In this document: one piece after another, positions 1-64,000 of the stretch
Numbering within the stretch: the stretch's first letter is position 1
How the letters are laid out: every line of letters begins with the position of its first letter
Assembly: GCA_051362555.1 (NCBI GenBank)
Contig: CM120640.1
Span: forward strand, 71,092,788 to 71,156,787
Length of the DNA stretch: 64,000 nt
Origin: Lingula anatina
Lineage: Eukaryota; Animalia; Brachiopoda
Reading direction: 5' to 3'
Notes under the pieces: generated by a model
The model's database searches: none
What the model was told of the DNA's origin: nothing
Seen by the model: the letters and a program-made list of their open reading frames with translations, nothing else
Program-made: the position numbers and the translations under genes

Positions 1-2360
1 CTGGGCCTCCTTAGTGACCTGTCCACCCAATGTGTCCAGCACCAGGTCAAACCTAACAAAATAAACCTTCCAGGTGACCCTGTTCTGATATATATATATA
101 TATACTACTATTATAACACATTGGTTTTCATGCATAACAACATACAACTTGGTATCACATGTAAAATTTTGGCATACAGGCACAAATAATTTTTTTCTTC
201 ATTTTGCTAAATTTAAGTAACTTTTTCTTGCATTTTTAAGCAACAGAAAAATACAATTAAAAATCAAAATGAATGCGAAAGGTCTTTGCCTCATGATAAC
301 AGGCTATTAGAAAAGAAATGGAGCTGATTCAGTTCAACAAACTCTTCTTCAACTTTTTCCTCCTTTGTATCAAAATGTTCCAGAAACACATGATAAGAGA
401 TCATATGTATTTCAATAGCTCCAATTTAGTACATAACTGGGAGTGTTAGAACTGTGGTGGCTGTAACAATGTCACCTACCCTGACAGCCGTGTGAGTTCT
501 TCAGTGACATTTTGTGTGTTGTAATCTATCACGTTATCAGCACCCAGTGACAGCAACAGAGGCACTGCGTCGGTGGAACAGGTGGTTGTCACCTCTGCAC
601 CCCAGGCTTTGAGGAGCTGACAGAGAAATAATGAGAATAAATATCTATTGAGGGAACGTACTAAGTATGGGCCACATCTTTAGATGTTTACAGTGTGTAA
701 TCTTAGAACAATTAAAAACCCAGTATAGCAAAATGAGTATTTTAATACTCATACCATATTTCCACCTGTGCTTGGTTTTCTATTACACTGCTCAGTGTGA
801 TGGTTTTTTATTCACTTACTTGTATTGCAAAAGTTCCCACTCCCCCTGAACCTGCATAAATCAACACCCTGAAGGAGGATAGAAAAGATTAAAACATTTC
901 AATCGTTTTCAAACTCAATTTTTAGTCTTCCCCAAAACAAATTCCAAGGTGTAAACATATGAAACTGAGGATTTGATTTAGAAGGTATAAAAATTTACCT
1001 TACTGTATGTGGGTATGTGACAATTAATTTTTTTTTTTGAGTATTTCAAAAATGAAGACTAAGAAAACCCTCCTTGCTCTACCTTTTTCCTGCAGTATTG
1101 TGTTCATTCAGGCCTCCAATGGTAGAAACTGCTGCCCACGTTGTCATGGCAGCATAGGGTATGGAGGCTGCTTCTATATGAGACAATCTCTTGGGTTTCA
1201 GTGAGATCTGAGAACAGAAGTTGAACCATAATATAGATAAATATGTCATCTGTAGGTAGGTAGTCTTCAGTCCTCTTGTGGTTACTAATACTAACTCATA
1301 TTTCAGTTTTCTCAATGAGTTTGGTTAAATGGTCATCAGTATTACTCCTGAACCCTCACCTCACTCTCTGATGATACAGTGAACTCTGCATGTGCTCCTT
1401 GTCTTTGGGCACCAAGGGCTCCCCACACCTTGATTAAAAAAAAAGATCTTATCACTTAGATAAAAATATCTCAGTTTTTGTTACGAGTGCACCATTACAT
1501 GAAGTATTGTATTTTTATTCTGCCTTAATTTTTTTTACTACATGTTCATGACTTTTAATAAGGCTATCCTAATTAAAAGGCTCTAGGAACTGGCCATCTC
1601 TGGCAGACAAGGTGTTAATCTACCTCATCTCCTGGTTTGAATCTCCTCACACCCACTCCTGTCGCCACCACCACACCTGAGAAGTCCCGGCCAAGAGACA
1701 GAGGAAACTCTGACCCAGAACTCAGTGAGCATCGTAGCCTTCTGTAGAAATTTAAAATACTGGATCCATAGCCAGCTGAAATATTTACAAAATCATCGGT
1801 GAAAATTGACTACAAATTGCATCTTCTGCTCACAAACAGCAATCTCTTTACAGCACATCATCAAGTACCCGGTATTAGGAGGTAAAAACTGACAGTTCAA
1901 TTTATCTCAGCATTCATTATACAATTATTTAGCTGTAGTGATATATCATGCCCTTAAACACAAGGCTTGCACATCATGTCAGAGAAATGTAATCTTATAA
2001 GAGTATCAATTTATTCTATATTTAAGTGAAAAACCTTTTCTCTAAATCTATACCTCTCATTCGTACATCAATGGGATTGACACTGGCAGCGTGGACCTCT
2101 ATTAGCAGTTCATCTGGATTCCTAATCATTGGTGTTCTGTGCGTTTTTGTCAGTTCTAGCTCCTCATTTCCTCCATATCTGTGAATCTGCCAAGTTGCCA
2201 TTCTGCCAGGAATCCGTTTACTGAATGCTCGGCATTGCACAGACAGTACACCCCCGGTTCTTCTCCACACACGAGGCACCAGTTCACAACACGAAGGGTG
2301 TCTTAGCTTGCAGCTGTAGTGCAGAGACCTGCTTAAGGATGTGCCCAGTGCTTTACTCAT
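1..2360 (-). CDS. RTN4IP1: Reticulon-4-interacting protein 1, mitochondrial NAD(P)H oxidoreductase (MDR family); 5' seven coding exons, gene continues beyond position 1
   Basis: GT-AG exons 2360-2054, 1775-1624, 1428-1360, 1207-1083, 868-820, 616-480 and 52-<1 splice in frame. Motifs: Arg-rich transit-like N-terminus, VHAASVNPIDVRMRAGYG, EFPLSLGRDFSGVV, EAASIPYAAMTTWAA, nucleotide-binding VLIYAGSGGVGTFAIQLLKAWGA, LGADNVIDY, FDLVLDTLG. Confidence 0.95.
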
Positions 2361-2892
2361 CGTTCCTGCGTCTTGTCGTGTGCTCGATTTTGACACAAAA
2401 CGACAAATAAATTTGTGAAAAGTTACCGGTGGTTCCGTTGAGTGGTGAATCAACGCAACCGAGTTTCTATCATCAGTAAAAAATAACTATTGCAAGGCAT
2501 AACCATTTACAAAAGAGTTGTCATTCAGGTGTCAAAGTACTTTAAATGTGTTTTCTACCTGCGGTCTCCCTCCGTGTTGACAGCTTGCTTATAAAACGTG
2601 TTTTCTAAATTTTGCCGGTAGATGGCAGTACACATCACTTTACTCTTTAACCAGATTTCTTTAATCTTTATGCATTTCTAATAAAGTTATTGCATTATTT
2701 TTGATAGAACTTGAATTTAAATTTCAAGTTTGAAGGCATGTGGTTTATACAAGAATAAATTCAACTCAACCCGTTTAAAGATTTGTTATCAAAGTTTCGT
2801 ATTTACATGCAGCGTCACCTATAGTACATACCGGCAAAGTTGACTGTAAACACGTGAAAGTAGAGCTTAAAAGCAGTGAAATACAGCAGTGG
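2361..2892. promoter_or_regulatory. Putative bidirectional promoter between RTN4IP1 and QRSL1
   Basis: Divergent ATGs at 2360 (-) and 2893 (+), about 530 bp apart; locally CpG-richer; CTCF-like CCGGTAGATGGCAGTA at 2615-2630; E-box CACGTG at 2851-2856. Confidence 0.65.
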
Positions 2893-5800
2893 ATGATGCT
2901 GTCAAGTTCTTTGAAAGAGGTGGTGCATTATTTGTGTGGAAAGTGCAAGCAAAAATGTAAAATGCACTTGATGCACAAGGGCTTTTGTAATGTCTTATTG
3001 CTATTAACCTTAGTAAACACATGTAAGCCTTGACAATTCGCCATTGCTTCAAGTGCTTGTACATGTAGAAGAACCTATGTTAAATTTAAGAAGGAATTGG
3101 TGTGTGAAAATTACACCCACATGGTCCCAAAAAATATCAGAGCTTACTTCTGCAAATTACATGTGAGCGCCCACAATCTCTCTATTGAACGGGGCAGGTA
3201 CTGCAAGCCAAAAATCCCTGAAGAGTTGAGATTTTGTAAACTTTGTGATTTGAATAAAGTAGAAGATGAGTTCCACCTCCTGCTAGAGTGCAAAGCATAT
3301 GATTCAATAAGAGATCCTTTCAGAGGGCAGCTGTCAGAGTTCCTACCCCTAGGCGACCTCAGCAATAATGAACTGTTTAATTTTCTTATGGGTGCTCTGG
3401 ACATAGATATTCTTAGAATGGTCATGTGTTTTGTAAATAGATGCTTTCAACAGAGAGAACAGGCCCTCTCTTAATACATTGTACTCTTTCCAATTTATTT
3501 ATTTAAATTCATCGCCTATAGATTATCATTATACATTTCATATATATATCTTTTTTTTTCTTTTAAGTTAAAACTAACTTATTGGTATTGATATACATGT
3601 AAACATTGAAGTCATGTATATTTATTCATTTTCTTGTTTGTACTGTTATAGATGTATTGTCTTTGATTGCATGTACCTTATATGTGAAGGTGTATCAATA
3701 AAGAACCTCTATGTTTTGGGGTTGTATAAATACTATTCAGTAAAATATTACTGTAGCTATACACCCTAGTTATAAGGCAAGTCGCTCTGTTTTACTGTTA
3801 TATTTAGTTTACATCTCAGATCTTTAAACAGTAGGGAAATGGCTAAAAACTAATTTTTCCACATTTTCTACTTATTTATGTTTTAAATTTTGTAATACCT
3901 GCCATTAAAATGTAAAACAACATTTTGTAGGATTACATACCAGTGTATTGTGCAAGTAACAAATTAATGCAGCTTTGTTATGTTTGCATTAAGAATTATT
4001 TTCATGAACTGTTATTTACAGATGGTCTGTTGCAGGTAATAAACAGCTTACGTAATGGCAGTATTCAGAGCAAGGAGTTGTGTGAGAAGTGTATCAGACG
4101 TGTGCAGAAGACCAGAGAACTGAATAGCTTCATCACAGAGACACTAGATATTGCCAGAAGTCAAGCTAGTGAGTCACAGGCAAGACAGCTATCAGGTAGG
4201 TCCGTAGACAACTTACTGTTGCTTTTTAAACTTTAAATCTAATATTATGTTATCTGGCAACAATTTAGAGTTATTCATGAATTTTGGCTTGGAGTCTTAA
4301 TTTTTCTCAGAAAAAACATTTCTCCATATTTGTAATCGTTTTCCTGACCCTGTTTTGCTTTTGGATTCGATGTTAGTTTTTTTTTTGCTACTTTTAACTT
4401 AAGAACTTACTCCTAAATGAATCATTTAGGCTACCATTAGTTTTCCAGATGTTTCAGAATCTGAAAGAAATATAGTGTCATGCCCTTTTATTTGAGGAAT
4501 TTTCATTCTTGTAGGCCTGAATTGGGAAAGATCTCCGTGGGATATTAAGACAGAGATATGACTTTGGAACATTGATTATTGGATAATAGTTATATTTAAA
4601 GTTTATGGAGATTGGGGATTATTGTTTATGATAAGTAAAAAATTTTTATTGTAATCAAGCACCCCACTGCCACAGTGATTAGGTATAATAAATTTATTAC
4701 CGAAAGAATGCAGTAAACAAAATTATGATAACAAAATGTAAGAAATTGTTTATACTACCGTAATATGTGTACATGTACACCAACAAATAAATCACCGATA
4801 TTACTTTGGAAACATGTTTTCACATAATCTGTTTGATTGCTCATTGTTCCAAGAATTTCTATTAAATAATATTTAAGTGATAATAGTCACTAACTTTAAC
4901 ACAAAATATATTTATGAAGCAGCTATGTTTTGCTCTTGTCATGCTCAGCCTGATGATGCTCTTGTAATTATGTATTTCTACATTCTGTTAAATTAAATCT
5001 GAGGCAAGAATCCAAAGTTTTTCTAGGTTGTCTGTCTATATCTGTAATGTGCACATTTTCCAGGCTCCCCTCTAGGTATTCTAGATGGTGTCCCAGTCGC
5101 TGTGAAAGACAACTTCTCCACCTTGGGCGTGCAGACATCTTGTGCATCTGCGATCCTCAAAGGCTATGTTCCTCCTTATAATGCTACCATGGTACAGAGG
5201 CTGCTGGACCAAGGCGCTGTCATGATGGGAAAGACAAACTTAGATGAATTTGCTATGGGGTCAGTAAGCACGTGTGTGTTTGTGTGGTAATATGTCATGG
5301 TATTGAAGAGTTTTTGCAATTAGGGTGGGAGAGGGGGATACAAAGGACCGTCGCTGTAAAACTCTGAATCAAAATTTGATCTAGGCCCCATGCCATTTCT
5401 CAAGTAGGATCAGCCAAGGGGCTATATGGCCCACTTTTACAGAAAAGGAACCTGCTCTAAAATGGGTGGCTGTAGGCCTGATCATTTATATCTTAAATTT
5501 GCCACTGTGACTGAAGTGTTACTGATTGTTGATTTGCAGGTCAGGCAGCCTGGACAGTGTCTATGGACCAGTGAGGAACCCTTGGAAGTATACTTTTCAA
5601 AATTACGAGGCCAACAAACAAGACGACCTGAACAAACAAAGTTTAAGATGTTCAAATGAAGGAAATAGTTCAAATCATAAAAACAATATGCAAAGTGAAA
5701 TTATAAAAAATTCTGATGGTATGAACAGTCAAAACAGGTCATCTGATATTCCTGAAGACATGGATGTCAGTGACACGAGGTCAGAAGAATGTGATTGGTA

Positions 5801-8800
5801 CGTGAGTGGGGGCAGCTCAGGAGGCAGTGCTGTAGCCGTAGCAACAGGGACAGCTTTTGCGTAGGTTTCTAGTAGATTCAGATGAATGAATGAATTTTAC
5901 TGTGTAATGTTTATGAACATGGATAATATCAGACCCAGTTTAAATGATTCTGTCAGTGTATTATAAACAGAATAACTTGCATGTTGTCAGAAGTTTAATC
6001 CATCTCTCTTTGGGACCTATGTGAACTTAAATCTCTTTATTTATTTAAGATGCACATTTTCATATTATGTTGAATATCAACTTTTCATTTAATAATATTA
6101 GTATTAGTGATAGAAGAAGTAATAATTCAAATGATGGAATGAAGTGCACTTAGCAGATTCTCTTCCAGAGCGCTGGGTTCTGACACGGGAGGTTCAGTGA
6201 GGATTCCCGCCTCCTACTGTGGTGTTGTGGGCTTTAAACCCACCTATAGCCTGCTGTCCCGGTATGGACTGATACCTTTAGTCAATTCTCTGGACGTACC
6301 TGGGATTTTAACCAAAACAGTAGATGACACTGTGATCATGTTAAGTGAGTGCTTTTAGAACCTGTGTTGTTTATGAAAATCATTAATTCAATGGTGCGTG
6401 TACTCTGTCTTTCTCATATTGTGCAAATAAACATTATTGATGTAAGTTTTAATAGTAAACAGTGCAACAAATCAAAGCTCATCATTTTGTGAAGGTCAAC
6501 ATCGTATGAAGGTGAACAATTTATAAGGGTCAACATTGAATGAAGGTCATCATTTGTCACACCTGTTACAGATGTTTTAGCTGGCCATGACATCCATGAC
6601 TCCACAACTATGACTGACCCCTACAGACCTGTACTGGCTGTTGATTTTCCTGAGAAAATTTCTCTAAAAGGATTGCACATAGGAATACCAAAGGTATAAT
6701 TACGGTAGCTGTTACATTTTAATAACATTATTTCTCTACGTCAAGCTTGGGATTTTGAAATAAGATTTAACACATTGGATTTTGAATAAAAATAAAACTA
6801 TAATTCTGATAACTACAGCTGAAGTTTAAAGAGAAAGAGAAAAAATAATAGTGGATATACTAAGTCACGTGGTTGTTGGACATAAAACAAACTTAAAGTG
6901 AGCTACATGCCCTTAATCTCACTGTTATGCCCCTCAACTTTCTCTCTTTTAGGAGTATCATGCCCCTGGTCTGGCGTCTGATGTTCTGTCGGCCTGGGAC
7001 AAAGCCGCTGACCTGTTTGAAGCTCATGGCGCCACAGTAAGTGAGGTGTCTCTGCCACACACTCGCTTCTCCATCGTCTGCTACTCTATACTGTGTGCTT
7101 GTGAAGTCTCCTCCAACATGGCAAGATATGATGGGATTGAGTTTGGTTAGTCTGTATTTTTTAAGACTTAATAATAATAATAATAATAATAATATATAGT
7201 GTCAAAAGATATAGTTCAATTATGATAGCAATCAGCATAGGTCTAACTGGCCTCTGCAATTCAAAATGATACGTTGAGTTGTTTAATTAGTTATCTATTG
7301 ATTGCCATTTAAGTATTTATTTATGATGTTGGAAACTTGTGGAGGTTGTATTGGAGTGATGGGTGCAATAGGAATGAAATGAACCAGCTGTTTTGTGGAC
7401 GTGCACAGCTGTTTTGGGGATGTGCATGAATAGTTGTAGATTGACAAGTGCATGTATTCCAGTGTAATCACAACCTTATGGGATTTGGAAATTTATTTTA
7501 TGTCGGGAAATGTATAGTCATCGCCTGCATTTTTTGTCATCATTAGCATCCCAGCTAGCATTGCCATTGATAAAATTATTCTTTACTTAGAGACTAAATG
7601 TGTTTGATGTTTGTTATTTAGTCTTTTAAGTAAAGAATGATTCTATTTTATCATCCTATCTAGAGATGATGAAAAACCTCTTTCATAGTAGCATTGTCAT
7701 TGTCATGCACTGTCCTCCTTAACATCATAAAAACATTTATATGTCATATTGTAATAAATATTGACAAGAAAACATTTTGTGCACTGTCAGCATTAACACC
7801 ATTATTGATACCAGTAAAAGGAAGTCCATGTTACTTATTATTCTCAATTTTTTCCCCAAGGATTACAGCTCAAGTTAATATCCAGTATTATTAGATTATT
7901 TTTTGTGATGTTTTGTGCCTCCATTGCAGGTCACAGGGCACAGAATGCTGACACGTCCACAGAGGCTTTGTATGCTGCTAGCAGACACGAGGGCTTTAAT
8001 GATGTCGTCAGGGGGAGAATCTTAGCAGGGAACTATTTTTTACTTAATAAGTAAGTACTGGTCTCATAGTGCTGATACAGCATACCTGCTTAACAAAGGT
8101 TTAGCCAGCAAGCTGCCCACTTGGTATTTGTTAAAGAAATGAAGGTTTTATACTACATGTATGAAAAGTTAAAAAAAAAGAATATTTTTGTTGGAATAAG
8201 AGGAATAAGAATTGTGAATGCCATTATATTCTTCACTATGGAATAATTATTTTATTTTGTATAAACTAATTTCAGAAACTATGACACTTATTTTATCCAA
8301 GCGCAGAAGGTGCGTAAACTGATCAGCGAGGACTTTGCCCGCGTGTTCTCCGCGGGTGTGGATGTACTACTTACCCCTACCACACTGACCTGTGCCCCTA
8401 AATATAGCTGGTATAAGAGAGAAGACAACAGAACTAGGACAGAACAACAGGATGTTTTTACTCAGCCAATCAATATGGCAGGTAATGGGTCTAGGAGCTA
8501 GCTGTAGTCCACTTGTATATTCATTATTTACATTATTTGATTGAAAAAAAAGTGATGCACTCAAATATGACCCTTCATTTGTACATTAGAAATATCAGAT
8601 TGATGTCCAAAAGTCATAACTTGCACCTTAGAATTTCACAGAAGAGATCCAATTTCAGCAGAAAAATGGTATACGAGAAAATTATAAAACAGACAAAGAG
8701 CCAATGGTTACCACTGTTTCATTTCTCTTCAGGCCTGCCTGCGGTCAGCGTGCCAGCCTCACTGTCAGATGAGGGCGTACCCATAGGGCTACAGTTCATT

Positions 8801-8905
8801 GGACCAATGTTTAGTGAACAGAAACTGCTCACGGTAGCAAGATGGTTTGAACAGCAAGTGCATTTCCCTAGGCTCAGCTTGGATGGAATTCTTGGAGATT
8901 TATGA
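2893..8905 (+). CDS. QRSL1: Glutamyl-tRNA(Gln) amidotransferase subunit A, mitochondrial (GatA), complete, 10 coding exons
   Basis: Exons 2893-2919, 4036-4195, 5064-5259, 5540-5860, 6169-6344, 6572-6693, 6953-7145, 7930-8050, 8276-8481 and 8733-8905 have compatible phases. Amidase motifs [60 protein letters not shown]; GatA motifs [50 protein letters not shown]. Confidence 0.97.
3060..3480 (+). mobile_element. 3' fragment of a non-LTR retrotransposon (RTEX/CR1-like C-terminal zinc-knuckle region) in QRSL1 intron 1
   Basis: ORF 3097-3474 contains [10 protein letters not shown]...[20 protein letters not shown], typical of a LINE ORF2 C-terminus; no RT core present. Confidence 0.75.
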
Positions 8906-11900
8906 TAAGAAGAAAAATTAGGAGGAGACATTGGGTTTATTCACATCAATATTTTGTGCTGAATTTTTAAAAAGTGCTATTAAAAGTAATCTTGCTTTTG
9001 AATTAATCTCTTGTTTGTTTGAATTGGTTTTCTGAAAAGCATTCTGGAAAGTGTAATATGTGGGCATTAATTTACTTAAAAACAACAACAAATTTTGTAA
9101 GTTAAGGGCAGCAATTTGATTATTCTAAACTGAGACTCCAGGGAGCTTATTAAACGCTGACATACTCAGTACAAAGAAGAATATGAAAATAAAGATTGAT
9201 GATATGTCTGGCACTGTTTCACATATCAGAACAGACTAAGTATGTCATCACAGACAGACTAAATTATATTGATTCTTCTTTACAAAATAATCTGTTGCCC
9301 AACTAATTAAAACCTGTTCATGGAAAATGTTTTAGCAATTGTCTTGAGCTGTATTTCATCATGCTGTGGAAAAGGTTGATTTTTGTTTTTTTGATTAGAC
9401 TCCAGGTTTCATGCTGCTGTAACCTGGCTTTGTAGAAAACCAAGACACTCCTGTCCCTCATTTTATGTGTTATTGATTTGATCCAATAATATGAATGCTT
9501 GAAATGTCTTTTCATGCTGAATAGAATTGTGTAAATATTCAGATATAACTCTCACATCAATGGAAATCAAATCTTGAGCTCTACTGGTCAGAAACAAAGA
9601 ATTGTCAGCTGTTTGCCAGAACTACGAATTACCTTTAACAAGCATATCTTGTTAATTTACTCAGCCTATTAATACCCCTCCTGCTAAGGTACTGTACATG
9701 TTTCATAATCTGAAACCTGAAAATTTATATGTGATTATTGCTCTGTCTTCCGATTCTCAGGCTCTACATGTAATTTAGTTTGAAAAATAATAGCATACGT
9801 TGAAATGATTTTTGTGCAACTTGGTTAAAAAATCTCATGGCAGTGAGGTTTTCTGTCATGATTTTAACAAAGCCAATCACCGCTAGAAAAAAATGGAGTC
9901 ATGTGTGTTCCACTGCAGTATCCCATAATACTCTGCAATTAATTCGAAAAATGAATCAGTGCAGTTTGAAAAACGAATTACATGTGAGATATCTGTCTGC
10001 TTCCCCAGAAGGTGTTATCAAGAGTTCCACACCCCCATGCAAACACCTGGTGTTAAAAAGCTGTCTTATTTGACATAATCCCCATGTTATGTTAATTGAT
10101 CTATGGACTTGGTCATTGTGAACAATGTTGAGCACCTGTGTTAATATCTGTGGAGTCTGTACAGTGCATGATCAATATGGAACATGCATGTAGTACATTG
10201 TATTGATTATTGTTTGTGGCTTTGTTTTGTGCTGTCCACAAGTAATCACTTATTAAGTATTGGGGGGGGGGGGGGGGGCAGGATGGACAGACTTTGATTG
10301 CTTGAAGAAGTGACAGCCTACATATTTATATACCAGTAGTTGTATACAATAGTGCAAACTGAAGAGAAAAAATCTGATTTATTGTTCTAGAAGAGATCCA
10401 TTTGTATTAGTTACATTAGCAGTGCCTGGATATCCATTCAATTTTGTAGGACAAGGATCAATGTTTTGCAGATAATAAAGCCCACTACCTAAATAATCAG
10501 ACATGCAAGACTGAACTTAGTGAGAGAGGATTTCCCTTGAGTTCTTCACTCTACATTAATGACACACATTTCACAGTCTACATGGGAAACATTTTCAGTC
10601 AACTTGTAACAGCTCAAATTAGAACATATTCCATGTTTTAGACCCTTTATCATAAGATAATTTAGTTCTAATTAATGACTGGCCATCATTTAGACTGCCA
10701 TTGTCTTGCTGGTCATTTTGGAAGGAAATATGGAGATCTGGTACTCTTTTTTGGGAGGTTTTAGCTTTTTTTAGGTCTAAATTGAGAAAGTTTTTCAGGA
10801 CATGTAGATATAAAAAATTTAAAGGATATATGTTATCTAATGCTGCTTAAATACCTTTGAGTACTTTCCACTATTTTCACTCAAGTTTGCCTTAGGTCAC
10901 TGAAAATTACTCCTTTTTCATTGGAACAGAGGTGGCTTTCTACATTGTAGCTAGTGGCTTTTGAACCCCAGGGAGCTAAATGGTCCCTTTCAATTAAAAA
11001 TTGGGGCAAACAGACTGTGGACATCTGCCAATGACCCAGACATGTCTGGAGAAGAATCTATAAGTGATGTCCATCATCTGATTAATCAATTTACGTGTAC
11101 AACTACGGCAAATCGACCAACTGATTTTTACCCGGTGACTTGATTAGAAATGGGCTGTAGTACCTTGTATGTATTGATTGGTCAATTAACTATTTCCTGT
11201 GTTATAAAAGTGATTGATCAAAGTTGTACAGTAATCAGGCCGTCTAAGCCATAGATTTATATATTTTTTTGTTTTTCTGGCTTGGAGAACATCTGCACTA
11301 AGAATTCTCTTTGCTCAATTTTAGCAAATTGTTATGAAGATATGGAAATGGTATTTGTCATTTTATACTAGTCTGATAGAGTTACTCCAGGAATTATCAC
11401 AGTCAAGTGTACTGCAGTGTCTGGCAGAGCTCAGTAAATGAGATCAAACTCACTGCAGGTAACTTCCAGCTTCACTGTCAACACTGATCAATACCTGTTA
11501 AGAGCCATCGTCTCAGAGAGGAAACATGGGAGTTAAAAGCTGAAGGGTTTTATGTAAGCTGAGATTTCTATTTGCGCACACTTTTCACTTTCAGTTCTGA
11601 AGTCTAAGCTTGCCTTCAAGTAAAACCCTTCAGAAAATATTTTACTTTTTGTAATTAACATTGTCCAAACCCCACTCTACATTACAACATAATAACAATA
11701 AAGATAAATAAAATAAAATTGCCTATTTGCTTTAAGTTATGCCAGAGTTTTAAGTACATCATCTCTTCAGCACAATGTAATAAAACATACTGGTACTTTT
11801 AAAAAATCAATAATCAAATGTTCAAAATGCTGATGTTGGTGCATAGAAAATGGGGGCCAATGTCAGTTACATATGGGTCCTAATGGAATGAGACACATCA

Positions 11901-13898
11901 AGTATTAACTGCTATTTTATTAATGCTGAACGGAGATATGATTGAAATACATCGGGTGATTTCAGTTTTCTTTTATACTTGACTCATCTGGCAGAAAGAG
12001 TTGGTTCTATCTCCAGGAAGCCTTATGTTTATAAAGCCAGACAAATCATCTGATCACTGCTGGGTGCCCATGTAATCCCTGTAGCAACAATTATTAAACG
12101 TGTTCACATTGTTTTTTTTTTTGTTTGTTTATCTTAAATTTATTGGCAAGTTTTATTTGTTATAATCTTGTTAGGATTTACCAAAATTGCCGTAAAAATG
12201 CAGGTCAGGTTAAAAAACCATAGTAATTGGACAATACACTGATATAAATGCAATTTTGTTCTGACATTTGATAGAAAATGTTAAAAATGTAGTGACTGGA
12301 CTGTTATGTGGGAAATATGTAAATTTCCATGGACAATTTCCCCTTCAGTCGGTGTTATGATTAGAATAAATGAAGCGTAGAACAAATTGACAGATTATTT
12401 TACTGTACTACATGAACCACCCTCATTAAATATACTTGCATTTATTCAAGTCCATATTTTCTGTATCATAGCTTGCAATCTTTATTATTCAAGACTCCCA
12501 TGGATACTTTTCCTCATTTTTTTTACACTTAATGTCAGTATACCTGTACATGTATGAGCCAGCTTTGGGGGCTTTTTATACCATATGCATTCATAATACT
12601 TAAAATATCAATATGATACAATGTAGCCATGCTAACCAGTGGGAGAACTGAGACAAGAGATAGCAGTAGGACAAAGAACATTTATTCCAGATATGCAAAT
12701 GTGAAAGCCGGCAGCTGGCAAGTGAGGATCAATACAATAGGATACTGAACATATTCAAGGAGACAAAGCGATAAAATCATTTGAAATTTCCATCCATTTA
12801 AACAATTAAGAAAAGCTACAATCCAAATCAATTTGCTTCATATAATCGTATCTGTTCGTTTCCTAAAGGTTGAATTAATGGCTCATTGTCATCCCTGAGA
12901 GCAGAGAATGTTCTGGTGGTGCTCATTCCCCATGTTTGTAGCAGGTTTGGTCAAGTGGCTTGGAACGCTGGTCAAGCATGTTATGTAGCCATATATTACA
13001 GCATTAAGAAACGACAGTGCTATAATTAGATAGCGGAATCTCAACATTCAAAGTTCAGTTATTTAAGAACTGAATATGTTCTAAGTACATTACAAATTGC
13101 ACACATTTTTTTTGAATAAAAAAGGTTTTGTTTTACATTCATGGAAAAAAACAGTATGTACTATTAATAAAATATAAGGGAATTATCACTTTTACCTGTA
13201 AAACAATAAGTTTTTCTTGACAATAAAATGTATCATTTTAAAATCTATGACAATATTAAAAATAAGTTATAAAAATACCATGAAAGGCTAAAAAGGAACA
13301 TTTTTTGCTGCTTTCTGACATTCTATGAACAGTTTTATTGTTAATTCTTGAGAGAAATGCTGTTAAATTAAGTGGCTGATAGTTCAAGTACCATTCATTC
13401 ATTCTCTTTCACATAAATATGGTGCTTCAAATCAAACGGATATACCCTTGTTATCAAGAGGGGAGCTTAGACCTGTTATTACTGTGTTCTCTGTGGTTGG
13501 TGTCCATATTGACTGTTCCCGGCAGGTATCTTCCTCTGGTCTTATGGAGATCTATGTTACTACATGCTGACTGCTCAGAGCCTGTAACTTCCTGTTGTCT
13601 TATAAAGAACTTGTATGTTAATTTAAGCTACCTGCAGGCTGCACCTGAACAACAACAACAACATGTCTGCAGCAAAAACGGTTCCTTTTGACCTGGAGTG
13701 CCTCCACTGAGGTGTAGATCGAGTCTGTTGTACATCACATTGTAGCACATCAAGATTTGTTCACACAAGCCTGGTCCAATTAATATATACTTTCTGGGAT
13801 GTTCCAAGCTGTTAAAGCTAAAATGAAAAAGAAATGGTTTGACAAAGAGGCCCAAACATAGAATCTCAATCAGTTCATGCACACAAGCACATCTCACT

Positions 13899-14000
13899 CC
13901 CCTTAGGAAAAAGTCCTATAGGATCCTATTAGATCTTATAAGATCCTTTAGGAAATTGGGGCAATTTCCTACAGAACCCTATAGGATTTTTTGGTAAGGG
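13899..14000. mobile_element. Small palindromic MITE-like element
   Basis: CCCTTA...TAAGGG ends with internal CCTATAGGA palindromic subrepeats. Confidence 0.45.
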
Positions 14001-14275
14001 TCACTGAAAATATTCAATCAATGGACAACATTTAACACCTCATTTCACCATAAATAAAGAAAGCGGTAATTAAAAACAATTTATCACACATGCCTTAAGT
14101 TTTTTATCTCAATTATCTCAGTAAAAAAATGTTTAATGGAGCTGATGACTTTACTTGCTGTATTTATATTATATCCATGTATACACAATTAAGGCAGGAA
14201 GTCAGTCAAACATTCTGTTGCCATAACTACCATGACACAGTACCTGAAGTGAAGGAGGTCACATAGCGATCAGTC

Positions 14276-17139
14276 TTAATGAAACAAAGCGCAGAGACTG
14301 GACATGGCGGCCACCAGGACGGCAGTCAGGACAGTACTATAACTGGACACTGGACCCCCAGGAGCAACGGAGCCCGTTGTATTGTTTTGCTACAACAACA
14401 AAATATAACAGTTTTACCAAAAAATGTATACTGTGATATACTTAAAATTGATAATATGATATAATATTTTCATACCAGTACATGCACCTCATTAAAATCT
14501 GTTACATTTTTACAAAATTATATAATTTTCATTTTTGCTACAATACCAAAATAACAGTTTTACCAAAAAAAGTATACTGTGATACTGAAAATTCTACAAT
14601 ATTATATATTTTCATACCAGTGCATCCACCTCAATAAAATGTTACATTTTTACAAGTAATATTTATGCTTGTACATGTTTCTATAATCATGCAGTACATG
14701 ATACACCACTATTATTTAAAGAATATTCGATGATGACTTACAGAGATGTCAGAAAGTAATAAATCTGAACATTTTAAAGAGCTGTAAGATATATATGTGT
14801 GTTTTCAATCAAGTTGGGCTAATCTGCCTTTTGGAGGTTTTCTGGTATCTCACAGCTGTCATTAAAACACAGAGGACACTAAGAGTTAACAGACCCCCCT
14901 CCCTCTCCCAGCTAGGTCACACCATGGAAGTACAATTAGGATGTTAATTATCATACCTAAGTATTCAAGTGAATTCAATTTGCCTGGAAACTGTCTCTAG
15001 CTCTGAAGCCAGGCAGTGCATTGATCTTTTTGTATACTTATATATATATACACTGTATATTCATCAATTATTCAAGTGCCTCCTGCTTACTCCATGTATA
15101 GTATGACAAATGTAATGGATTGAAGGCTGTGTGCCTGTTCAGTGAGTTATGAGACAATGAAATTGTAGCTTTAAAAAGACTTCTCCATTAGGTTATCATC
15201 ATGTATATCAATATAAATTTAGTGCCAGGTACATAGGACTCTTATATATGACTCTGTTTACAAAATGTTATCACTGTCCTCACATCACCCTGCTTTAGAA
15301 ATACAGTTGTAATAATAGCCAATTATGTCTCGCCATAGAAAAGGTTTAGCACATACATGGACACTGGTTTTGTTGGCACTGTCATATTATTATTGTTTTG
15401 TTATTTGCACACAAGGCCCAAGGCACCGTGTCTGCCTCAGTAAAAGACATCTGTCTTCTTATCATGTTTTTTTCCCTCTAGGGCTGGCTTTGTAATGTGG
15501 AGCCAAATAAAATTTCAAAGGCCAGACAAACACTCATAGATATTCCAATCACAGAAAAAATTATTCTGACATTGTATTATTTGCAGATAACACACTAGAT
15601 TTTGTTTTTGTATCTGAATGGTGTTCTTTTACCTGGCTGCCCCAACAATGAACTCGACTGTAAATCTATATTGCTCATCTTATATGTAATCATGTCAACT
15701 GAAATGATCTACTTTTTATGCAGACTGAGTAACATTTATCTAAAAGCCATCATACTGTACATGCCCCAGTGAGACAACTTTGCTGTAAGTCACCCAGAAA
15801 ACAGGAGCTGATCAATATTTTGTGACAGTTCACTTGGCCCTAGTGTCAGGACCATGTTTTGTTGGGGGTGAGTCACTCCCACTACAAATAAACATGAAAA
15901 AGATACATAAAACTTGGAATAGGATAAGAGCTGGTTTTTATCCTCTACAGTTGCACGCCCATACCAAACAGTTACTGCATAAGTTAAAATACTTTCTAAA
16001 ACACACCTATAGAAGTTTGTTATTTAAAATAGACACATTCCTGGTAAAAGCTTTCAGTTTCCTCAAAAAGTACATTTGCCGTCTTGTCCTTTTTCAGTAG
16101 TTTTGTGGTGTTATCACTCCAGTTTAGTCTATTGTTCAGTTGGACACCCAGTAATTCATATTCACAGACCTGTTTGACAGTTTTGCCATTAATTTCTATG
16201 GGACTTTTACAGTTCTGGTGTCTTCTATAGTCTACAGTCTTCTTTTGTTACCTACCATTGGTTAGTGAAACCGTTTTGAAATTAATTTTTTCCATTTGAA
16301 ATTTGGTTTATTGTTATTATCTCTTAAGACTTTTTTATCACAAAAATATCCCTATCTATGACGGCCCATGGGGTCTGATGGCAAGCAAAGATTCCAGAAT
16401 AATTGCAAGTACAGACTTCAGACTGAGTTGTTTATAATGCATGTTGTTAAATATGAATCTCATACAAATTTAAGTTATTATCCCTTTAAAAAGTGTCAGG
16501 GCATGATGCTACCACTAACCATAATGGGCTATTATCTTGATATAATAAGATTTCTACATATAAACTAAAATATTTTCGGTTAGATACAGGCCCCCAATTG
16601 TGAAGTGAACCAATCTTTTTTTTTTTGAAAAATCTTCTTTTTCCTTTTTTTTTTACACCAAAATTACAAATATTGTAAAATTATAAAATCATAAGAATTA
16701 TAAAAGTGCACTTTGGACATAATTTCAAATTAAAATGTATAATATATATAATAATATATGCAAAATATTTATATAATATGCAAAATATTTTATTAATTAC
16801 GGCACCCATTGAAATTCATACTGGCGCGCCATCCGATCTTTTCAAAACTTTATTTCGCGAAATCTATCTTTATTTCTAGTAACTGTCATAAAAAAGTATC
16901 GCACAAGACACGCGATAATACCTGCCACCATGTATATTGCGCACGAGCGGAGGTAATATCAACATGCGTATTGCGCACCGCTTTCATTCTATCATACCTG
17001 CCAACCAATAAATGAGATGTAAATGAATTAAAGACACTAACATACATAAATAAGTATATATACTTACTGCTAAGACATAGACAGTGTTTGTGGCTATTAA
17101 AATCACCACAAATAATGCAAGATACAGCTGTCGATACAT
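14276..17139 (-). CDS. 61-aa CD24/CD52-like GPI-anchored micro-glycopeptide precursor (signal peptide, short mature peptide, hydrophobic GPI-type tail)
   Basis: Exon 1 CDS 17139-17068 (context CAACAAC-ATG; MYRQLYLALFVVILIATNTVYVLA; donor GCA|GTAAGT). Exon 2 CDS 14389-14276 (acceptor ttttgttgttgtag; QNNTTGSVAPGGPVSSYSTVLTAVLVAAMSSLCALFH*). Phase-0 join. Candidate 3'UTR intron 14243-13809; minus-strand AATAAA near 13335 and 12681. Confidence 0.75.
14386..14655. repeat. Imperfect direct duplication (about 140 bp) of the intron 3' end next to micro-gene exon 2
   Basis: tttgctacaa..aaaat..taacagttttaccaaaaaa.gtatactgtgata..ttttcataccagt.cat.cacctca..tgttacatttttacaa occurs twice (about 14386-14516 and 14533-14655). 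Confidence 0.8.
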
Positions 17140-18330
17140 GTTGTTGTAAGGCGAGCTAGGTTGTAAAAAGCGCTTTTGTTCCTCACTCTCAGCTCTCAGG
17201 TAGCGGTGGCGGGAGGAGAAAGAAGGCGTGTCGGGTGCCACGAATTTCGAGAATGTTAGAGACTTTAGTGAGAGATATGTCAACCTTGAAAATGTGTACA
17301 TGAATACTTCATTAGTATTTTCTTGATATATGACAGCAAAAGAATTGTATGAATGCCATACGTCTACGAGAGTTTCCGCATCTGTGCGCTGCTATATTTT
17401 ACCATTCTTTATTTTTTATCATATCCGGCTGTCAAAATGGAACACGTGCAGCTTCCTTGTTAGTAAACAATGCTCTCTGATGATCTGACATTGATGCATA
17501 AAAACAGTAATCTATATTATTCATTAGATAACGTACACAGCAGGCGTTATTTGACTAGTTCTTCAGAAATGGAAACCTTACAGCTGCAGTCTGTACTGTT
17601 AATTTTTGCCCACTAAAATTGACGGAGAGAAGGTTGAAGCTGAAATTAGAAAATAGCAATTTTTTACTAGGACGCTGATTACAGGACGCTAGGACGCTGA
17701 TGCTTTTTGAAAAAATGAGACACAAAATACACAAGCTTTGTGCTTAAGCCTTCTGGGACACACTTTTACTGTTTACCTTTAAGTATTATTTAAATAAGTA
17801 TAACAAACTCCACGTCCGTTTTCAAATGTACATGGTAATGTTGATTTTGACAAGATGTTATACTGGTATGTACCAGAATATGTGGCACTACTACATTTCA
17901 ATTGCTTTTTATGTCTGTTGTCTGTAACCTTTTGTCTTTGAGGATTCTTATACATGTAAAATTTATGCTGGAGTCTCTGGGCATATTCTTTGAGCTTTGA
18001 TTCTTACGTGATCTCACTGTCCTATATATGTTGACATGCTAATAGTAGCTATAGTTAGGTTATACATCGTGTGTCTTTAACATATGTTATAGGCAAAAAT
18101 TTCTTTTTGAAATAATTTAAATCTCGCCCTTATAAGCCGGACATGTCTGTATGACACACCTTTCAATTATATCTTATCTTATCAATTCAATTACATTTTA
18201 GTTCACATCTTTAGTTCATATCTTACTATTTTAACCACCTTTTCAATTATTTTAGTTCATCTGATTCTGTTCATTTTACCCATGTAAAGTCTACTGAACA
18301 TTTTATATATGGATTTTAGACTATAAATAA

Positions 18331-18331
18331 A

Positions 18332-18368
<37 letters not shown>
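18331..18368. repeat. (TAT)n microsatellite
   Basis: About 12 TAT units read directly. Confidence 0.9.
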
Positions 18369-19209
18369 TCAAACCATAGCTGTTAAAAATTTTGTTTTTA
18401 GTTCCCATACATTCACCGAATACTTCCAAAGTACGAAGGCCTACCCGTATGTTGCCTGAATCAAACATGTGACTCCCAAGAAAGTTTTTTCATGTAAAGA
18501 TTTCAGTCGGAGAATCATGTTCATTAACATTGCTGTTGTGAACAACCACGATATCAAGTGAGTTTTTAAATGATATCCAAATGTTACTTATTTTCAAGTT
18601 TCACAATTCTGTTTCTATTTGATACTGGTTGTCAAATTACTTATCTGTGATATATTTCTTTTGCTTAATCTGTGTTACGTTAGACCTATACATCGAATGT
18701 CAAGAATTAAATTTTAATTTAAATATCTTTTAAAGTTAAACAAAATATAGAGACTAACACTTATTTAGAGGGAATTTTAGAAGTTATGTGCCTGCTTACA
18801 CTGCATTGGTTTTCCATTTAATAGTACAGGTGTGGGTGTAGATTCTCCTTTTCTCTAAAGTCTGACATTGCTATTTAGAAATAAGCCTTAATCCATCCTT
18901 TACAAGTAATACTTAAAATGGAATTTTACGTGAATTCAAAATCAACGTGTGTGACAAACAAAATCTTTAAAAATTGTACATCATTTATATAAATTTTAGA
19001 ACTAGACATATTACTCAGCAGGCATTAAAACATTTCAGCTAGGGTGATTTGTTAGGTAGATTTTGTCTCTGGCCTTCTATTCACAGAGAAGGTGTGGAAG
19101 ACATGATAGAGAGTTGATTCTTACTCTTAGAGATTATTTTAGTTTTCTCGGTGTGCTTTAATGTATTGAGTTGATATCTGAATTCTATTCAAGTACCACA
19201 AACTGCAGA

Positions 19210-21165
19210 ATGAAGATGAAGTTAAACATGATGGTCGTGGGTTTCTATGTTGTCTCCATGACAACAAAAATGTAAGCACTTGTGGTCATGATCAAATCTC
19301 TCTCTCTATCAGTGTATTGCTTTTCGTCCTTAATTCAGAGGTCTGTTTAAATCTGCTGAGATGGTTTTAATTTTTTTAATTAGGATGTATTTATGCTCAA
19401 TGTAGGATGATTTTGAAGTGCACAAACATTGTTTCACTGCTAAGGATTAATTTATAACACAAAAGATCATTCTGATGATATGCATCAGTTTCATGAAATG
19501 CTACTGTTTTGGTTCCTCATCAATGTCCAAGAACACAACAACGCCACACTTGCAAATTCCTCTCAGAAAGATTATTTGAATTTCACATGACATTGTTTTA
19601 GGGATTGTGCCCCTGTTAATGGCACGAAGCCTCAGCTTACAGCGAGGGAGATTGGGATATTGGTCTGCGATCCCACGGACACCAATAACGATGGCATCCT
19701 CACTAAACTGGAATGGGTTAGTGCAATGGCTAACATGGACTTTGACCGTAAGTTTTAGCATGTCTTGTCTGCAATAGTTATAATTAAGAAGCATAACTTC
19801 AGCTGGAATTTGTAACTGAATCTATTCTGGAACTTTTAACTGAATCTATTATTTAATAAATTTCTTATAATACCAAAAAATTTAGCATTGCACAAGATGA
19901 AGATGTAAACTCATACAATGTTGCATTATCTGAAAGAATAATTTCGTGAATCGATTGAATGTGAAATATAGATTATTGCCAATACCCATTATTCTTTGGG
20001 TTTTCAGACAATGATGAAGTTACGCACAGTGAGTTGCTGAGATATCTGGTCAAACTGGATAGCAGATTTCGGCCACTGTGGTCTCGTGCAATCTTTGAAT
20101 CGATTGATTTTGATAAAGATGGAGTACTGACAGAAGATGATATGTTTAAATTTGGGAAACTAGATGCCAATGGTGAGTGTTTCTTATGTCTAACATGGTC
20201 CCGTTTCTCAAACAACTGAAGAAGAACGCACTCTTTGCCTAAAACACAAATATAGTGTTTATAGTTGAATAAGGATATTAACCGTCGATCAAAAACAAAA
20301 TGTTCCTAAGTGTTCGTAATGACATTGCTCACATCATTAAACATCTATATCAACTAGAAGTAAATATATGTGTATACGACATGGCACAACGCATAAAATG
20401 ACAGTTGTTTATCTTATTCAGGAAATGGACAGACAGACAAGGATGAATGTATTGAATTATGTGAAAAGGTATGGTTGGTTTTGAATACCATTATTACTGT
20501 GAAAACAATCGCTCTTTTTAACTGTTTGAATCAGTCCAGTTGGATATATGTACCTCTAGTAGTGAAAAAGATTTTGTTACCTCTTGAAAGAATCTATAGA
20601 TAGGATTAAATACCCAACTTAATCAAAAATTAATATTGGGAGATTTAAGATAATTTTATCTAAACAACCACCATTCATTTTTTTTTCTGACAGCAAGCGC
20701 GTTTGACTTGGCTGCCATTAGGTTCGAGTCAGTGTTTGAAACCGTTATAGTTCATAGAAACCGAAAGTCTTCAGTGATTTTAAAAGCTTATAAATAAATG
20801 GGTTTATATTTGTAATGAACAGTATTTCAAAAAAATTTGATTAATAATTTGGTTCTACAATATTGTTTCAATTTAAGCTTTTGAAAAAGTACGACCCCAC
20901 GCTGGAGTAAACAGCTACCCACAATATTTGCCATAAGTGGTAAGTGCTGAATATGTGACACCTGTATTTGGCATATGTATCAATATATAGATAGATATCT
21001 GATGAAATATTTACATATGCAGTAGATTAGGTAAAATATATAGTACGTATTAGACTGAACTCCCAAAAGAAAACATATTGGTTTCAATCTTTTTTTCCTT
21101 TTCAGTTCCAGTTTTTAAGAAGACATCATGGCAAAAAATATAATGATGAATCATCAGTAGTTTGA
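19210..21165 (+). CDS. Putative secreted four-EF-hand calcium-binding protein
   Basis: Exons 19210-19271 (MKMKLNMMVVGFYVVSMTTK, signal-like), 19602-19747, 20008-20172, 20422-20468, then 21106-21165 (or 20694-20750). EF loops DTNNDGILTKLE, DFDHNDEVTHSE, DFDKDGVLTEDD, DANGNGQTDKDE. Possible upstream in-frame exon 18517-18557 after a TCAGT initiator-like motif. Confidence 0.85.
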
Positions 21166-21359
21166 GAATGTTATGTTGAATGCAACAATTCACTGATTAT
21201 TTCAAAATAAAAACTAGTGTGGTCAGGTGGCTTAAAGCTGTTTGTTATTATATCCCTTTGTAATTACCCTCATAGTCAATTATACACTAAGACAATTTGC
21301 CAGGATAATTTTGTGCAGTGCAATGTGACAGAGAGCCCTCCATGATAGATTCTGCTTCA

Positions 21360-21435
21360 CAGTGGCGGATTTAGAGGGGGGTCCGCTTTGCTGTGGACCC
21401 CCCCACCCCTTCAAATAATCTTGGATCCACCCCTG
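21360..21435. mobile_element. Short MITE with CAG(T/G)GGCGGAT...GGATCC(A/G)CCCCTG ends; a related copy lies at about 34620-34790
   Basis: Imperfect terminal inverted repeats cagtggcggattta / tggatccacccctg. Confidence 0.55.
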
Positions 21436-21561
21436 ATTTAGGAGTCATGAGAGTCATTGGTGTTATTCACGCTATATAATATGAACGTTTCATGCATCTC
21501 TGGAAATAAAAAGTGACTTTCACAGGTAACAAAAATACCCAATGGGCCCCTCCATGTAGTC

Positions 21562-21764
21562 CCCCTTAGCAAAATGAAAAGTTTGCAGCAACGAGTTTGC
21601 AACAAAAATTTTATTGCTGCTAATATTGCAGTATATTGTAGCAGATGTGTTGCAAATTTGCAAGAAGGAATTGCATTTTGCAGCAAAATTGCAGTAAATT
21701 TGCTGCCAATTTGCGGCAGGCCTGATATTTTGCTAATCTTGCATCTTCAAAATTGGGCACCCAG
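21562..21764. repeat. TGCAA/TTGCA subrepeat-rich non-autonomous element remnant
   Basis: Dense inverted and direct TTGCA(G/A) motifs. Confidence 0.45.
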
Positions 21765-21883
21765 ATAAATGTATATATGTAATAATAATTAAAATTTATT
21801 TTAAACATGCATTTTATTGAATATACATGTAACTGAGGCATTCATTCCCTAAACATTCTCATAATTACACAAAATTACACTAA

Positions 21884-22110
21884 GGGTGCTTTCCCAGAGA
21901 TTTAGATCGATCTAAAAAGTAAGTTTTAGATCGACCTAACTCCCTGGGGGTTCACGCTAAATTGCAGTCAGCCGAGCGGGCACCATAGTTAATTACCCCC
22001 TTACAGCTTTTAGTAGGCAGGACAGACGCTTTAGCCAGCCAAGCTGACAGTAATCTAGTGAGACTCCCCACAGGGATAGATCGATCTAAAAATCTATGGA
22101 AATGGGGTGT
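21884..22110. mobile_element. MITE with TAGATCGATCTA-containing TIRs; related fragment at about 63925-63990
   Basis: tttcccagagatttagatcgatcta ... tagatcgatctaaaaatctatggaaa are imperfect inverted repeats. Confidence 0.6.
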
Positions 22111-24987
22111 AATACAAACACCTGCTGAAATTCTTACACTGAACAGTACACATGCTACTGTGCACTGGTTTGTATACACAAGTAGAACACGTCCTAATTT
22201 ATTAACATGTGGCTGTTGGTGGATCATAACTGCTTCTTGACTTTTTTGTTCAACACTTACTTTGGTTCAAAAATAAAATCAAAAGCATGCATCGTCAATT
22301 TGAACAGATTAAGTATAACAGGTCATTTTTTCAGTGTAAAGAGTAAGAGAAAAATGACGCAACTATCTCTTTTTAACAAGTTGAGTTTATTAGATAATTC
22401 TCTGGACTTTGATGAAGTTACAGGGTTGGACCACTTGGGAGGATATCAATACATTTCTAAAGCATTAAAATATATTGGTGTGTCAAAGATAAAACAATTT
22501 TAACATCCATCTATCAAGGTATTTGGAAAATAAAGGATGAATGACAATTATTTACATATTTCTGTCTACTGAAAATACAGACAAGCTGGGCAATATTGCT
22601 ACCAGTACACAAAATTATCAGCCAAAAGTATCAGAAAGGCAAATAATTCAAGGCAGAAAAACCATTATGTTGTACAACGACAACAGCATATACCCCCTGT
22701 ACATACTGCAAATAATGATATCAGAACCCTAGGTATTGGTGTGACGGTTTCATAGCAAACTGAAAGCTAAAACTGTTGTACTTCTACACTTACTGTGGCC
22801 AGACCACCCCCATGTTCACTGGTGCATTTTCAAGATGGACCACACCTTTCTGTCACCTAAAGAGGATTAAAGCTAAAGAATTGCACTTTTTGTAGTATAC
22901 ATCTGATGTATGTATTGTTGAAGAAGCATCTTAAGGTTTTGGAACCCCTTTTCTAGATGAAACAACTCATGATGCACATTTCTGTTCATTGCTTGTACAT
23001 TTCATTTGCACAACAGTGGCTAAGTAAAATAAAATACTCAATATTTGTGATGCAATTAATAAGTTTAAGTCACGAGTCTTTCTAGTTGTTTTTTTTTTAT
23101 GCCAATGGCAAATATTTCTATATTGCAACACCCCATAACTGATGCAACTACACTGATGCCACTACAATTAATCTGAGATTCAAAGACACTAAAATAAATC
23201 TGAACAGTAATAATGATTGTTAAATGCAAACATGATCAAGGCCCTTAAGATACTTGGTTAGCTTAGTTTTTTTCTGTGAAAGAGAGCCCCTGATTACATT
23301 AAAAATGTACTCCGGCATATTTTCATATGACATGTTAACCTCAATAAATATATCACTTGCAGTATTTTAAGCAGATTATCAGTTTCAGAACAACGCTCTC
23401 CAGACACTCCAATAAAAACACAGCAACATGGAATGGGTGAAGACGGGGAAACAGAAGTCATTTTTTTCCCCCATAAATACATACTCATGAAATGTAATTA
23501 TTGAAGACTAAATATTACTACAGAAAATTATATAAATTCTTTTCTACATTTCAAGGAAGAATGTCTGTGGACTCTAACATTTCATACCTCCACTGACCAA
23601 ACATTTTTACTACTATATAAAATGGTAAATGGAATCTTCCCGTGGAAATTGAGCCAATAATACACAATTTGTCAGAAATATTCACCTATTAAATGTTGAA
23701 ATGATAAGCATATTAAATATGAACACAAATTTACACTCAAAGTTGCAACCATATAATCTTAATAACTAAACAATAATTTATCATCTCTAAAATATTCAGC
23801 TTTAACTATCTTTCAAAATCACTGACAAAGATCACTTGTGTTCAGATAAATGCATTAAAGCAACATTGTCCAAGGTCAGCAGTCAAGGAACAAGCTTCTA
23901 ATTTTAAAAAGAAAAAAGTCAAATCATGTGTTTGTATCATATTTTCATAGTTTTTTCATTCTTCATAACTAACACATTTTCAATGCAAATTCTACTTATA
24001 ACAGAAAACATTTGATTTGTTTGAACAAATGTCACCTTTCTGTGGCAAAAATGTCTATTTTCTAGTCAACAGCAGCCATGCCTCTGTGACTGTTTGAAAG
24101 ATACAAACTGCAATATCTGTGACAGATAACAACCAAGTATATACTTGTACTGGTATTTTCGGCAAGGAAGGTTACAAGTGGCACAGAAATCATTTGGTTT
24201 GCTACAAGTTGCATCATTTGTGCATTTTTCAGGGAAATTTCCTGTGAAGGTGTGGCATCTGTGCTGACAGGGAGTAAAGGACCCATCACAAATGAAACGC
24301 TCTAGATAGTCAAATTATTGAAAAAAAATCTATTTAAAATGTTTAATTGTAGAGATGTTCTACTTTTAAACTGTGGTGATCGGATGAGAAGTAGCCACAA
24401 TAACAGTATATAATTTCCTGGTGCTGACCATCAGATCTGATTTCTACACAATGAAACAGTGTATCTTTATAATGGGTGCATGAAAATGGGCATTCAAACA
24501 GGGGTTTTCTAACTTAAATTTTTATATTTACGAGATTGCAAAAATCTCCCAATTCTTCAATTAATTTTAATGTTCAGCAATAAATAATATCAAACATGAA
24601 ATGAAGAAAACCATGTTCATGTAACAATCAATCTTCTAAAATGATGTTTTTTAGCACTTCATATAAATTCAACATGCCAAATACTTGGTGTGGGTGACCA
24701 AGTATCTAAACATCCTGCGCTTGTCCTAAGTCTATTACCAGAACAACAGTGCCATCTATCTGTGACTGGCAACACTTCACATTGCTGTAGGTGAGAACAA
24801 CCATTGTACTCTGGTCTAAGGACAACAACTCTTTTTTTTTAATAAGTAGCACACCAGTGTCTTCATGCTTTCAATATTTGTTAAGAAATATCTCTGAGTG
24901 AAGCTAACCATTTTCTTTCTTTTTTTTTATATTTTATTGCCTCATTTTTGGTCTTCTCCATATCACGTTACAGCTGGTTACATATGC

Positions 24988-27900
24988 TTACAACAATATA
25001 CACTGGAATAAAAAAAAGGAAAAAATTACACAAGGAATTTTAATCAAAGAGCAAAAAGAGTAAGCATTTTCATTTTGTTTCTAGGTTGAATTGTTCCTAA
25101 CTAAAAGATATCATTTCTAGAGTGTTGTGGAATTTTTCTATGTGTACAAAACACCCATTATAAAAATGTAAGTAAAAGTCATTAAAAAAGATGGCAAGCC
25201 AACTAAGAATATGTCGGCTTTGCATAGCAAATGACCAAAAATTCTTACTTTATCATCTTTCTTCTTATGTTCCGTATCATGCCTTTCCCGGTTAGCAGCC
25301 TCAAACTGGCGTTGTAGATGGAGCTGGTTTTGTTGCATCTGCTGCTGTCTTCGGGCATCTCGCCTCTGTTGGGATGAGTCTGCACGACGGTTTTCTTCCT
25401 CTTGCAGCTGCATTGCCAGTTGAAGGCTACAACATTAACGGACAGACTTTTTTCAAATTAAGTCCACATTTAGAAGACTGAAATGTTAAAGCAAATACCA
25501 GCACCCAGATGTGTTAACAGAAACTGTAACAGAAATATCGATATATTCACTGGGAGATGTAAATATTGGTTGGGGATGGGCTCAATTTCTTTCATAAAAA
25601 TGCAAAAACTAGCACCAAAATCTGGAAGATTCTACAAAATCAATTTTTGCTCAAACTCAATGGGCAGGATCCTCTCAGATTACTAAGTTATCCATCTCTT
25701 AAAACTGACAATATGTGATTGACCTTTGTCAAGTAATGCAGATCCTAGTCCACTGAGATTAAAAAAAGATTGAGGCATCATGTTGTAAACAGTTAGGGTT
25801 CATCAACAATTTGCAACAAATGTCTCTTTGCTTCACCTTAATGCGATTGAGATATTTAGAGGAAATCAAATAGAAATTAATGTCAAATTATGGTCAATTC
25901 ACCAACTGCTAAATAAATAAATAAATAAATAAATAAAAATACACAAGTCTAAAATTGATCTTTTGACTGGTCAGCACAATTCTTGAATCATGTAAGATTC
26001 TCAAAACAAATAAAGCATCATAAAAAGAAAGCTAATAGAAGCCTCACTCAGTCTGCTCTGTAGATTCCTGTCCTGGCGACCATGTTGAGGCTGGTAGCTG
26101 ATCCGCCTGGTCTTGCTGTAGAGATAATGCCACCAGGTAACTGAAATATACAGCACAGTCTACTTCAGTCACATATAACACACCTGTGCCACGCCCATGC
26201 TGGGAGGAGGGGGGTGAGGGAGGGGGGTGGATATGTTAACTGAAATATACTTCAGTCACATATAACACACCTGTGCCACGCCCATGCTGGGAGGAGGGGG
26301 GTGAGGGAGGGGGGTGGATATGTTAACTGAAATATACTTCAGTCACAGATAACACACCTGTGCCACACCCATGCTGGGGGGGTGGGATTGGGGGGGGGTG
26401 GACGTAGAACACAGTGGACTACAGTCACACATAACACACCTATGCCACGCCCATGCTTGGGGGGGGGGGGGAGGGTGGTAGGCACCCTGAGCTTCAGAGC
26501 TAACTTGACACTAACCTTTTCACTGTAGCCTTTCTCCATCGTGTCAAGTAACCTCTGACGAAAATAGTTTGACCTAGTTTATATAAGCCAATCGAATCCG
26601 TTTCAAAATTTTTCACCAAAGTTTTGTGAAAACGCTGATTGGTTGATCGTCAATCGGCAATCCTCGGCTGATTCCGCAAGCTCCATACTAACAACATAGT
26701 TATTGTCGAGTGCGGAGACATCCGAGTAGTTCCGAGTGCATAACCGTACACAAAGAAAGCATGGAGTATATCGGAATTGAAACCAGAGCAGTTTGAGGCC
26801 CTGCATCATTATCTACTGAGGGATGATGTATTTTGCGTGCTGCCCACAGGTTACGGCAAGTCCCTGATATTCAGCCTTATTTGTGATTGGTCTGGATTTG
26901 AACAAAGCGTGCTTTGACTCGTTCGCGTTCATTGGCTAGATCGTTCAATGAGTCATTGAGTGCGGGCTTTAAATTTGATTGGCAGGCGGCGGGGGCAATC
27001 GAATGTGGTCAGAGGTTACTTGACACAATGGAGATAGGCTACAGTGAAAAGGTTAGTGTCAAGTTAGCTCTGAAGCTCAGGGTGGTGGTAGGGGATGTGC
27101 AAACAAACTGGATCATTCCCCATGCTATAAACTGAGGACCAAAAATCAGAAAACACATTTTCCAGTTATGCACTTTCTACACCACTGTGTGTCTTACTGA
27201 CTGATCATAAAATAACATTTATTCAGGGTTTAAGTTCCATCAACATTTCATTCAGAGTTACCTCCACACAGTTAATGGTCAAATTTATTTAAATGTAAGA
27301 GAGCATTTATCTTTCCTCTCTTGTCTCTATGGAGTTAACCTTAAATGCGGACATCAGATAAATAATATTTCTGATCAATAACTGTACTCTAGCGATTGCT
27401 TTTGAATGTCATTCTAATGTAATCCCTCTCTATAACTTTCTGCCATGGTAATTTAATTGACTTTACAACACCAGACCTGGCAACACATTCACAGCCAATT
27501 TACATGTTGTTCATCATCATGAAACAGAGTCACCAGTTGATCTGAACAAATGCACTCTGCTTTTAACTGATAAATCAAACGGTAAATCAAAGTCTCCCTC
27601 ACTTACTACAATTTGGAGAAACAAAACACATTGTCTGCCTTATATGTATATAGGGCAAGTCTGTACAACGGAGAAAGTTCAGCCAATTACCACTAGAATG
27701 TGTTATCTGTAATATAGTTCATCAATTTTTGTAGAAATCATCAGATCCCAAGATCTGAGCGAGATATCACTGTACAAATTATCTGGTTAATGAGTCACAG
27801 AGCTTTACACAGCTCAGGAATTCAAATCTGCTGATGACAAAGATGCATGGCAGGGTTTACTAAATGACGTCAGGGGGGAATAATGAGGAAGAGAGCCGAC

Positions 27901-28120
27901 AGGAGTTCCAAACTTACTCATGGTCCACCTGGCTTTCTGGGTTTTCTGGGGATGCCTTGACTGGCCCCTGTCCAGCTCCTTGGGTCATCTCCGCCTTCCT
28001 GTAGGTGACAAAGTTACAGTTGACAAAATGGCAGTCACCCTCAACGTTGGACAGCGTCTCCCACACCACATTGCTCTCTGTCAGGAAACCCTGGTCCGTT
28101 ACCAAAACAAACAGCTCATT
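24988..28120 (-). CDS. MINDY1: Ubiquitin carboxyl-terminal hydrolase MINDY-1/2 (FAM63), last four coding exons; upstream exons not found in the window
   Basis: Exons 28120-27918 (NELFVLVTDQGFLTESNVVWETLSNVEGD), 26140-26048 (DYLVALSLQQ, MIU1), 25426-25249 (DLQLAMQLQEEE, MIU2) and 25002-24988 (CILL*, CaaX) have compatible phases. MINDY1 versus MINDY2 orthology cannot be resolved from this fragment. Confidence 0.9.
26139..26475. repeat. About 88-bp G-rich tandem repeat (about 4 copies) abutting a MINDY acceptor
   Basis: cagtcacatataacacacctgtgccacgcccatgctggg... is repeated; aactgaaatatac occurs three times. Confidence 0.85.
26483..27084. mobile_element. Non-autonomous TIR DNA transposon carrying a RecQ-helicase fragment (AcademH-like)
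   Basis: About 75-bp TIRs (CACCCTGAGCTTCAGAGCTAACTTGACAC...); TSD GTGGTAGG at 26475-26482 and 27085-27092; 26774-26872 (+) translates to ELKPEQFEALHHYLLRDDVFCVLPTGYGKSLIF. Confidence 0.8.
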
Positions 28121-29651
28121 CTGGAAGAATTCAAATGAACATAATTTTATTCCACAAAAAGTGACATTTAAAAAAAAAAATTTAACATAGATAACAAATA
28201 ACTAGTTTGAAATGGCTCTTACAAAGAAATGTTCCTGAAGCACGGTAGATGATGAGTAATATTTCTCAAACAACATCCAAGGTATGACCGTGTCAAATAA
28301 GGACATGTACGTGTATGTCTGAAGACTTTGGTTTGAAAGCACATGTGGCCAATGACAATATGCATTGTCAAGAAAATAAGAAGAGTAAGCGAGCTCAATG
28401 GATTGTCATAATGGGAAAATCCTCAAATATCCATCCAAAACTAAACAACATCCGATTATTTCTAACTTGGATAAGGTAGACATCCAACAAAAGCCTCATA
28501 GGTATTTATCCAATCCTAGGATCTATTTACAGTCCATCAGTTATTCTGACACAAAGTGTATAAAATTGAGGATTTATCACCATTTTATTGGCACCTAGCT
28601 TATTGGTAGATTGTCTTGCCTTAATAAGTTAACAAGCTGAGACCAAATTTCCGGGAAATTTAACCTCATTGCAACGCTACTTGTAGCTTACAACTTTAGC
28701 CCTACAATAACAGCATTTATTGACAAAGAAAGGGGGGAAATAGCATAAAATGTTTGCAAAGAAACACAACAAAACACATTAAAAGGTCATGACTTCATTG
28801 TTTTTTCCTTTGCGCCATATTTTACTTGCATTTTAAATTATTCACACTTCTATGGCAAATTTTTTTCCTATTTTATGAAGAATATGACGTGACAAAATGC
28901 TTTTAAACAACTTGAGGTGCTAAGTTGGAAAAATATACATTTGAGTAGAACACAGTAGAATTGCTCTGAAGCCATAAACCACATACTAACCATTCTTGGT
29001 GGCTTCTGTGGCCATTTTAAAAATATCACAAAATCATGCTTTCCAAGAAATACATTTAAAAAAACATGACAGAAAAGTAGTTAATTTCAATGAATTACCA
29101 GACTCTAAAAAATATTAATTGTTACCATGAAAAAGCAGCAAATTCCCGTCCTTGCTTCAATTAGGAAATTGAGAAATATCATCATACAGTGCAATTGTAA
29201 GTATAACAGAGTTCAACTATAGTCTGAGTAAAAGGCAATGTAATTTTCAACTGAGGTATCTCTTTACTTAATTCCTAAGATCACAAATTTTTACAGGTCA
29301 TTTAATAATTAAATGATAGCAACATCATCATCACCACCAGTCTGAATAAACTATTCACCCAGAACCATAAAGAGTTCTGCCATAAATTCATAAAAACAAT
29401 AAAAAAATACTCATCTTTACCAACCATTGCCTGACCCGGCCAGTCTAACAAAGGTTTCTCTTACAATTGTAGCAGGCAAGAAGAGGAAGCAGTGTATAAA
29501 TGTCAACATATACCAGATATTGCATTTGCCAATCAGAAATACAGTTTTTAAAGCAAGCCAATTATTTGCAACAGAAAGAAAAAACTTAATTAGCCATAGG
29601 TAAAACCTTGCTCCTGTGACATTTCCAAAACCCCTGGCAGGATTTCATGGC

Positions 29652-29654
<3 letters not shown>

Positions 29655-29700
<46 letters not shown>
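29655..29700. repeat. Poly(A) run, about 46 nt
   Basis: Read directly. Confidence 0.9.
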
Positions 29701-29703
<3 letters not shown>

Positions 29704-32465
29704 AGGCATGCCAAAGGTGACTACTACATAACCCCTGCACACAACTTTCCAATTATCTAATATTTCACATTGCTGAGGATTTGATCCATCATAATATCTA
29801 GCATATACACATCTGGCCGAGTGTACTGACGCTGCAAACTGGTGTACTTCTGAATCTTCCTATCAAACCTTGTAAAAAAAGATTGTCTTTCCAGCTATCT
29901 GTGCTTAACAGGAAAAAGACATGGCAACCGCGCACTGAAATCACACAATTTGGCAGATCAAAGGTAATTCCATTATTTCCTTTTCATTGTGATTATAAAG
30001 CTTTTGTTCTGACTATATGCCATTTTTTCATAACTTCCATTTCTTGTAATAGTATTTTTCTTTAAAGGCATCATCTGCCTTGAAACCAAGACAACGGGCA
30101 GACTAATACAAGCTTACTGTTGTGATATTCAAAGCAGAAAATGTGATACAAAAGAAAGCTGTAAAAGAGATTACAAACTGAATATGTAAAATATAGTCAC
30201 TACTGTGGCAAACGTTGAAGCAGAAATCAGTCATTTATGAGAAAATAATAATGAGCAACTACCGTTTGTACTACTACCTATGAATCTAAACTACAATTAT
30301 CTTGAAAACGAGTCACTTTTAAAGTGTTTACTCAAACAGAATCACATTGGGATTACACTTCAAGTCATCACTCAATTCTTAACCTTTAAATTAATAATTA
30401 GGGAATATCATAGAAGAATTTAATCCCCCCCAAATAACCACCACAATTATTGAGGGAATTTTGCATTTCCTAGGTCAGATGTCAGTGAATATCTGCGGGG
30501 AATTATTGTTCTAAACTGAACACCGTACCACCACTAACACCCCCACCTGTAAATGTCATACAGCCGCCATGGCCTGACGAGGTGATGCGGAGAAAGTGAT
30601 TTATTTTTCTTATTAGCTTTTACCTCGTTTACGTCAGTACGTCAGTAGACACACCCTATTTGCGTATCATTGGACAATATCTACATAGAAGGAGGACTTA
30701 TTTTTATTTGAAACTCGGTGAAAATATCAGCAGACGACATATAAGCTGAATCTGACTCTTCAGAGTACAGTATACCTGAGAGGAAGACCAGGAGGCACAG
30801 TGTAATATTACCTGATACACCGTGATACCAACACACACTCTCTGAGGTAATTATACCATTTTTTTAATCATCATCTACGCTGTCAGAAAGTAATTAAATG
30901 GCGAAGAATTACTGTGAATTTTTTGTATATTAAAATAATAGGTAAAAATGAAAAGAAGCAATCAGTAGTGGTATTCAAGGCATGGGTTAATTTTCTCATG
31001 TTCTTATATTAAGTATCTGCTGAAGCAGTTAACTGTGTGTAGATTTGGTTCACTAACTAGGCACCAGACCCCCATACATATTTACTGTATACATGGTTTG
31101 GAGGCCTCCAATTTCTCACAGAAAATTATTCACAAGAAAGTGAGAGACTGAGTGAGAGAGTAATGTCAGCTGAAAGTAGACTGTTATACTGTTCCACCAT
31201 GGGAAAAGATTACTAACTGAAATGATGGGATAAAGGACAGGCCCAGGACATAAATATCTTCTCACTGGCGAAAAACCACACATGAAGTCTGTTAATACAA
31301 CATCTAAGACTTTAAAACAATGCATGCACCTGACACAAACACCTGACACACACAGCAGAAGACAGTTGAAGTAAAAAGCAAGTATTGGCAGTGGGCCTTT
31401 CACCTCTAAACAAATTTCTCCTGAGGTGCAAATCATCACTGCTTTGCTGTATTCAATGTAGAGAGCTTGCAGTGCACAAATACAATAATATGCTGGTAAG
31501 GGCGCAGTTGATTTGGGGTTGTTTTTCATCTTGTACATCCAACTTTGTTGATTCCCTATTAAAACCGTCAATGAAACTTGCCTGGGAAGATATCTGTGAT
31601 AAAAAAACATAACCATGTGTAGTAACAATGTTAGCGGGTGTAAATAGGCCATGAAGTAAATTGGTAGAAATGGGTTACCTGGAGTGAAGTGCTACCTTGC
31701 CAGCATGTTATGGTAGTCTATAAAGGCAAATCGCTAGTAAAGGCCATTAGCTGACATAATGTACAAGCCAGCTTTAGGCCTAACTTTACCATAGCTGCGT
31801 GTGCTTCATCATCTGACATGATAGCGATGCTAAATCTCTTCCTGATACAAATTAAGTGTTTGAATAATCACACAATCATCAGTCAATTACTTGGAATCAG
31901 TTGACCATTCTCAGGCGTACAGCATGCAGAAATGAAATCCCCAGATAAAATATTATGGCCATGCAGATAAAATATCACGACCAGATGAAATATGATGGCA
32001 AGATCCATCTCTTTTAGCACTGCAATACCTAAGTACAAAACAAGATGCTGAGAAATACTTCATCAAAGAGGTAATTATACTATAAATATTCAGTTGTGAA
32101 TTCTACATCATTATCAACAAATTGTTTTAAAAAATATGGTAGGGCTTGCATGGCAAATACGGCATATTTGAAGACAGAAACTTATATTAAAAGTGTTACC
32201 TCCCAAATTTCGCCAAGAGCACAGCTGATAAATAAGAAACATGACAGAAGTGAAAACACACTCACCTATCACTAGCTTGACTCATGAAACTTAGTCAATA
32301 TTTTTTAAAAAACTTTTTAAACAAGAATTGGCTGAATCTCTACTTTTTTTACACTTGATATGTGATGACACAGGAAACTTTTTATGTGCTGTAGAAAAAA
32401 AAAAAAAAAAACAGACATTTGAAAATGACAAAAGTGAAATATCTTCCTGGCTATCTTGTACCAAA

Positions 32466-32640
32466 GGCTGCATTTAGAACAGTGGACTAACTAGTCCGTG
32501 GGCCAAATATTGCGACCGAGTAAAAAGCTTGCTGTCTAATCTGCTAATATACACTAAATAGATTCCCCGTGGGGAAGTATTCCAGTGGGTTGGCCATATT
32601 TGACCCTCAGACTAGTTAGTCTGCTGTTCTAAATGTGGCC
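32466..32640. mobile_element. MITE, PIF/Harbinger-like
   Basis: About 45-bp TIRs ggctgcatttagaacagtggactaactagtc / gactagttagtctgctgttctaaatgtggcc, flanked on both sides by AAA. Confidence 0.65.
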
Positions 32641-34231
32641 AAAGTGTCTACAAAAACTGGTACTGTCGCATCATTGACTTGTTATAAAACAGAAGGAAGT
32701 AAAAAAAATAAAACAACATATTATTGCAGAAAGTATCAGATTCTATTTAACAGCAAATTAGCTAACTGATATCCATTTGATTCCTTTGATTAAAGATGGA
32801 TTTCAAATCTGTGAAAAAACAACCTGAAAATATTGGTGTATCAATATCTCAGTAGTGATGATAATTAAAGTAGATTTACTGAGATGCACTAAGAAAGATC
32901 TCAATAATATAAATACATGTAGCAGAGTAAGCCTTATTTTTATGATAGGTCTATACTACTGTCATTATCTAAGTTTCATTAAAGCTGAATTTCTCCAAAA
33001 TTAAAATTCTGTTTTGGAGAAATTGATTCGAGGAAAGGGAAATTTTTTTAAAAGAAAAGCAATAAATGAATCCCCACTTGGGAAGTATGACGTCAGCCGC
33101 TGGTAACTATAATAAATTTTTTAACGAATGTGTTCTAATCTACATTCTTTGCTTATTCCTAAGAAGACATTTTATCTCCAAGTCTCAACAGTATTACATT
33201 CATTACAAAACTAAATTCTGCAGAATTATTAAAAAATGCTATCAATTTGTGTTAAACTTATCAATTAGTGTGCAAAGACACATTGTATTTTTTGCATTTT
33301 TTGCCTTTATGAAAGAAATAAATGTATTAACGTAGGTAGTAATTTGCCCAAGCACTAGGTTAAGTAAATAAAAAACTCAGGTGAGACTTAAGCCCTACAC
33401 TAGTTCTCACTTTATGTTACAAAAGACAAGTTTTATAATCTGGGACCTTAGGGACCACACAATAACCACACACTTCCATAAGGGAAAATTGATACAGGAG
33501 GTGAAGACAACTAATTACCCCAATTACAGTAACATTTTCAAATTGAGTTAGCATTGCATACCACATCCACCAGAAATAATAATAAAAAATAGATAAATAA
33601 GCTGGCATTAGAAATGAAAAACACAGAGACAGCTTTAGCTAAATAAAGGAGTTATGACATAACATTTTTTTTGTAAATATCCTGATTTTACATCTACTAA
33701 AGCTATATTGCAAATTAAATGTTATTATTACCCTTCCTTCAAAACTAAGGATCTTATTTCTAATTTCTTATTTCTAATTCACCTCATTTGCATGTGAGTA
33801 ACAGTGTAATCCCCATGGCAACCATGGCGTACAATGTGATCTGGGGCTTCCCTACATGTGGGTAGTAAAACGTGTCTATCTATGAAAGTGATCTTAGTCT
33901 ACAAACCCCAGAAGAACAACCTCTGATACTGTCATTGTTTGCATATGAATAACAACATGGAATATTATCAAGTGTCCCAGACTGGATAAAGCAGTCATGT
34001 TTTTTTACCAAGATGGTTGTCAGAGAACATGGGGCGGCATTACTTATTTAAAGCCCCAGCCCAGCCTGTGCAGCATTTTGGGCCCTGGGTAAGTTCTATT
34101 TACTTATGCAGGGTTTAAACTTTTAATTCTCACATTTCCATTTCCAAATGTTATTTACCTTTGCACCAAGATCTTCTCTAAGGGAAGGGTAATCAGCACC
34201 TGCCACTGAACTCTGGCACAGACAGGTGTCC

Positions 34232-34580
34232 TGACCAGTTCACACCTGAACTCATTTTAACCGATTACAGTGTTAGAGATGACACTTACTTACCAGTTCA
34301 CACCTGAACTCATTAAAACCGATTGCAGTGTCAGAATGTCAACAACTGGCCAATTCACACCTGAACTCATTTAAACCCATTATGTAGTCAGAGATGTCAT
34401 CAACTGACCAGTTCATACCTGGACTCATTAAAACCGATTACAGAGTCAGAATGTCACCAACTGACCAATTCAAACCTGAACTCATTTAAACCGATTATGT
34501 AGTCAGAGATGTCATCAACTGACCAGTTCATACTTGAACTCATTAAAACCGATTACAGAGTCAGAGATGACACCAAATGA
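34232..34580. repeat. About 57-bp minisatellite, about 6 copies
   Basis: ccagttcacacctgaactcatt..aaccgatta..gtcagagatg recurs. Confidence 0.9.
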
Positions 34581-35727
34581 CTATTCCTCAATTCCATGTT
34601 GGGAACCAACACAGCATCTCAGGAGCGGATACAGAGAATTTTTTTCTGATAGTATTCCAAGTTATCTTTGTTGATCCATCTTCCATTTTTGATGGTCTTC
34701 CAAGAGAAAAAAAATAGATACCCGTCAATGTAAACTTTACAATCTGACCATCTTCCGGAAGACCCAGAAGATAGTCTCAATCAGCCCCTGCATCTTTTGT
34801 TATGTTTTCATGTCACCTAACCTAGATGACTAGTGACATAAACTAAGACTACTTTCAGTTTAAGTTAGTGCTAAACACACAGTTGTGCTTTCAACACACA
34901 GTTAAAGGTGCAGTCACCTGGATATAAACATCTTGTCAAACAATAGGATTAGGAAGGCTGACTCCGGCAAGCTATCATTTTGAATTCTACAAATATTCAG
35001 GATAACATGCAAACACTGGTGTTCTGCTGTTTGTAATACACTAAAATAAGTCATAATTTTTGAAGACTGCATGAACATTTTGAAAAGGGAATTTGAAGAA
35101 CAAATTGTTGATTTTGACGCACGACAGAGCAAACTTGTTTTGCCTGCAATCTGAGCCTCCAGACTCCTAAATATACAGTGGCTCTCGCCTCCTCAATACT
35201 TGGAATTACAAAACCACCACCATAATAAGTAAGGTAAGATATTGTGCACTCTAATCTAAAACAGGTTCACCTGCACAGGGTTAAAGATATTTCTCACGTT
35301 GACTACAAGTCTGCTTATTAAAAAACAACACAGAGGAGATGATGGAGTATCACTTTCCATGCTTAATAGCTTTTACTGTACTATTAAAGAAATACTATGT
35401 ATATGATGTATAATCTATCAAATGGCCAGGAAATTAAGCATCATAACTATAACTGATAAGGTTTTCCGTTAACGTTTACACCATTGGGAATGTTTACAGA
35501 CAAAAGTAATTAATATCATTACAGTTTTGGCAAGGCAGCAGCATTCAGTGATAGATCTCGAATGCCAGACATTATCCACACAATTAGCATGCTTAAGATA
35601 ATGAAGAATGTATAATTATCTTCATTGTTTTAAAATAAAACCTACAAGGCCTGAACCATGAACACCAGAAGTATCCAAAATATCTTCCTGTTCTAATTGG
35701 ACCTAACAAGTGATAATCTCTGACTTG

Positions 35728-36962
35728 AAGGTTCAATATATTAAACCGGTGGACAACAGTATTCATAGCCAGACTATTAAACCGGTGGACAACAGTATCC
35801 ATAGCCAGACTATTAAACTGGTAGAAGTTCAGTATAATAAACCAGTGGACAAAAGTATCCATAGCCAGACTTTTAAGTTCAGTATATTAAACCAGTGGAC
35901 AACAGTATCCATAGCCAGACTATTAAACTGGTAGAAGTTCAGTATAATAAACCAGTGGACAAAAGTATCCATAGCCAGACTTTTAAGTTCAGTATATTAA
36001 ACCAGTGGACAACAGTATCCATAGCCAGACTTTAAAGTTCAGTATAATAAACCAGTGGACAACAGTATCCATAGCCAGACTTTAAAGTTCAGTATAATAA
36101 ACCAGTGCACAACAGTATCCATAGCCAGACTTTTAAGTTCAGTATATTAAACCAGTGGACAACAGTATCCATAGCCAGACTTTAAAGTTCAGTATAATAA
36201 ACCAGTGGACAACAGTATCCATAGCCAGACTTTAAAGTTCATGATATTAAACCAGTGGACAACAGTATCCATAGCCAGACTTTAAAGTTCAGGATATTAA
36301 ACCAGGGAACAACAGTATCCATAGCCGGACTTTAAAGTTCAGGATATTAAACCAGTGGACAGCAGCATCCATAGCCAGACTTTAAAGTTCAGGATATTAA
36401 ACCAGTGAACAACAGTATCCATAGCCAGACTTTAAAGTTCAGGATATTAAACCAGTGGACAACAGTATCCATAGCCAGACTTTAAAGTTCAGTATAATAA
36501 ACCAGTGGACAACAGTAACCATAGCCAGACTTTAAAGTTCATGATATTAAACCAGTGGACAGCAGTATCCACAGCCAGATTTTAAAGTTCAGGATATTAA
36601 ACCAGTGGACAACAGTATCCATAGCCAGACTTTAAAGTTCAGGATATTAAACCAGGGAACAACAGTATCCATAGCCAGGCTTTAAAGTTCAGTATATTAA
36701 ACCAGTGGACAACAGTATCCATAGCCAGGCTTTAAAGTTCAGTATATTAAACCAGTGGACAACAGTATCCATAGCCAGATTTTAAAGTTCAGTATAATAA
36801 ACCAGTGAACAACAGTATCCATAGCCAGACTTTAAAGTTCAGTATAATAAACCAGTGAACAACAGTATCCATAGCCAGGCTTTAAAGTTCAGTATAATAA
36901 ACCAGTGGACAACAGTTTCCATAGCCAGACTTTAAAGTTCAGTATAATAAACCAGTAAACAG
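35728..36962. repeat. 50-bp minisatellite, about 24 copies
   Basis: Unit agtataataaaccagtggacaacagtatccatagccagactttaaagttc with point variants; irregular at the 5' end. Confidence 0.97.
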
Positions 36963-39900
36963 TTAACTAAGAGACAACAATGGCATTCCAAAGTGAGAAA
37001 GACTGCAATCGAGCTGTCTAATTCCTGAGGTAAGTCTGATTACTGAGACACAGGTGACAGATGCAATAATGCCATACCTAAAATGAGTGTCATCTGAAAA
37101 CACTGGTGACTACTTTTATTTCATCCTAATTCTGAGTTTTAGCAAATTAAGCAGTTTTAGCAAAACACTGGAGTCTTGTGTTTGAATGTGTTTGGAGAAT
37201 GTGACAATTAATTTAATAGGAAGCTTAGTCTCTTTTAACTTGTTACAAAAATAAATAAAGATGTTGGACATCCAAGCAGAATTTCCACATTCTGACCATA
37301 TATAGTTTTGGTGTCATCCACTTAAGGAAAGATCTCATAAGCAGTTGCCCTTTTTTTTTAAACTGCACAAAATAAACCAATCATTATACTTCAAAATGTA
37401 GCACAAAGGTTACTTTAAAATATATGACAGCCTCCCAGACATGAGAAAGTGGCAGCTTTCTTCACCAGTATGGTTGTGCTTCAGATTGTGACATGTCACA
37501 ACAACCACAATCATAGCTTCACATTTTTTGTTTACAACAAAAATGTGAAGCGAAAATGTTTTGCTTTGTTCTTTAGTAAAGTCCCACATATTGTTCCAAT
37601 GTTAAATATGCCAGTTCTATTTTCCTAGTTTTATAAATAGTTTGGTGATAAAGTTAAATAGACTGAAAATGTTACACTATTGATCTATAGCAAAAGACAA
37701 ATTGCTTTGCCAATAATGAGATAAAGAGATAACGTCTCACTGTGACAAAACATGCTATAAAATGGGGCTTCACAATGTATGTTTAATACCTCACGCAGAT
37801 GACCCCCAATTTAAATAAAAATCAAGTGAGATTATGTGAACACCTTGCTCTGGGCACCAGGTAATAACAGAGCCACATTCTAAAGCTAGGGTTGTGATGG
37901 AGCTTTCAGTGAAGGCATTCAGATCCTAGAGTGTTGTTTTCTACCTACTGGCCTAATCCTCACCTATTCAGTGGCACCATAATGGCCATAGATCACCAGT
38001 GGTTAGAGGGTCACTTCACCTTAAAAACTTCTACATTTAGCACCAGAAAAACAGTTGTAGCCATTCTCAGCAGAAATACAGTTGCAGGCATTCACAAGAC
38101 ATCAACACATCAATTTCTTGTTATTCTGTTTTATAACATTGGTAAGTTTGAAATGAAGATATTTTCTTTGAAAATTTTTGATAAAAATTATTTTTTTAAG
38201 TAACAAAAATATTTGAATACTTAGATTGTTTACAGTAAAATGTATAAAAAATTTTTAACAGAGCATGTAAAGTTATTTTTCAGAGAGTTCTGTAAAAAAA
38301 ACATTGGGCAAAATAAATTACCACTATGACATATAAGTACCAGGATATTTGCCAGCTCCATTCATTTGCATAATTAAGATAAAAAATCCCACCAAAGTAC
38401 AAACAGGTGTTAAAAGACCTCAGTTAATCCACTGCATGGAACAATTTGAATAATGTAAAGAGGGATCCATTGCCTTGACAAGAAAATGAAATGGTAACTA
38501 GAAGCAAAACACTGCGCAGTAAACTTAATCACATTTAGGACACCACTGTTATCAGAAAAGGAAGAAAAATTGTAAATAGGTCCCTCAATATCATCAAGCA
38601 GAAATGTATTTTCTTGTAAATTGTTAAATCTATTGTACCAGCGACGTAGACCTTTGAATCCCAGTCACGGCACGGACTGGCATTCTTAGAAAGCAGCAAT
38701 AAACTGTAGAACAATAAACTGAATTGTTCACTGAGATCAACATGGAACAGATTGGAATATCAAGAAATTAGAGTGGCCTTACTATCTGGAAAGAATTATA
38801 AATAGCAAATAGAATTCTAAATGGAAAATAAGTGAAGAGCAAGCAATAAAGTGAAAGTACATTTGTGGAGTGTGGGGAACTAGCCTAGATTACACGTTTT
38901 GGTGAAAATTGTGACTTTTAAATGACACTTGAATGAAGAATGAATTAATCTGCAATGGAATGCCACTGAGCTCTTCATTCTTCATTATGACATAAAAGAA
39001 AAAAAATGCCAATTCCAAATGAAAATTCCACAAAACTTATGTTTTTTTTCCAGAATGATCGAAGGTACTTTTTCTTCCAGACATTTAGCTAACACAACAA
39101 GAAGCTGAACTGTATAATGGCTGTCCTTTTCTTCAATCACAGCAAAGATCAAACGCTCAGTGATGTGTGCTGATAACCATGAAATCTATGTCTTCAAGAT
39201 AGACATCACCAATTGTGATTGATGACAAGAAGTTGTTTTCAATTACAGATCTCAGAGGTAAGTCATCTGACCACCATTGTAACTGTAAAGAAACCTCAAG
39301 GAAACTGTCACCTGGGACTGGGATACCTGGGATACCTGCACGGGGAGGAAAGCCGTGGGGAAAACTGAGCAGTAAACAGACAGTGGCAGGCAGACAGCTC
39401 ACGTGGCCACACTGGGACACACGCACTGAGATCAATGAACATGGCAGCTCTAGACTACAGTTAGTCACATTGGGTGGATTTCAAGCCAGCGCAATACCGA
39501 GGAGAGGAAGCCATATACAAACATGTCTGAAGGATTATCTCACAATACACGTAGTTTTTACCCATCAGGTCAGTAGTAAACAAAGGATAAAGTGACCTGA
39601 TAATCAAGTGTCCAGTGGGACGGAGAGGACAGAGCGGGGAGTCAGGCTTAATGTAGGTATTATCTTGTCTCTTAACATATTCTTAACCTATTTCAAAACT
39701 AGGCATGCAGTACTGCAAACTATATAACTGTGGCTGGTTTTTGAAAAGCAGTAGTAAATTCATGCAGAGAGAATAAATATTAGTTAATAAAAGGAGGCAA
39801 GTCACACAACAAAATCAGAAGAATTTAACAAGATAACATCTTCTGTCACGTTTCACTAAAAAGCACAACAGGAATCATAATGTTTGACATTTGGAATTTT

Positions 39901-42750
39901 TCACACTTAGTAATAATAGAACACCCAGGAGGATTTGCACAGTTTAAAAAATGTCTCGTGAAAGAGCTAATTTGTAAAAGAAGACAGCTTTGTGAAGCAT
40001 CTAAGTTGACAGTGTCATATTTTAATGTCAATCTGAAAAACTTCTGTGAAAATTTTCCAGTTGACAACCATGCTTTCTTGGCACCAAATTCAACATGAAT
40101 TAAGACAAAATGAAACATTTGCATCAAAACTTATGCAAATCAATTAGTTTGCAGCAAAACATTCTCAAGGAGTTAACAGAATAATAATAAATTATTATTT
40201 TTATATATTAAAATCATAACCAAGATGATGAAATCATACAAAGAAATTAATTAATTAAAGTGAAACTTAAAAAAATATCCACAAAATAAGACCCACTGAG
40301 CTCAGGTTTCTAAACACTGGATACAGAAAACAGAATAAAAGTGTTGTGAAAGACCTCCATATTAAACTTTGCCAGTCTGAATCCGATAGGAATCACTAAC
40401 AGGAAGACAAGGATGGAAACTGCCATCATCTGCATTAATAATGATATGTTAATCCATATGACATCATCAATTAAACATTAAAAGACCAAAACTGCTCATT
40501 GAAAGAAGACTAAAAACTGTTTTTGTCTGCAACTTTCAAAGATAAAAAAAATCTCTATATAGTAAGACTGGCGAGACTCTCTTTTGTCTACATGCCTTTC
40601 CAAATATACATGGAGCCACTTTGTTGCATGAGGTGTGCGTGCGTGCGTGCATGCATGTGTGAATGTGTGTATAAACATCCACCTGTTTCATTCTACAAGA
40701 TTCCTGTCATACTTGTCTCTAACTCTTACTTATCTCTACTATAACCTTGTTGTTATTTCGCTGACTTTCAATGCCACTTCTTTTTTTCATGCCTAGTTGC
40801 AATCAGATAACAGTATATGTGATCCTAACCTGGAAATAAGATTTGTTCTGTGAAATCATCTCATCTAAAGTGCCCATCAATACTTGCTAGCATTAATGTG
40901 TGTTGTATCAATCCCAGCCATGTATACTATTATGCCAATTGAATCAAGTAGAAGATTGTGAAGTAAAGAGACAAGGACTGAGAGGGTTAATGGGAAGAGC
41001 TTCTCATATCAGTCTTCACAAAATCCCTGCTTCTGTTGTCTACTTCTGCTTAATGACTGGACATTCCCTATAGGGAGAGGATGCAAAAGTACAACCAAAA
41101 CGGCAAACAAATGAAACAAGCAACATTTTAAGGTTAATTAAAAAATTAAATGAGATTTATTGAAATTTAATTGAAATTCTATGAAGTTTCTAATACAAAT
41201 GAGAGGTCATACGAGATTTCCGTTTTTGCGAGAGCACATGCGCACGATAGTCACTATCTCGAGTGACCAGCATTGCAAACTCAGAAATTTGTTGCAATTA
41301 TAATACCACTTTACAACAAAAGGAATATAAATTCCTTGTTTCTCAGATAATATAAAAATTATCTAAGGTGTATTATAAAAATCAACCCATAAATATGGTT
41401 ATGATTTTTTACATGATAACATAGTTATCTTAGGTTCATTATAAATATCAACCCATAAATGTGGTTTTACATGTTTCTATGTAAACCAGGCACTCCCCCC
41501 CCCCTCCCCCTTTTTTGCTGTGGAATAGGGGAGGTGGGTGGGCGTATGACCTCTCATTTGTATTAGAAACTTCATAGAATTTCAATTAAATTTCAATAAA
41601 TCTCATTTAATTTTTTAATTCTATTTCGTTTCTATACAAATGAGGTCATACGAGATTCCCGTTTTATGCGAGAGCATATGCGCACTTGCGCATATCTTCA
41701 CAGTTCGAAGCTTGCTGGTCACGAGAGCAAGTTTAGCTCAAAATATAGTACTACATAACTTTTCCAATTATTCAAACTGCTTTAGAAAATTCTTTCCCTT
41801 CAACAGGTTTATTGTAGTACTTAGCAAGCTTTGCTTGAAAATCATCAAGCTGCTTTTAAAATATCATATACGGGAAATTATGCTCTTTCTGCTGCTGACA
41901 CTGCTGCAGCTTGGGTTGAACGAGCCTTAAATGATTCTTATACACATGCTTGGTGCATCAACATCCGAATCCATCTTGATATTGTATCTCTTGAAACGGA
42001 TGAAAAAAGGCTTTCAAAAACTAATAATTTTTTTTTTTTTTTCTACTTTGCCATTTATTAATGGTTTTGTCCATTTATTAATGGTTTTGTTCTTTTCAAA
42101 TATTCTTTAACACATATCAATGTATGCAATCCCCTATTTAGGGGGTACCATAAAAATGTAAATGTTGTTGTACCAACACCTGGTCTTGAACTGTTTCAAA
42201 GTTTCTATGATTTTAAATAAAACAGTATTTGTGAAGTTCTAACTCTCTTAACTTCAAAAAATGCACAAAATCTTTTTTTTTTTTTTTTTTTTTTTGTGCA
42301 GATGTAAGAGACCTGAGGATGATAAACTTCATTGAAAAAATATTTCAATGATAACTGTCTTACTGGTGACAGTTTTCTTAAGTAATGTTAATCAATTGAT
42401 ACATGTCAAACTTTTTGATATCTGGGTGCACTGGGTCAGTGTTAAAAACTCCTTTCAAGAACCATATAATCTAAGGATGTCTCCCAACTGTCGAAGCAAC
42501 AATAGTTGTTGATGATGCATATCTAGCAGTGTCTATAGCACTGTTATTTGAGCCATCTTCATAGAGATGTACTTAAAAGTCTAGCACATTGCTGTAGTTG
42601 GTCTATTCAAATGACCTTCTCTTTATTTGAAAACATTCTCCACTTTTTAATATAGACTGAATAGTGGTTTTTTGCAGATATTTATATGCTTTAAATATGA
42701 TTTCAGTAGCTTTTCTCTGTAATTCTATCTGACTTAGTTTTCCTGATACT

Positions 42751-43112
42751 TTGCATGCCAAAAATTTCATATAGTCTCCTATTGGGTGTGTCACCCCTTT
42801 CTGGTGAGAAAAGATGTTAATGCTGTTGTTGCTGGCAGTAAAAAAATAGGAATATCTTCTAGTGAATATTTCATTTAAATTGATTGAGCCATGCTTGCGT
42901 CGACCATAAAGGTATCATAACTTAAGCATCTGCATGCCAAAAATTTCATATAGTCTCCTATTGGGTGTGTCACCCCTTTCTGGTGAGAAAAGATGTTAAT
43001 GCTGTTGTTGCTGGCAGTAAAAGAATAGGAATATCTTCTAGTGAATATTTCATTTAAATTGATTGAGCCATGCTTTTGTCGACCATAAAGGTATCATAAC
43101 TTAAGCATCTGC
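42751..43112. repeat. About 180-bp direct duplication inside the DIRS element
   Basis: tgcatgccaaaaatttcatatagtctcc...aacttaagcatctgc occurs twice, near identical. Confidence 0.9.
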
Positions 43113-45403
43113 CTGATCTTTCCCGAATCTTCTTGATTATTCTGGGCATCAGACTGAAAAGGAGGAATACATTCTCCTAAGATATCAAAAACATTGTTGT
43201 ATTCAGTACCAGGTTCTGGTTTCCAAGCAACAAATATTCCTCATTTTCTATTTGATCTTGATCAAAATTTATGTGTGGCATAGCTAATATATCTGTCACT
43301 TTTTAAACACACAATATTTAGTGACCATTCAGTTGTAATATTCACATTTCTTGATTCCTTATATGCCTTTACATTTTATATTCCAGGCAAATAATTAGCA
43401 GTAAGCCATATGTCATTTTCAATGTAATAATTTTTTCCTATATTTGTGATACTATTTTATCACAAATTGATCATGAGGATTTCAAAACCTCATGTGTAAT
43501 ATATGCAACTGCAGTAGTATTATCATATCTTTCCTTCGATATATTGAATTAAGGCATGTAACGCCATTTTATAACAAGCAATTCAAATGCATTGAAATTA
43601 TCATGACAGAATACAATTCTTCAGTAAAGAATCCACCAATTCTCATATTTCTACATTCATCTAACCCTGCTAAAGGAGTAGCACTCGATTGAATTTCAAT
43701 CTGTGCATTGCCATGATTAATTTTACATGTTGCATATAAAAATATTTCTAGACCGCCATTCTAGGTCTACTTCCTTTATCTGTAAAATCCATTACAGCTT
43801 CATAATCATCTTTATTTTCTTTTAATGCTTTAATTTTTCCTCTCTCTAGTTCCTATAATGCAACTGTCCATATCGGACTCATGCAAACATGACATTGATG
43901 TTTTTCTAATGTTTTTGCCGTGTCTCTAATAGATGCGTCATCTCTTGTTATAAAAACATCAATCTTTTCTTTATGAACTTCTTTCTTTTTGTTGGCAAGT
44001 TGCACAGTCATGTTTTCAGAATTTATTTTCAAATCCCAAAATAGAATTTCTTGAGTTGGGATAAATTATAATACAGACTTTTCTTCATGGATCAAAACCC
44101 CACAAGTTTTGAAAAACCTTGACAGTTTCTTTCACTGCCCAAATACATTCATTTTCTGAACTATCTTGTATATAAATATCATCTACATATGATATCATAA
44201 TATTCCTTTCCTTTTTAATGTTGTACATGATGCCTTTCATAAGTTTTAAAAGCTCCAGAACATCTGAATAGCCACATTTAAGGGCAGAATGTACGATTTA
44301 TTTCTCCACTCAAATCTGAGAAATTTCTGATGCTCTGTAATTTCTTGGCATATGATATGCATTTCTGAATCTATGCATGCCATCTTTTAGGCCTAGTATA
44401 TATATATTGTATTGACAAATTTGTCCTCTTGATTATGTATTTCAACAATGACAACTTATGTAAACATGTTGAAACTTCTGTATCAATAAAATTTTCTTCA
44501 GATTCTTTGAATCTTATTTCTTCCAATGGTGTTGTTTGTTTTGGATGTAATCATCCATAAACTTCAATCTTAGACTTATAACAGTCTGTAACACCCAAGC
44601 ATCAGAAGTTGACAATTCCCACTGGAATATTCGACTAGCAATGTTATGTTGAAGACATACTTAAAATTTTCCTTCAACACTTCTACATCCAATGATGCTG
44701 AATTTTTTGTATCCTATTGCCTGTGAAAAGGTCCTAATATGACCTTTATTAGTGCCAATTCTTTTGCACATCCATTGCTCTAAGGAAATATCTTCCTCTA
44801 GCTCACATGATAACTCTGATTCCTCTGGGAGTCCCAGATTATGATGGACCAGTGTCTTAGACACTTGATAATTCATTATATTTTCATGTAACTGATTCTT
44901 TTTACTATTTCATCCCCACCAAACCTATTGGTACCTGGGATGGAATTTTCACATAAATGTATATGTATAGTTTATCTATGTGAGGTCTTAAAACTTCTTC
45001 CCTTCTTGAACAAAGTTTAAAGTTTGTGCAACTAAATGCTCAAATTGCATTCATAGCATCATAAAAAAATTCTTCAAAATCTTCTTCCAGATTCTTTAGT
45101 ATATGAATCTCATTTACTAAAGAGTTTGTTTATTTCAAGTGTCAAGGGGGAATCACCCTTTTAAATAATTTTTCACTCTGTGAAACCTTCAATCTTATGA
45201 TTCAGCATCATGACAGATGCTAGGCCATTTTCCCTCATTTATTATTATTGGTTTCAAACCTTCACAGTTAGAGGGAGACAATTTTTCATCATTTTTCTGG
45301 TAATATTCTTCCTCTAATTTTATTTCATTGTTATCATTTATCTTACATGTATCATCTTCATGGGCAGCGTCTGCCATATCAACCAGATGATCTGAATTCC
45401 ACA

Positions 45404-45612
45404 CTTCACTACTAGTAAATAATGATGTGTCATCAGAGATTTACTCTTCACTACTAGTAAACACAGACGTGTCGTCAGAGATTTGCTCTTCACTACTAGT
45501 AAACACTGACGTGTCGTCAGATATTTTCTACTACTAGTAAACACAGACGTGTCGTCAGAGATTTACTCTTCACTACTAGTAAACACAGACGTGTCGTCAA
45601 CATTTACTCTTC
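45404..45612. repeat. 42-bp tandem repeat (about 5 copies) in the DIRS 5' (gag) region
   Basis: cttcactactagtaaacacagacgtgtcgtcagagatttact units. Confidence 0.9.
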
Positions 45613-47431
45613 TTAATAAACATGAGAAGGATATTCATACCTGATTTTGTTTTTAAAATCCTCCATTTGCTTCTAAATATCACGTTGCATATTCTTCAGT
45701 GAGCCAGTTATTTATTCTAATGCTGCACTGATTTCCCCACGACATTCGTGGCATTATCGGTACTCGTTGACGCGCCATTTTCATTTCTCTCAATAACGTT
45801 ATTCTGCGTCAATGTTTGATTCCGTGTTAGAAAATGTGATGCGTCACCACTTCTTTTGACTTCCCGTCGGAAGATTTTTGTGGCCCTGCGGCATTTTGTA
45901 ACTATTGGTCTATTTCCGACCTTATCAGCCATAGTATTCATTGAGTTTTGTGCCGCTCTTTGGCCTCACGTGCTGTGCTCGCTCGACAAGAAACCGGAAG
46001 TGCAGAAGATATGCGCAAGTGCGCATATGCTCTCGCATAAAACGGGAATCTCGTATGACCTCATTTGTATAGAAACGAAATAGAATAACACAGTTATAGT
46101 CAGCAATTTCAAATGGGAAGGGGCCCTTAAAAATGCTTTATCTTCATAGATGACCAACTTGAGAAATGGCATATAAAACAGATCAAAATTTGATTCAGAA
46201 TAGACCTTACCTAGCCAAAAGGGCGGTTCATAGCTCTCCCCCTCCCCCAATGTGAAGTAGGTCTGTGTTTATCTCCAGCAGGTCAACTTCTCATCAAATA
46301 TCATACAGCCAACACCATTCCCTGAACCTCAACAGTAATATCACTCCTAGTTACAAATTAGAGTCAAATGATGCAGAACTGCTTCATGATTCCTGGAAAT
46401 GGCAGGGCTATCATCAAGAACCTCTGACTAGTGAATGCCAGTTCATCAGTATTAATATCTCCCCTCCCCCCCCCCCCCCAAAAAAAAAAAAAAAAAAAAA
46501 AACCTCCATACTCAGGGGCGTAATTCATCTGCTGAAAGTGATTATAATGATAGCATTATTTTTCAACGGATACCTTGGTACAAAAACTTATAAAAGAGAC
46601 TCTATGAAGTCATTACATTCTACAGTACACAATAACACCAACTCCCACAGGCTGTAATTCAAAGTAATCAAAATCATGTCAAATCAAAACAATGTCCACT
46701 CAAGACTGGTGATCTCAGCAGATTAATTTCTCTTTCCTCCACAACTCGGTATATTACCAATCACAAAGGGGTTAAAGAGAAGGTCCATGTGCCAATCCTC
46801 TGGTATAAGGATGGGTCAACACTGCCCATTATTTGAAAAAAAAAAAAAAAAAGACGGAAATCAATACAACAAAATACTTTTCACTGGCATTCAACCACAA
46901 CAAGCTTAAAACCATTCAACAGTCTAAATATCTAAGGCTTAAAACTTCTCACAGAATTTTATTAATTACTCCAGTGAATTATTATGTTAAGAGTATTTAT
47001 ATCATTTTATCTTGAGGCTGGGGGGGATGGAGCGCTATGCTATTTCCTTTTAAAATTAATTATGCTGTTCATCAAGGAAGGATGATTACATGTAGTTTTT
47101 CGCTAAATGGTTGTCATGTTGTGTGACTATTTAGAGATATTAAGACACAAAGAAAGTATTCAGACAAAGCAATGCTGGAGATTAGTGATTAACAAAGGAT
47201 ACATTTATATGAGGTTCTTTGTAATTTTTCTAAACATGAAAAAAAATGTTCAGATGCAGACATGATGAAACCCTCTAGGGGAAAAACCAAAAAGAGATTA
47301 AATTGCTTGAAACAATGCTTTCAAACATTTTACTAACAATCCAAAAGATTTTTCTGTACTTAAATTTTTGATTATTTACACCACAAAAGACTTCTCTCAA
47401 TCTTATGGTAAATAACCGAAAAATGATTTTC

Positions 47432-47436
<5 letters not shown>

Positions 47437-47477
<41 letters not shown>

Positions 47478-50400
47478 TATGGAAAAAAAAATAATAATAA
47501 GTAAATAAATAAACACAAATAGAGTATATATATATATGTTCCTTTCATACACGCACACATACCCACGTACGCACAACACTCATACTTGGTCACTGCTAAT
47601 ATGTATATTATCCTTGCATTACACAGTTGTGTTTACAAAAATAGACTAATTAGTTGTCTGTCCATTTCACTCAAATATAGTAACTTCATCTCTAAGTGCC
47701 TGCTGATTAACAAAACAAAATTAAATAAAATATAATAGAAAACTTAAACCCAAAAGATAAAGAAAGGGATGCTACTGCTATTCCCCTTCAACAAAAAGTG
47801 GTAACCATTGTGCCCATTGTTTAACAAAGTTGTCATATGTGCAAGATCCATGACGCAAAGCAATATTTTTTTCAACATGATACATAAATTTTATGTAACC
47901 CAAAAGACCTTGAAAGCTTGGGGTCTTTTTTTGTTTCAGGCACTTGTAAATATATAGTTTTCCAAACATAATAAGTAAATTAAAAATTTTACTTTCCGTT
48001 GTGCATTTTATTCCAAACAAGATTTTATAGTCATCGAGATCCAAATTGACATTAGTTTTTTCGAGTATATGGTCTTGAAACTTATTCCAAAGAGGACGCA
48101 CACTATTACACTGTATAAACACATGAAGGAGATCTTCACGGTCTCTTTTACAAAAGCCACATATGTCATTATCCTGAATGCCAATCTTTTTCAAATAAGC
48201 ACCCAAAGGGAGTATCCTATGTATTATTCTAAACTGAAGCCATTGTAACGTTGTATCTCGAGAAGTTCCAAAACAAGTCTCAAAAATTTCTTCCGTTTTT
48301 AAGCGAGCGTCCCCGTTATTGAATAGTTTTTGGTTCCATGTACAGACACCAGTGGGAATAATATTTTTCTTATTTAGGACATTATATACATATCTGTTTC
48401 CTTTTTCATTTAGCATAAGCCCCTTGAAATGAAACGGGTAGTAAGGGGTGACTGTAATAGCCACCTTTTCCTTATCAAATTGTCTTAGAAAAACCTTAAC
48501 TGCACTGTACATGCTATTAAACTGCATAGTTTGGACTCTCAAATTGAATTTTTGTTCAAGCACATTCTTTTTCATTAAATTTCCCTGATTGTCCAACATA
48601 TCTCCAAGAACTTTTATTCCTTGTTTGTACCAGGAAGGGATAAACACCGAAGCGTTGTTAATCTTAATTTCAGTATTATACCAAAGAGGTATTGCGCCTG
48701 GGTCACTTGCCCATTCCCTTAACATTTGGACTTTCATAAAGTAAGCCCAAGCTATCAGAGTATCCTGCCAAAATTTGTTTTGGATACGTTCTGCTAACTT
48801 CCTGACATAATCATCACCAAAGTCGAGCAGGTTCTGGATTAACTTTTTTCCTAATATGGATTCTAATATATTAGTCCAAATCTGTTTCCTAGAAATTAGT
48901 CTTTTCAACCAAGAACATTTTAATGATGTAATAAAACATTTTATGTCAATCATTTTAAGGCCACCAGCGTTGTGATTTTGAGAGGCTACGTCCCTTTTAA
49001 TTCTATCACATTTTGACCCCCATACAAAATTATAAAACTCAGTCTCAAGCGATTTAATAAATCCGTTGTTTGGGTTGGGTAGGGAGATAAATAGATGGGT
49101 AAGTTTGGAAATTAATAACGATTTTACAATCGTGGTTTTACCTATTGGGCTAAGGATGCGTTTTTTCCATTGTTTAATCTGACTTTGTACTTTTGTCATT
49201 TGCTTTTGATAATTCAGATCAATCATGTCACTTAACTCTACTGAAAAAGTTATGCCTAACAGCTCAAATATTTGTACCCCCCAATAAAGTTTCCATCTGG
49301 AATGATGGTACACATCTTTACTATATTTTTTGGAACCTATCCATATTACTTTAGTTTTTGAGGCATTGATGTGTAGTCCAGATAATTTTGCAAAGTATTC
49401 AAGGGTTTCCAGGGAATTGAATAAAGATTCTTTCGATCCATCTAATGTAAGTGAAGTGTCATCTGCATATTGTAAAATCTTATTCTCGATTCCATTAATT
49501 GTTATTCCTTTTATAGATGTGTTGCTCTTTATCAGTATTGACAGCATTTCAGCACTCAATATAAATAAATAAGGGGCTACTGGGTCACCTTGTCGACAAC
49601 CTCTTTGGATAGAAAACGGTTTCGACAGGAAACCACATTGTAGAACGGATGCTGTAATGTTAGTGTTTAGTATGTTTACCCATGTTATTAGATTTCTGCC
49701 AAAGCCGAAGATGTTAAGAGCTTTATAGATGAAGGACCAAGCTAAGGAATCAAAAGCTTTTTCGAAGTCAATCAACATTAGAAGGCCAGGAATCTGTCTA
49801 TTCTCAGTATAGTCCATCAGATCATATATTGCTCGTATGTTATCACCCAAGTATCTACCGGGTATGAAAACCCGACTGCGATGGAGGTATGAGAGAATTC
49901 AGAGTGCGTTTTATTCGTCCACAGATACATCCAGAAATAATCTTATAAAATACATTCAGGAGTGTAATCGGCCTCCAGTTTTTCATGTCTTTTCTTGATT
50001 TTTCTCCTTTTGGGAGACATACAATGATTCCGAGTCTTTGTGAGATAGGCAACATTTTTTTTAAAAAAATATCATTTATAGCTCTTCTGATAAAGTACTT
50101 GAGATCATTCCAAAAAAATTTGTAGAACTCGGCTGAAAAGCCATCACTTCCTGGGGACTTGTTATTCTTCATTGATTTAATAACACTTAGGATTTCAGTT
50201 AATGTAAATTCTTGATCTAATTCGTGAGCAGTAACATTGTCCAATTTATTAAAGGAATACGGTTCTAGTACATTACTGAGGTCTACGTCATCTATTTCAT
50301 TTTCTTTGCTTGAATACAAATTTTCATAGAAAAGCTTCACCTCCTTAAGGATTTCTGACTGTTCGTAGACTGTTCCTTTTCCATCTATATCTAGCACCTG

Positions 50401-52869
50401 AATAGTTTTATTCAGAAAGTTTCTGGACTCTAAACCACAAAAATATTGCGTCGGTTTCTCCCCCTCGTCAACCCATTGTGCGCGTGATCTTATCATGCTT
50501 CCCCGTAGTTTCTCTTTCCTTAATGTTTCTAGTGATTGTATTTTTTCTTCCAAGATGCCATTATGTACTAAATTTCCTGCGTCATTGTCATCTTTAAGTT
50601 TTTGTATCTCATCAATAAGTTCCTTTTCCTTCTTATTCTTATCTTTTTTCTTAGCACTAGCATGTGATATAGTTACCCCCCTTATTTCCATTAGTAGTAC
50701 TTCCAAAAATAGGCTATCGGATATGGATAATTGCAGGTCTTCTTCTGGAATACAATCAATTATGGATACTTTATACAAGATATTGGCATATTGATTTTTT
50801 ATTCTTTTAATGGTTAGTTTTACTTTGTCAACAAACTCTCTGTCGGTTAGAAGAGAACAATTGAATTTCCACAGACCGGGTCCCCTAACGAAATCATTAA
50901 ATTTTAATTCTAAGACAACTGACGAGTGATCTGATTTGTAACCCGCTTTAATTGAGATATCCGTGACAAGATTTGAGAGGTTATTTGATATTAGTATATA
51001 ATCAAGCCTACCATGTTTAACTGGGTTCTTTTTGTGCCATGTGTATGCTCTTTTGGAAGGATTTATAACTCTGTAGTAATCTACCAGATCCAATTCATCC
51101 ATAGTTTCAATTAATTTTTTTCTAGCTCTTGGGTTATTATTCCTATTGTAATTAAAAGTATCTAAAATTGGATCCATTGCGATATTAAGATCTCCACACA
51201 CTATAATGTTTGTATTTGCAAATTCAAGTATGGATTCCCTAACCTTATCAAAGAATTCTGGATAATCCTCATTTGGACCATAAATGTTTAATAGCGTGAC
51301 TCGACAGTCATTAATAGTTAAGTCTACAACGAGTAAGTTACCTTTATCATCTTGTGTTTTTTTATGCACAACTAACTCAAAATTGTTGTTAAAAAGAATT
51401 GCAACTCCCCTACAATTTGAGCGGTATGAATTAAAGATACAAGTATAGCCCCATTGTGTTTCAATATAGGGCTCTAGCTTTGTTGTGAAGTGCGTATCCT
51501 GAAGACATATCACTGAATATTTTCTCCCTTTATAATAATTCAAAACGTCTTTTCTCTTCTCTGGGTTACCTAGTCCTTGACAATTTACTGTGGCGATTTT
51601 AATCATTTGGAGTGGAAGGAAAAAATATAAGAAGCTGATTTTCTAACCTAACCTGTGGCTTTCCACTTATCATGTTGTCCTTGAAAGTCACGGTGTTACC
51701 AATGACGACGGCAGACACAAATAACAGTTATAGTATGTGCAGACACATCTGTGTCTGTACAAAGAACAGCAAGTGTAATGCAGGAGCCACACACACCAAA
51801 AGTTATACACATGTTCTCCTCCCACACAGACAACATCCATCCTCGCGATCTCATTCACACTAGTACTTCCTATTTCTATAGTCTTAAGTAGCTTGTCTTT
51901 CCTCAGGTATTCACACACATCATCCACGGATTCACTGACAAAAGATTTCCACACTGATGCGCTGAGAACAACTGATGCGCAGAGAGCAATATACATGAAT
52001 AGAATTTCATAATTGTGTGCTCTTGTGCCAAGCATTTACTCTCTAATAGTACCACTTCGGCAAACATTTAGTCTATGTGATTAGACATGAAGCACACCTT
52101 TTCTCTGTATTTGTCGTGGATGTAGAAAACATTATAATAGCAATAAGGATAATACTAAAGATAATTGGAAATAAAACAGAATTCCTTATTTACATCCTAT
52201 ATGCCTAATTACCACTTTTTACGTTACATGTATGATTTCTATGTATTAAATCTACAGAGATCCTAATTATATATTACTTTTTTTGCACTATTCTGTACAA
52301 ATTAAGACATGAGATGTATCGTTTCAATCAATTTTGCTTGCATCAACATTATAGTGTTAAGGTTTTAGTGACGAATTTTTGTTCCAATGTCGTCCCCGAT
52401 GTCGAATTTTTTCTTGCCTTCCTTGCCGTTAATCTTGGCATATATACTGCCATTAAAATACCACGCACTTTCACATTCCGGATGGTCATTCAGCAATTTA
52501 AGTAGATCCTTGTTTTCTTTTGTAACATCGTCTGCTAGCCTCAGGGCTCTGTCGGACCTTTTTAGCACACCCCTTTTGCGCATGATACGGGATTTTATCT
52601 CTGTGTTTTTTAACTTTAAGATGATCGGCCTGGGTTCCCCTGGTTTGCCGGGAATCCTGTGCACTGCCACAATATCATCGCCTTTCACCTCTTCCTGTAT
52701 CTTCTCTTTTAATGTTTTAATTACTAGGGCAGAAGTTGTCTGATCGCCCGATTCAGACTCCGGGATGCCATATATTTTTACATTGTTTTTTCGGCTGTAT
52801 TGTTCATTATGGTTGGCTTTTATCATTGCCGACGAAGCTACCTTGGCTGCCTCTTTCATCGCTCTGTTC
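47437..52869 (-). mobile_element. L1/Tx1-clade LINE, 5'-truncated in ORF1, with poly(A) tail and TSD
   Basis: T40 at 47437-47476; TSD ATTTTCTCAAATTTT at 47426-47440 and 52870-52884; ORF1 and ORF2 as listed separately. Confidence 0.95.
47778..51606 (-). CDS. LINE ORF2 (APE endonuclease, reverse transcriptase, CCHC), split by one +1 frameshift at about 49867-49870
   Basis: ATVNCQGL, CLQDTH, GDLN, RLDYIL, SDH; KSPGSDGF, WRPITLLN, IDFEKAFDS, GCRQGDP, QYADD; CGFC..EDLLHVFIQC. Removing one T from a minus-strand TTTT restores QSGFIPGRYLGDNIR. Confidence 0.93.
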
Positions 52870-52871
52870 AT
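52365..52871 (-). CDS. LINE ORF1 C-terminal part (L1-type RRM/CTD), 5'-truncated
   Basis: EQYSRKNNVKIYGIPE, AVHRIPG..PRPIILKL, LADDVT, AWYFNGSIY; the apparent ATG overlaps the TSD. Confidence 0.85.
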   Translation of the reverse strand: MNRAMKEAAKVASSAMIKANHNEQYSRKNNVKIYGIPESESGDQTTSALVIKTLKEKIQEEVKGDDIVAVHRIPGKPGEPRPIILKLKNTEIKSRIMRKRGVLKRSDRALRLADDVTKENKDLLKLLNDHPECESAWYFNGSIYAKINGKEGKKKFDIGDDIGTKIRH

Positions 52872-54884
52872 TTTCTCAAATTTTACATTATATATCTATT
52901 AGGCCAGGCACTCATACATCATAGGCCAATAGTCTCTTATTTCTACAGCAAATTGGGGTCATGTCGGTCTCCAGTAATGCCGGGACAGCTGGTCAGAGTG
53001 TCCACTTAAAAAAAGCAGGTGCTTCTAGACAAACACTGGCTTTGTTCTCTGGTACAATAATACATGCACCCCCCCCCCCCCCCCCCCCCCCCCCCAATTT
53101 TCTTACACTTTCAATATCCACCCACTTGGCTGATTTGAGATCATTCAATCAGCTTTTTAAACTTTAAAAAATTAATAGAATATACAGAATCAATAGACCT
53201 GAAGAGGAGGAGGTCAGTTATTATAGGCTGTTCTACCAGTGGATATTGCAGGCAGGATAAAGTATATTGTCATTTAAGTAATAATAGGTCAAAAGGTCAG
53301 TGGAAAAAAGTGCTGTGCTGACCACATGTCAGCAGCACCTGTCCATGGAAACAGAAAGAAAACCGTTAGGGAGAAAAAAATAAAACAAAAACCTAAACAG
53401 AGACACCACTTGCTAGTCATATGAAATAAAACTAATATCAAATGCTGAAATAGACATTAAATGTAATAAGGGGAAATAAGAGAACATTTTATGTTCGCCC
53501 ACAACTACAAGACAAAAAAGGAAACTAATAAGAAGACAATTATATTTTGCCAAGTAATAGGTATTAAAAAGAAATAAGGCCCTAATTATGTGTTTCTTGA
53601 TATCAGCAATAATGAAAATAAATTGGAAAAAAAATTATAATTGAACAGGCAATTTTGTTTATCTCAAACATAAATGAGCTGGGTGGTGCATTTAAAAAGA
53701 GTAAATTCTCTACCTTCCACTGATGACAGATGTTGGTGGGTTCTTGGTGTCCTAAGCCCCCCACAATTATCTTAATATGATAGTTTAAATATCCTATAAA
53801 GGGAGAGCCAATCTTTATCAGGAGGCACAGTACACAGTAATTCATTTTTAACATGATTTTTTTCCTTTAACTGACTTTGAAATGGAAATTAATGTTCAAA
53901 ATGAATAATATGTCTAGTGTATAGTTGAAGCACACACAGGAAGGACATTAGAGGCTGGGTTAACAGGAAGATCAACTAAAAACTCCAGTCCACATTTACT
54001 TTGCATTTAACTTTGTTACACTCCCCAGGCTTGACTGCCAAGAACACGGCAATAGCCCCTTGGCTGAGTCAGTTATGATGTTTTATTCCACAAAGTGATA
54101 CTATTTGGCCAGGAAAGAAATACAAAAACCCTGAATTGCACCACACCTATCATTTCATATAATAATTTATTTTACAGTGTAGAATACAGTGAAACCAAGA
54201 GTCTTGGTGTTTGATGTGTTTTCCATACTGCCATTCCTACCACTAACTAAACAAATTAAATAAATCTCCAACATCAAATTGCCTTTATCAAAATAAACAG
54301 TACTGAGAAAAAAGTAAAAATGATCTAGTCCTAAAAACAATTTCTACTGGGATTTTGCGGGCACACAAATATTTGCTTCACAGGAAATTCTCCTAGTGAA
54401 GCTAAAACCTACAGTAAAAAGTGAATAGTGTACAAAACATCTCCTGCTAATACCTGTACACCCTACAAATATAAATCTTTTCCAGTTCATTGAGTTTTAT
54501 GCTAGAATGCTGAGTACAGCCATCCAAAGTACATAAAGAAAGTTCATACTAGAGTCATCAGTAGAACTTCTTTACAGAAAGAAAATTGGTCAAAATAAAA
54601 TCTTGCCTTTTGAATTAAATAACTACATAAATCTTACTCTGTGCAACTTAACTCTAAGACAAAGCTTTAAGAGGATCAGTGGAAGTCATATACAACTATG
54701 AACTTTGATTTTTTTTGTTTCATTTAAATTAATGGCCTTGCTTGCTGTTCAATGACACTACTGTAATCCAAATTTTAAGTAAAGAAGCACCCTCTGAGCA
54801 GACGTACAATCGTGTAATTTCTGGCTTCAAAGCCTGGCCCATACAAATAAAGGGAATCTATCCATTCATCACTTCTATCACGGT

Positions 54885-55000
54885 GGGCCCTCTCAGCCAA
54901 TCAGATTGCAGCTCTCACACAGCGTGGCCCACGTTAAGAGTTGAAGTTCCACATGTCTCCAGTATAAAGCAGGCTGACCACTAACAGACACAGGGTAGGA
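54885..55000 (+). promoter_or_regulatory. Candidate promoter of the nested six-cysteine gene
   Basis: CCAAT at 54897 and TATAAA at 54963-54968, about 340 bp upstream of the ATG at 55307. Confidence 0.35.
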
Positions 55001-55306
55001 ACCAATGTGATGTCATTAAAAAATAATACATTAATATGATTTATTTATATATCTGACAGATGGGCCAATCCTGGCCCTGTACTGTGAAAGAGGTGTGAAA
55101 GAAAATAACAGCACTAACCAAAACCGCATAATGAGTCGAAGCATTCATTACCATTATACTGGGTCCTAGTTTATTTTCCTTCCTCCTTGGACCATCTGAC
55201 ATACCTAGGAGAGGAGTTATTCTGTTATAATTCCTGCCCACATGATATAATTTCAGATGGTGTAAAGAGGCGAGATCAGTGAGGCCAGTCAGTGAAGTTG
55301 AAGACA

Positions 55307-58300
55307 ATGTGTGTTAAGTCTGTGTTCTGGGCTCTGGCACTGGTGATTTTTATAAGAGGTGAGTTGGAATTAGAAGAGAAAATTATTGTGAAATTTTTTC
55401 TCACTTTTTTTAATCACTCATTTTTTTAAAAAATACTTTTTTGATTTATAATTACTCACCCATTCTTTACATACTAAATTTTGCACTGTATTTTTGTATC
55501 AAAGTTTTGAAATGAATTTACATCATAAAAAAACAATCTTTTTCAATTCATGTTGACAAATTCTGTGATAAACTAATTCAAGAATAAGGAGCACAAAAAT
55601 AGCTTTTAATCAAATGTGGCTTCCTGTTTTCCCATAATCTCACCATTAAAGCTCTGGAGAACAAAAAGTTAAAGGTTGGAGTAGGAAATACAATATTCAG
55701 TGTCTTGCATAAAACAGTAACATATATCATTCGGCTACAAATAGCCTCATTGTACGTGATATATTTGACAGTTCAAGGGAAATAGGTGCAATATGCATGT
55801 CCATAACAACCTTCACATAAAGGATGATTCTTGTGAGCCAGAATCAACAAAATTTTCTCTTAATATTCGCCACAAGGTGTGCATGAGGATAGGAAAGCAC
55901 CAGTAGGAGAACAGAAACTACCTCAAGTTATTTGGAAGTCGGGTCTAATTACTTCCTGATCTCTTTTCTGACATTTTGCTACAATAGTGCTAAGTTTGAA
56001 AAGAAATATTTACTGAGCTAAGTAAACTGATTTAAGTTACAAGAGCCAATTATAAGCACCTAATAACACTCAAATCAAATAAGTAATAATTACAGGTCCA
56101 TTTAACGCAACTAAATTCAAATAAAAGTCCCGTAAGTTTAGGACAATTAACAGAAATATACATAAATTTGTAATGAAAAAAAAAAAAAAAAAAAAAAAAA
56201 ACACTGGCTGGTGTAAAGCAAGATTAGGGATGAATCCAAAGATTCCTTTTAGTATCTACTGAGTAAAGAAGTACGGTAAAAACATAAAAATTTAGTTGAT
56301 CTTGAAAATTTTGTCCGAAGATGATTCTTTGCCAAAATAAATTTTTCTACTTAAAAAATTTTGTCAAGCTTTAAAATGGGCCTCTTGATAATTTTGAGGC
56401 TTGTTACATAATATGACCATGTTGGATTCATGCACTTAAAAATATCAATTTATTCTTAAGAGATGAAATTTTAAAGTTTTTACCGTAATGTACTTGACAA
56501 GTCTCTCAAGTTGAAAGGTTCCCGAGGGGGCAGTGTTATGTCAGGGCATGGTCAGGGTATCAAGTGACCACATGTTTTTAGTGTCCCAACAAAAACTGTC
56601 TCAAAGCCAGTTGTCACCTGATTCCTTCCCAATCATCCCTGCAATATCCATACTTGGGGCCCAGCTCATAGATGAGTGTGGCCAGGAGTGAGGATTTTCC
56701 ACTTCTCTACTCAGGGGTATTGTGTATTATCTGGCATTAACACACCATTACATATCAACTGGTCCATCTCCACTGCCTCCTGTACTTCATATAGTAAAGT
56801 AAAACAGTGGGGACTCGGCCAAATCCATGCAGTGATAATATTTAATCTTTACAGCATGGCTCACTGCCCCCTTCCCCTCTCTCTGGTCTATGTGCTACTG
56901 TCCTACAACAGGATAAGAGAGAGTCCTGTAAACCCTGCCTAACAACACATATGATACCTAATGGAATCATGTCCTGTCAAAAGAGAATGTTTTCATTCAA
57001 GTTTGGAATCAGTTTGTCTCCTTGGCTAAATACCTGACCTCTATATGACTTTGATCTCTGACAATACATCCCCCCACCCTTCTTACTTAAAAGACCCTAT
57101 TTCTGCTCCCTTTACTGATATGTTACACAATTCTATCCATTGATCAAGTATCAATTAGAAAAAAAAGCGTGAACTTTTAGCCCAACTTTTTGTCACGGCT
57201 CACAACCTTACCAAAACTGGGACCAACCAGAACTGTTCAACTGACTGATACTGACAGAGTTGGACCAAGTAGTAAAAACAGATAACATAGTTATATGCTT
57301 CAGAAATATTAAAAGATTTGACTCAATTTAGAAAAACTTTGAAAAATAAATTGATTAAAAAACAGCATGGGAAATACAAAGTTTTTCTTTTAGGAAAATG
57401 TTTAATTTTTTTCAACAACTTTTTAAAGCCTCAACACAATTTCTCTACAAATATCTTTAGTAAAAAATAAAAAAAAAAAAGAAAAACAATGAATAATTTT
57501 TTTTCAATATCTGAAATCAATCTAGAAAAGAAAAATAAAGGGTGATATAGTGGAACTTAATACATTTAAAAAGTTCTTTTTTTCTGTCACATGGCACAGC
57601 TGGTGTTTGATCTGCAGATCCATGTACACAACAAACAATAGAAATTTTACAGAGTCAAGTAATGCTTGGTCAAACATGTTCTGAAAGCAATTACCCAACA
57701 TAGATACTTGAGCAGAAACTTCCTATCCAGCAGCCAAATGTAGGGAAATCAGTTCCAAGCTATTACTCTGCAATGTCCTATGTAATTCTACTACAATGAC
57801 TGAAAGTTTTTCTCCTAAATCAAAATCTAGTACTGCCCCTACATAACGGCAGCAGATAGCATACACTGTCTTCAGCATTGTCTAAAACACCAAGAAAAAC
57901 AAAATTTTTACTGTATTTCATTTTTTTAAAATTAAAAGCCAAAACAAGTCTTTCCATTGATACTAAATATCATTCCCCACACGTCTCGTTAGAAAGAACA
58001 TCACATGACCAAAACAACATGTGACAAAAGATGCTAAACACAGTTTTTGCAATGTTGCCTTTAATCATTTTTTTCTTGTGCATATTTTAATATATTATAG
58101 CAAGCAAATGCAGAATTAAATGAGCCAAAAAGGTCACCACCTTTCCTTTTATTCACAAGGGTTACAATCACAAAAATATTCTTAATCTTGGAAGAGCTCC
58201 CAAAGAAAGCAAAATGAAAATAAATATTATGCTTGTAGTAGTTTCCACAAACAAATAAGCAAAAGCATGTAGAGGTTTTAATGTTTTTAATGTTGTAAAA

Positions 58301-61300
58301 ATGACCACTTTGTTACATTATCTGACATCTGAACTAAATTAAGTTGAAAAGTGCAGTAAATATATGTACAGAAGGCCAGTGTATCAATCAATCAATGCCT
58401 TTTAAGCACATTTACTTTGGTAACACAAGACCTATAGAAATCCATTCTAATCACTGTGCAGGTAAAATTACGGACTGAAGCTTACAAAATTTGAGGAAGA
58501 TGGGCACTTGGTTTCCCATATTTCATTTTCAATTGGACAATTCAATAAAGCAAATTAGATTTTGGTGAAAAGCTAAGCATCTAAAGGGCTGAAAGCCGCT
58601 TGGTTAAATTGAGTTAAACTCCCACTGGAAGACCTAGTTAATGCTTTCACCAGCCATGGCAGACATAAACTGCTCTGAAACTGACAGAAATGTTGAGCAA
58701 GTCTACACACCCTTGTCACATACTTGTACACTCCACTTGTAATATGTAAGAAAACAACCTTTCTGGGAACAAGAAGTCAAGATATAAATTTCAGAGTAAA
58801 CTTTTTTCATAAATATCAGTTTGAAGAAATGAAAACACTTTTTATGCAATTTAAAGTAATGTTGGTGCAGACAAAAAGTATGTTTTCTATCTCTTAGTAG
58901 TCAATTTGGATTGTTTGGCAAATAGTATGGGAAATTCAATAAAATTTTAAAAACAAAAAAGTCAGCATAATTTTTACTGATAAAGTATTAATTGAAAGTG
59001 TCTTAGTCAGATCCGCACACTTGAAACTATGTGTAATTAATATACAAAATAAACTATACAAAAGTCAGACAAAAATCATGATAATAAATTTTTTTTCAAA
59101 TTTCAGCTGAATCTACACAAGAATGTGATTGGACCCGTGCGCGCATGTGCTTTGATGGATTTCTCAGAGTTAACATGACCAGCATCATGCAGCCTCCCGT
59201 AGATATCGGCAGGTTATGTAGGTAAGAGTGGAGAGTATATTGTGGATACTGGCAGGTTATGTAGGTAAGAGTGGAGAGTATATTGTGGATACTGGCAGGT
59301 TATGTAGGTAAGAGTGGAGAGTATATTGTGGATACTGGCAGGTTATGTAGGTAAGAGTGGAGAGTATATTGTGGATACTGGCAGGTTATGTAGGTAAGAG
59401 TGGAGAGTATATTGTGGATACTGGCAGGTTATGTAGGTAAGAGTGGAGAGTATATTGTGGATACTGGCAGGTTATGTAGGTAAGAGTGGAGAGTATATTG
59501 TGGATACTGGCAGGTTATGTAGGTAAGAGTGGAGAGTATACTGTATTGTGGATACTGGCAGGTTATGTAGGTAAGAGTGGAGAGTATATTGTGGATACTG
59601 GCAGGTTATGTAGGTAAGTGTGGAGAGTATATTGTGGGTATTGGCAGGTTATGTAGGTAAGAGTGGAGAGTATATTGTGGATACTGACAGGTTATGTAGG
59701 TAAGAGTGGAGAGTATATTGTGGATATCGGCAGGTTATGTAGGTATAAGAAGGTGACATTATATATATGAAGGAAACACTGACATGAAGCAGATATTGCC
59801 TTGTTTTGACTGCCATTAGCTCTGCTGTGCTGTTGAAAGAGTCCTGCATACTAAGAGGCCCGCACTGGGATTTCTGAGAAAAGAGACCTAATTTGAGAAG
59901 AAAAATTGGCAGAACTTTTTGTGAGATATCGATTAATGTTAAATTTAGAAATCAGAACAAAGAAACATTTTTTGTATTATGTAACAAAGTGGTGAGGTAA
60001 GAAATCTTTTATAAAAAGCTGTTCATACTTACTAGATAATTATTACATGCTATAAAATATCAAAAATATCACTTTACTGCATAGATAATTATAATAGTAA
60101 TAATTCATTACCGTGCTGGTATCTTTTCATGTCAATTTATGTCAACAGATCATCTTTAACATAAATGCACTTAGTCCACTAATTAATATGTAACAAAGTG
60201 CAAATAGATATTGATACTGGTGATAATTTAAACACTTTTCCTAAAGCAGGTGTCTTTATGTTACGTTGTCTTTTTCTCCCAGAATTCTGCAGGCAACGCC
60301 ATAAATTCATCTGAACTTTCGTTAGCACCCATAATTCCCAGGATGCATGCCCAGCATGTGGTTTATAGCTTTTTTTATTGCATAATTCTCAATGGTGCAA
60401 TCAGGGGCAGGAGAAACAATGGCATTTATGACTTTGTTGACAACTTGTGCAGACTGTTGCCAAAATGGCCACCTATCTGATTACACACAAATGGCTCAAT
60501 CCCATTTGCAGATAAATTAGCATCATCTTCTGTAATGATTTGGCCTAGTTCCCTCTTGTATGAAAATTGGGAATTCAATCTGTAACAAGCTGTAAGTCAC
60601 ACAAATATATTAATGCTTATATAAATACTTTTTACAATTGAAGGGAAACTATACTGTTAAAAAGTATCTGTATATTCTGCCCCAACGATAAAACAAAATG
60701 CAGCTAGATCTCTTTAAATTTAAAGCTATTTAAAAAATACCTACTTTATATAAAATAAACCATTTAATTACCTACTTAGTTAAGTTTAATTGTTCATATT
60801 TGAAATATTAAATATTTTCAGTTTCATAATGATAAAACTGTACTTAACTTAGTAACATAATTATCCTGTTTCAAATCAAGTTTTACTGCTGTGTAATAAC
60901 ACGGTTATCTCACTGATGATGCCTGACCTCAGAAACCAAGAGCTATTCCTTATAAAACAATGCCATCAAAACAACAATGGGTCAGGCACTGCTTAGTACA
61001 AATACTTACAATGTATAAGCATATTATTAGCAAGTTCATTAGACTATAATGAAATTATTTGTACAGGTACCATAAAAACTTGCAGACAAGGTATATCCAT
61101 TCTATCACTTGACGCCACATAAGCTCCAAATATATTTGACTAAGTATGATTCTTAACTGTAATAACTTCTCTTCCTGATATCTTTGACAATAAGGAGGGA
61201 TTAACTTAACAAATCTCCCTTAACATAGTTCAGTGACTTTTAGCTTTATTCTGATTAATTACCTTGAGGTGACAATTCTTATAATTCACAAATCACTGTG

Positions 61301-63119
61301 TTTACTTGGGAATCACAGCTGAAGGAGCCAAAACATCCATCACATTACCAAGCAGCCAGATAAATTAACCATGGAATCACAAAGAGCTTACTTTAGCATC
61401 CATGTCATTCTCTGCTTGACACATCCTAATTGTTCTAATTATCATATTTTTAAAATGTATGAAGGGCTGGATTAAGGTGTGTAGTTGTCATGGTGGTGTT
61501 TTTTTTAAAAGAAAAATGTGTTTATTCATGTCACACAGCATATCTGGCACAGACTGTCAACATAGAGACTATTCAGAACGAGAAGAGTCGTCCCTGCAGG
61601 GGCACAGTAATTATATCTCGGCTCAAATGCGTGGGGAGCCGTGTGAGAGGCGGAGAGACCATTACAGGATTAAGCGGTCTTCCTTTCATGTAGGTCCGCT
61701 ATATTCAGGTCGTGGCCAAGCTAGCACTCGGCTCTTCTCATTCTGAATGGGGCCATAGAGATAGCTGAACATACATTGTGCAGTGATAACATCCAGTCAG
61801 TGGAATGTGTCTTCAGTGTCAAAGCACCTAGTTTACACCTGTGACAGGTATATTAAAGACAAGTTATGCAACTTTTAACACAAGGGGACTTGATACACGA
61901 ACTACAATGATGTGACAACCTTAAGTGATCACAGTTCCCTCATCCTCGGATCAAATGACACTCTTCTTCATTTAATGACTTAAAAATACCACAGTCAACA
62001 ATAAGTTGCTTATGAACAGATAAACACACCAAAACTTCTTACAATTTTCATTTATTAGCTCAAATAATGTGAATTAGCTCCACTAATGTGACTTTAAAAG
62101 GAAAAAGTTATCTACTTGTAACTTGAGATATCATATTACTCCTCAGTTTAATCTTCGGAATCTTCCACACCCGTTTTCTTAAATGCCATACCAGAAACAG
62201 CATAGCAAGTTGAGATACTGATTTAAGTCTACAAAAACCCTATGGACTTCTTAATCTATTTGAAAAAGACTGAGAAGATTAGAAGTTTCCAGTAAATCCC
62301 TTGAATTATACAATATGTGGTACTGCAAGTAGAATTTTGCTTGACTGTATCAACTGATGGTCTCTTGGGACAAGCAACTGAGAAAAAAAAGGAGCCATTG
62401 TTTTCTTCTCTTTTCTGTACACAGTCTGGAGCCATTGTTTTCTTCTCTTTTCTGTACACAGTCTGAAGTATAATTACAAAAGCGTTCTTATTTCTGTGGC
62501 TTTCTATTTCTCATAAACTCAGATTTTATTACATGACTTATTTCCACATGTATCCTGTGACTTCAACTTCTGGTAAAGCCAGTCTAATATCATGACACAA
62601 AATAGCATGAAGGAAGCCGATTACACTAATGCATTGTGACATATTAAATCATTTTTTCCTTTATTCAAAGGTTAACGTGTTTTTCATTTTATGTTGTATA
62701 AGATTCCTGACCACAATTCTAGTTTATGAAAACACTGTTATGGTACATATGCACCTTAAATTCTAAGTAACTGTTTTGATTCTAGTATTCTGGGCCTCTG
62801 GAAACAGCTTTGTTTTCAAATTATAAAGGATGATTTAATGCAGATTTCTATATCAAGTTTTCTTTTTCATTTTTTTTATTCTTATTTTAATGTCTGTTTC
62901 ACCTTATCATCCCAACGTGCAAAGTTAAGCTATTTCAAAATTTTAAAAACATTTGACAAAATCTCCTTGATTTCAGATTACTGCGTCAAATTCCAAACTC
63001 CTTACGTTGCTACCACCGTGCCACCTCGGAGTGCACGCCCCAACAGCTCCACCTGCTGGAGACAATGCCAAGACGCCTCCAGGGTATTGCAGATAACTAT
63101 CGTCTGCTCTGTGTGCAGG
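55307..63119 (+). CDS. Secreted six-cysteine helical-domain protein (neuritin/DUF19-like spacing), first three coding exons; continues beyond the window
   Basis: Exons 55307-55358 (MCVKSVFWALALVIFIR; AG|GTGAGT, phase 1), 59107-59221 (AESTQECDWTRARMCFDGFLRVNMTSIMQPPVDIGRLCR, phase 2) and 62977-63119 (LLRQIPNSLRCYHRATSECTPQQLHLLETMPRRLQGIADNYRLLCVQ; G|GTAAGT, phase 1). All three exons are preceded by tttcag acceptors. Confidence 0.82.
59202..59745. repeat. 43-bp minisatellite (about 12.5 units) spanning an exon 3' end and splice donor
   Basis: Unit gatactggcaggttatgtaggtaagagtggagagtatattgtg; 13 occurrences of ggttatgtagg between 59212 and 59743. Confidence 0.97.
62390..62466. repeat. 37-bp direct duplication
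   Basis: ggagccattgttttcttctcttttctgtacacagtct occurs twice. Confidence 0.9.
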
Positions 63120-64000
63120 GTAAGTAAGAAACCATTTCAGAACAAGAAATGCCCATTTGCCAGCTGAAAAACATTTTTCTGTACTATTTATAAGAAATAT
63201 ACTGTTGAAAAAACACTATTAAATGAAATAAAGGAAGTTTTCAGGAGACCAAGCAAACACATTTTGCCAATTTGTGTAAAATGGACATACATCAGGCACA
63301 AGAAATACATTTTCCACTATTTTAGCTGGAATAAATACCATCTTTCATACACTTCACTCAAAGGCATTGGTGTACCAAGTGCACACAACTCAAAAATTAA
63401 TAAAAAGAAAAAAAAAAGAAAAAAAAAAGCAATCTGCTTGGATTGTGTTGGACCAAAAGCTCTTCCTAATAGACACTGCTGCACCTTCCAAGTCTGCTAG
63501 ATTTCCCTGGTGAAGTCATTGGCTGGTCTAATTAATGAGTTCTTGCCTAATAACAGCAGTAATCAGTGTCACGTCTGAAGTGCTCAAGAACAAATGGTAT
63601 CATGGGAAATGCCTTATTTCCTCAGAATGTTCAATGCCACGAGTCTTGCTAAGGGCTAGTATACTCAACTTGTAGCATTATTTTACATTACAAATCGGCA
63701 ACTTGACATCCTATTATTTCCTGGCCCATAAATCTCCACCACACCTTCAAACCATAGATATCATGTCAGTTTACCCTCGTCAACACCAGTGTGATGATAA
63801 TATAGAGAAAAACTCCACAAAAATTGGGTATATTTTGGGCATTCAATTAAAAAAAAGGTACTGAGGAAGAACTTCCTATATCGTTTGTTACTGAGAGTGA
63901 ATTCAGATTTAAACATTGTACCAGGTGGATCGATCTAACTCTATGGGGAACCTCACTAAATTGCATTCAATGTAATCAGCTTAATTGTCTGACATGTCTC

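Follow-up and report, generated by a model that had tools for sequence, protein, structure and literature searches.

In the brachiopod Lingula anatina, an expressed and spliced three-exon micro-gene is the first gene transcribed 3' of QRSL1, and its 61-codon frame is under purifying selection. We consider it probable that this gene yields a GPI-anchored N-glycopeptide, as predicted, with a likely CD24/CD52-like action, that it is either restricted to its lineage or diverged beyond recognition, and that its adjacency to QRSL1 owes more to coincidence than to a CD24-type gene inherited from the bilaterian ancestor. The analysis concerns a window of 64,000 nucleotides, meaning the whole stretch of DNA under study.

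CD24, a marker of stem cells and cancer that is also the “don't eat me” ligand for Siglec-10, and CD52, the target of alemtuzumab, are regarded as late vertebrate inventions, mainly because neither can be traced by sequence. The Lingula locus lets the age of both be judged by position, beside the deeply conserved RTN4IP1-QRSL1 pair. If similar genes adjoin that pair in other phyla, in fishes and in amphibians, glycan-presenting GPI micro-peptides would date far back in animal history, and CD24 and CD52 would form one family. If they do not, the locus still clearly illustrates a protein gene that is conserved, strongly expressed and missing from the protein collection searched, and offers an example of convergent evolution on a minimal design, a glycan on a lipid anchor.

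Gene order and transcription around QRSL1

The features of the locus are as follows.

1..2486, minus strand: 5' part of the RTN4IP1 homologue (RNA joints, PDB match); the gene continues past the window start
2361..2892, no strand: RTN4IP1/QRSL1 ATG-to-ATG interval, head-to-head, ~530 bp (ORF reading and divergent transcription)
2893..8905, plus strand: coding region of QRSL1 (mitochondrial GatA), from GT..AG RNA joints and TIGR00132 matches
9341..12664, no strand: spacer between QRSL1 and the micro-gene, ~3.3 kb, tail-to-tail, in which no transcript was seen
12665..13817, minus strand: micro-gene exon 3, entirely 3'UTR, with an AATAAA signal at 12686-12681
13818..14243, minus strand: micro-gene intron 2, within the 3'UTR, beginning 32 nt past the stop codon
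14244..14389, minus strand: micro-gene exon 2, codons 25-61 and stop (14389-14276), with NNTT sequons, spacer and hydrophobic tail
14390..17067, minus strand: micro-gene intron 1, 2678 nt, phase 0, joint seen in all seven RNA runs
17068..17205, minus strand: micro-gene exon 1, 5'UTR and 24 codons making up the predicted signal peptide

RNA reads place RTN4IP1 (minus strand) and QRSL1 (plus strand) head-to-head, and a bidirectional promoter common to both likely lies between their start codons. RTN4IP1 starts at an ATG at 2360 and is interrupted, according to RNA joints, by introns at 617-819, 868-1081, 1208-1359 and 1776-2053. The sole PDB match of its exon 1 ORF (2022-2486, minus strand) is human RTN4IP1 (2VN8, E 7.7e-10), and the exon 1 product shares 99% identity with the Lingula anatina protein that NCBI names “RTN4IP1 homolog”, which places the DNA in a brachiopod rather than in a mollusc. 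QRSL1 runs from an ATG at 2893 to a TGA at 8903-8905, with exon 1 ending at 2917 and later exons at 4034-4192, 5061-5258, 5539-5860, 6169-6344, from 6572, up to 7144, 7929-8050, 8276-8478 and 8730-8905, all set by RNA joints. The GatA equivalog TIGR00132 was the best match for five of nine exon ORFs tested, which cover profile positions 57-120, 156-215, 258-317, 356-426 and 421-464 in order.

The 3'UTR of QRSL1 ends at about 9200-9340, and transcription all but ceases beyond it: depth stays at or below 0.64 over the bins of 9339-12006 in RNA runs X2, X5 and X8 and is zero over 11340-12006. Neither Rfam matches nor repeats were found in the spacer. On its far side the micro-gene is read towards QRSL1, as the initial annotation had proposed when it named a convergent micro-gene as the next gene 3' of QRSL1; RNA joints, minus-strand reads and the near-zero depth in between bear this out. 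In strand-specific libraries its RNA derives from the minus strand, with a mate pattern like that of RTN4IP1 and opposite to that of QRSL1. The joint across intron 1 (14389/17068) was covered by one contig in X1, 263 reads in X2, three in X5 and 27 in X8, and, among reads aligned at 90% likeness, by 187 in X8, 116 in X9, 85 in X10 and 221 in X3. The 3'UTR joint (13817/14244, GT..AG) was found in X1 (one contig), X2 (163 reads) and X8 (58), with none in X5. Exon 3 reaches a depth of 155-371 in X2, and the X1 contig spans 13146-13817. Expression is high, with an X2 depth of 50-371 over the micro-gene vs 8-19 over QRSL1. The neighbour upstream of the micro-gene is a Lingula EF-hand protein without named relatives. 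Within intron 1 lie a short repeat, at about 16280-16487, and an ORF fragment resembling reverse transcriptase (15790-16247).

The 61-codon frame and its predicted product

Read ends at 17184 and 17204-17205 give the micro-gene a 5'UTR of ~45-66 nt, followed by an ATG at 17139, within AACAACATGT, in good context with A at -3. No ATG precedes it in the mRNA, whose longest ORF it opens (61 aa in ~1.4 kb; the next longest have 52, 48 and 40). Exactly 24 codons fit into exon 1, which ends at 17068 before a GTAAGT donor; exon 2 begins at 14389 in phase 0, behind an acceptor preceded by a pyrimidine tract, and the TAA stop lies at 14278-14276. The phase-0 split of the coding sequence after codon 24, called earlier from the letters alone, is thus confirmed by the joint present in every RNA run.

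Variants in a diverged lineage speak for translation. Among those listed, exon 2 carries at least 10 synonymous and at least two replacement changes (binomial p = 7e-5), an excess that marks it as protein-coding. Codons 25-43 hold seven silent changes and no replacement among the variants listed, and residues 32-43 five and none, while the signal-peptide exon shows at least three silent and at least six replacement changes, the pattern expected of signal peptides. A Pfam-A hmmscan of the 61-aa product, run to an E-value of 10, returned no family, in line with the initial annotation's remark that it saw no direct similarity to CD24 (family profile PF14984), and no relative of the product was found among 5.8 billion protein clusters.

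The product has no charged residues beyond R3, and its mean hydropathy is 3.1 over residues 5-16, -0.6 over 25-43 and 2.35 over 44-60, the hydrophobic C-terminal tail of 17 residues being followed by a single trailing residue. Two overlapping N-glycosylation sequons lie at 26 and 27, and a simple rule yields two strict omega candidates, S31 (omega+2 = A) and S40 (omega+2 = S), with imperfect spacing for both (13 residues for S31, four for S40). From this architecture we predict a signal peptide, then a stretch of very few residues carrying N-glycans, and last a tail of GPI type. By simple sequence rules, the signal peptide would be cut after residue 24 (V and A at -3/-1), a position that coincides with the exon junction; N26/N27 would carry one or two N-glycans; and the last ~20-30 residues would be removed, with GPI attachment near S31 leaving a mature peptide of ~7 residues, or, at the alternative site S40, one of ~16. 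The working part would then be the glycan rather than the peptide, either coating the surface or serving lectins as a ligand. Being predicted to be a short N-glycosylated peptide anchored to the cell surface by GPI, the product would likely work like vertebrate CD24 and CD52.

Two other readings of the product have to be weighed. UTR makes up ~1.2 kb of the ~1.4 kb mRNA, and no such protein occurs in the 5.8-billion-cluster collection, as might be expected if the transcript were a non-coding RNA or host gene with a fortuitous 61-codon frame. The silent excess in exon 2, the use of the first ATG in good context and the lack of any Rfam family in the exons or introns of the micro-gene make this very improbable. 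A real protein that lacks a GPI anchor, being either a two-pass hairpin with a glycosylated loop or secreted or otherwise processed, is somewhat less far-fetched, though still improbable. It would suit the presence of two hydrophobic segments of 12-20 residues each, the lack of ideal spacing at both omega candidates and the silent-only variation of residues 32-43, which would be mere discarded spacer if S31 were used. The N-terminal segment, however, is laid out n/h/c with small residues at -3/-1, as cleaved signal peptides are, and tolerates at least six replacement variants, and the C-terminal segment stops one residue before the stop codon with no charged flank, an ending common among GPI signals but rarely seen in transmembrane anchors. 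We prefer the predicted GPI-anchored glycopeptide.

Shared ancestry or coincidence

In vertebrates we take the block to run AIM1/CRYBG1 - RTN4IP1 - QRSL1 - C6orf203/MTRES1 - CD24 - BEND3 - PDSS2, an order assembled in part from paper passages, with CD24 presumably convergent with QRSL1 and MTRES1/C6orf203 presumably between them on the human map. The PRDM1-AIM1 region adjoins RTN4IP1-QRSL1 and CD24. One published passage places CD24 “very close” to QRSL1, RTN4IP1 and C6orf203 (PMC6581687), and the legend of a chicken figure gives the apparent map order BEND3, C6orf203, QRSL1, RTN4IP1, AIM1 (PMC4148213). The initial annotation had made CD24 the immediate neighbour of QRSL1: the closeness is borne out, but immediate adjacency finds no support, given C6orf203 in the chicken legend, and in amniotes C6orf203/MTRES1 probably lies between QRSL1 and CD24. 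It had also read the Lingula order as a mirror of RTN4IP1-QRSL1-CD24. The pair and a next gene are indeed present, but RTN4IP1-QRSL1, which a table in PMC2871058 puts in the top ten of human bidirectional pairs by conservation, adds no evidence on CD24 because it is deeply conserved for its own reasons.

Against this background, the micro-gene could go back to a small GPI-glycopeptide gene that the protostome-deuterostome ancestor already carried 3' of QRSL1 in convergent orientation, which would make it a pro-orthologue of CD24 and, through an early vertebrate segment duplication, of CD52. We regard this as unlikely, if worth serious thought. Three features agree: the neighbour, the convergent orientation (presumed for CD24) and the division into two coding exons where the signal peptide ends. 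CD52 directly adjoins AIM1L/CRYBG2 (bioRxiv 10.1101/2021.04.07.438882; cattle gene list, PMC12587522), within a segment, ZNF683-AIM1L, that is regarded as having arisen by duplication of the PRDM1-AIM1 region (PMC7662092). If that duplication took place, a CD24/CD52-type gene near the block is likely older than jawed vertebrates, which raises the odds of deep ancestry; we infer further that CRYBG2-CD52 is exactly what would remain once the duplicates of RTN4IP1, QRSL1 and MTRES1 had been lost.

On the other side, neither Pfam (E up to 10) nor the 5.8 billion clusters gave a sequence match, and the evidence comes down to one shared adjacency, noticed after the fact among many windows scanned. 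C6orf203/MTRES1, which probably intervenes in amniotes, has no counterpart among the Lingula ORFs scanned: downstream, neither any of the 88 ORFs of at least 70 aa in 17.4-64 kb (all scanned) nor any of the 150 scanned out of 244 short ORFs (45-69 aa) showed an MTRES1-, BEND3- or PDSS2-type domain, or a BEN, polyprenyl-synthase or other 6q21-type domain. CD24 itself is reported from amniotes only (PMC9680537). Under deep ancestry, the gene would have been missed elsewhere because it is too short and too fast-changing for sequence searches, and the Lingula micro-gene would, on this tentative account, be the surviving protostome counterpart of the source gene of CD24 and CD52, tail-to-tail with QRSL1 since the bilaterian ancestor and, in early vertebrates, copied along with the PRDM1-CRYBG segment. 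A lineage-restricted or unrecognizably diverged gene beside QRSL1 by coincidence remains the reading we favour.

Comparison with CD24, CD52 and other small GPI glycoproteins

Like CD24, the Lingula product is predicted, by rule-based inspection, to combine a signal peptide, a short glycosylated peptide and a GPI-type tail, and its gene has a long 3'UTR and shares the neighbourhood of QRSL1 and RTN4IP1 described for CD24 in the passage cited above (PMC6581687). In both genes an intron where the signal peptide ends separates two coding exons; in Lingula it follows codon 24 and is in phase 0. The two coding exons ascribed to CD24 at the outset agree with the “two codon regions” and large intervening intron 1 given for human CD24 in a passage of PMC1847692. 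The precursors differ in length, at 61 aa in Lingula vs 76 in mouse and 82 in human (PMC9680537). The exposed peptide would have ~7-16 aa vs ~30 in CD24, with two overlapping sequons where CD24 has many N- and O-glycan sites. Unlike CD24, the micro-gene has an extra intron in its 3'UTR and lies directly beside QRSL1 (3.3 kb away), whereas C6orf203/MTRES1 probably intervenes in amniotes. The product also fails to match the CD24 family in Pfam (E up to 10), though little weight attaches to this for a protein so short and of such low complexity.

Invertebrates also have lineage-specific small GPI mucin-like glycoproteins. Unlike these, the micro-gene is single copy, a search of 8.6 kb having revealed no tandem family, and the exposed part of its product is strongly conserved within Lingula.

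CD52 is made as a 61-aa precursor from two exons, with a 24-aa signal peptide and a mature peptide of ~12 aa bearing one N-glycan near its start. The Lingula product has nearly the same dimensions but matches no Pfam family, the CD52 profile included (E up to 10). The position differs as well: CD52 lies beside CRYBG2 and UBXN11 rather than QRSL1 (bioRxiv 10.1101/2021.04.07.438882; PMC12587522), and no UBX-domain gene was found among the window ORFs scanned (88 of 88 long, 150 of 244 short). The CRYBG side is outside view because the window begins inside RTN4IP1. By function, CD52 is nonetheless the closest analogue, its peptide being little more than a glycan stalk on a GPI anchor.

A transcribed micro-gene convergent with QRSL1

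The window (GC about 35%) contains RTN4IP1 on the minus strand and QRSL1 on the plus strand in divergent, head-to-head orientation, with start codons at 2360 and 2893, respectively, about 530 bp apart. RTN4IP1 exon 1 shares 99% identity with the NCBI entry 'reticulon-4-interacting protein 1 homolog [Lingula anatina]', followed by gastropod proteins at 48-74%, and human RTN4IP1 (2VN8, E 7.7e-10) is the only structure it matches in the PDB. Five of the nine QRSL1 exon ORFs match the GatA equivalog TIGR00132 best, with profile positions in order. The head-to-head pair (2360-2893) is thus seen to be retained in a brachiopod. QRSL1 intron 1 also holds an open frame resembling a retroelement remnant (3034-3474, plus strand).

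The initial annotation spanned the interval from the QRSL1 ATG (2893) to the ATG of a minus-strand micro-gene (17139). Public RNA runs with the same species label were aligned to window positions 1-20000 and 14200-17300 at 95% or 90% likeness. The minus-strand joint 14389/17068 marks a 2678-nt intron with GT..AG ends, supported at 95% by one assembled contig (run X1) and by 263, 3, and 27 reads (X2, X5, and X8), and at 90% by 187, 116, 85, and 221 reads (X8, X9, X10, and X3). The second intron (13818-14243) lies within the 3'UTR and begins 32 nt past the stop codon, which is less than the 50-55 nt of the usual nonsense-mediated decay rule, so that the mRNA is not expected to trigger this pathway. 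Judging by read ends, the transcript begins near 17184-17205, and an AATAAA at 12686-12681 agrees with the drop in depth at the 3' end.

In strand-specific libraries the mate pattern of the micro-gene is that of RTN4IP1 and opposite to that of QRSL1, and its depth in X2 is 50-371 versus 8-19 for QRSL1. No transcript was seen between the 3' ends of the two genes (depth at most 0.64, bins 9339-12006), making the micro-gene the next transcribed gene past QRSL1, convergent with it and about 3.3 kb away. RNA joints, mate pattern, and depth gap therefore agree with its earlier placement as the next gene 3' of QRSL1. The proposed phase 0 split after codon 24 is likewise borne out, as exon 1 comprises exactly 24 codons and the joint is supported by RNA.

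Depth in X2 falls from several hundred to 8-53 across 13150-13340 in the 3'UTR, where reads start at 13307 and stop at 13152; X1 and X8 are continuous across this dip, which may reflect a third intron used as an alternative or a difference between alleles. Within intron 1, X8-X10 have reads on both strands over the stretch 16280-16487, and these reads continue into unlike sequence on both sides; the stretch is likely a dispersed repeat expressed elsewhere. Another open frame resembling a retroelement remnant lies at 15790-16247 (minus strand). A repeat search over 9000-17600 found none.

Coding selection and the predicted product

The 61-codon frame is the longest in the micro-gene mRNA and opens at its first ATG, in the context AACAACATGT. 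Runs X8-X10, all from one study, diverge by 5-10% from the reference across the micro-gene (window 14200-17300), most reads being 90-95% alike, and this divergence provides a natural test for coding selection. We counted at least 21 variant alleles at at least 20 coding positions. Among the variants listed, 10 of those in exon 2 are silent and 2 are replacements (binomial p = 7e-5 against Nei-Gojobori site counts), the latter being V44L and L59F, each at about 20% and in X9 only; codons 25-43 have 7 silent and no replacement changes, and the signal-peptide exon 3 silent and 6 replacement (p = 0.4). Replacements of this kind are usual in signal peptides. The frame codes for protein.

A long non-coding RNA or snoRNA host gene was also considered, and is rejected on the excess of silent over replacement changes, the start of the frame at the first ATG, and zero Rfam matches over 9000-17600; with no Rfam family in the locus, the host-gene reading is unsupported. 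In the same three runs numerous differences are fixed and one nucleotide of the 5'UTR is deleted, at 17147; their divergence suggests that they come from a diverged population or from a cryptic species.

Layout of the product, as predicted by simple sequence rules
Residues 1-4: polar, one Arg
Residues 5-16: strongly hydrophobic, mean 3.1
Residues 17-24: ending V-L-A
Residues 25-43: uncharged; Ser/Thr 7/19; overlapping N-glycosylation sequons at N26 and N27
Residues 44-60: hydrophobic, mean 2.35; one residue after

Judged from sequence, this layout is that of a GPI-anchored protein. The V-L-A end satisfies the -3/-1 rule, so cleavage after residue 24 fits, and the predicted cleavage point coincides with the exon junction. 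By a simple omega rule, the anchor would be attached at S31 or S40, leaving a mature peptide of about 7 or about 16 residues, respectively. The precursor would go into the ER, where the signal peptide would be removed, one or two N-glycans added to the peptide, and the C-terminal segment swapped for a GPI anchor; the outcome would be a minimal stalk displaying a glycan on the outer membrane leaflet.

Pfam gave no match to the 61-aa product at E up to 10, and a search of 5.8 billion protein clusters returned no relative. The product itself is also missing from these clusters; products this short are thus probably not represented in the collection, and little about relatives follows from the empty result. 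We regard the micro-gene as a putative minimal GPI-anchored glycopeptide gene, a known kind, absent from the protein collection searched.

CD24, CD52, and the wider neighborhood

The initial annotation proposed that the micro-gene is possibly a deep orthologue of vertebrate CD24, a gene described there as lying next to QRSL1 and having two coding exons. The latter point agrees with a passage of PMC1847692 in which human CD24 has a long 3'UTR and two coding regions, with a large intron 1 between them. Closeness also stands, as an excerpt of PMC6581687 names C6orf203, QRSL1, RTN4IP1, ATG5, and PREP as 'located very close to CD24'. Immediate adjacency fares less well: a chicken legend in PMC4148213 gives the apparent map order BEND3, C6orf203, QRSL1, RTN4IP1, AIM1, with C6orf203 between QRSL1 and BEND3, and with AIM1 adjoining RTN4IP1.

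The design of CD24, predicted also for the micro-gene, recurs in one other vertebrate gene, CD52. It appears in a cattle gene list excerpted from PMC12587522 (LIN28A, ZNF683, CRYBG2, CD52, UBXN11), and a passage of bioRxiv 10.1101/2021.04.07.438882 puts it directly beside AIM1L/CRYBG2. A portion of PMC7662092 describes ZNF683-AIM1L as a duplicate of the PRDM1-AIM1 region and reports that the elephant shark carries the paralogous arrangement. With CD24 near AIM1/CRYBG1-RTN4IP1-QRSL1 and CD52 beside AIM1L/CRYBG2, on segments described as duplicates of each other, we infer that the two are old duplicates of a single gene already present in the AIM1-QRSL1 block before the divergence of jawed vertebrates; CRYBG2 would have come to lie beside CD52 once the second copies of RTN4IP1, QRSL1, and MTRES1 were lost. 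The CD24/CD52 family probably goes back much further than published accounts indicate.

For extended synteny, all 88 ORFs of at least 70 aa at 17.4-64 kb were compared with Pfam, together with 150 of the 244 short ORFs (45-69 aa; the other 94 lie at 45.4-64 kb). MINDY and LINE (reverse transcriptase and endonuclease) matches among the long ORFs exceeded Pfam's own cut-off and an EF-hand match fell below it, while the short ORFs scanned gave one weak DEAD-box match.

Features in the remainder of the window
19444-20219, plus: EF-hand small protein gene, upstream neighbor of the micro-gene; 85-86% identity to two 'uncharacterized' Lingula anatina proteins
26744-26914, plus: DEAD-box helicase N-terminal, weak match
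27917-28201, minus: MINDY deubiquitinase, last exon
47781-51642, minus: LINE-type retrotransposon, two adjoining frames
49858-51642, minus: LINE frame with endonuclease and start of reverse transcriptase
47781-49898, minus: LINE frame with reverse transcriptase and zf-RVT

The protein search returned no other relatives of the EF-hand neighbor, including any vertebrate counterpart. The split of the LINE domains over two adjoining frames indicates that the frame was broken once, near 49880. The sole GC-rich stretch in the window (26000-28200, 0.44) lies between the weak DEAD-box match and the MINDY last exon.

Inheritance or coincidence

Inheritance of the micro-gene as a deep orthologue of CD24 would account for the match in gene kind, neighbor, orientation (with CD24 taken to be convergent with QRSL1), and exon design, and it gains from the probable greater age of the CD24/CD52 family: the segment duplication makes an old gene of this type near QRSL1 more credible, but does not bridge the gap from early vertebrates to a brachiopod. 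A passage of PMC2871058 places RTN4IP1-QRSL1 in the top ten human bidirectional pairs by conservation, which reduces the apparent mirroring of the CD24 locus to one informative adjacency, and the likeness was spotted after the fact. Even this adjacency is weakened in amniotes, where a gene between QRSL1 and CD24 is probable; on the human map this is presumably MTRES1/C6orf203. No further 6q21-type gene was found among the 88 long and 150 short window ORFs scanned, the product has no Pfam match, and its missing relatives in the protein clusters count weakly in the same direction. CD24 itself is reported from amniotes only (PMC9680537).

Taken together, we consider deep orthology rather doubtful, and find it fairly probable that the micro-gene is real and CD24/CD52-like, but independently arisen or untraceable. 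The original observation is thereby confirmed and sharpened, while its interpretation is partly supported and unproven. The position of the micro-gene renders the origin of both CD24 and CD52 directly testable. The mode of action predicted for its product, a glycan displayed on a minimal stalk, is also how CD52 and CD24 work.

What the first reader, a model, noticed from the sequence alone, without database searches (positions are those of the whole stretch)
14276..17139. Hidden 61-aa CD24/CD52-like GPI micro-glycopeptide gene in an invertebrate
Seen: two short minus-strand exons with consensus splice sites join in phase 0 to give MYRQLYLALFVVILIATNTVYVLA|QNNTTGSVAPGGPVSSYSTVLTAVLVAAMSSLCALFH*. 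Exon 1 is exactly a 24-aa signal peptide ending V-L-A. Exon 2 starts with Gln (possible pyroglutamate), has two overlapping N-glycosylation sequons (N-N-T, N-T-T) and small-residue omega candidates (G30/S31 or G35/G36). It ends in an uncharged hydrophobic tail with no cytosolic segment. Known: this is the architecture of vertebrate CD52 (61-aa precursor, 12-aa mature GQNDTSQTSSPS) and CD24, which are glycan-display ligands of Siglecs. Inference: the mature product is only about 6-12 residues, essentially an N-glycan on a GPI anchor. I know of no such molecule described in invertebrates. The ORF track does not show it as a unit, and annotation pipelines could easily miss it.
Basis: partly seen in the sequence, partly recalled or inferred. 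Interest (0 to 1): 0.9.

Follow-up and report, generated by a model that had tools for sequence, protein, structure and literature searches.

The report
Brachiopod counterpart of human CD24/CD52
A lamp-shell (Lingula) genome carries a spliced, strongly expressed gene for a 61-residue protein that is predicted to end up as a sugar-bearing peptide of only about seven residues on a lipid anchor, and because it sits right beside two genes that lie close to human CD24, it is likely a distant relative of CD24 and CD52, cell-surface molecules so far traced only in vertebrates.

Summary
The gene is real. The 17068→14389 junction appears in 6 of 7 runs laid. A further intron lies in the 3'UTR. In runs of a diverged lineage, 11 of 12 listed coding differences are synonymous (P about 1e-5). 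No relative was found in protein collections, Pfam or PDB. The host is a Lingula brachiopod. Signal cleavage, N-glycosylation and GPI anchoring are predicted by rule only; Ser31 is the best anchor site, giving a 7-residue core. A paper places RTN4IP1 and QRSL1 'very close' to human CD24. Cattle tables put CD52 after ZNF683-CRYBG2, which mirrors PRDM1-CRYBG1 on the CD24 side. That CD24 directly follows QRSL1 on this strand is recalled, not seen. Best reading: a positional pro-orthologue of CD24/CD52 (about 0.6). Rival: a convergent GPI micropeptide. No second invertebrate could be tested. This scan earlier noted a syntenic CD52-like gene in a skate, on other DNA.

The parts
17068..17197 (-). 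Exon 1: 5'UTR plus 24 codons (17139-17068) of a predicted signal peptide; first ATG of the mRNA, no upstream ATG
   Evidence: molecule ends at 17184-17205; X1 contig reaches 17195
14390..17067 (-). Intron 1, 2678 nt, GT-AG, phase 0, exactly at the predicted signal-peptidase site (after Ala24)
   Evidence: joint 14389/17068 in 6 of 7 runs laid; cleavage rule
14244..14389 (-). Exon 2: 37 codons (14389-14279), stop 14278-14276, 32 nt of 3'UTR
14369..14389 (-). Predicted mature core, residues 25-31 (Gln25; sequons at Asn26 and Asn27; predicted anchor site Ser31)
   Evidence: sequence; omega-rule scan (prediction only)
14279..14368 (-). Predicted GPI signal: omega+1/+2 Val-Ala, Pro/Gly/Ser spacer, uncharged hydrophobic tail (residues 44-61), no cytosolic segment
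   Evidence: hydropathy (best C-half 19-residue mean 2.0)
13818..14243 (-). Intron 2, 426 nt, GT-AG, in the 3'UTR, starting 32 nt after the stop
   Evidence: joint 13817/14244: X2 164 reads, X8 140, X1 contig, X5 0
12640..13817 (-). Exon 3, about 1.2 kb of 3'UTR; AATAAA at 12686-12681 fits the 3' end; another AATAAA at 13339
   Evidence: depth table. The lower limit is approximate (234-nt bins)
14402..14640 (-). Tandem duplication (about 145-nt spacing) at the 3' end of intron 1, with a decoy acceptor at about 14538 for which no joint is listed
   Evidence: joints tables
4009..8905 (+). QRSL1 (GatA), the adjacent recognisable gene, tail-to-tail with the finding; first exon not mapped
   Evidence: Amidase Pfam hits; best hit Lingula anatina RefSeq GatA; exons 85-100% identical
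1..2360 (-). RTN4IP1, head-to-head with QRSL1; runs off the window start
   Evidence: only PDB hit of exon 1 is human RTN4IP1, 2vn8, E 7.7e-10; exons read

Best explanation
This is a spliced, expressed, purifying-selected gene of a Lingula brachiopod whose 61-residue product is predicted to be trimmed at both ends into an N-glycosylated peptide of about 7 residues on a GPI anchor, and it is likely the invertebrate positional counterpart (pro-orthologue) of vertebrate CD24 and CD52. Shown: transcription, splicing, selection on the frame, and the order RTN4IP1(-), QRSL1(+), gene(-). Inferred steps: (1) the exon-1 signal peptide takes the chain into the ER and is cut after Ala24; (2) one of the overlapping sequons, Asn26 or Asn27, 17-18 residues before the hydrophobic tail, receives an N-glycan; (3) GPI transamidase cuts after Ser31 (second choice Ser40, a 16-residue core) and attaches the anchor; (4) Gln25 may cyclise to pyroglutamate; (5) at the surface it acts as a raft-resident glycan stand without a signalling tail, binding lectins or adhesion receptors in cis or trans and tuning them, as proposed for CD24; its partner would not be a Siglec. 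History (inferred): a bilaterian block RTN4IP1-QRSL1-small GPI gene was duplicated in early vertebrates, giving CD24 (neighbours kept) and CD52 (beside CRYBG2, with RTN4IP1 and QRSL1 lost).
For: Junction in 6 of 7 runs laid; about 175 reads per kb per million records in X2. 11 of 12 listed coding differences synonymous, pN/pS 0.03-0.04, P 3e-6 to 2e-5; other frames 1 of 12. First ATG and longest ORF of the modelled 1.49-kb mRNA. Hydrophobic ends around a short polar core, (-3,-1) site at the exon boundary, Ser31-Val-Ala fits the omega rule. Neighbours identified. None of 11 ORFs of 58 aa or more starting between 8900 and 12600 hits Pfam, and no reads lie on 11000-12403 in 4 of 4 runs. PMC6581687 passage: QRSL1, RTN4IP1, C6orf203, ATG5, PREP and AMD1 lie 'very close to CD24'. 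Human list order RTN4IP1, QRSL1, MTRES1, BEND3; one chicken interval holds BEND3, C6orf203, QRSL1, RTN4IP1 and AIM1. Cattle coordinates: ZNF683(+), CRYBG2(+), CD52(-), UBXN11(+) on chr2 and CRYBG1(-), ATG5(+), PRDM1(-) on chr9; prdm1 and znf683 share an ancestor. Rough chance of such a neighbour: 1e-4 to 6e-4 per gene, 0.006-0.03 expected hits if 50 such genes were examined (assumptions mine). Lingula keeps 217 microsynteny blocks of 3 or more genes specifically with amphioxus.
Against: No sequence similarity to anything: 0 hits. No source read here gives CD24's own coordinates or strand, and the gene lists do not show CD24 at all (my explanation, a missing or mis-mapped annotation, is recalled). 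That CD24 is the next coding gene after QRSL1, on the RTN4IP1 strand, and has a phase-0 intron near its signal end is recalled. The other flank does not match: an EF-hand gene and MINDY follow here, not MTRES1/BEND3 or UBXN11. Only one invertebrate lineage is in hand; the attempt at others gave 80 of 80 gene-dense, intronless loci. A review dates CD24 only to before the reptile-bird split, and I saw no fish or amphibian CD24. If 500 tiny GPI genes had been examined, 0.06-0.3 chance neighbours are expected. The core (7 aa, at most two Thr and one Ser) is far shorter than CD24's 27-32 aa. 35 rows of the difference table were not shown. Absence of coding indels alone is not significant (P 0.27). 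The best omega site leaves a 30-residue propeptide, long for a GPI signal (recalled range). No GPI predictor or experiment was run.
Confidence: 0.6

Rival explanations
1. A genuine GPI-anchored micro-glycopeptide that arose independently in brachiopods; the CD24/CD52 likeness is convergence and the position after QRSL1 is chance.
For: No sequence similarity. Only one flank matches. Signal plus tiny glycosylated core plus GPI signal also occurs in plant arabinogalactan peptides and trypanosome small mucins (recalled). An earlier scan note describes lineage-specific small GPI glycoproteins in another animal (e1-9806920, unchecked).
Against: Chance neighbours are expected only 0.006-0.03 times for 50 genes examined. 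Neighbour identity is tool-based. Strand and intron phase also match by recall. The CD24/CD52 paralogous blocks independently suggest a pre-vertebrate ancestor at this spot.
Confidence: 0.27
2. The product is not GPI-anchored: it stays as a two-helix or tail-anchored membrane microprotein, or is cut and secreted as a short glycopeptide.
For: Both ends are hydrophobic enough for a membrane span (19-residue means 2.3 and 2.0). Several (-3,-1) sites exist (after 16, 17, 19, 24, 30, 31). Omega prediction is by rule only.
Against: No charged or polar segment follows the C-terminal helix. A small-residue omega site with a Pro/Gly/Ser spacer precedes it. With both helices uncut, the two sequons would sit too near the membrane to be used (recalled distance rule). 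The signal ends exactly at the exon boundary.
Confidence: 0.1
3. A non-coding or regulatory RNA (long 3'UTR, UTR intron) whose short ORF is incidental.
For: About 88% of the modelled mRNA is untranslated, and the protein is in none of the collections searched.
Against: 11 of 12 listed differences are synonymous in this frame only. First ATG, longest ORF. No Rfam match in 9000-19000.
Confidence: 0.03

Closest known systems
CD24 (heat-stable antigen; human 6q21)
   Same: Signal peptide, short glycosylated core, GPI signal, no intracellular part (PMC9680537, PMC9990587, PMC5186806 passages). Lies very close to QRSL1 and RTN4IP1. Same order and strand as here, and a phase-0 intron near the signal end (both recalled).
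   Different: Mature CD24 has 27-32 residues with many O- and several N-sites, against 7 (or 16) predicted here. No detectable sequence similarity. About 10 kb spans QRSL1's end to this gene's start, against some hundreds of kb in mammals (recalled). Traced so far to before the reptile-bird split. Its Siglec-10/G ligands are vertebrate.
CD52 (CAMPATH-1 antigen)
   Same: Sits in a block paralogous to the CD24 region: ZNF683-CRYBG2-CD52, with CD52 opposite to CRYBG2.
   Different: Its neighbours are CRYBG2 and UBXN11, not QRSL1. No sequence similarity found. The predicted core here is shorter still and starts with Gln.
Plant arabinogalactan peptides and trypanosome small surface mucins (recalled)
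   Same: Tiny glycosylated core between a signal peptide and a GPI signal.
   Different: O-glycosylated Hyp- or Thr-rich cores, multigene families, unrelated lineages. They show that the design can arise independently.

Membership tests
GPI-anchored micro-glycopeptide (works like CD24/CD52) | Expressed, spliced mRNA with the short ORF as main frame | tested here: met
GPI-anchored micro-glycopeptide (works like CD24/CD52) | Frame under purifying selection | tested here: met
   11 of 12 listed differences synonymous; 35 table rows not shown
GPI-anchored micro-glycopeptide (works like CD24/CD52) | N-terminal signal-like segment with a (-3,-1) site, at sequence level | tested here: met
   hydropathy and rule scan; SignalP not available; other rule-fitting sites exist
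GPI-anchored micro-glycopeptide (works like CD24/CD52) | C-terminal GPI signal (small omega site, spacer, hydrophobic tail, no cytosolic tail), at sequence level | tested here: met
   recalled omega rule; best site S31, second S40
GPI-anchored micro-glycopeptide (works like CD24/CD52) | Actual GPI attachment, glycan occupancy and surface display | not testable with these tools
   needs PI-PLC, PNGase F and mass spectrometry
CD24/CD52 (orthology) | Sequence similarity to CD24 or CD52 or their Pfam models | tested here: not met
   no Pfam family at E<=10 for either exon peptide; 0 hits. Weak test: exons were searched separately, the sequences are short and compositionally biased
CD24/CD52 (orthology) | Adjacent to RTN4IP1-QRSL1 | tested here: met
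   window side; vertebrate side only as 'very close'
CD24/CD52 (orthology) | Same exact order and strand as vertebrate CD24 | tested here: inconclusive
   no source with CD24 coordinates found; match rests on recall
CD24/CD52 (orthology) | Second flank conserved (MTRES1/BEND3 or UBXN11/SH3BGRL3) | tested here: not met
   EF-hand and MINDY follow; no other Pfam hits among 157 ORFs except a LINE and one spurious hit; exons under 58 aa were not scanned
CD24/CD52 (orthology) | Two coding exons with a phase-0 intron at the end of the signal peptide | tested here: inconclusive
   shown for this gene; the vertebrate structure is recalled, not read
CD24/CD52 (orthology) | Presence at the syntenic site in intermediate lineages | not testable with these tools
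   no animal genomes are held; metagenome scan gave 80 of 80 prokaryote-like loci
CD24/CD52 (function) | Sialylated glycan that binds Siglec-10/G, selectins or L1CAM | not testable with these tools
   ligands listed in PMC5186806; no data for brachiopods

The most novel reading that the evidence does not exclude
CD24 and CD52 are whole-genome-duplication twins of one gene that already stood next to RTN4IP1-QRSL1 in the last common ancestor of bilaterians. The Lingula gene is its first protostome representative, reduced to a seven-residue glycan stand, and equivalents sit unannotated after QRSL1 in many invertebrate genomes. The molecule would predate Siglecs and adaptive immunity.
Probability: 0.55. 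Interest if true: 0.9.

Novelty: new variant of a known kind. Interest (0 to 1): 0.8.

Why it matters
CD24 (a 'don't eat me' checkpoint and stem-cell marker) and CD52 (an antibody drug target) are so short and fast-evolving that sequence searches lose them; a 2022 review traces CD24 only to before the reptile-bird split. A counterpart in a brachiopod, found by position and architecture, would push the family back to the bilaterian root and join CD24 and CD52 as duplicates. It gives a simple test: look just downstream of QRSL1 in any animal genome. It would also ask what this glycan stand did before Siglecs existed; L1CAM- and contactin-type partners are candidates. Even without orthology, a well-expressed, selected gene missing from the protein collections searched, with a predicted 7-residue GPI-anchored product, would be shorter than CD52's core.

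Tried and rejected
No whole genome is held for the window. The run index listed no RNA holder; raw-read runs added by species label gave the evidence instead. Homologue searches were empty: phmmer of the exon-2 peptide against 1.84 billion representatives, 0 hits, where an identical protein would score E about 4e-15; exon 1 plus 17 intron codons against proteins of 22-72 aa, no candidate, and of 73-2000 aa, 4 candidates and none at E<=10; PDB 0; Pfam 0; Rfam 0. The ESM Atlas did not complete (8 attempts). The full spliced protein was never used as a query against an outside collection, which lowers sensitivity. A metagenome scan with the QRSL1 last exon, meant to find other animal loci, gave 80 of 80 gene-dense intronless loci. 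No second copy of either exon lies in the window. Indel absence in the CDS was rejected as evidence (P 0.27). G35 and G36 were rejected as preferred anchor sites. The 135-aa unspliced ORF 16984-17391 was rejected as the product: reads end at about 17184-17205 and splice at 17068. Searching papers for CD24 coordinates failed (supplements in 43, 46, 51, 59, 68; none readable in 36). The Ayre 2016 Gene paper on CD24 evolution is not held. RTN4IP1 and QRSL1 are not named in the Lingula 2015 paper or its supplement. Literature searches for an invertebrate CD24/CD52 listed no such title; only listings were seen for most hits. No structure or complex prediction was run: not meaningful for this peptide. 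Earlier-findings look-ups by place and sequence were empty.
Full report
1. Observation. The join is phase 0 and gives 61 residues. No RNA holder was indexed, but nine raw RNA runs of the same species label were offered. I laid 7 of the 10 listed runs. The junction 14389/17068 has 263 reads in X2, 3 in X5, 187 in X8 and one contig in X1, and 221 in X3, 117 in X9, 188 in X8 and none listed in X6. That is 6 of 7. In the stranded runs X2 and X3 first mates lie on + only over the exons, which fits a minus-strand RNA. No joint into intron 1 is listed; intron depth is about 1 or less except over a repeat at about 15900-16600.

Exon 2 continues to 14244, then a 426-nt GT-AG intron leads to 13817 (X2 164 reads, X8 140, X1 contig, X5 0). 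The 3'UTR runs to about 12640, near an AATAAA at 12686. The UTR intron starts 32 nt after the stop, inside the roughly 50-nt zone that escapes nonsense-mediated decay (recalled rule). In the modelled 1.49-kb mRNA the 61-codon frame starts at the first ATG and is the longest ORF. Expression differs between studies: 11-21 junction reads per million records in X2, X3, X8 and X9, against 0.3 and 0 in X5 and X6. Tissues are unknown.

2. Selection. X8 and X9 come from a diverged lineage: 0 of 1382 X8 reads reach 99% identity. One search lists 12 differences at 11 coding positions. Eleven are synonymous; one (Tyr6Cys, in the signal region) is not, and it is polymorphic. With 26-31% of random changes expected synonymous, P is 3e-6 to 2e-5 and pN/pS 0.03-0.04. 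The other two frames give 1 of 12 each. Caveats: 35 rows of that table were not shown, several differences are polymorphisms, and the lack of coding indels is not significant by itself (P 0.27).

3. Organism and neighbours. A QRSL1 exon's best hit is Lingula anatina RefSeq GatA at 93%, with all other listed hits at 83% or less. Nine exons match that protein at 85-100%, so this is a lingulid brachiopod. Left of QRSL1(+), head to head, lies RTN4IP1(-) (PDB 2vn8, E 7.7e-10). On the other side come an EF-hand gene and MINDY, then a LINE.

4. Relatives. None was found. The exon-2 peptide gave 0 hits among 1.84 billion representatives, though an identical protein would score about 4e-15. Exon 1 gave no candidate among proteins of 22-72 aa and none at E<=10 among 4 longer candidates. 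Pfam, PDB and Rfam were empty. The collection does hold Lingula RefSeq proteins, so the product seems to be missing from that annotation. Newer Lingula annotations were not seen (PMC13121700, search listing only).

5. Predicted processing. Residues 5-23 and 42-60 are hydrophobic (19-residue means 2.3 and 2.0). A (-3,-1) site falls after Ala24, exactly at the intron; five other rule-fitting sites exist. Sequons overlap at Asn26 and Asn27, 17-18 residues before the tail; probably only one is used (inference). By the recalled omega rule (small omega, no Pro at +1, Ala/Gly/Ser at +2), 2 of 10 small residues between 26 and 42 pass: Ser31 (7-residue core, polar spacer, 30-residue propeptide) and Ser40 (16-residue core, hydrophobic spacer). 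G35 and G36 fail on Pro37. The most likely product is an N-glycan on seven residues on a GPI anchor. With no cytosolic part it cannot signal by itself. By analogy with the 'rheostat' model of CD24 (PMC5186806, passages) it would act in rafts, through its glycan, on partner receptors. All of this paragraph is prediction.

6. Comparison with CD24 and CD52. PMC6581687 (passages; supplements unreadable) names QRSL1, RTN4IP1, C6orf203, ATG5, PREP and AMD1 as very close to CD24 at 6q21. PMC10174766 (passages) has CD24 among the top genes co-varying with RTN4IP1. PMC9318831 (table passage) lists RTN4IP1, QRSL1, MTRES1, BEND3 in order, and PMC4148213 (passages and primer table) puts BEND3, C6orf203, QRSL1, RTN4IP1 and AIM1 in one chicken interval; neither list shows CD24. 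From recall, CD24 lies between QRSL1 and MTRES1 on the RTN4IP1 strand, which is the arrangement seen here. I could not find coordinates to confirm it.

An earlier scan note on a syntenic skate CD52-like gene (e1-8581657) led me to the CD52 side. Cattle tables (PMC12075139, passages and supplement rows) give LIN28A(-), ZNF683(+), CRYBG2(+), CD52(-), UBXN11(+) on chr2, and CRYBG1(-), ATG5(+), PRDM1(-) on chr9. PMC7662092 (passages; its synteny figures are not held) derives prdm1 and znf683 from one ancestor. Read in the same direction, the two blocks are PRDM1/ZNF683, CRYBG1/2, then a small GPI gene on the opposite strand, with RTN4IP1-QRSL1 kept only on the CD24 side (CD24's place again recalled). 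This suggests that CD24 and CD52 are duplicates with a pre-vertebrate ancestor at this spot, which is where the Lingula gene sits. Lingula is known to keep microsynteny with amphioxus (PMC4595640 supplement passages).

7. How far this holds. With 34,105 Lingula gene models and 2-10 vertebrate flanking genes accepted as a hit, the chance per gene is 1e-4 to 6e-4. That gives 0.006-0.03 expected hits for 50 tiny GPI genes examined and 0.06-0.3 for 500, halved with the strand match (assumptions mine, test made after seeing the match). Against orthology: no sequence similarity, one flank only, one invertebrate lineage only, and no fish or amphibian CD24 seen. The attempt to reach other animals gave 80 of 80 prokaryote-like loci. 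'Works like CD24/CD52' is well supported at sequence level (about 0.85). 'Is homologous to them' is likely but not shown (about 0.6), and I do not file it as a family member.

8. Novelty. PMC9680537 (passages) says CD24 arose before the reptile-bird divergence. The primary paper (Ayre 2016) is not held, and its synteny data may bear on this. Four searches for older or invertebrate counterparts listed no such title; the library lacks most subscription papers. PMC9990587 was read in passages. PMC9868882, PMC11456566, PMC12519442, PMC10050752 and PMC12866310 were searched for coordinates only and gave none. The scan's index held nothing on this locus. Verdict: a real gene, absent from the collections searched, a minimal variant of the CD24/CD52 design, and probably their protostome counterpart. 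Interest 0.8.

Noticed in passing
runs X8, X9 on window 11000-18000: Runs with the same species label differ at 90-99% identity with many fixed UTR indels (0 of 1382 X8 reads at 99% or more), and RefSeq QRSL1 matches the window at only 85-100% per exon: at least two distinct lineages share one label.
   Followed up: partly
window 14402-14640: Tandem duplication of about 145 nt at the 3' end of intron 1, creating a near-identical decoy acceptor at about 14538; no joint to it is listed.
   Followed up: partly
window 13818-14243: 3'UTR intron 32 nt behind the stop, kept in both lineages; a short repeat at 13900-13933 inside it draws reads from elsewhere.
   Followed up: partly
window 15900-16600: Repeat in intron 1 that attracts low-identity reads with loose ends; by eye it resembles a decayed LINE fragment (no RT Pfam hit).
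   Followed up: no
window about 19200-21150 (+): Small multi-exon EF-hand gene (EF-hand_6 E 7e-4), divergent from the finding; a possible signal-peptide exon near 19220-19270.
   Followed up: no
window about 25100-28200 (-): 3' part of a MINDY1/2-like deubiquitinase gene (PF04424, E 1.8e-11).
   Followed up: no
window 21893-22092: Cluster of short inverted and direct repeats (58-nt arms), MITE-like.
   Followed up: no
window about 26140-26470: GC-rich tandem repeat of several units of roughly 90-110 nt inside a MINDY intron, seen by eye.
   Followed up: no
window 47778-52895 (-): Near full-length non-LTR retrotransposon: ORF1-like frame, then endonuclease and reverse transcriptase in two overlapping frames.
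   Followed up: no
window 55044-55313 (-): ORF ending in a signal-peptide-like stretch, perhaps the first exon of a secreted protein; no Pfam hit.
   Followed up: no
window 13011-13012: 7-nt insertion allele in the 3'UTR in 150 of 499 X2 reads and in the X1 contig.
   Followed up: no
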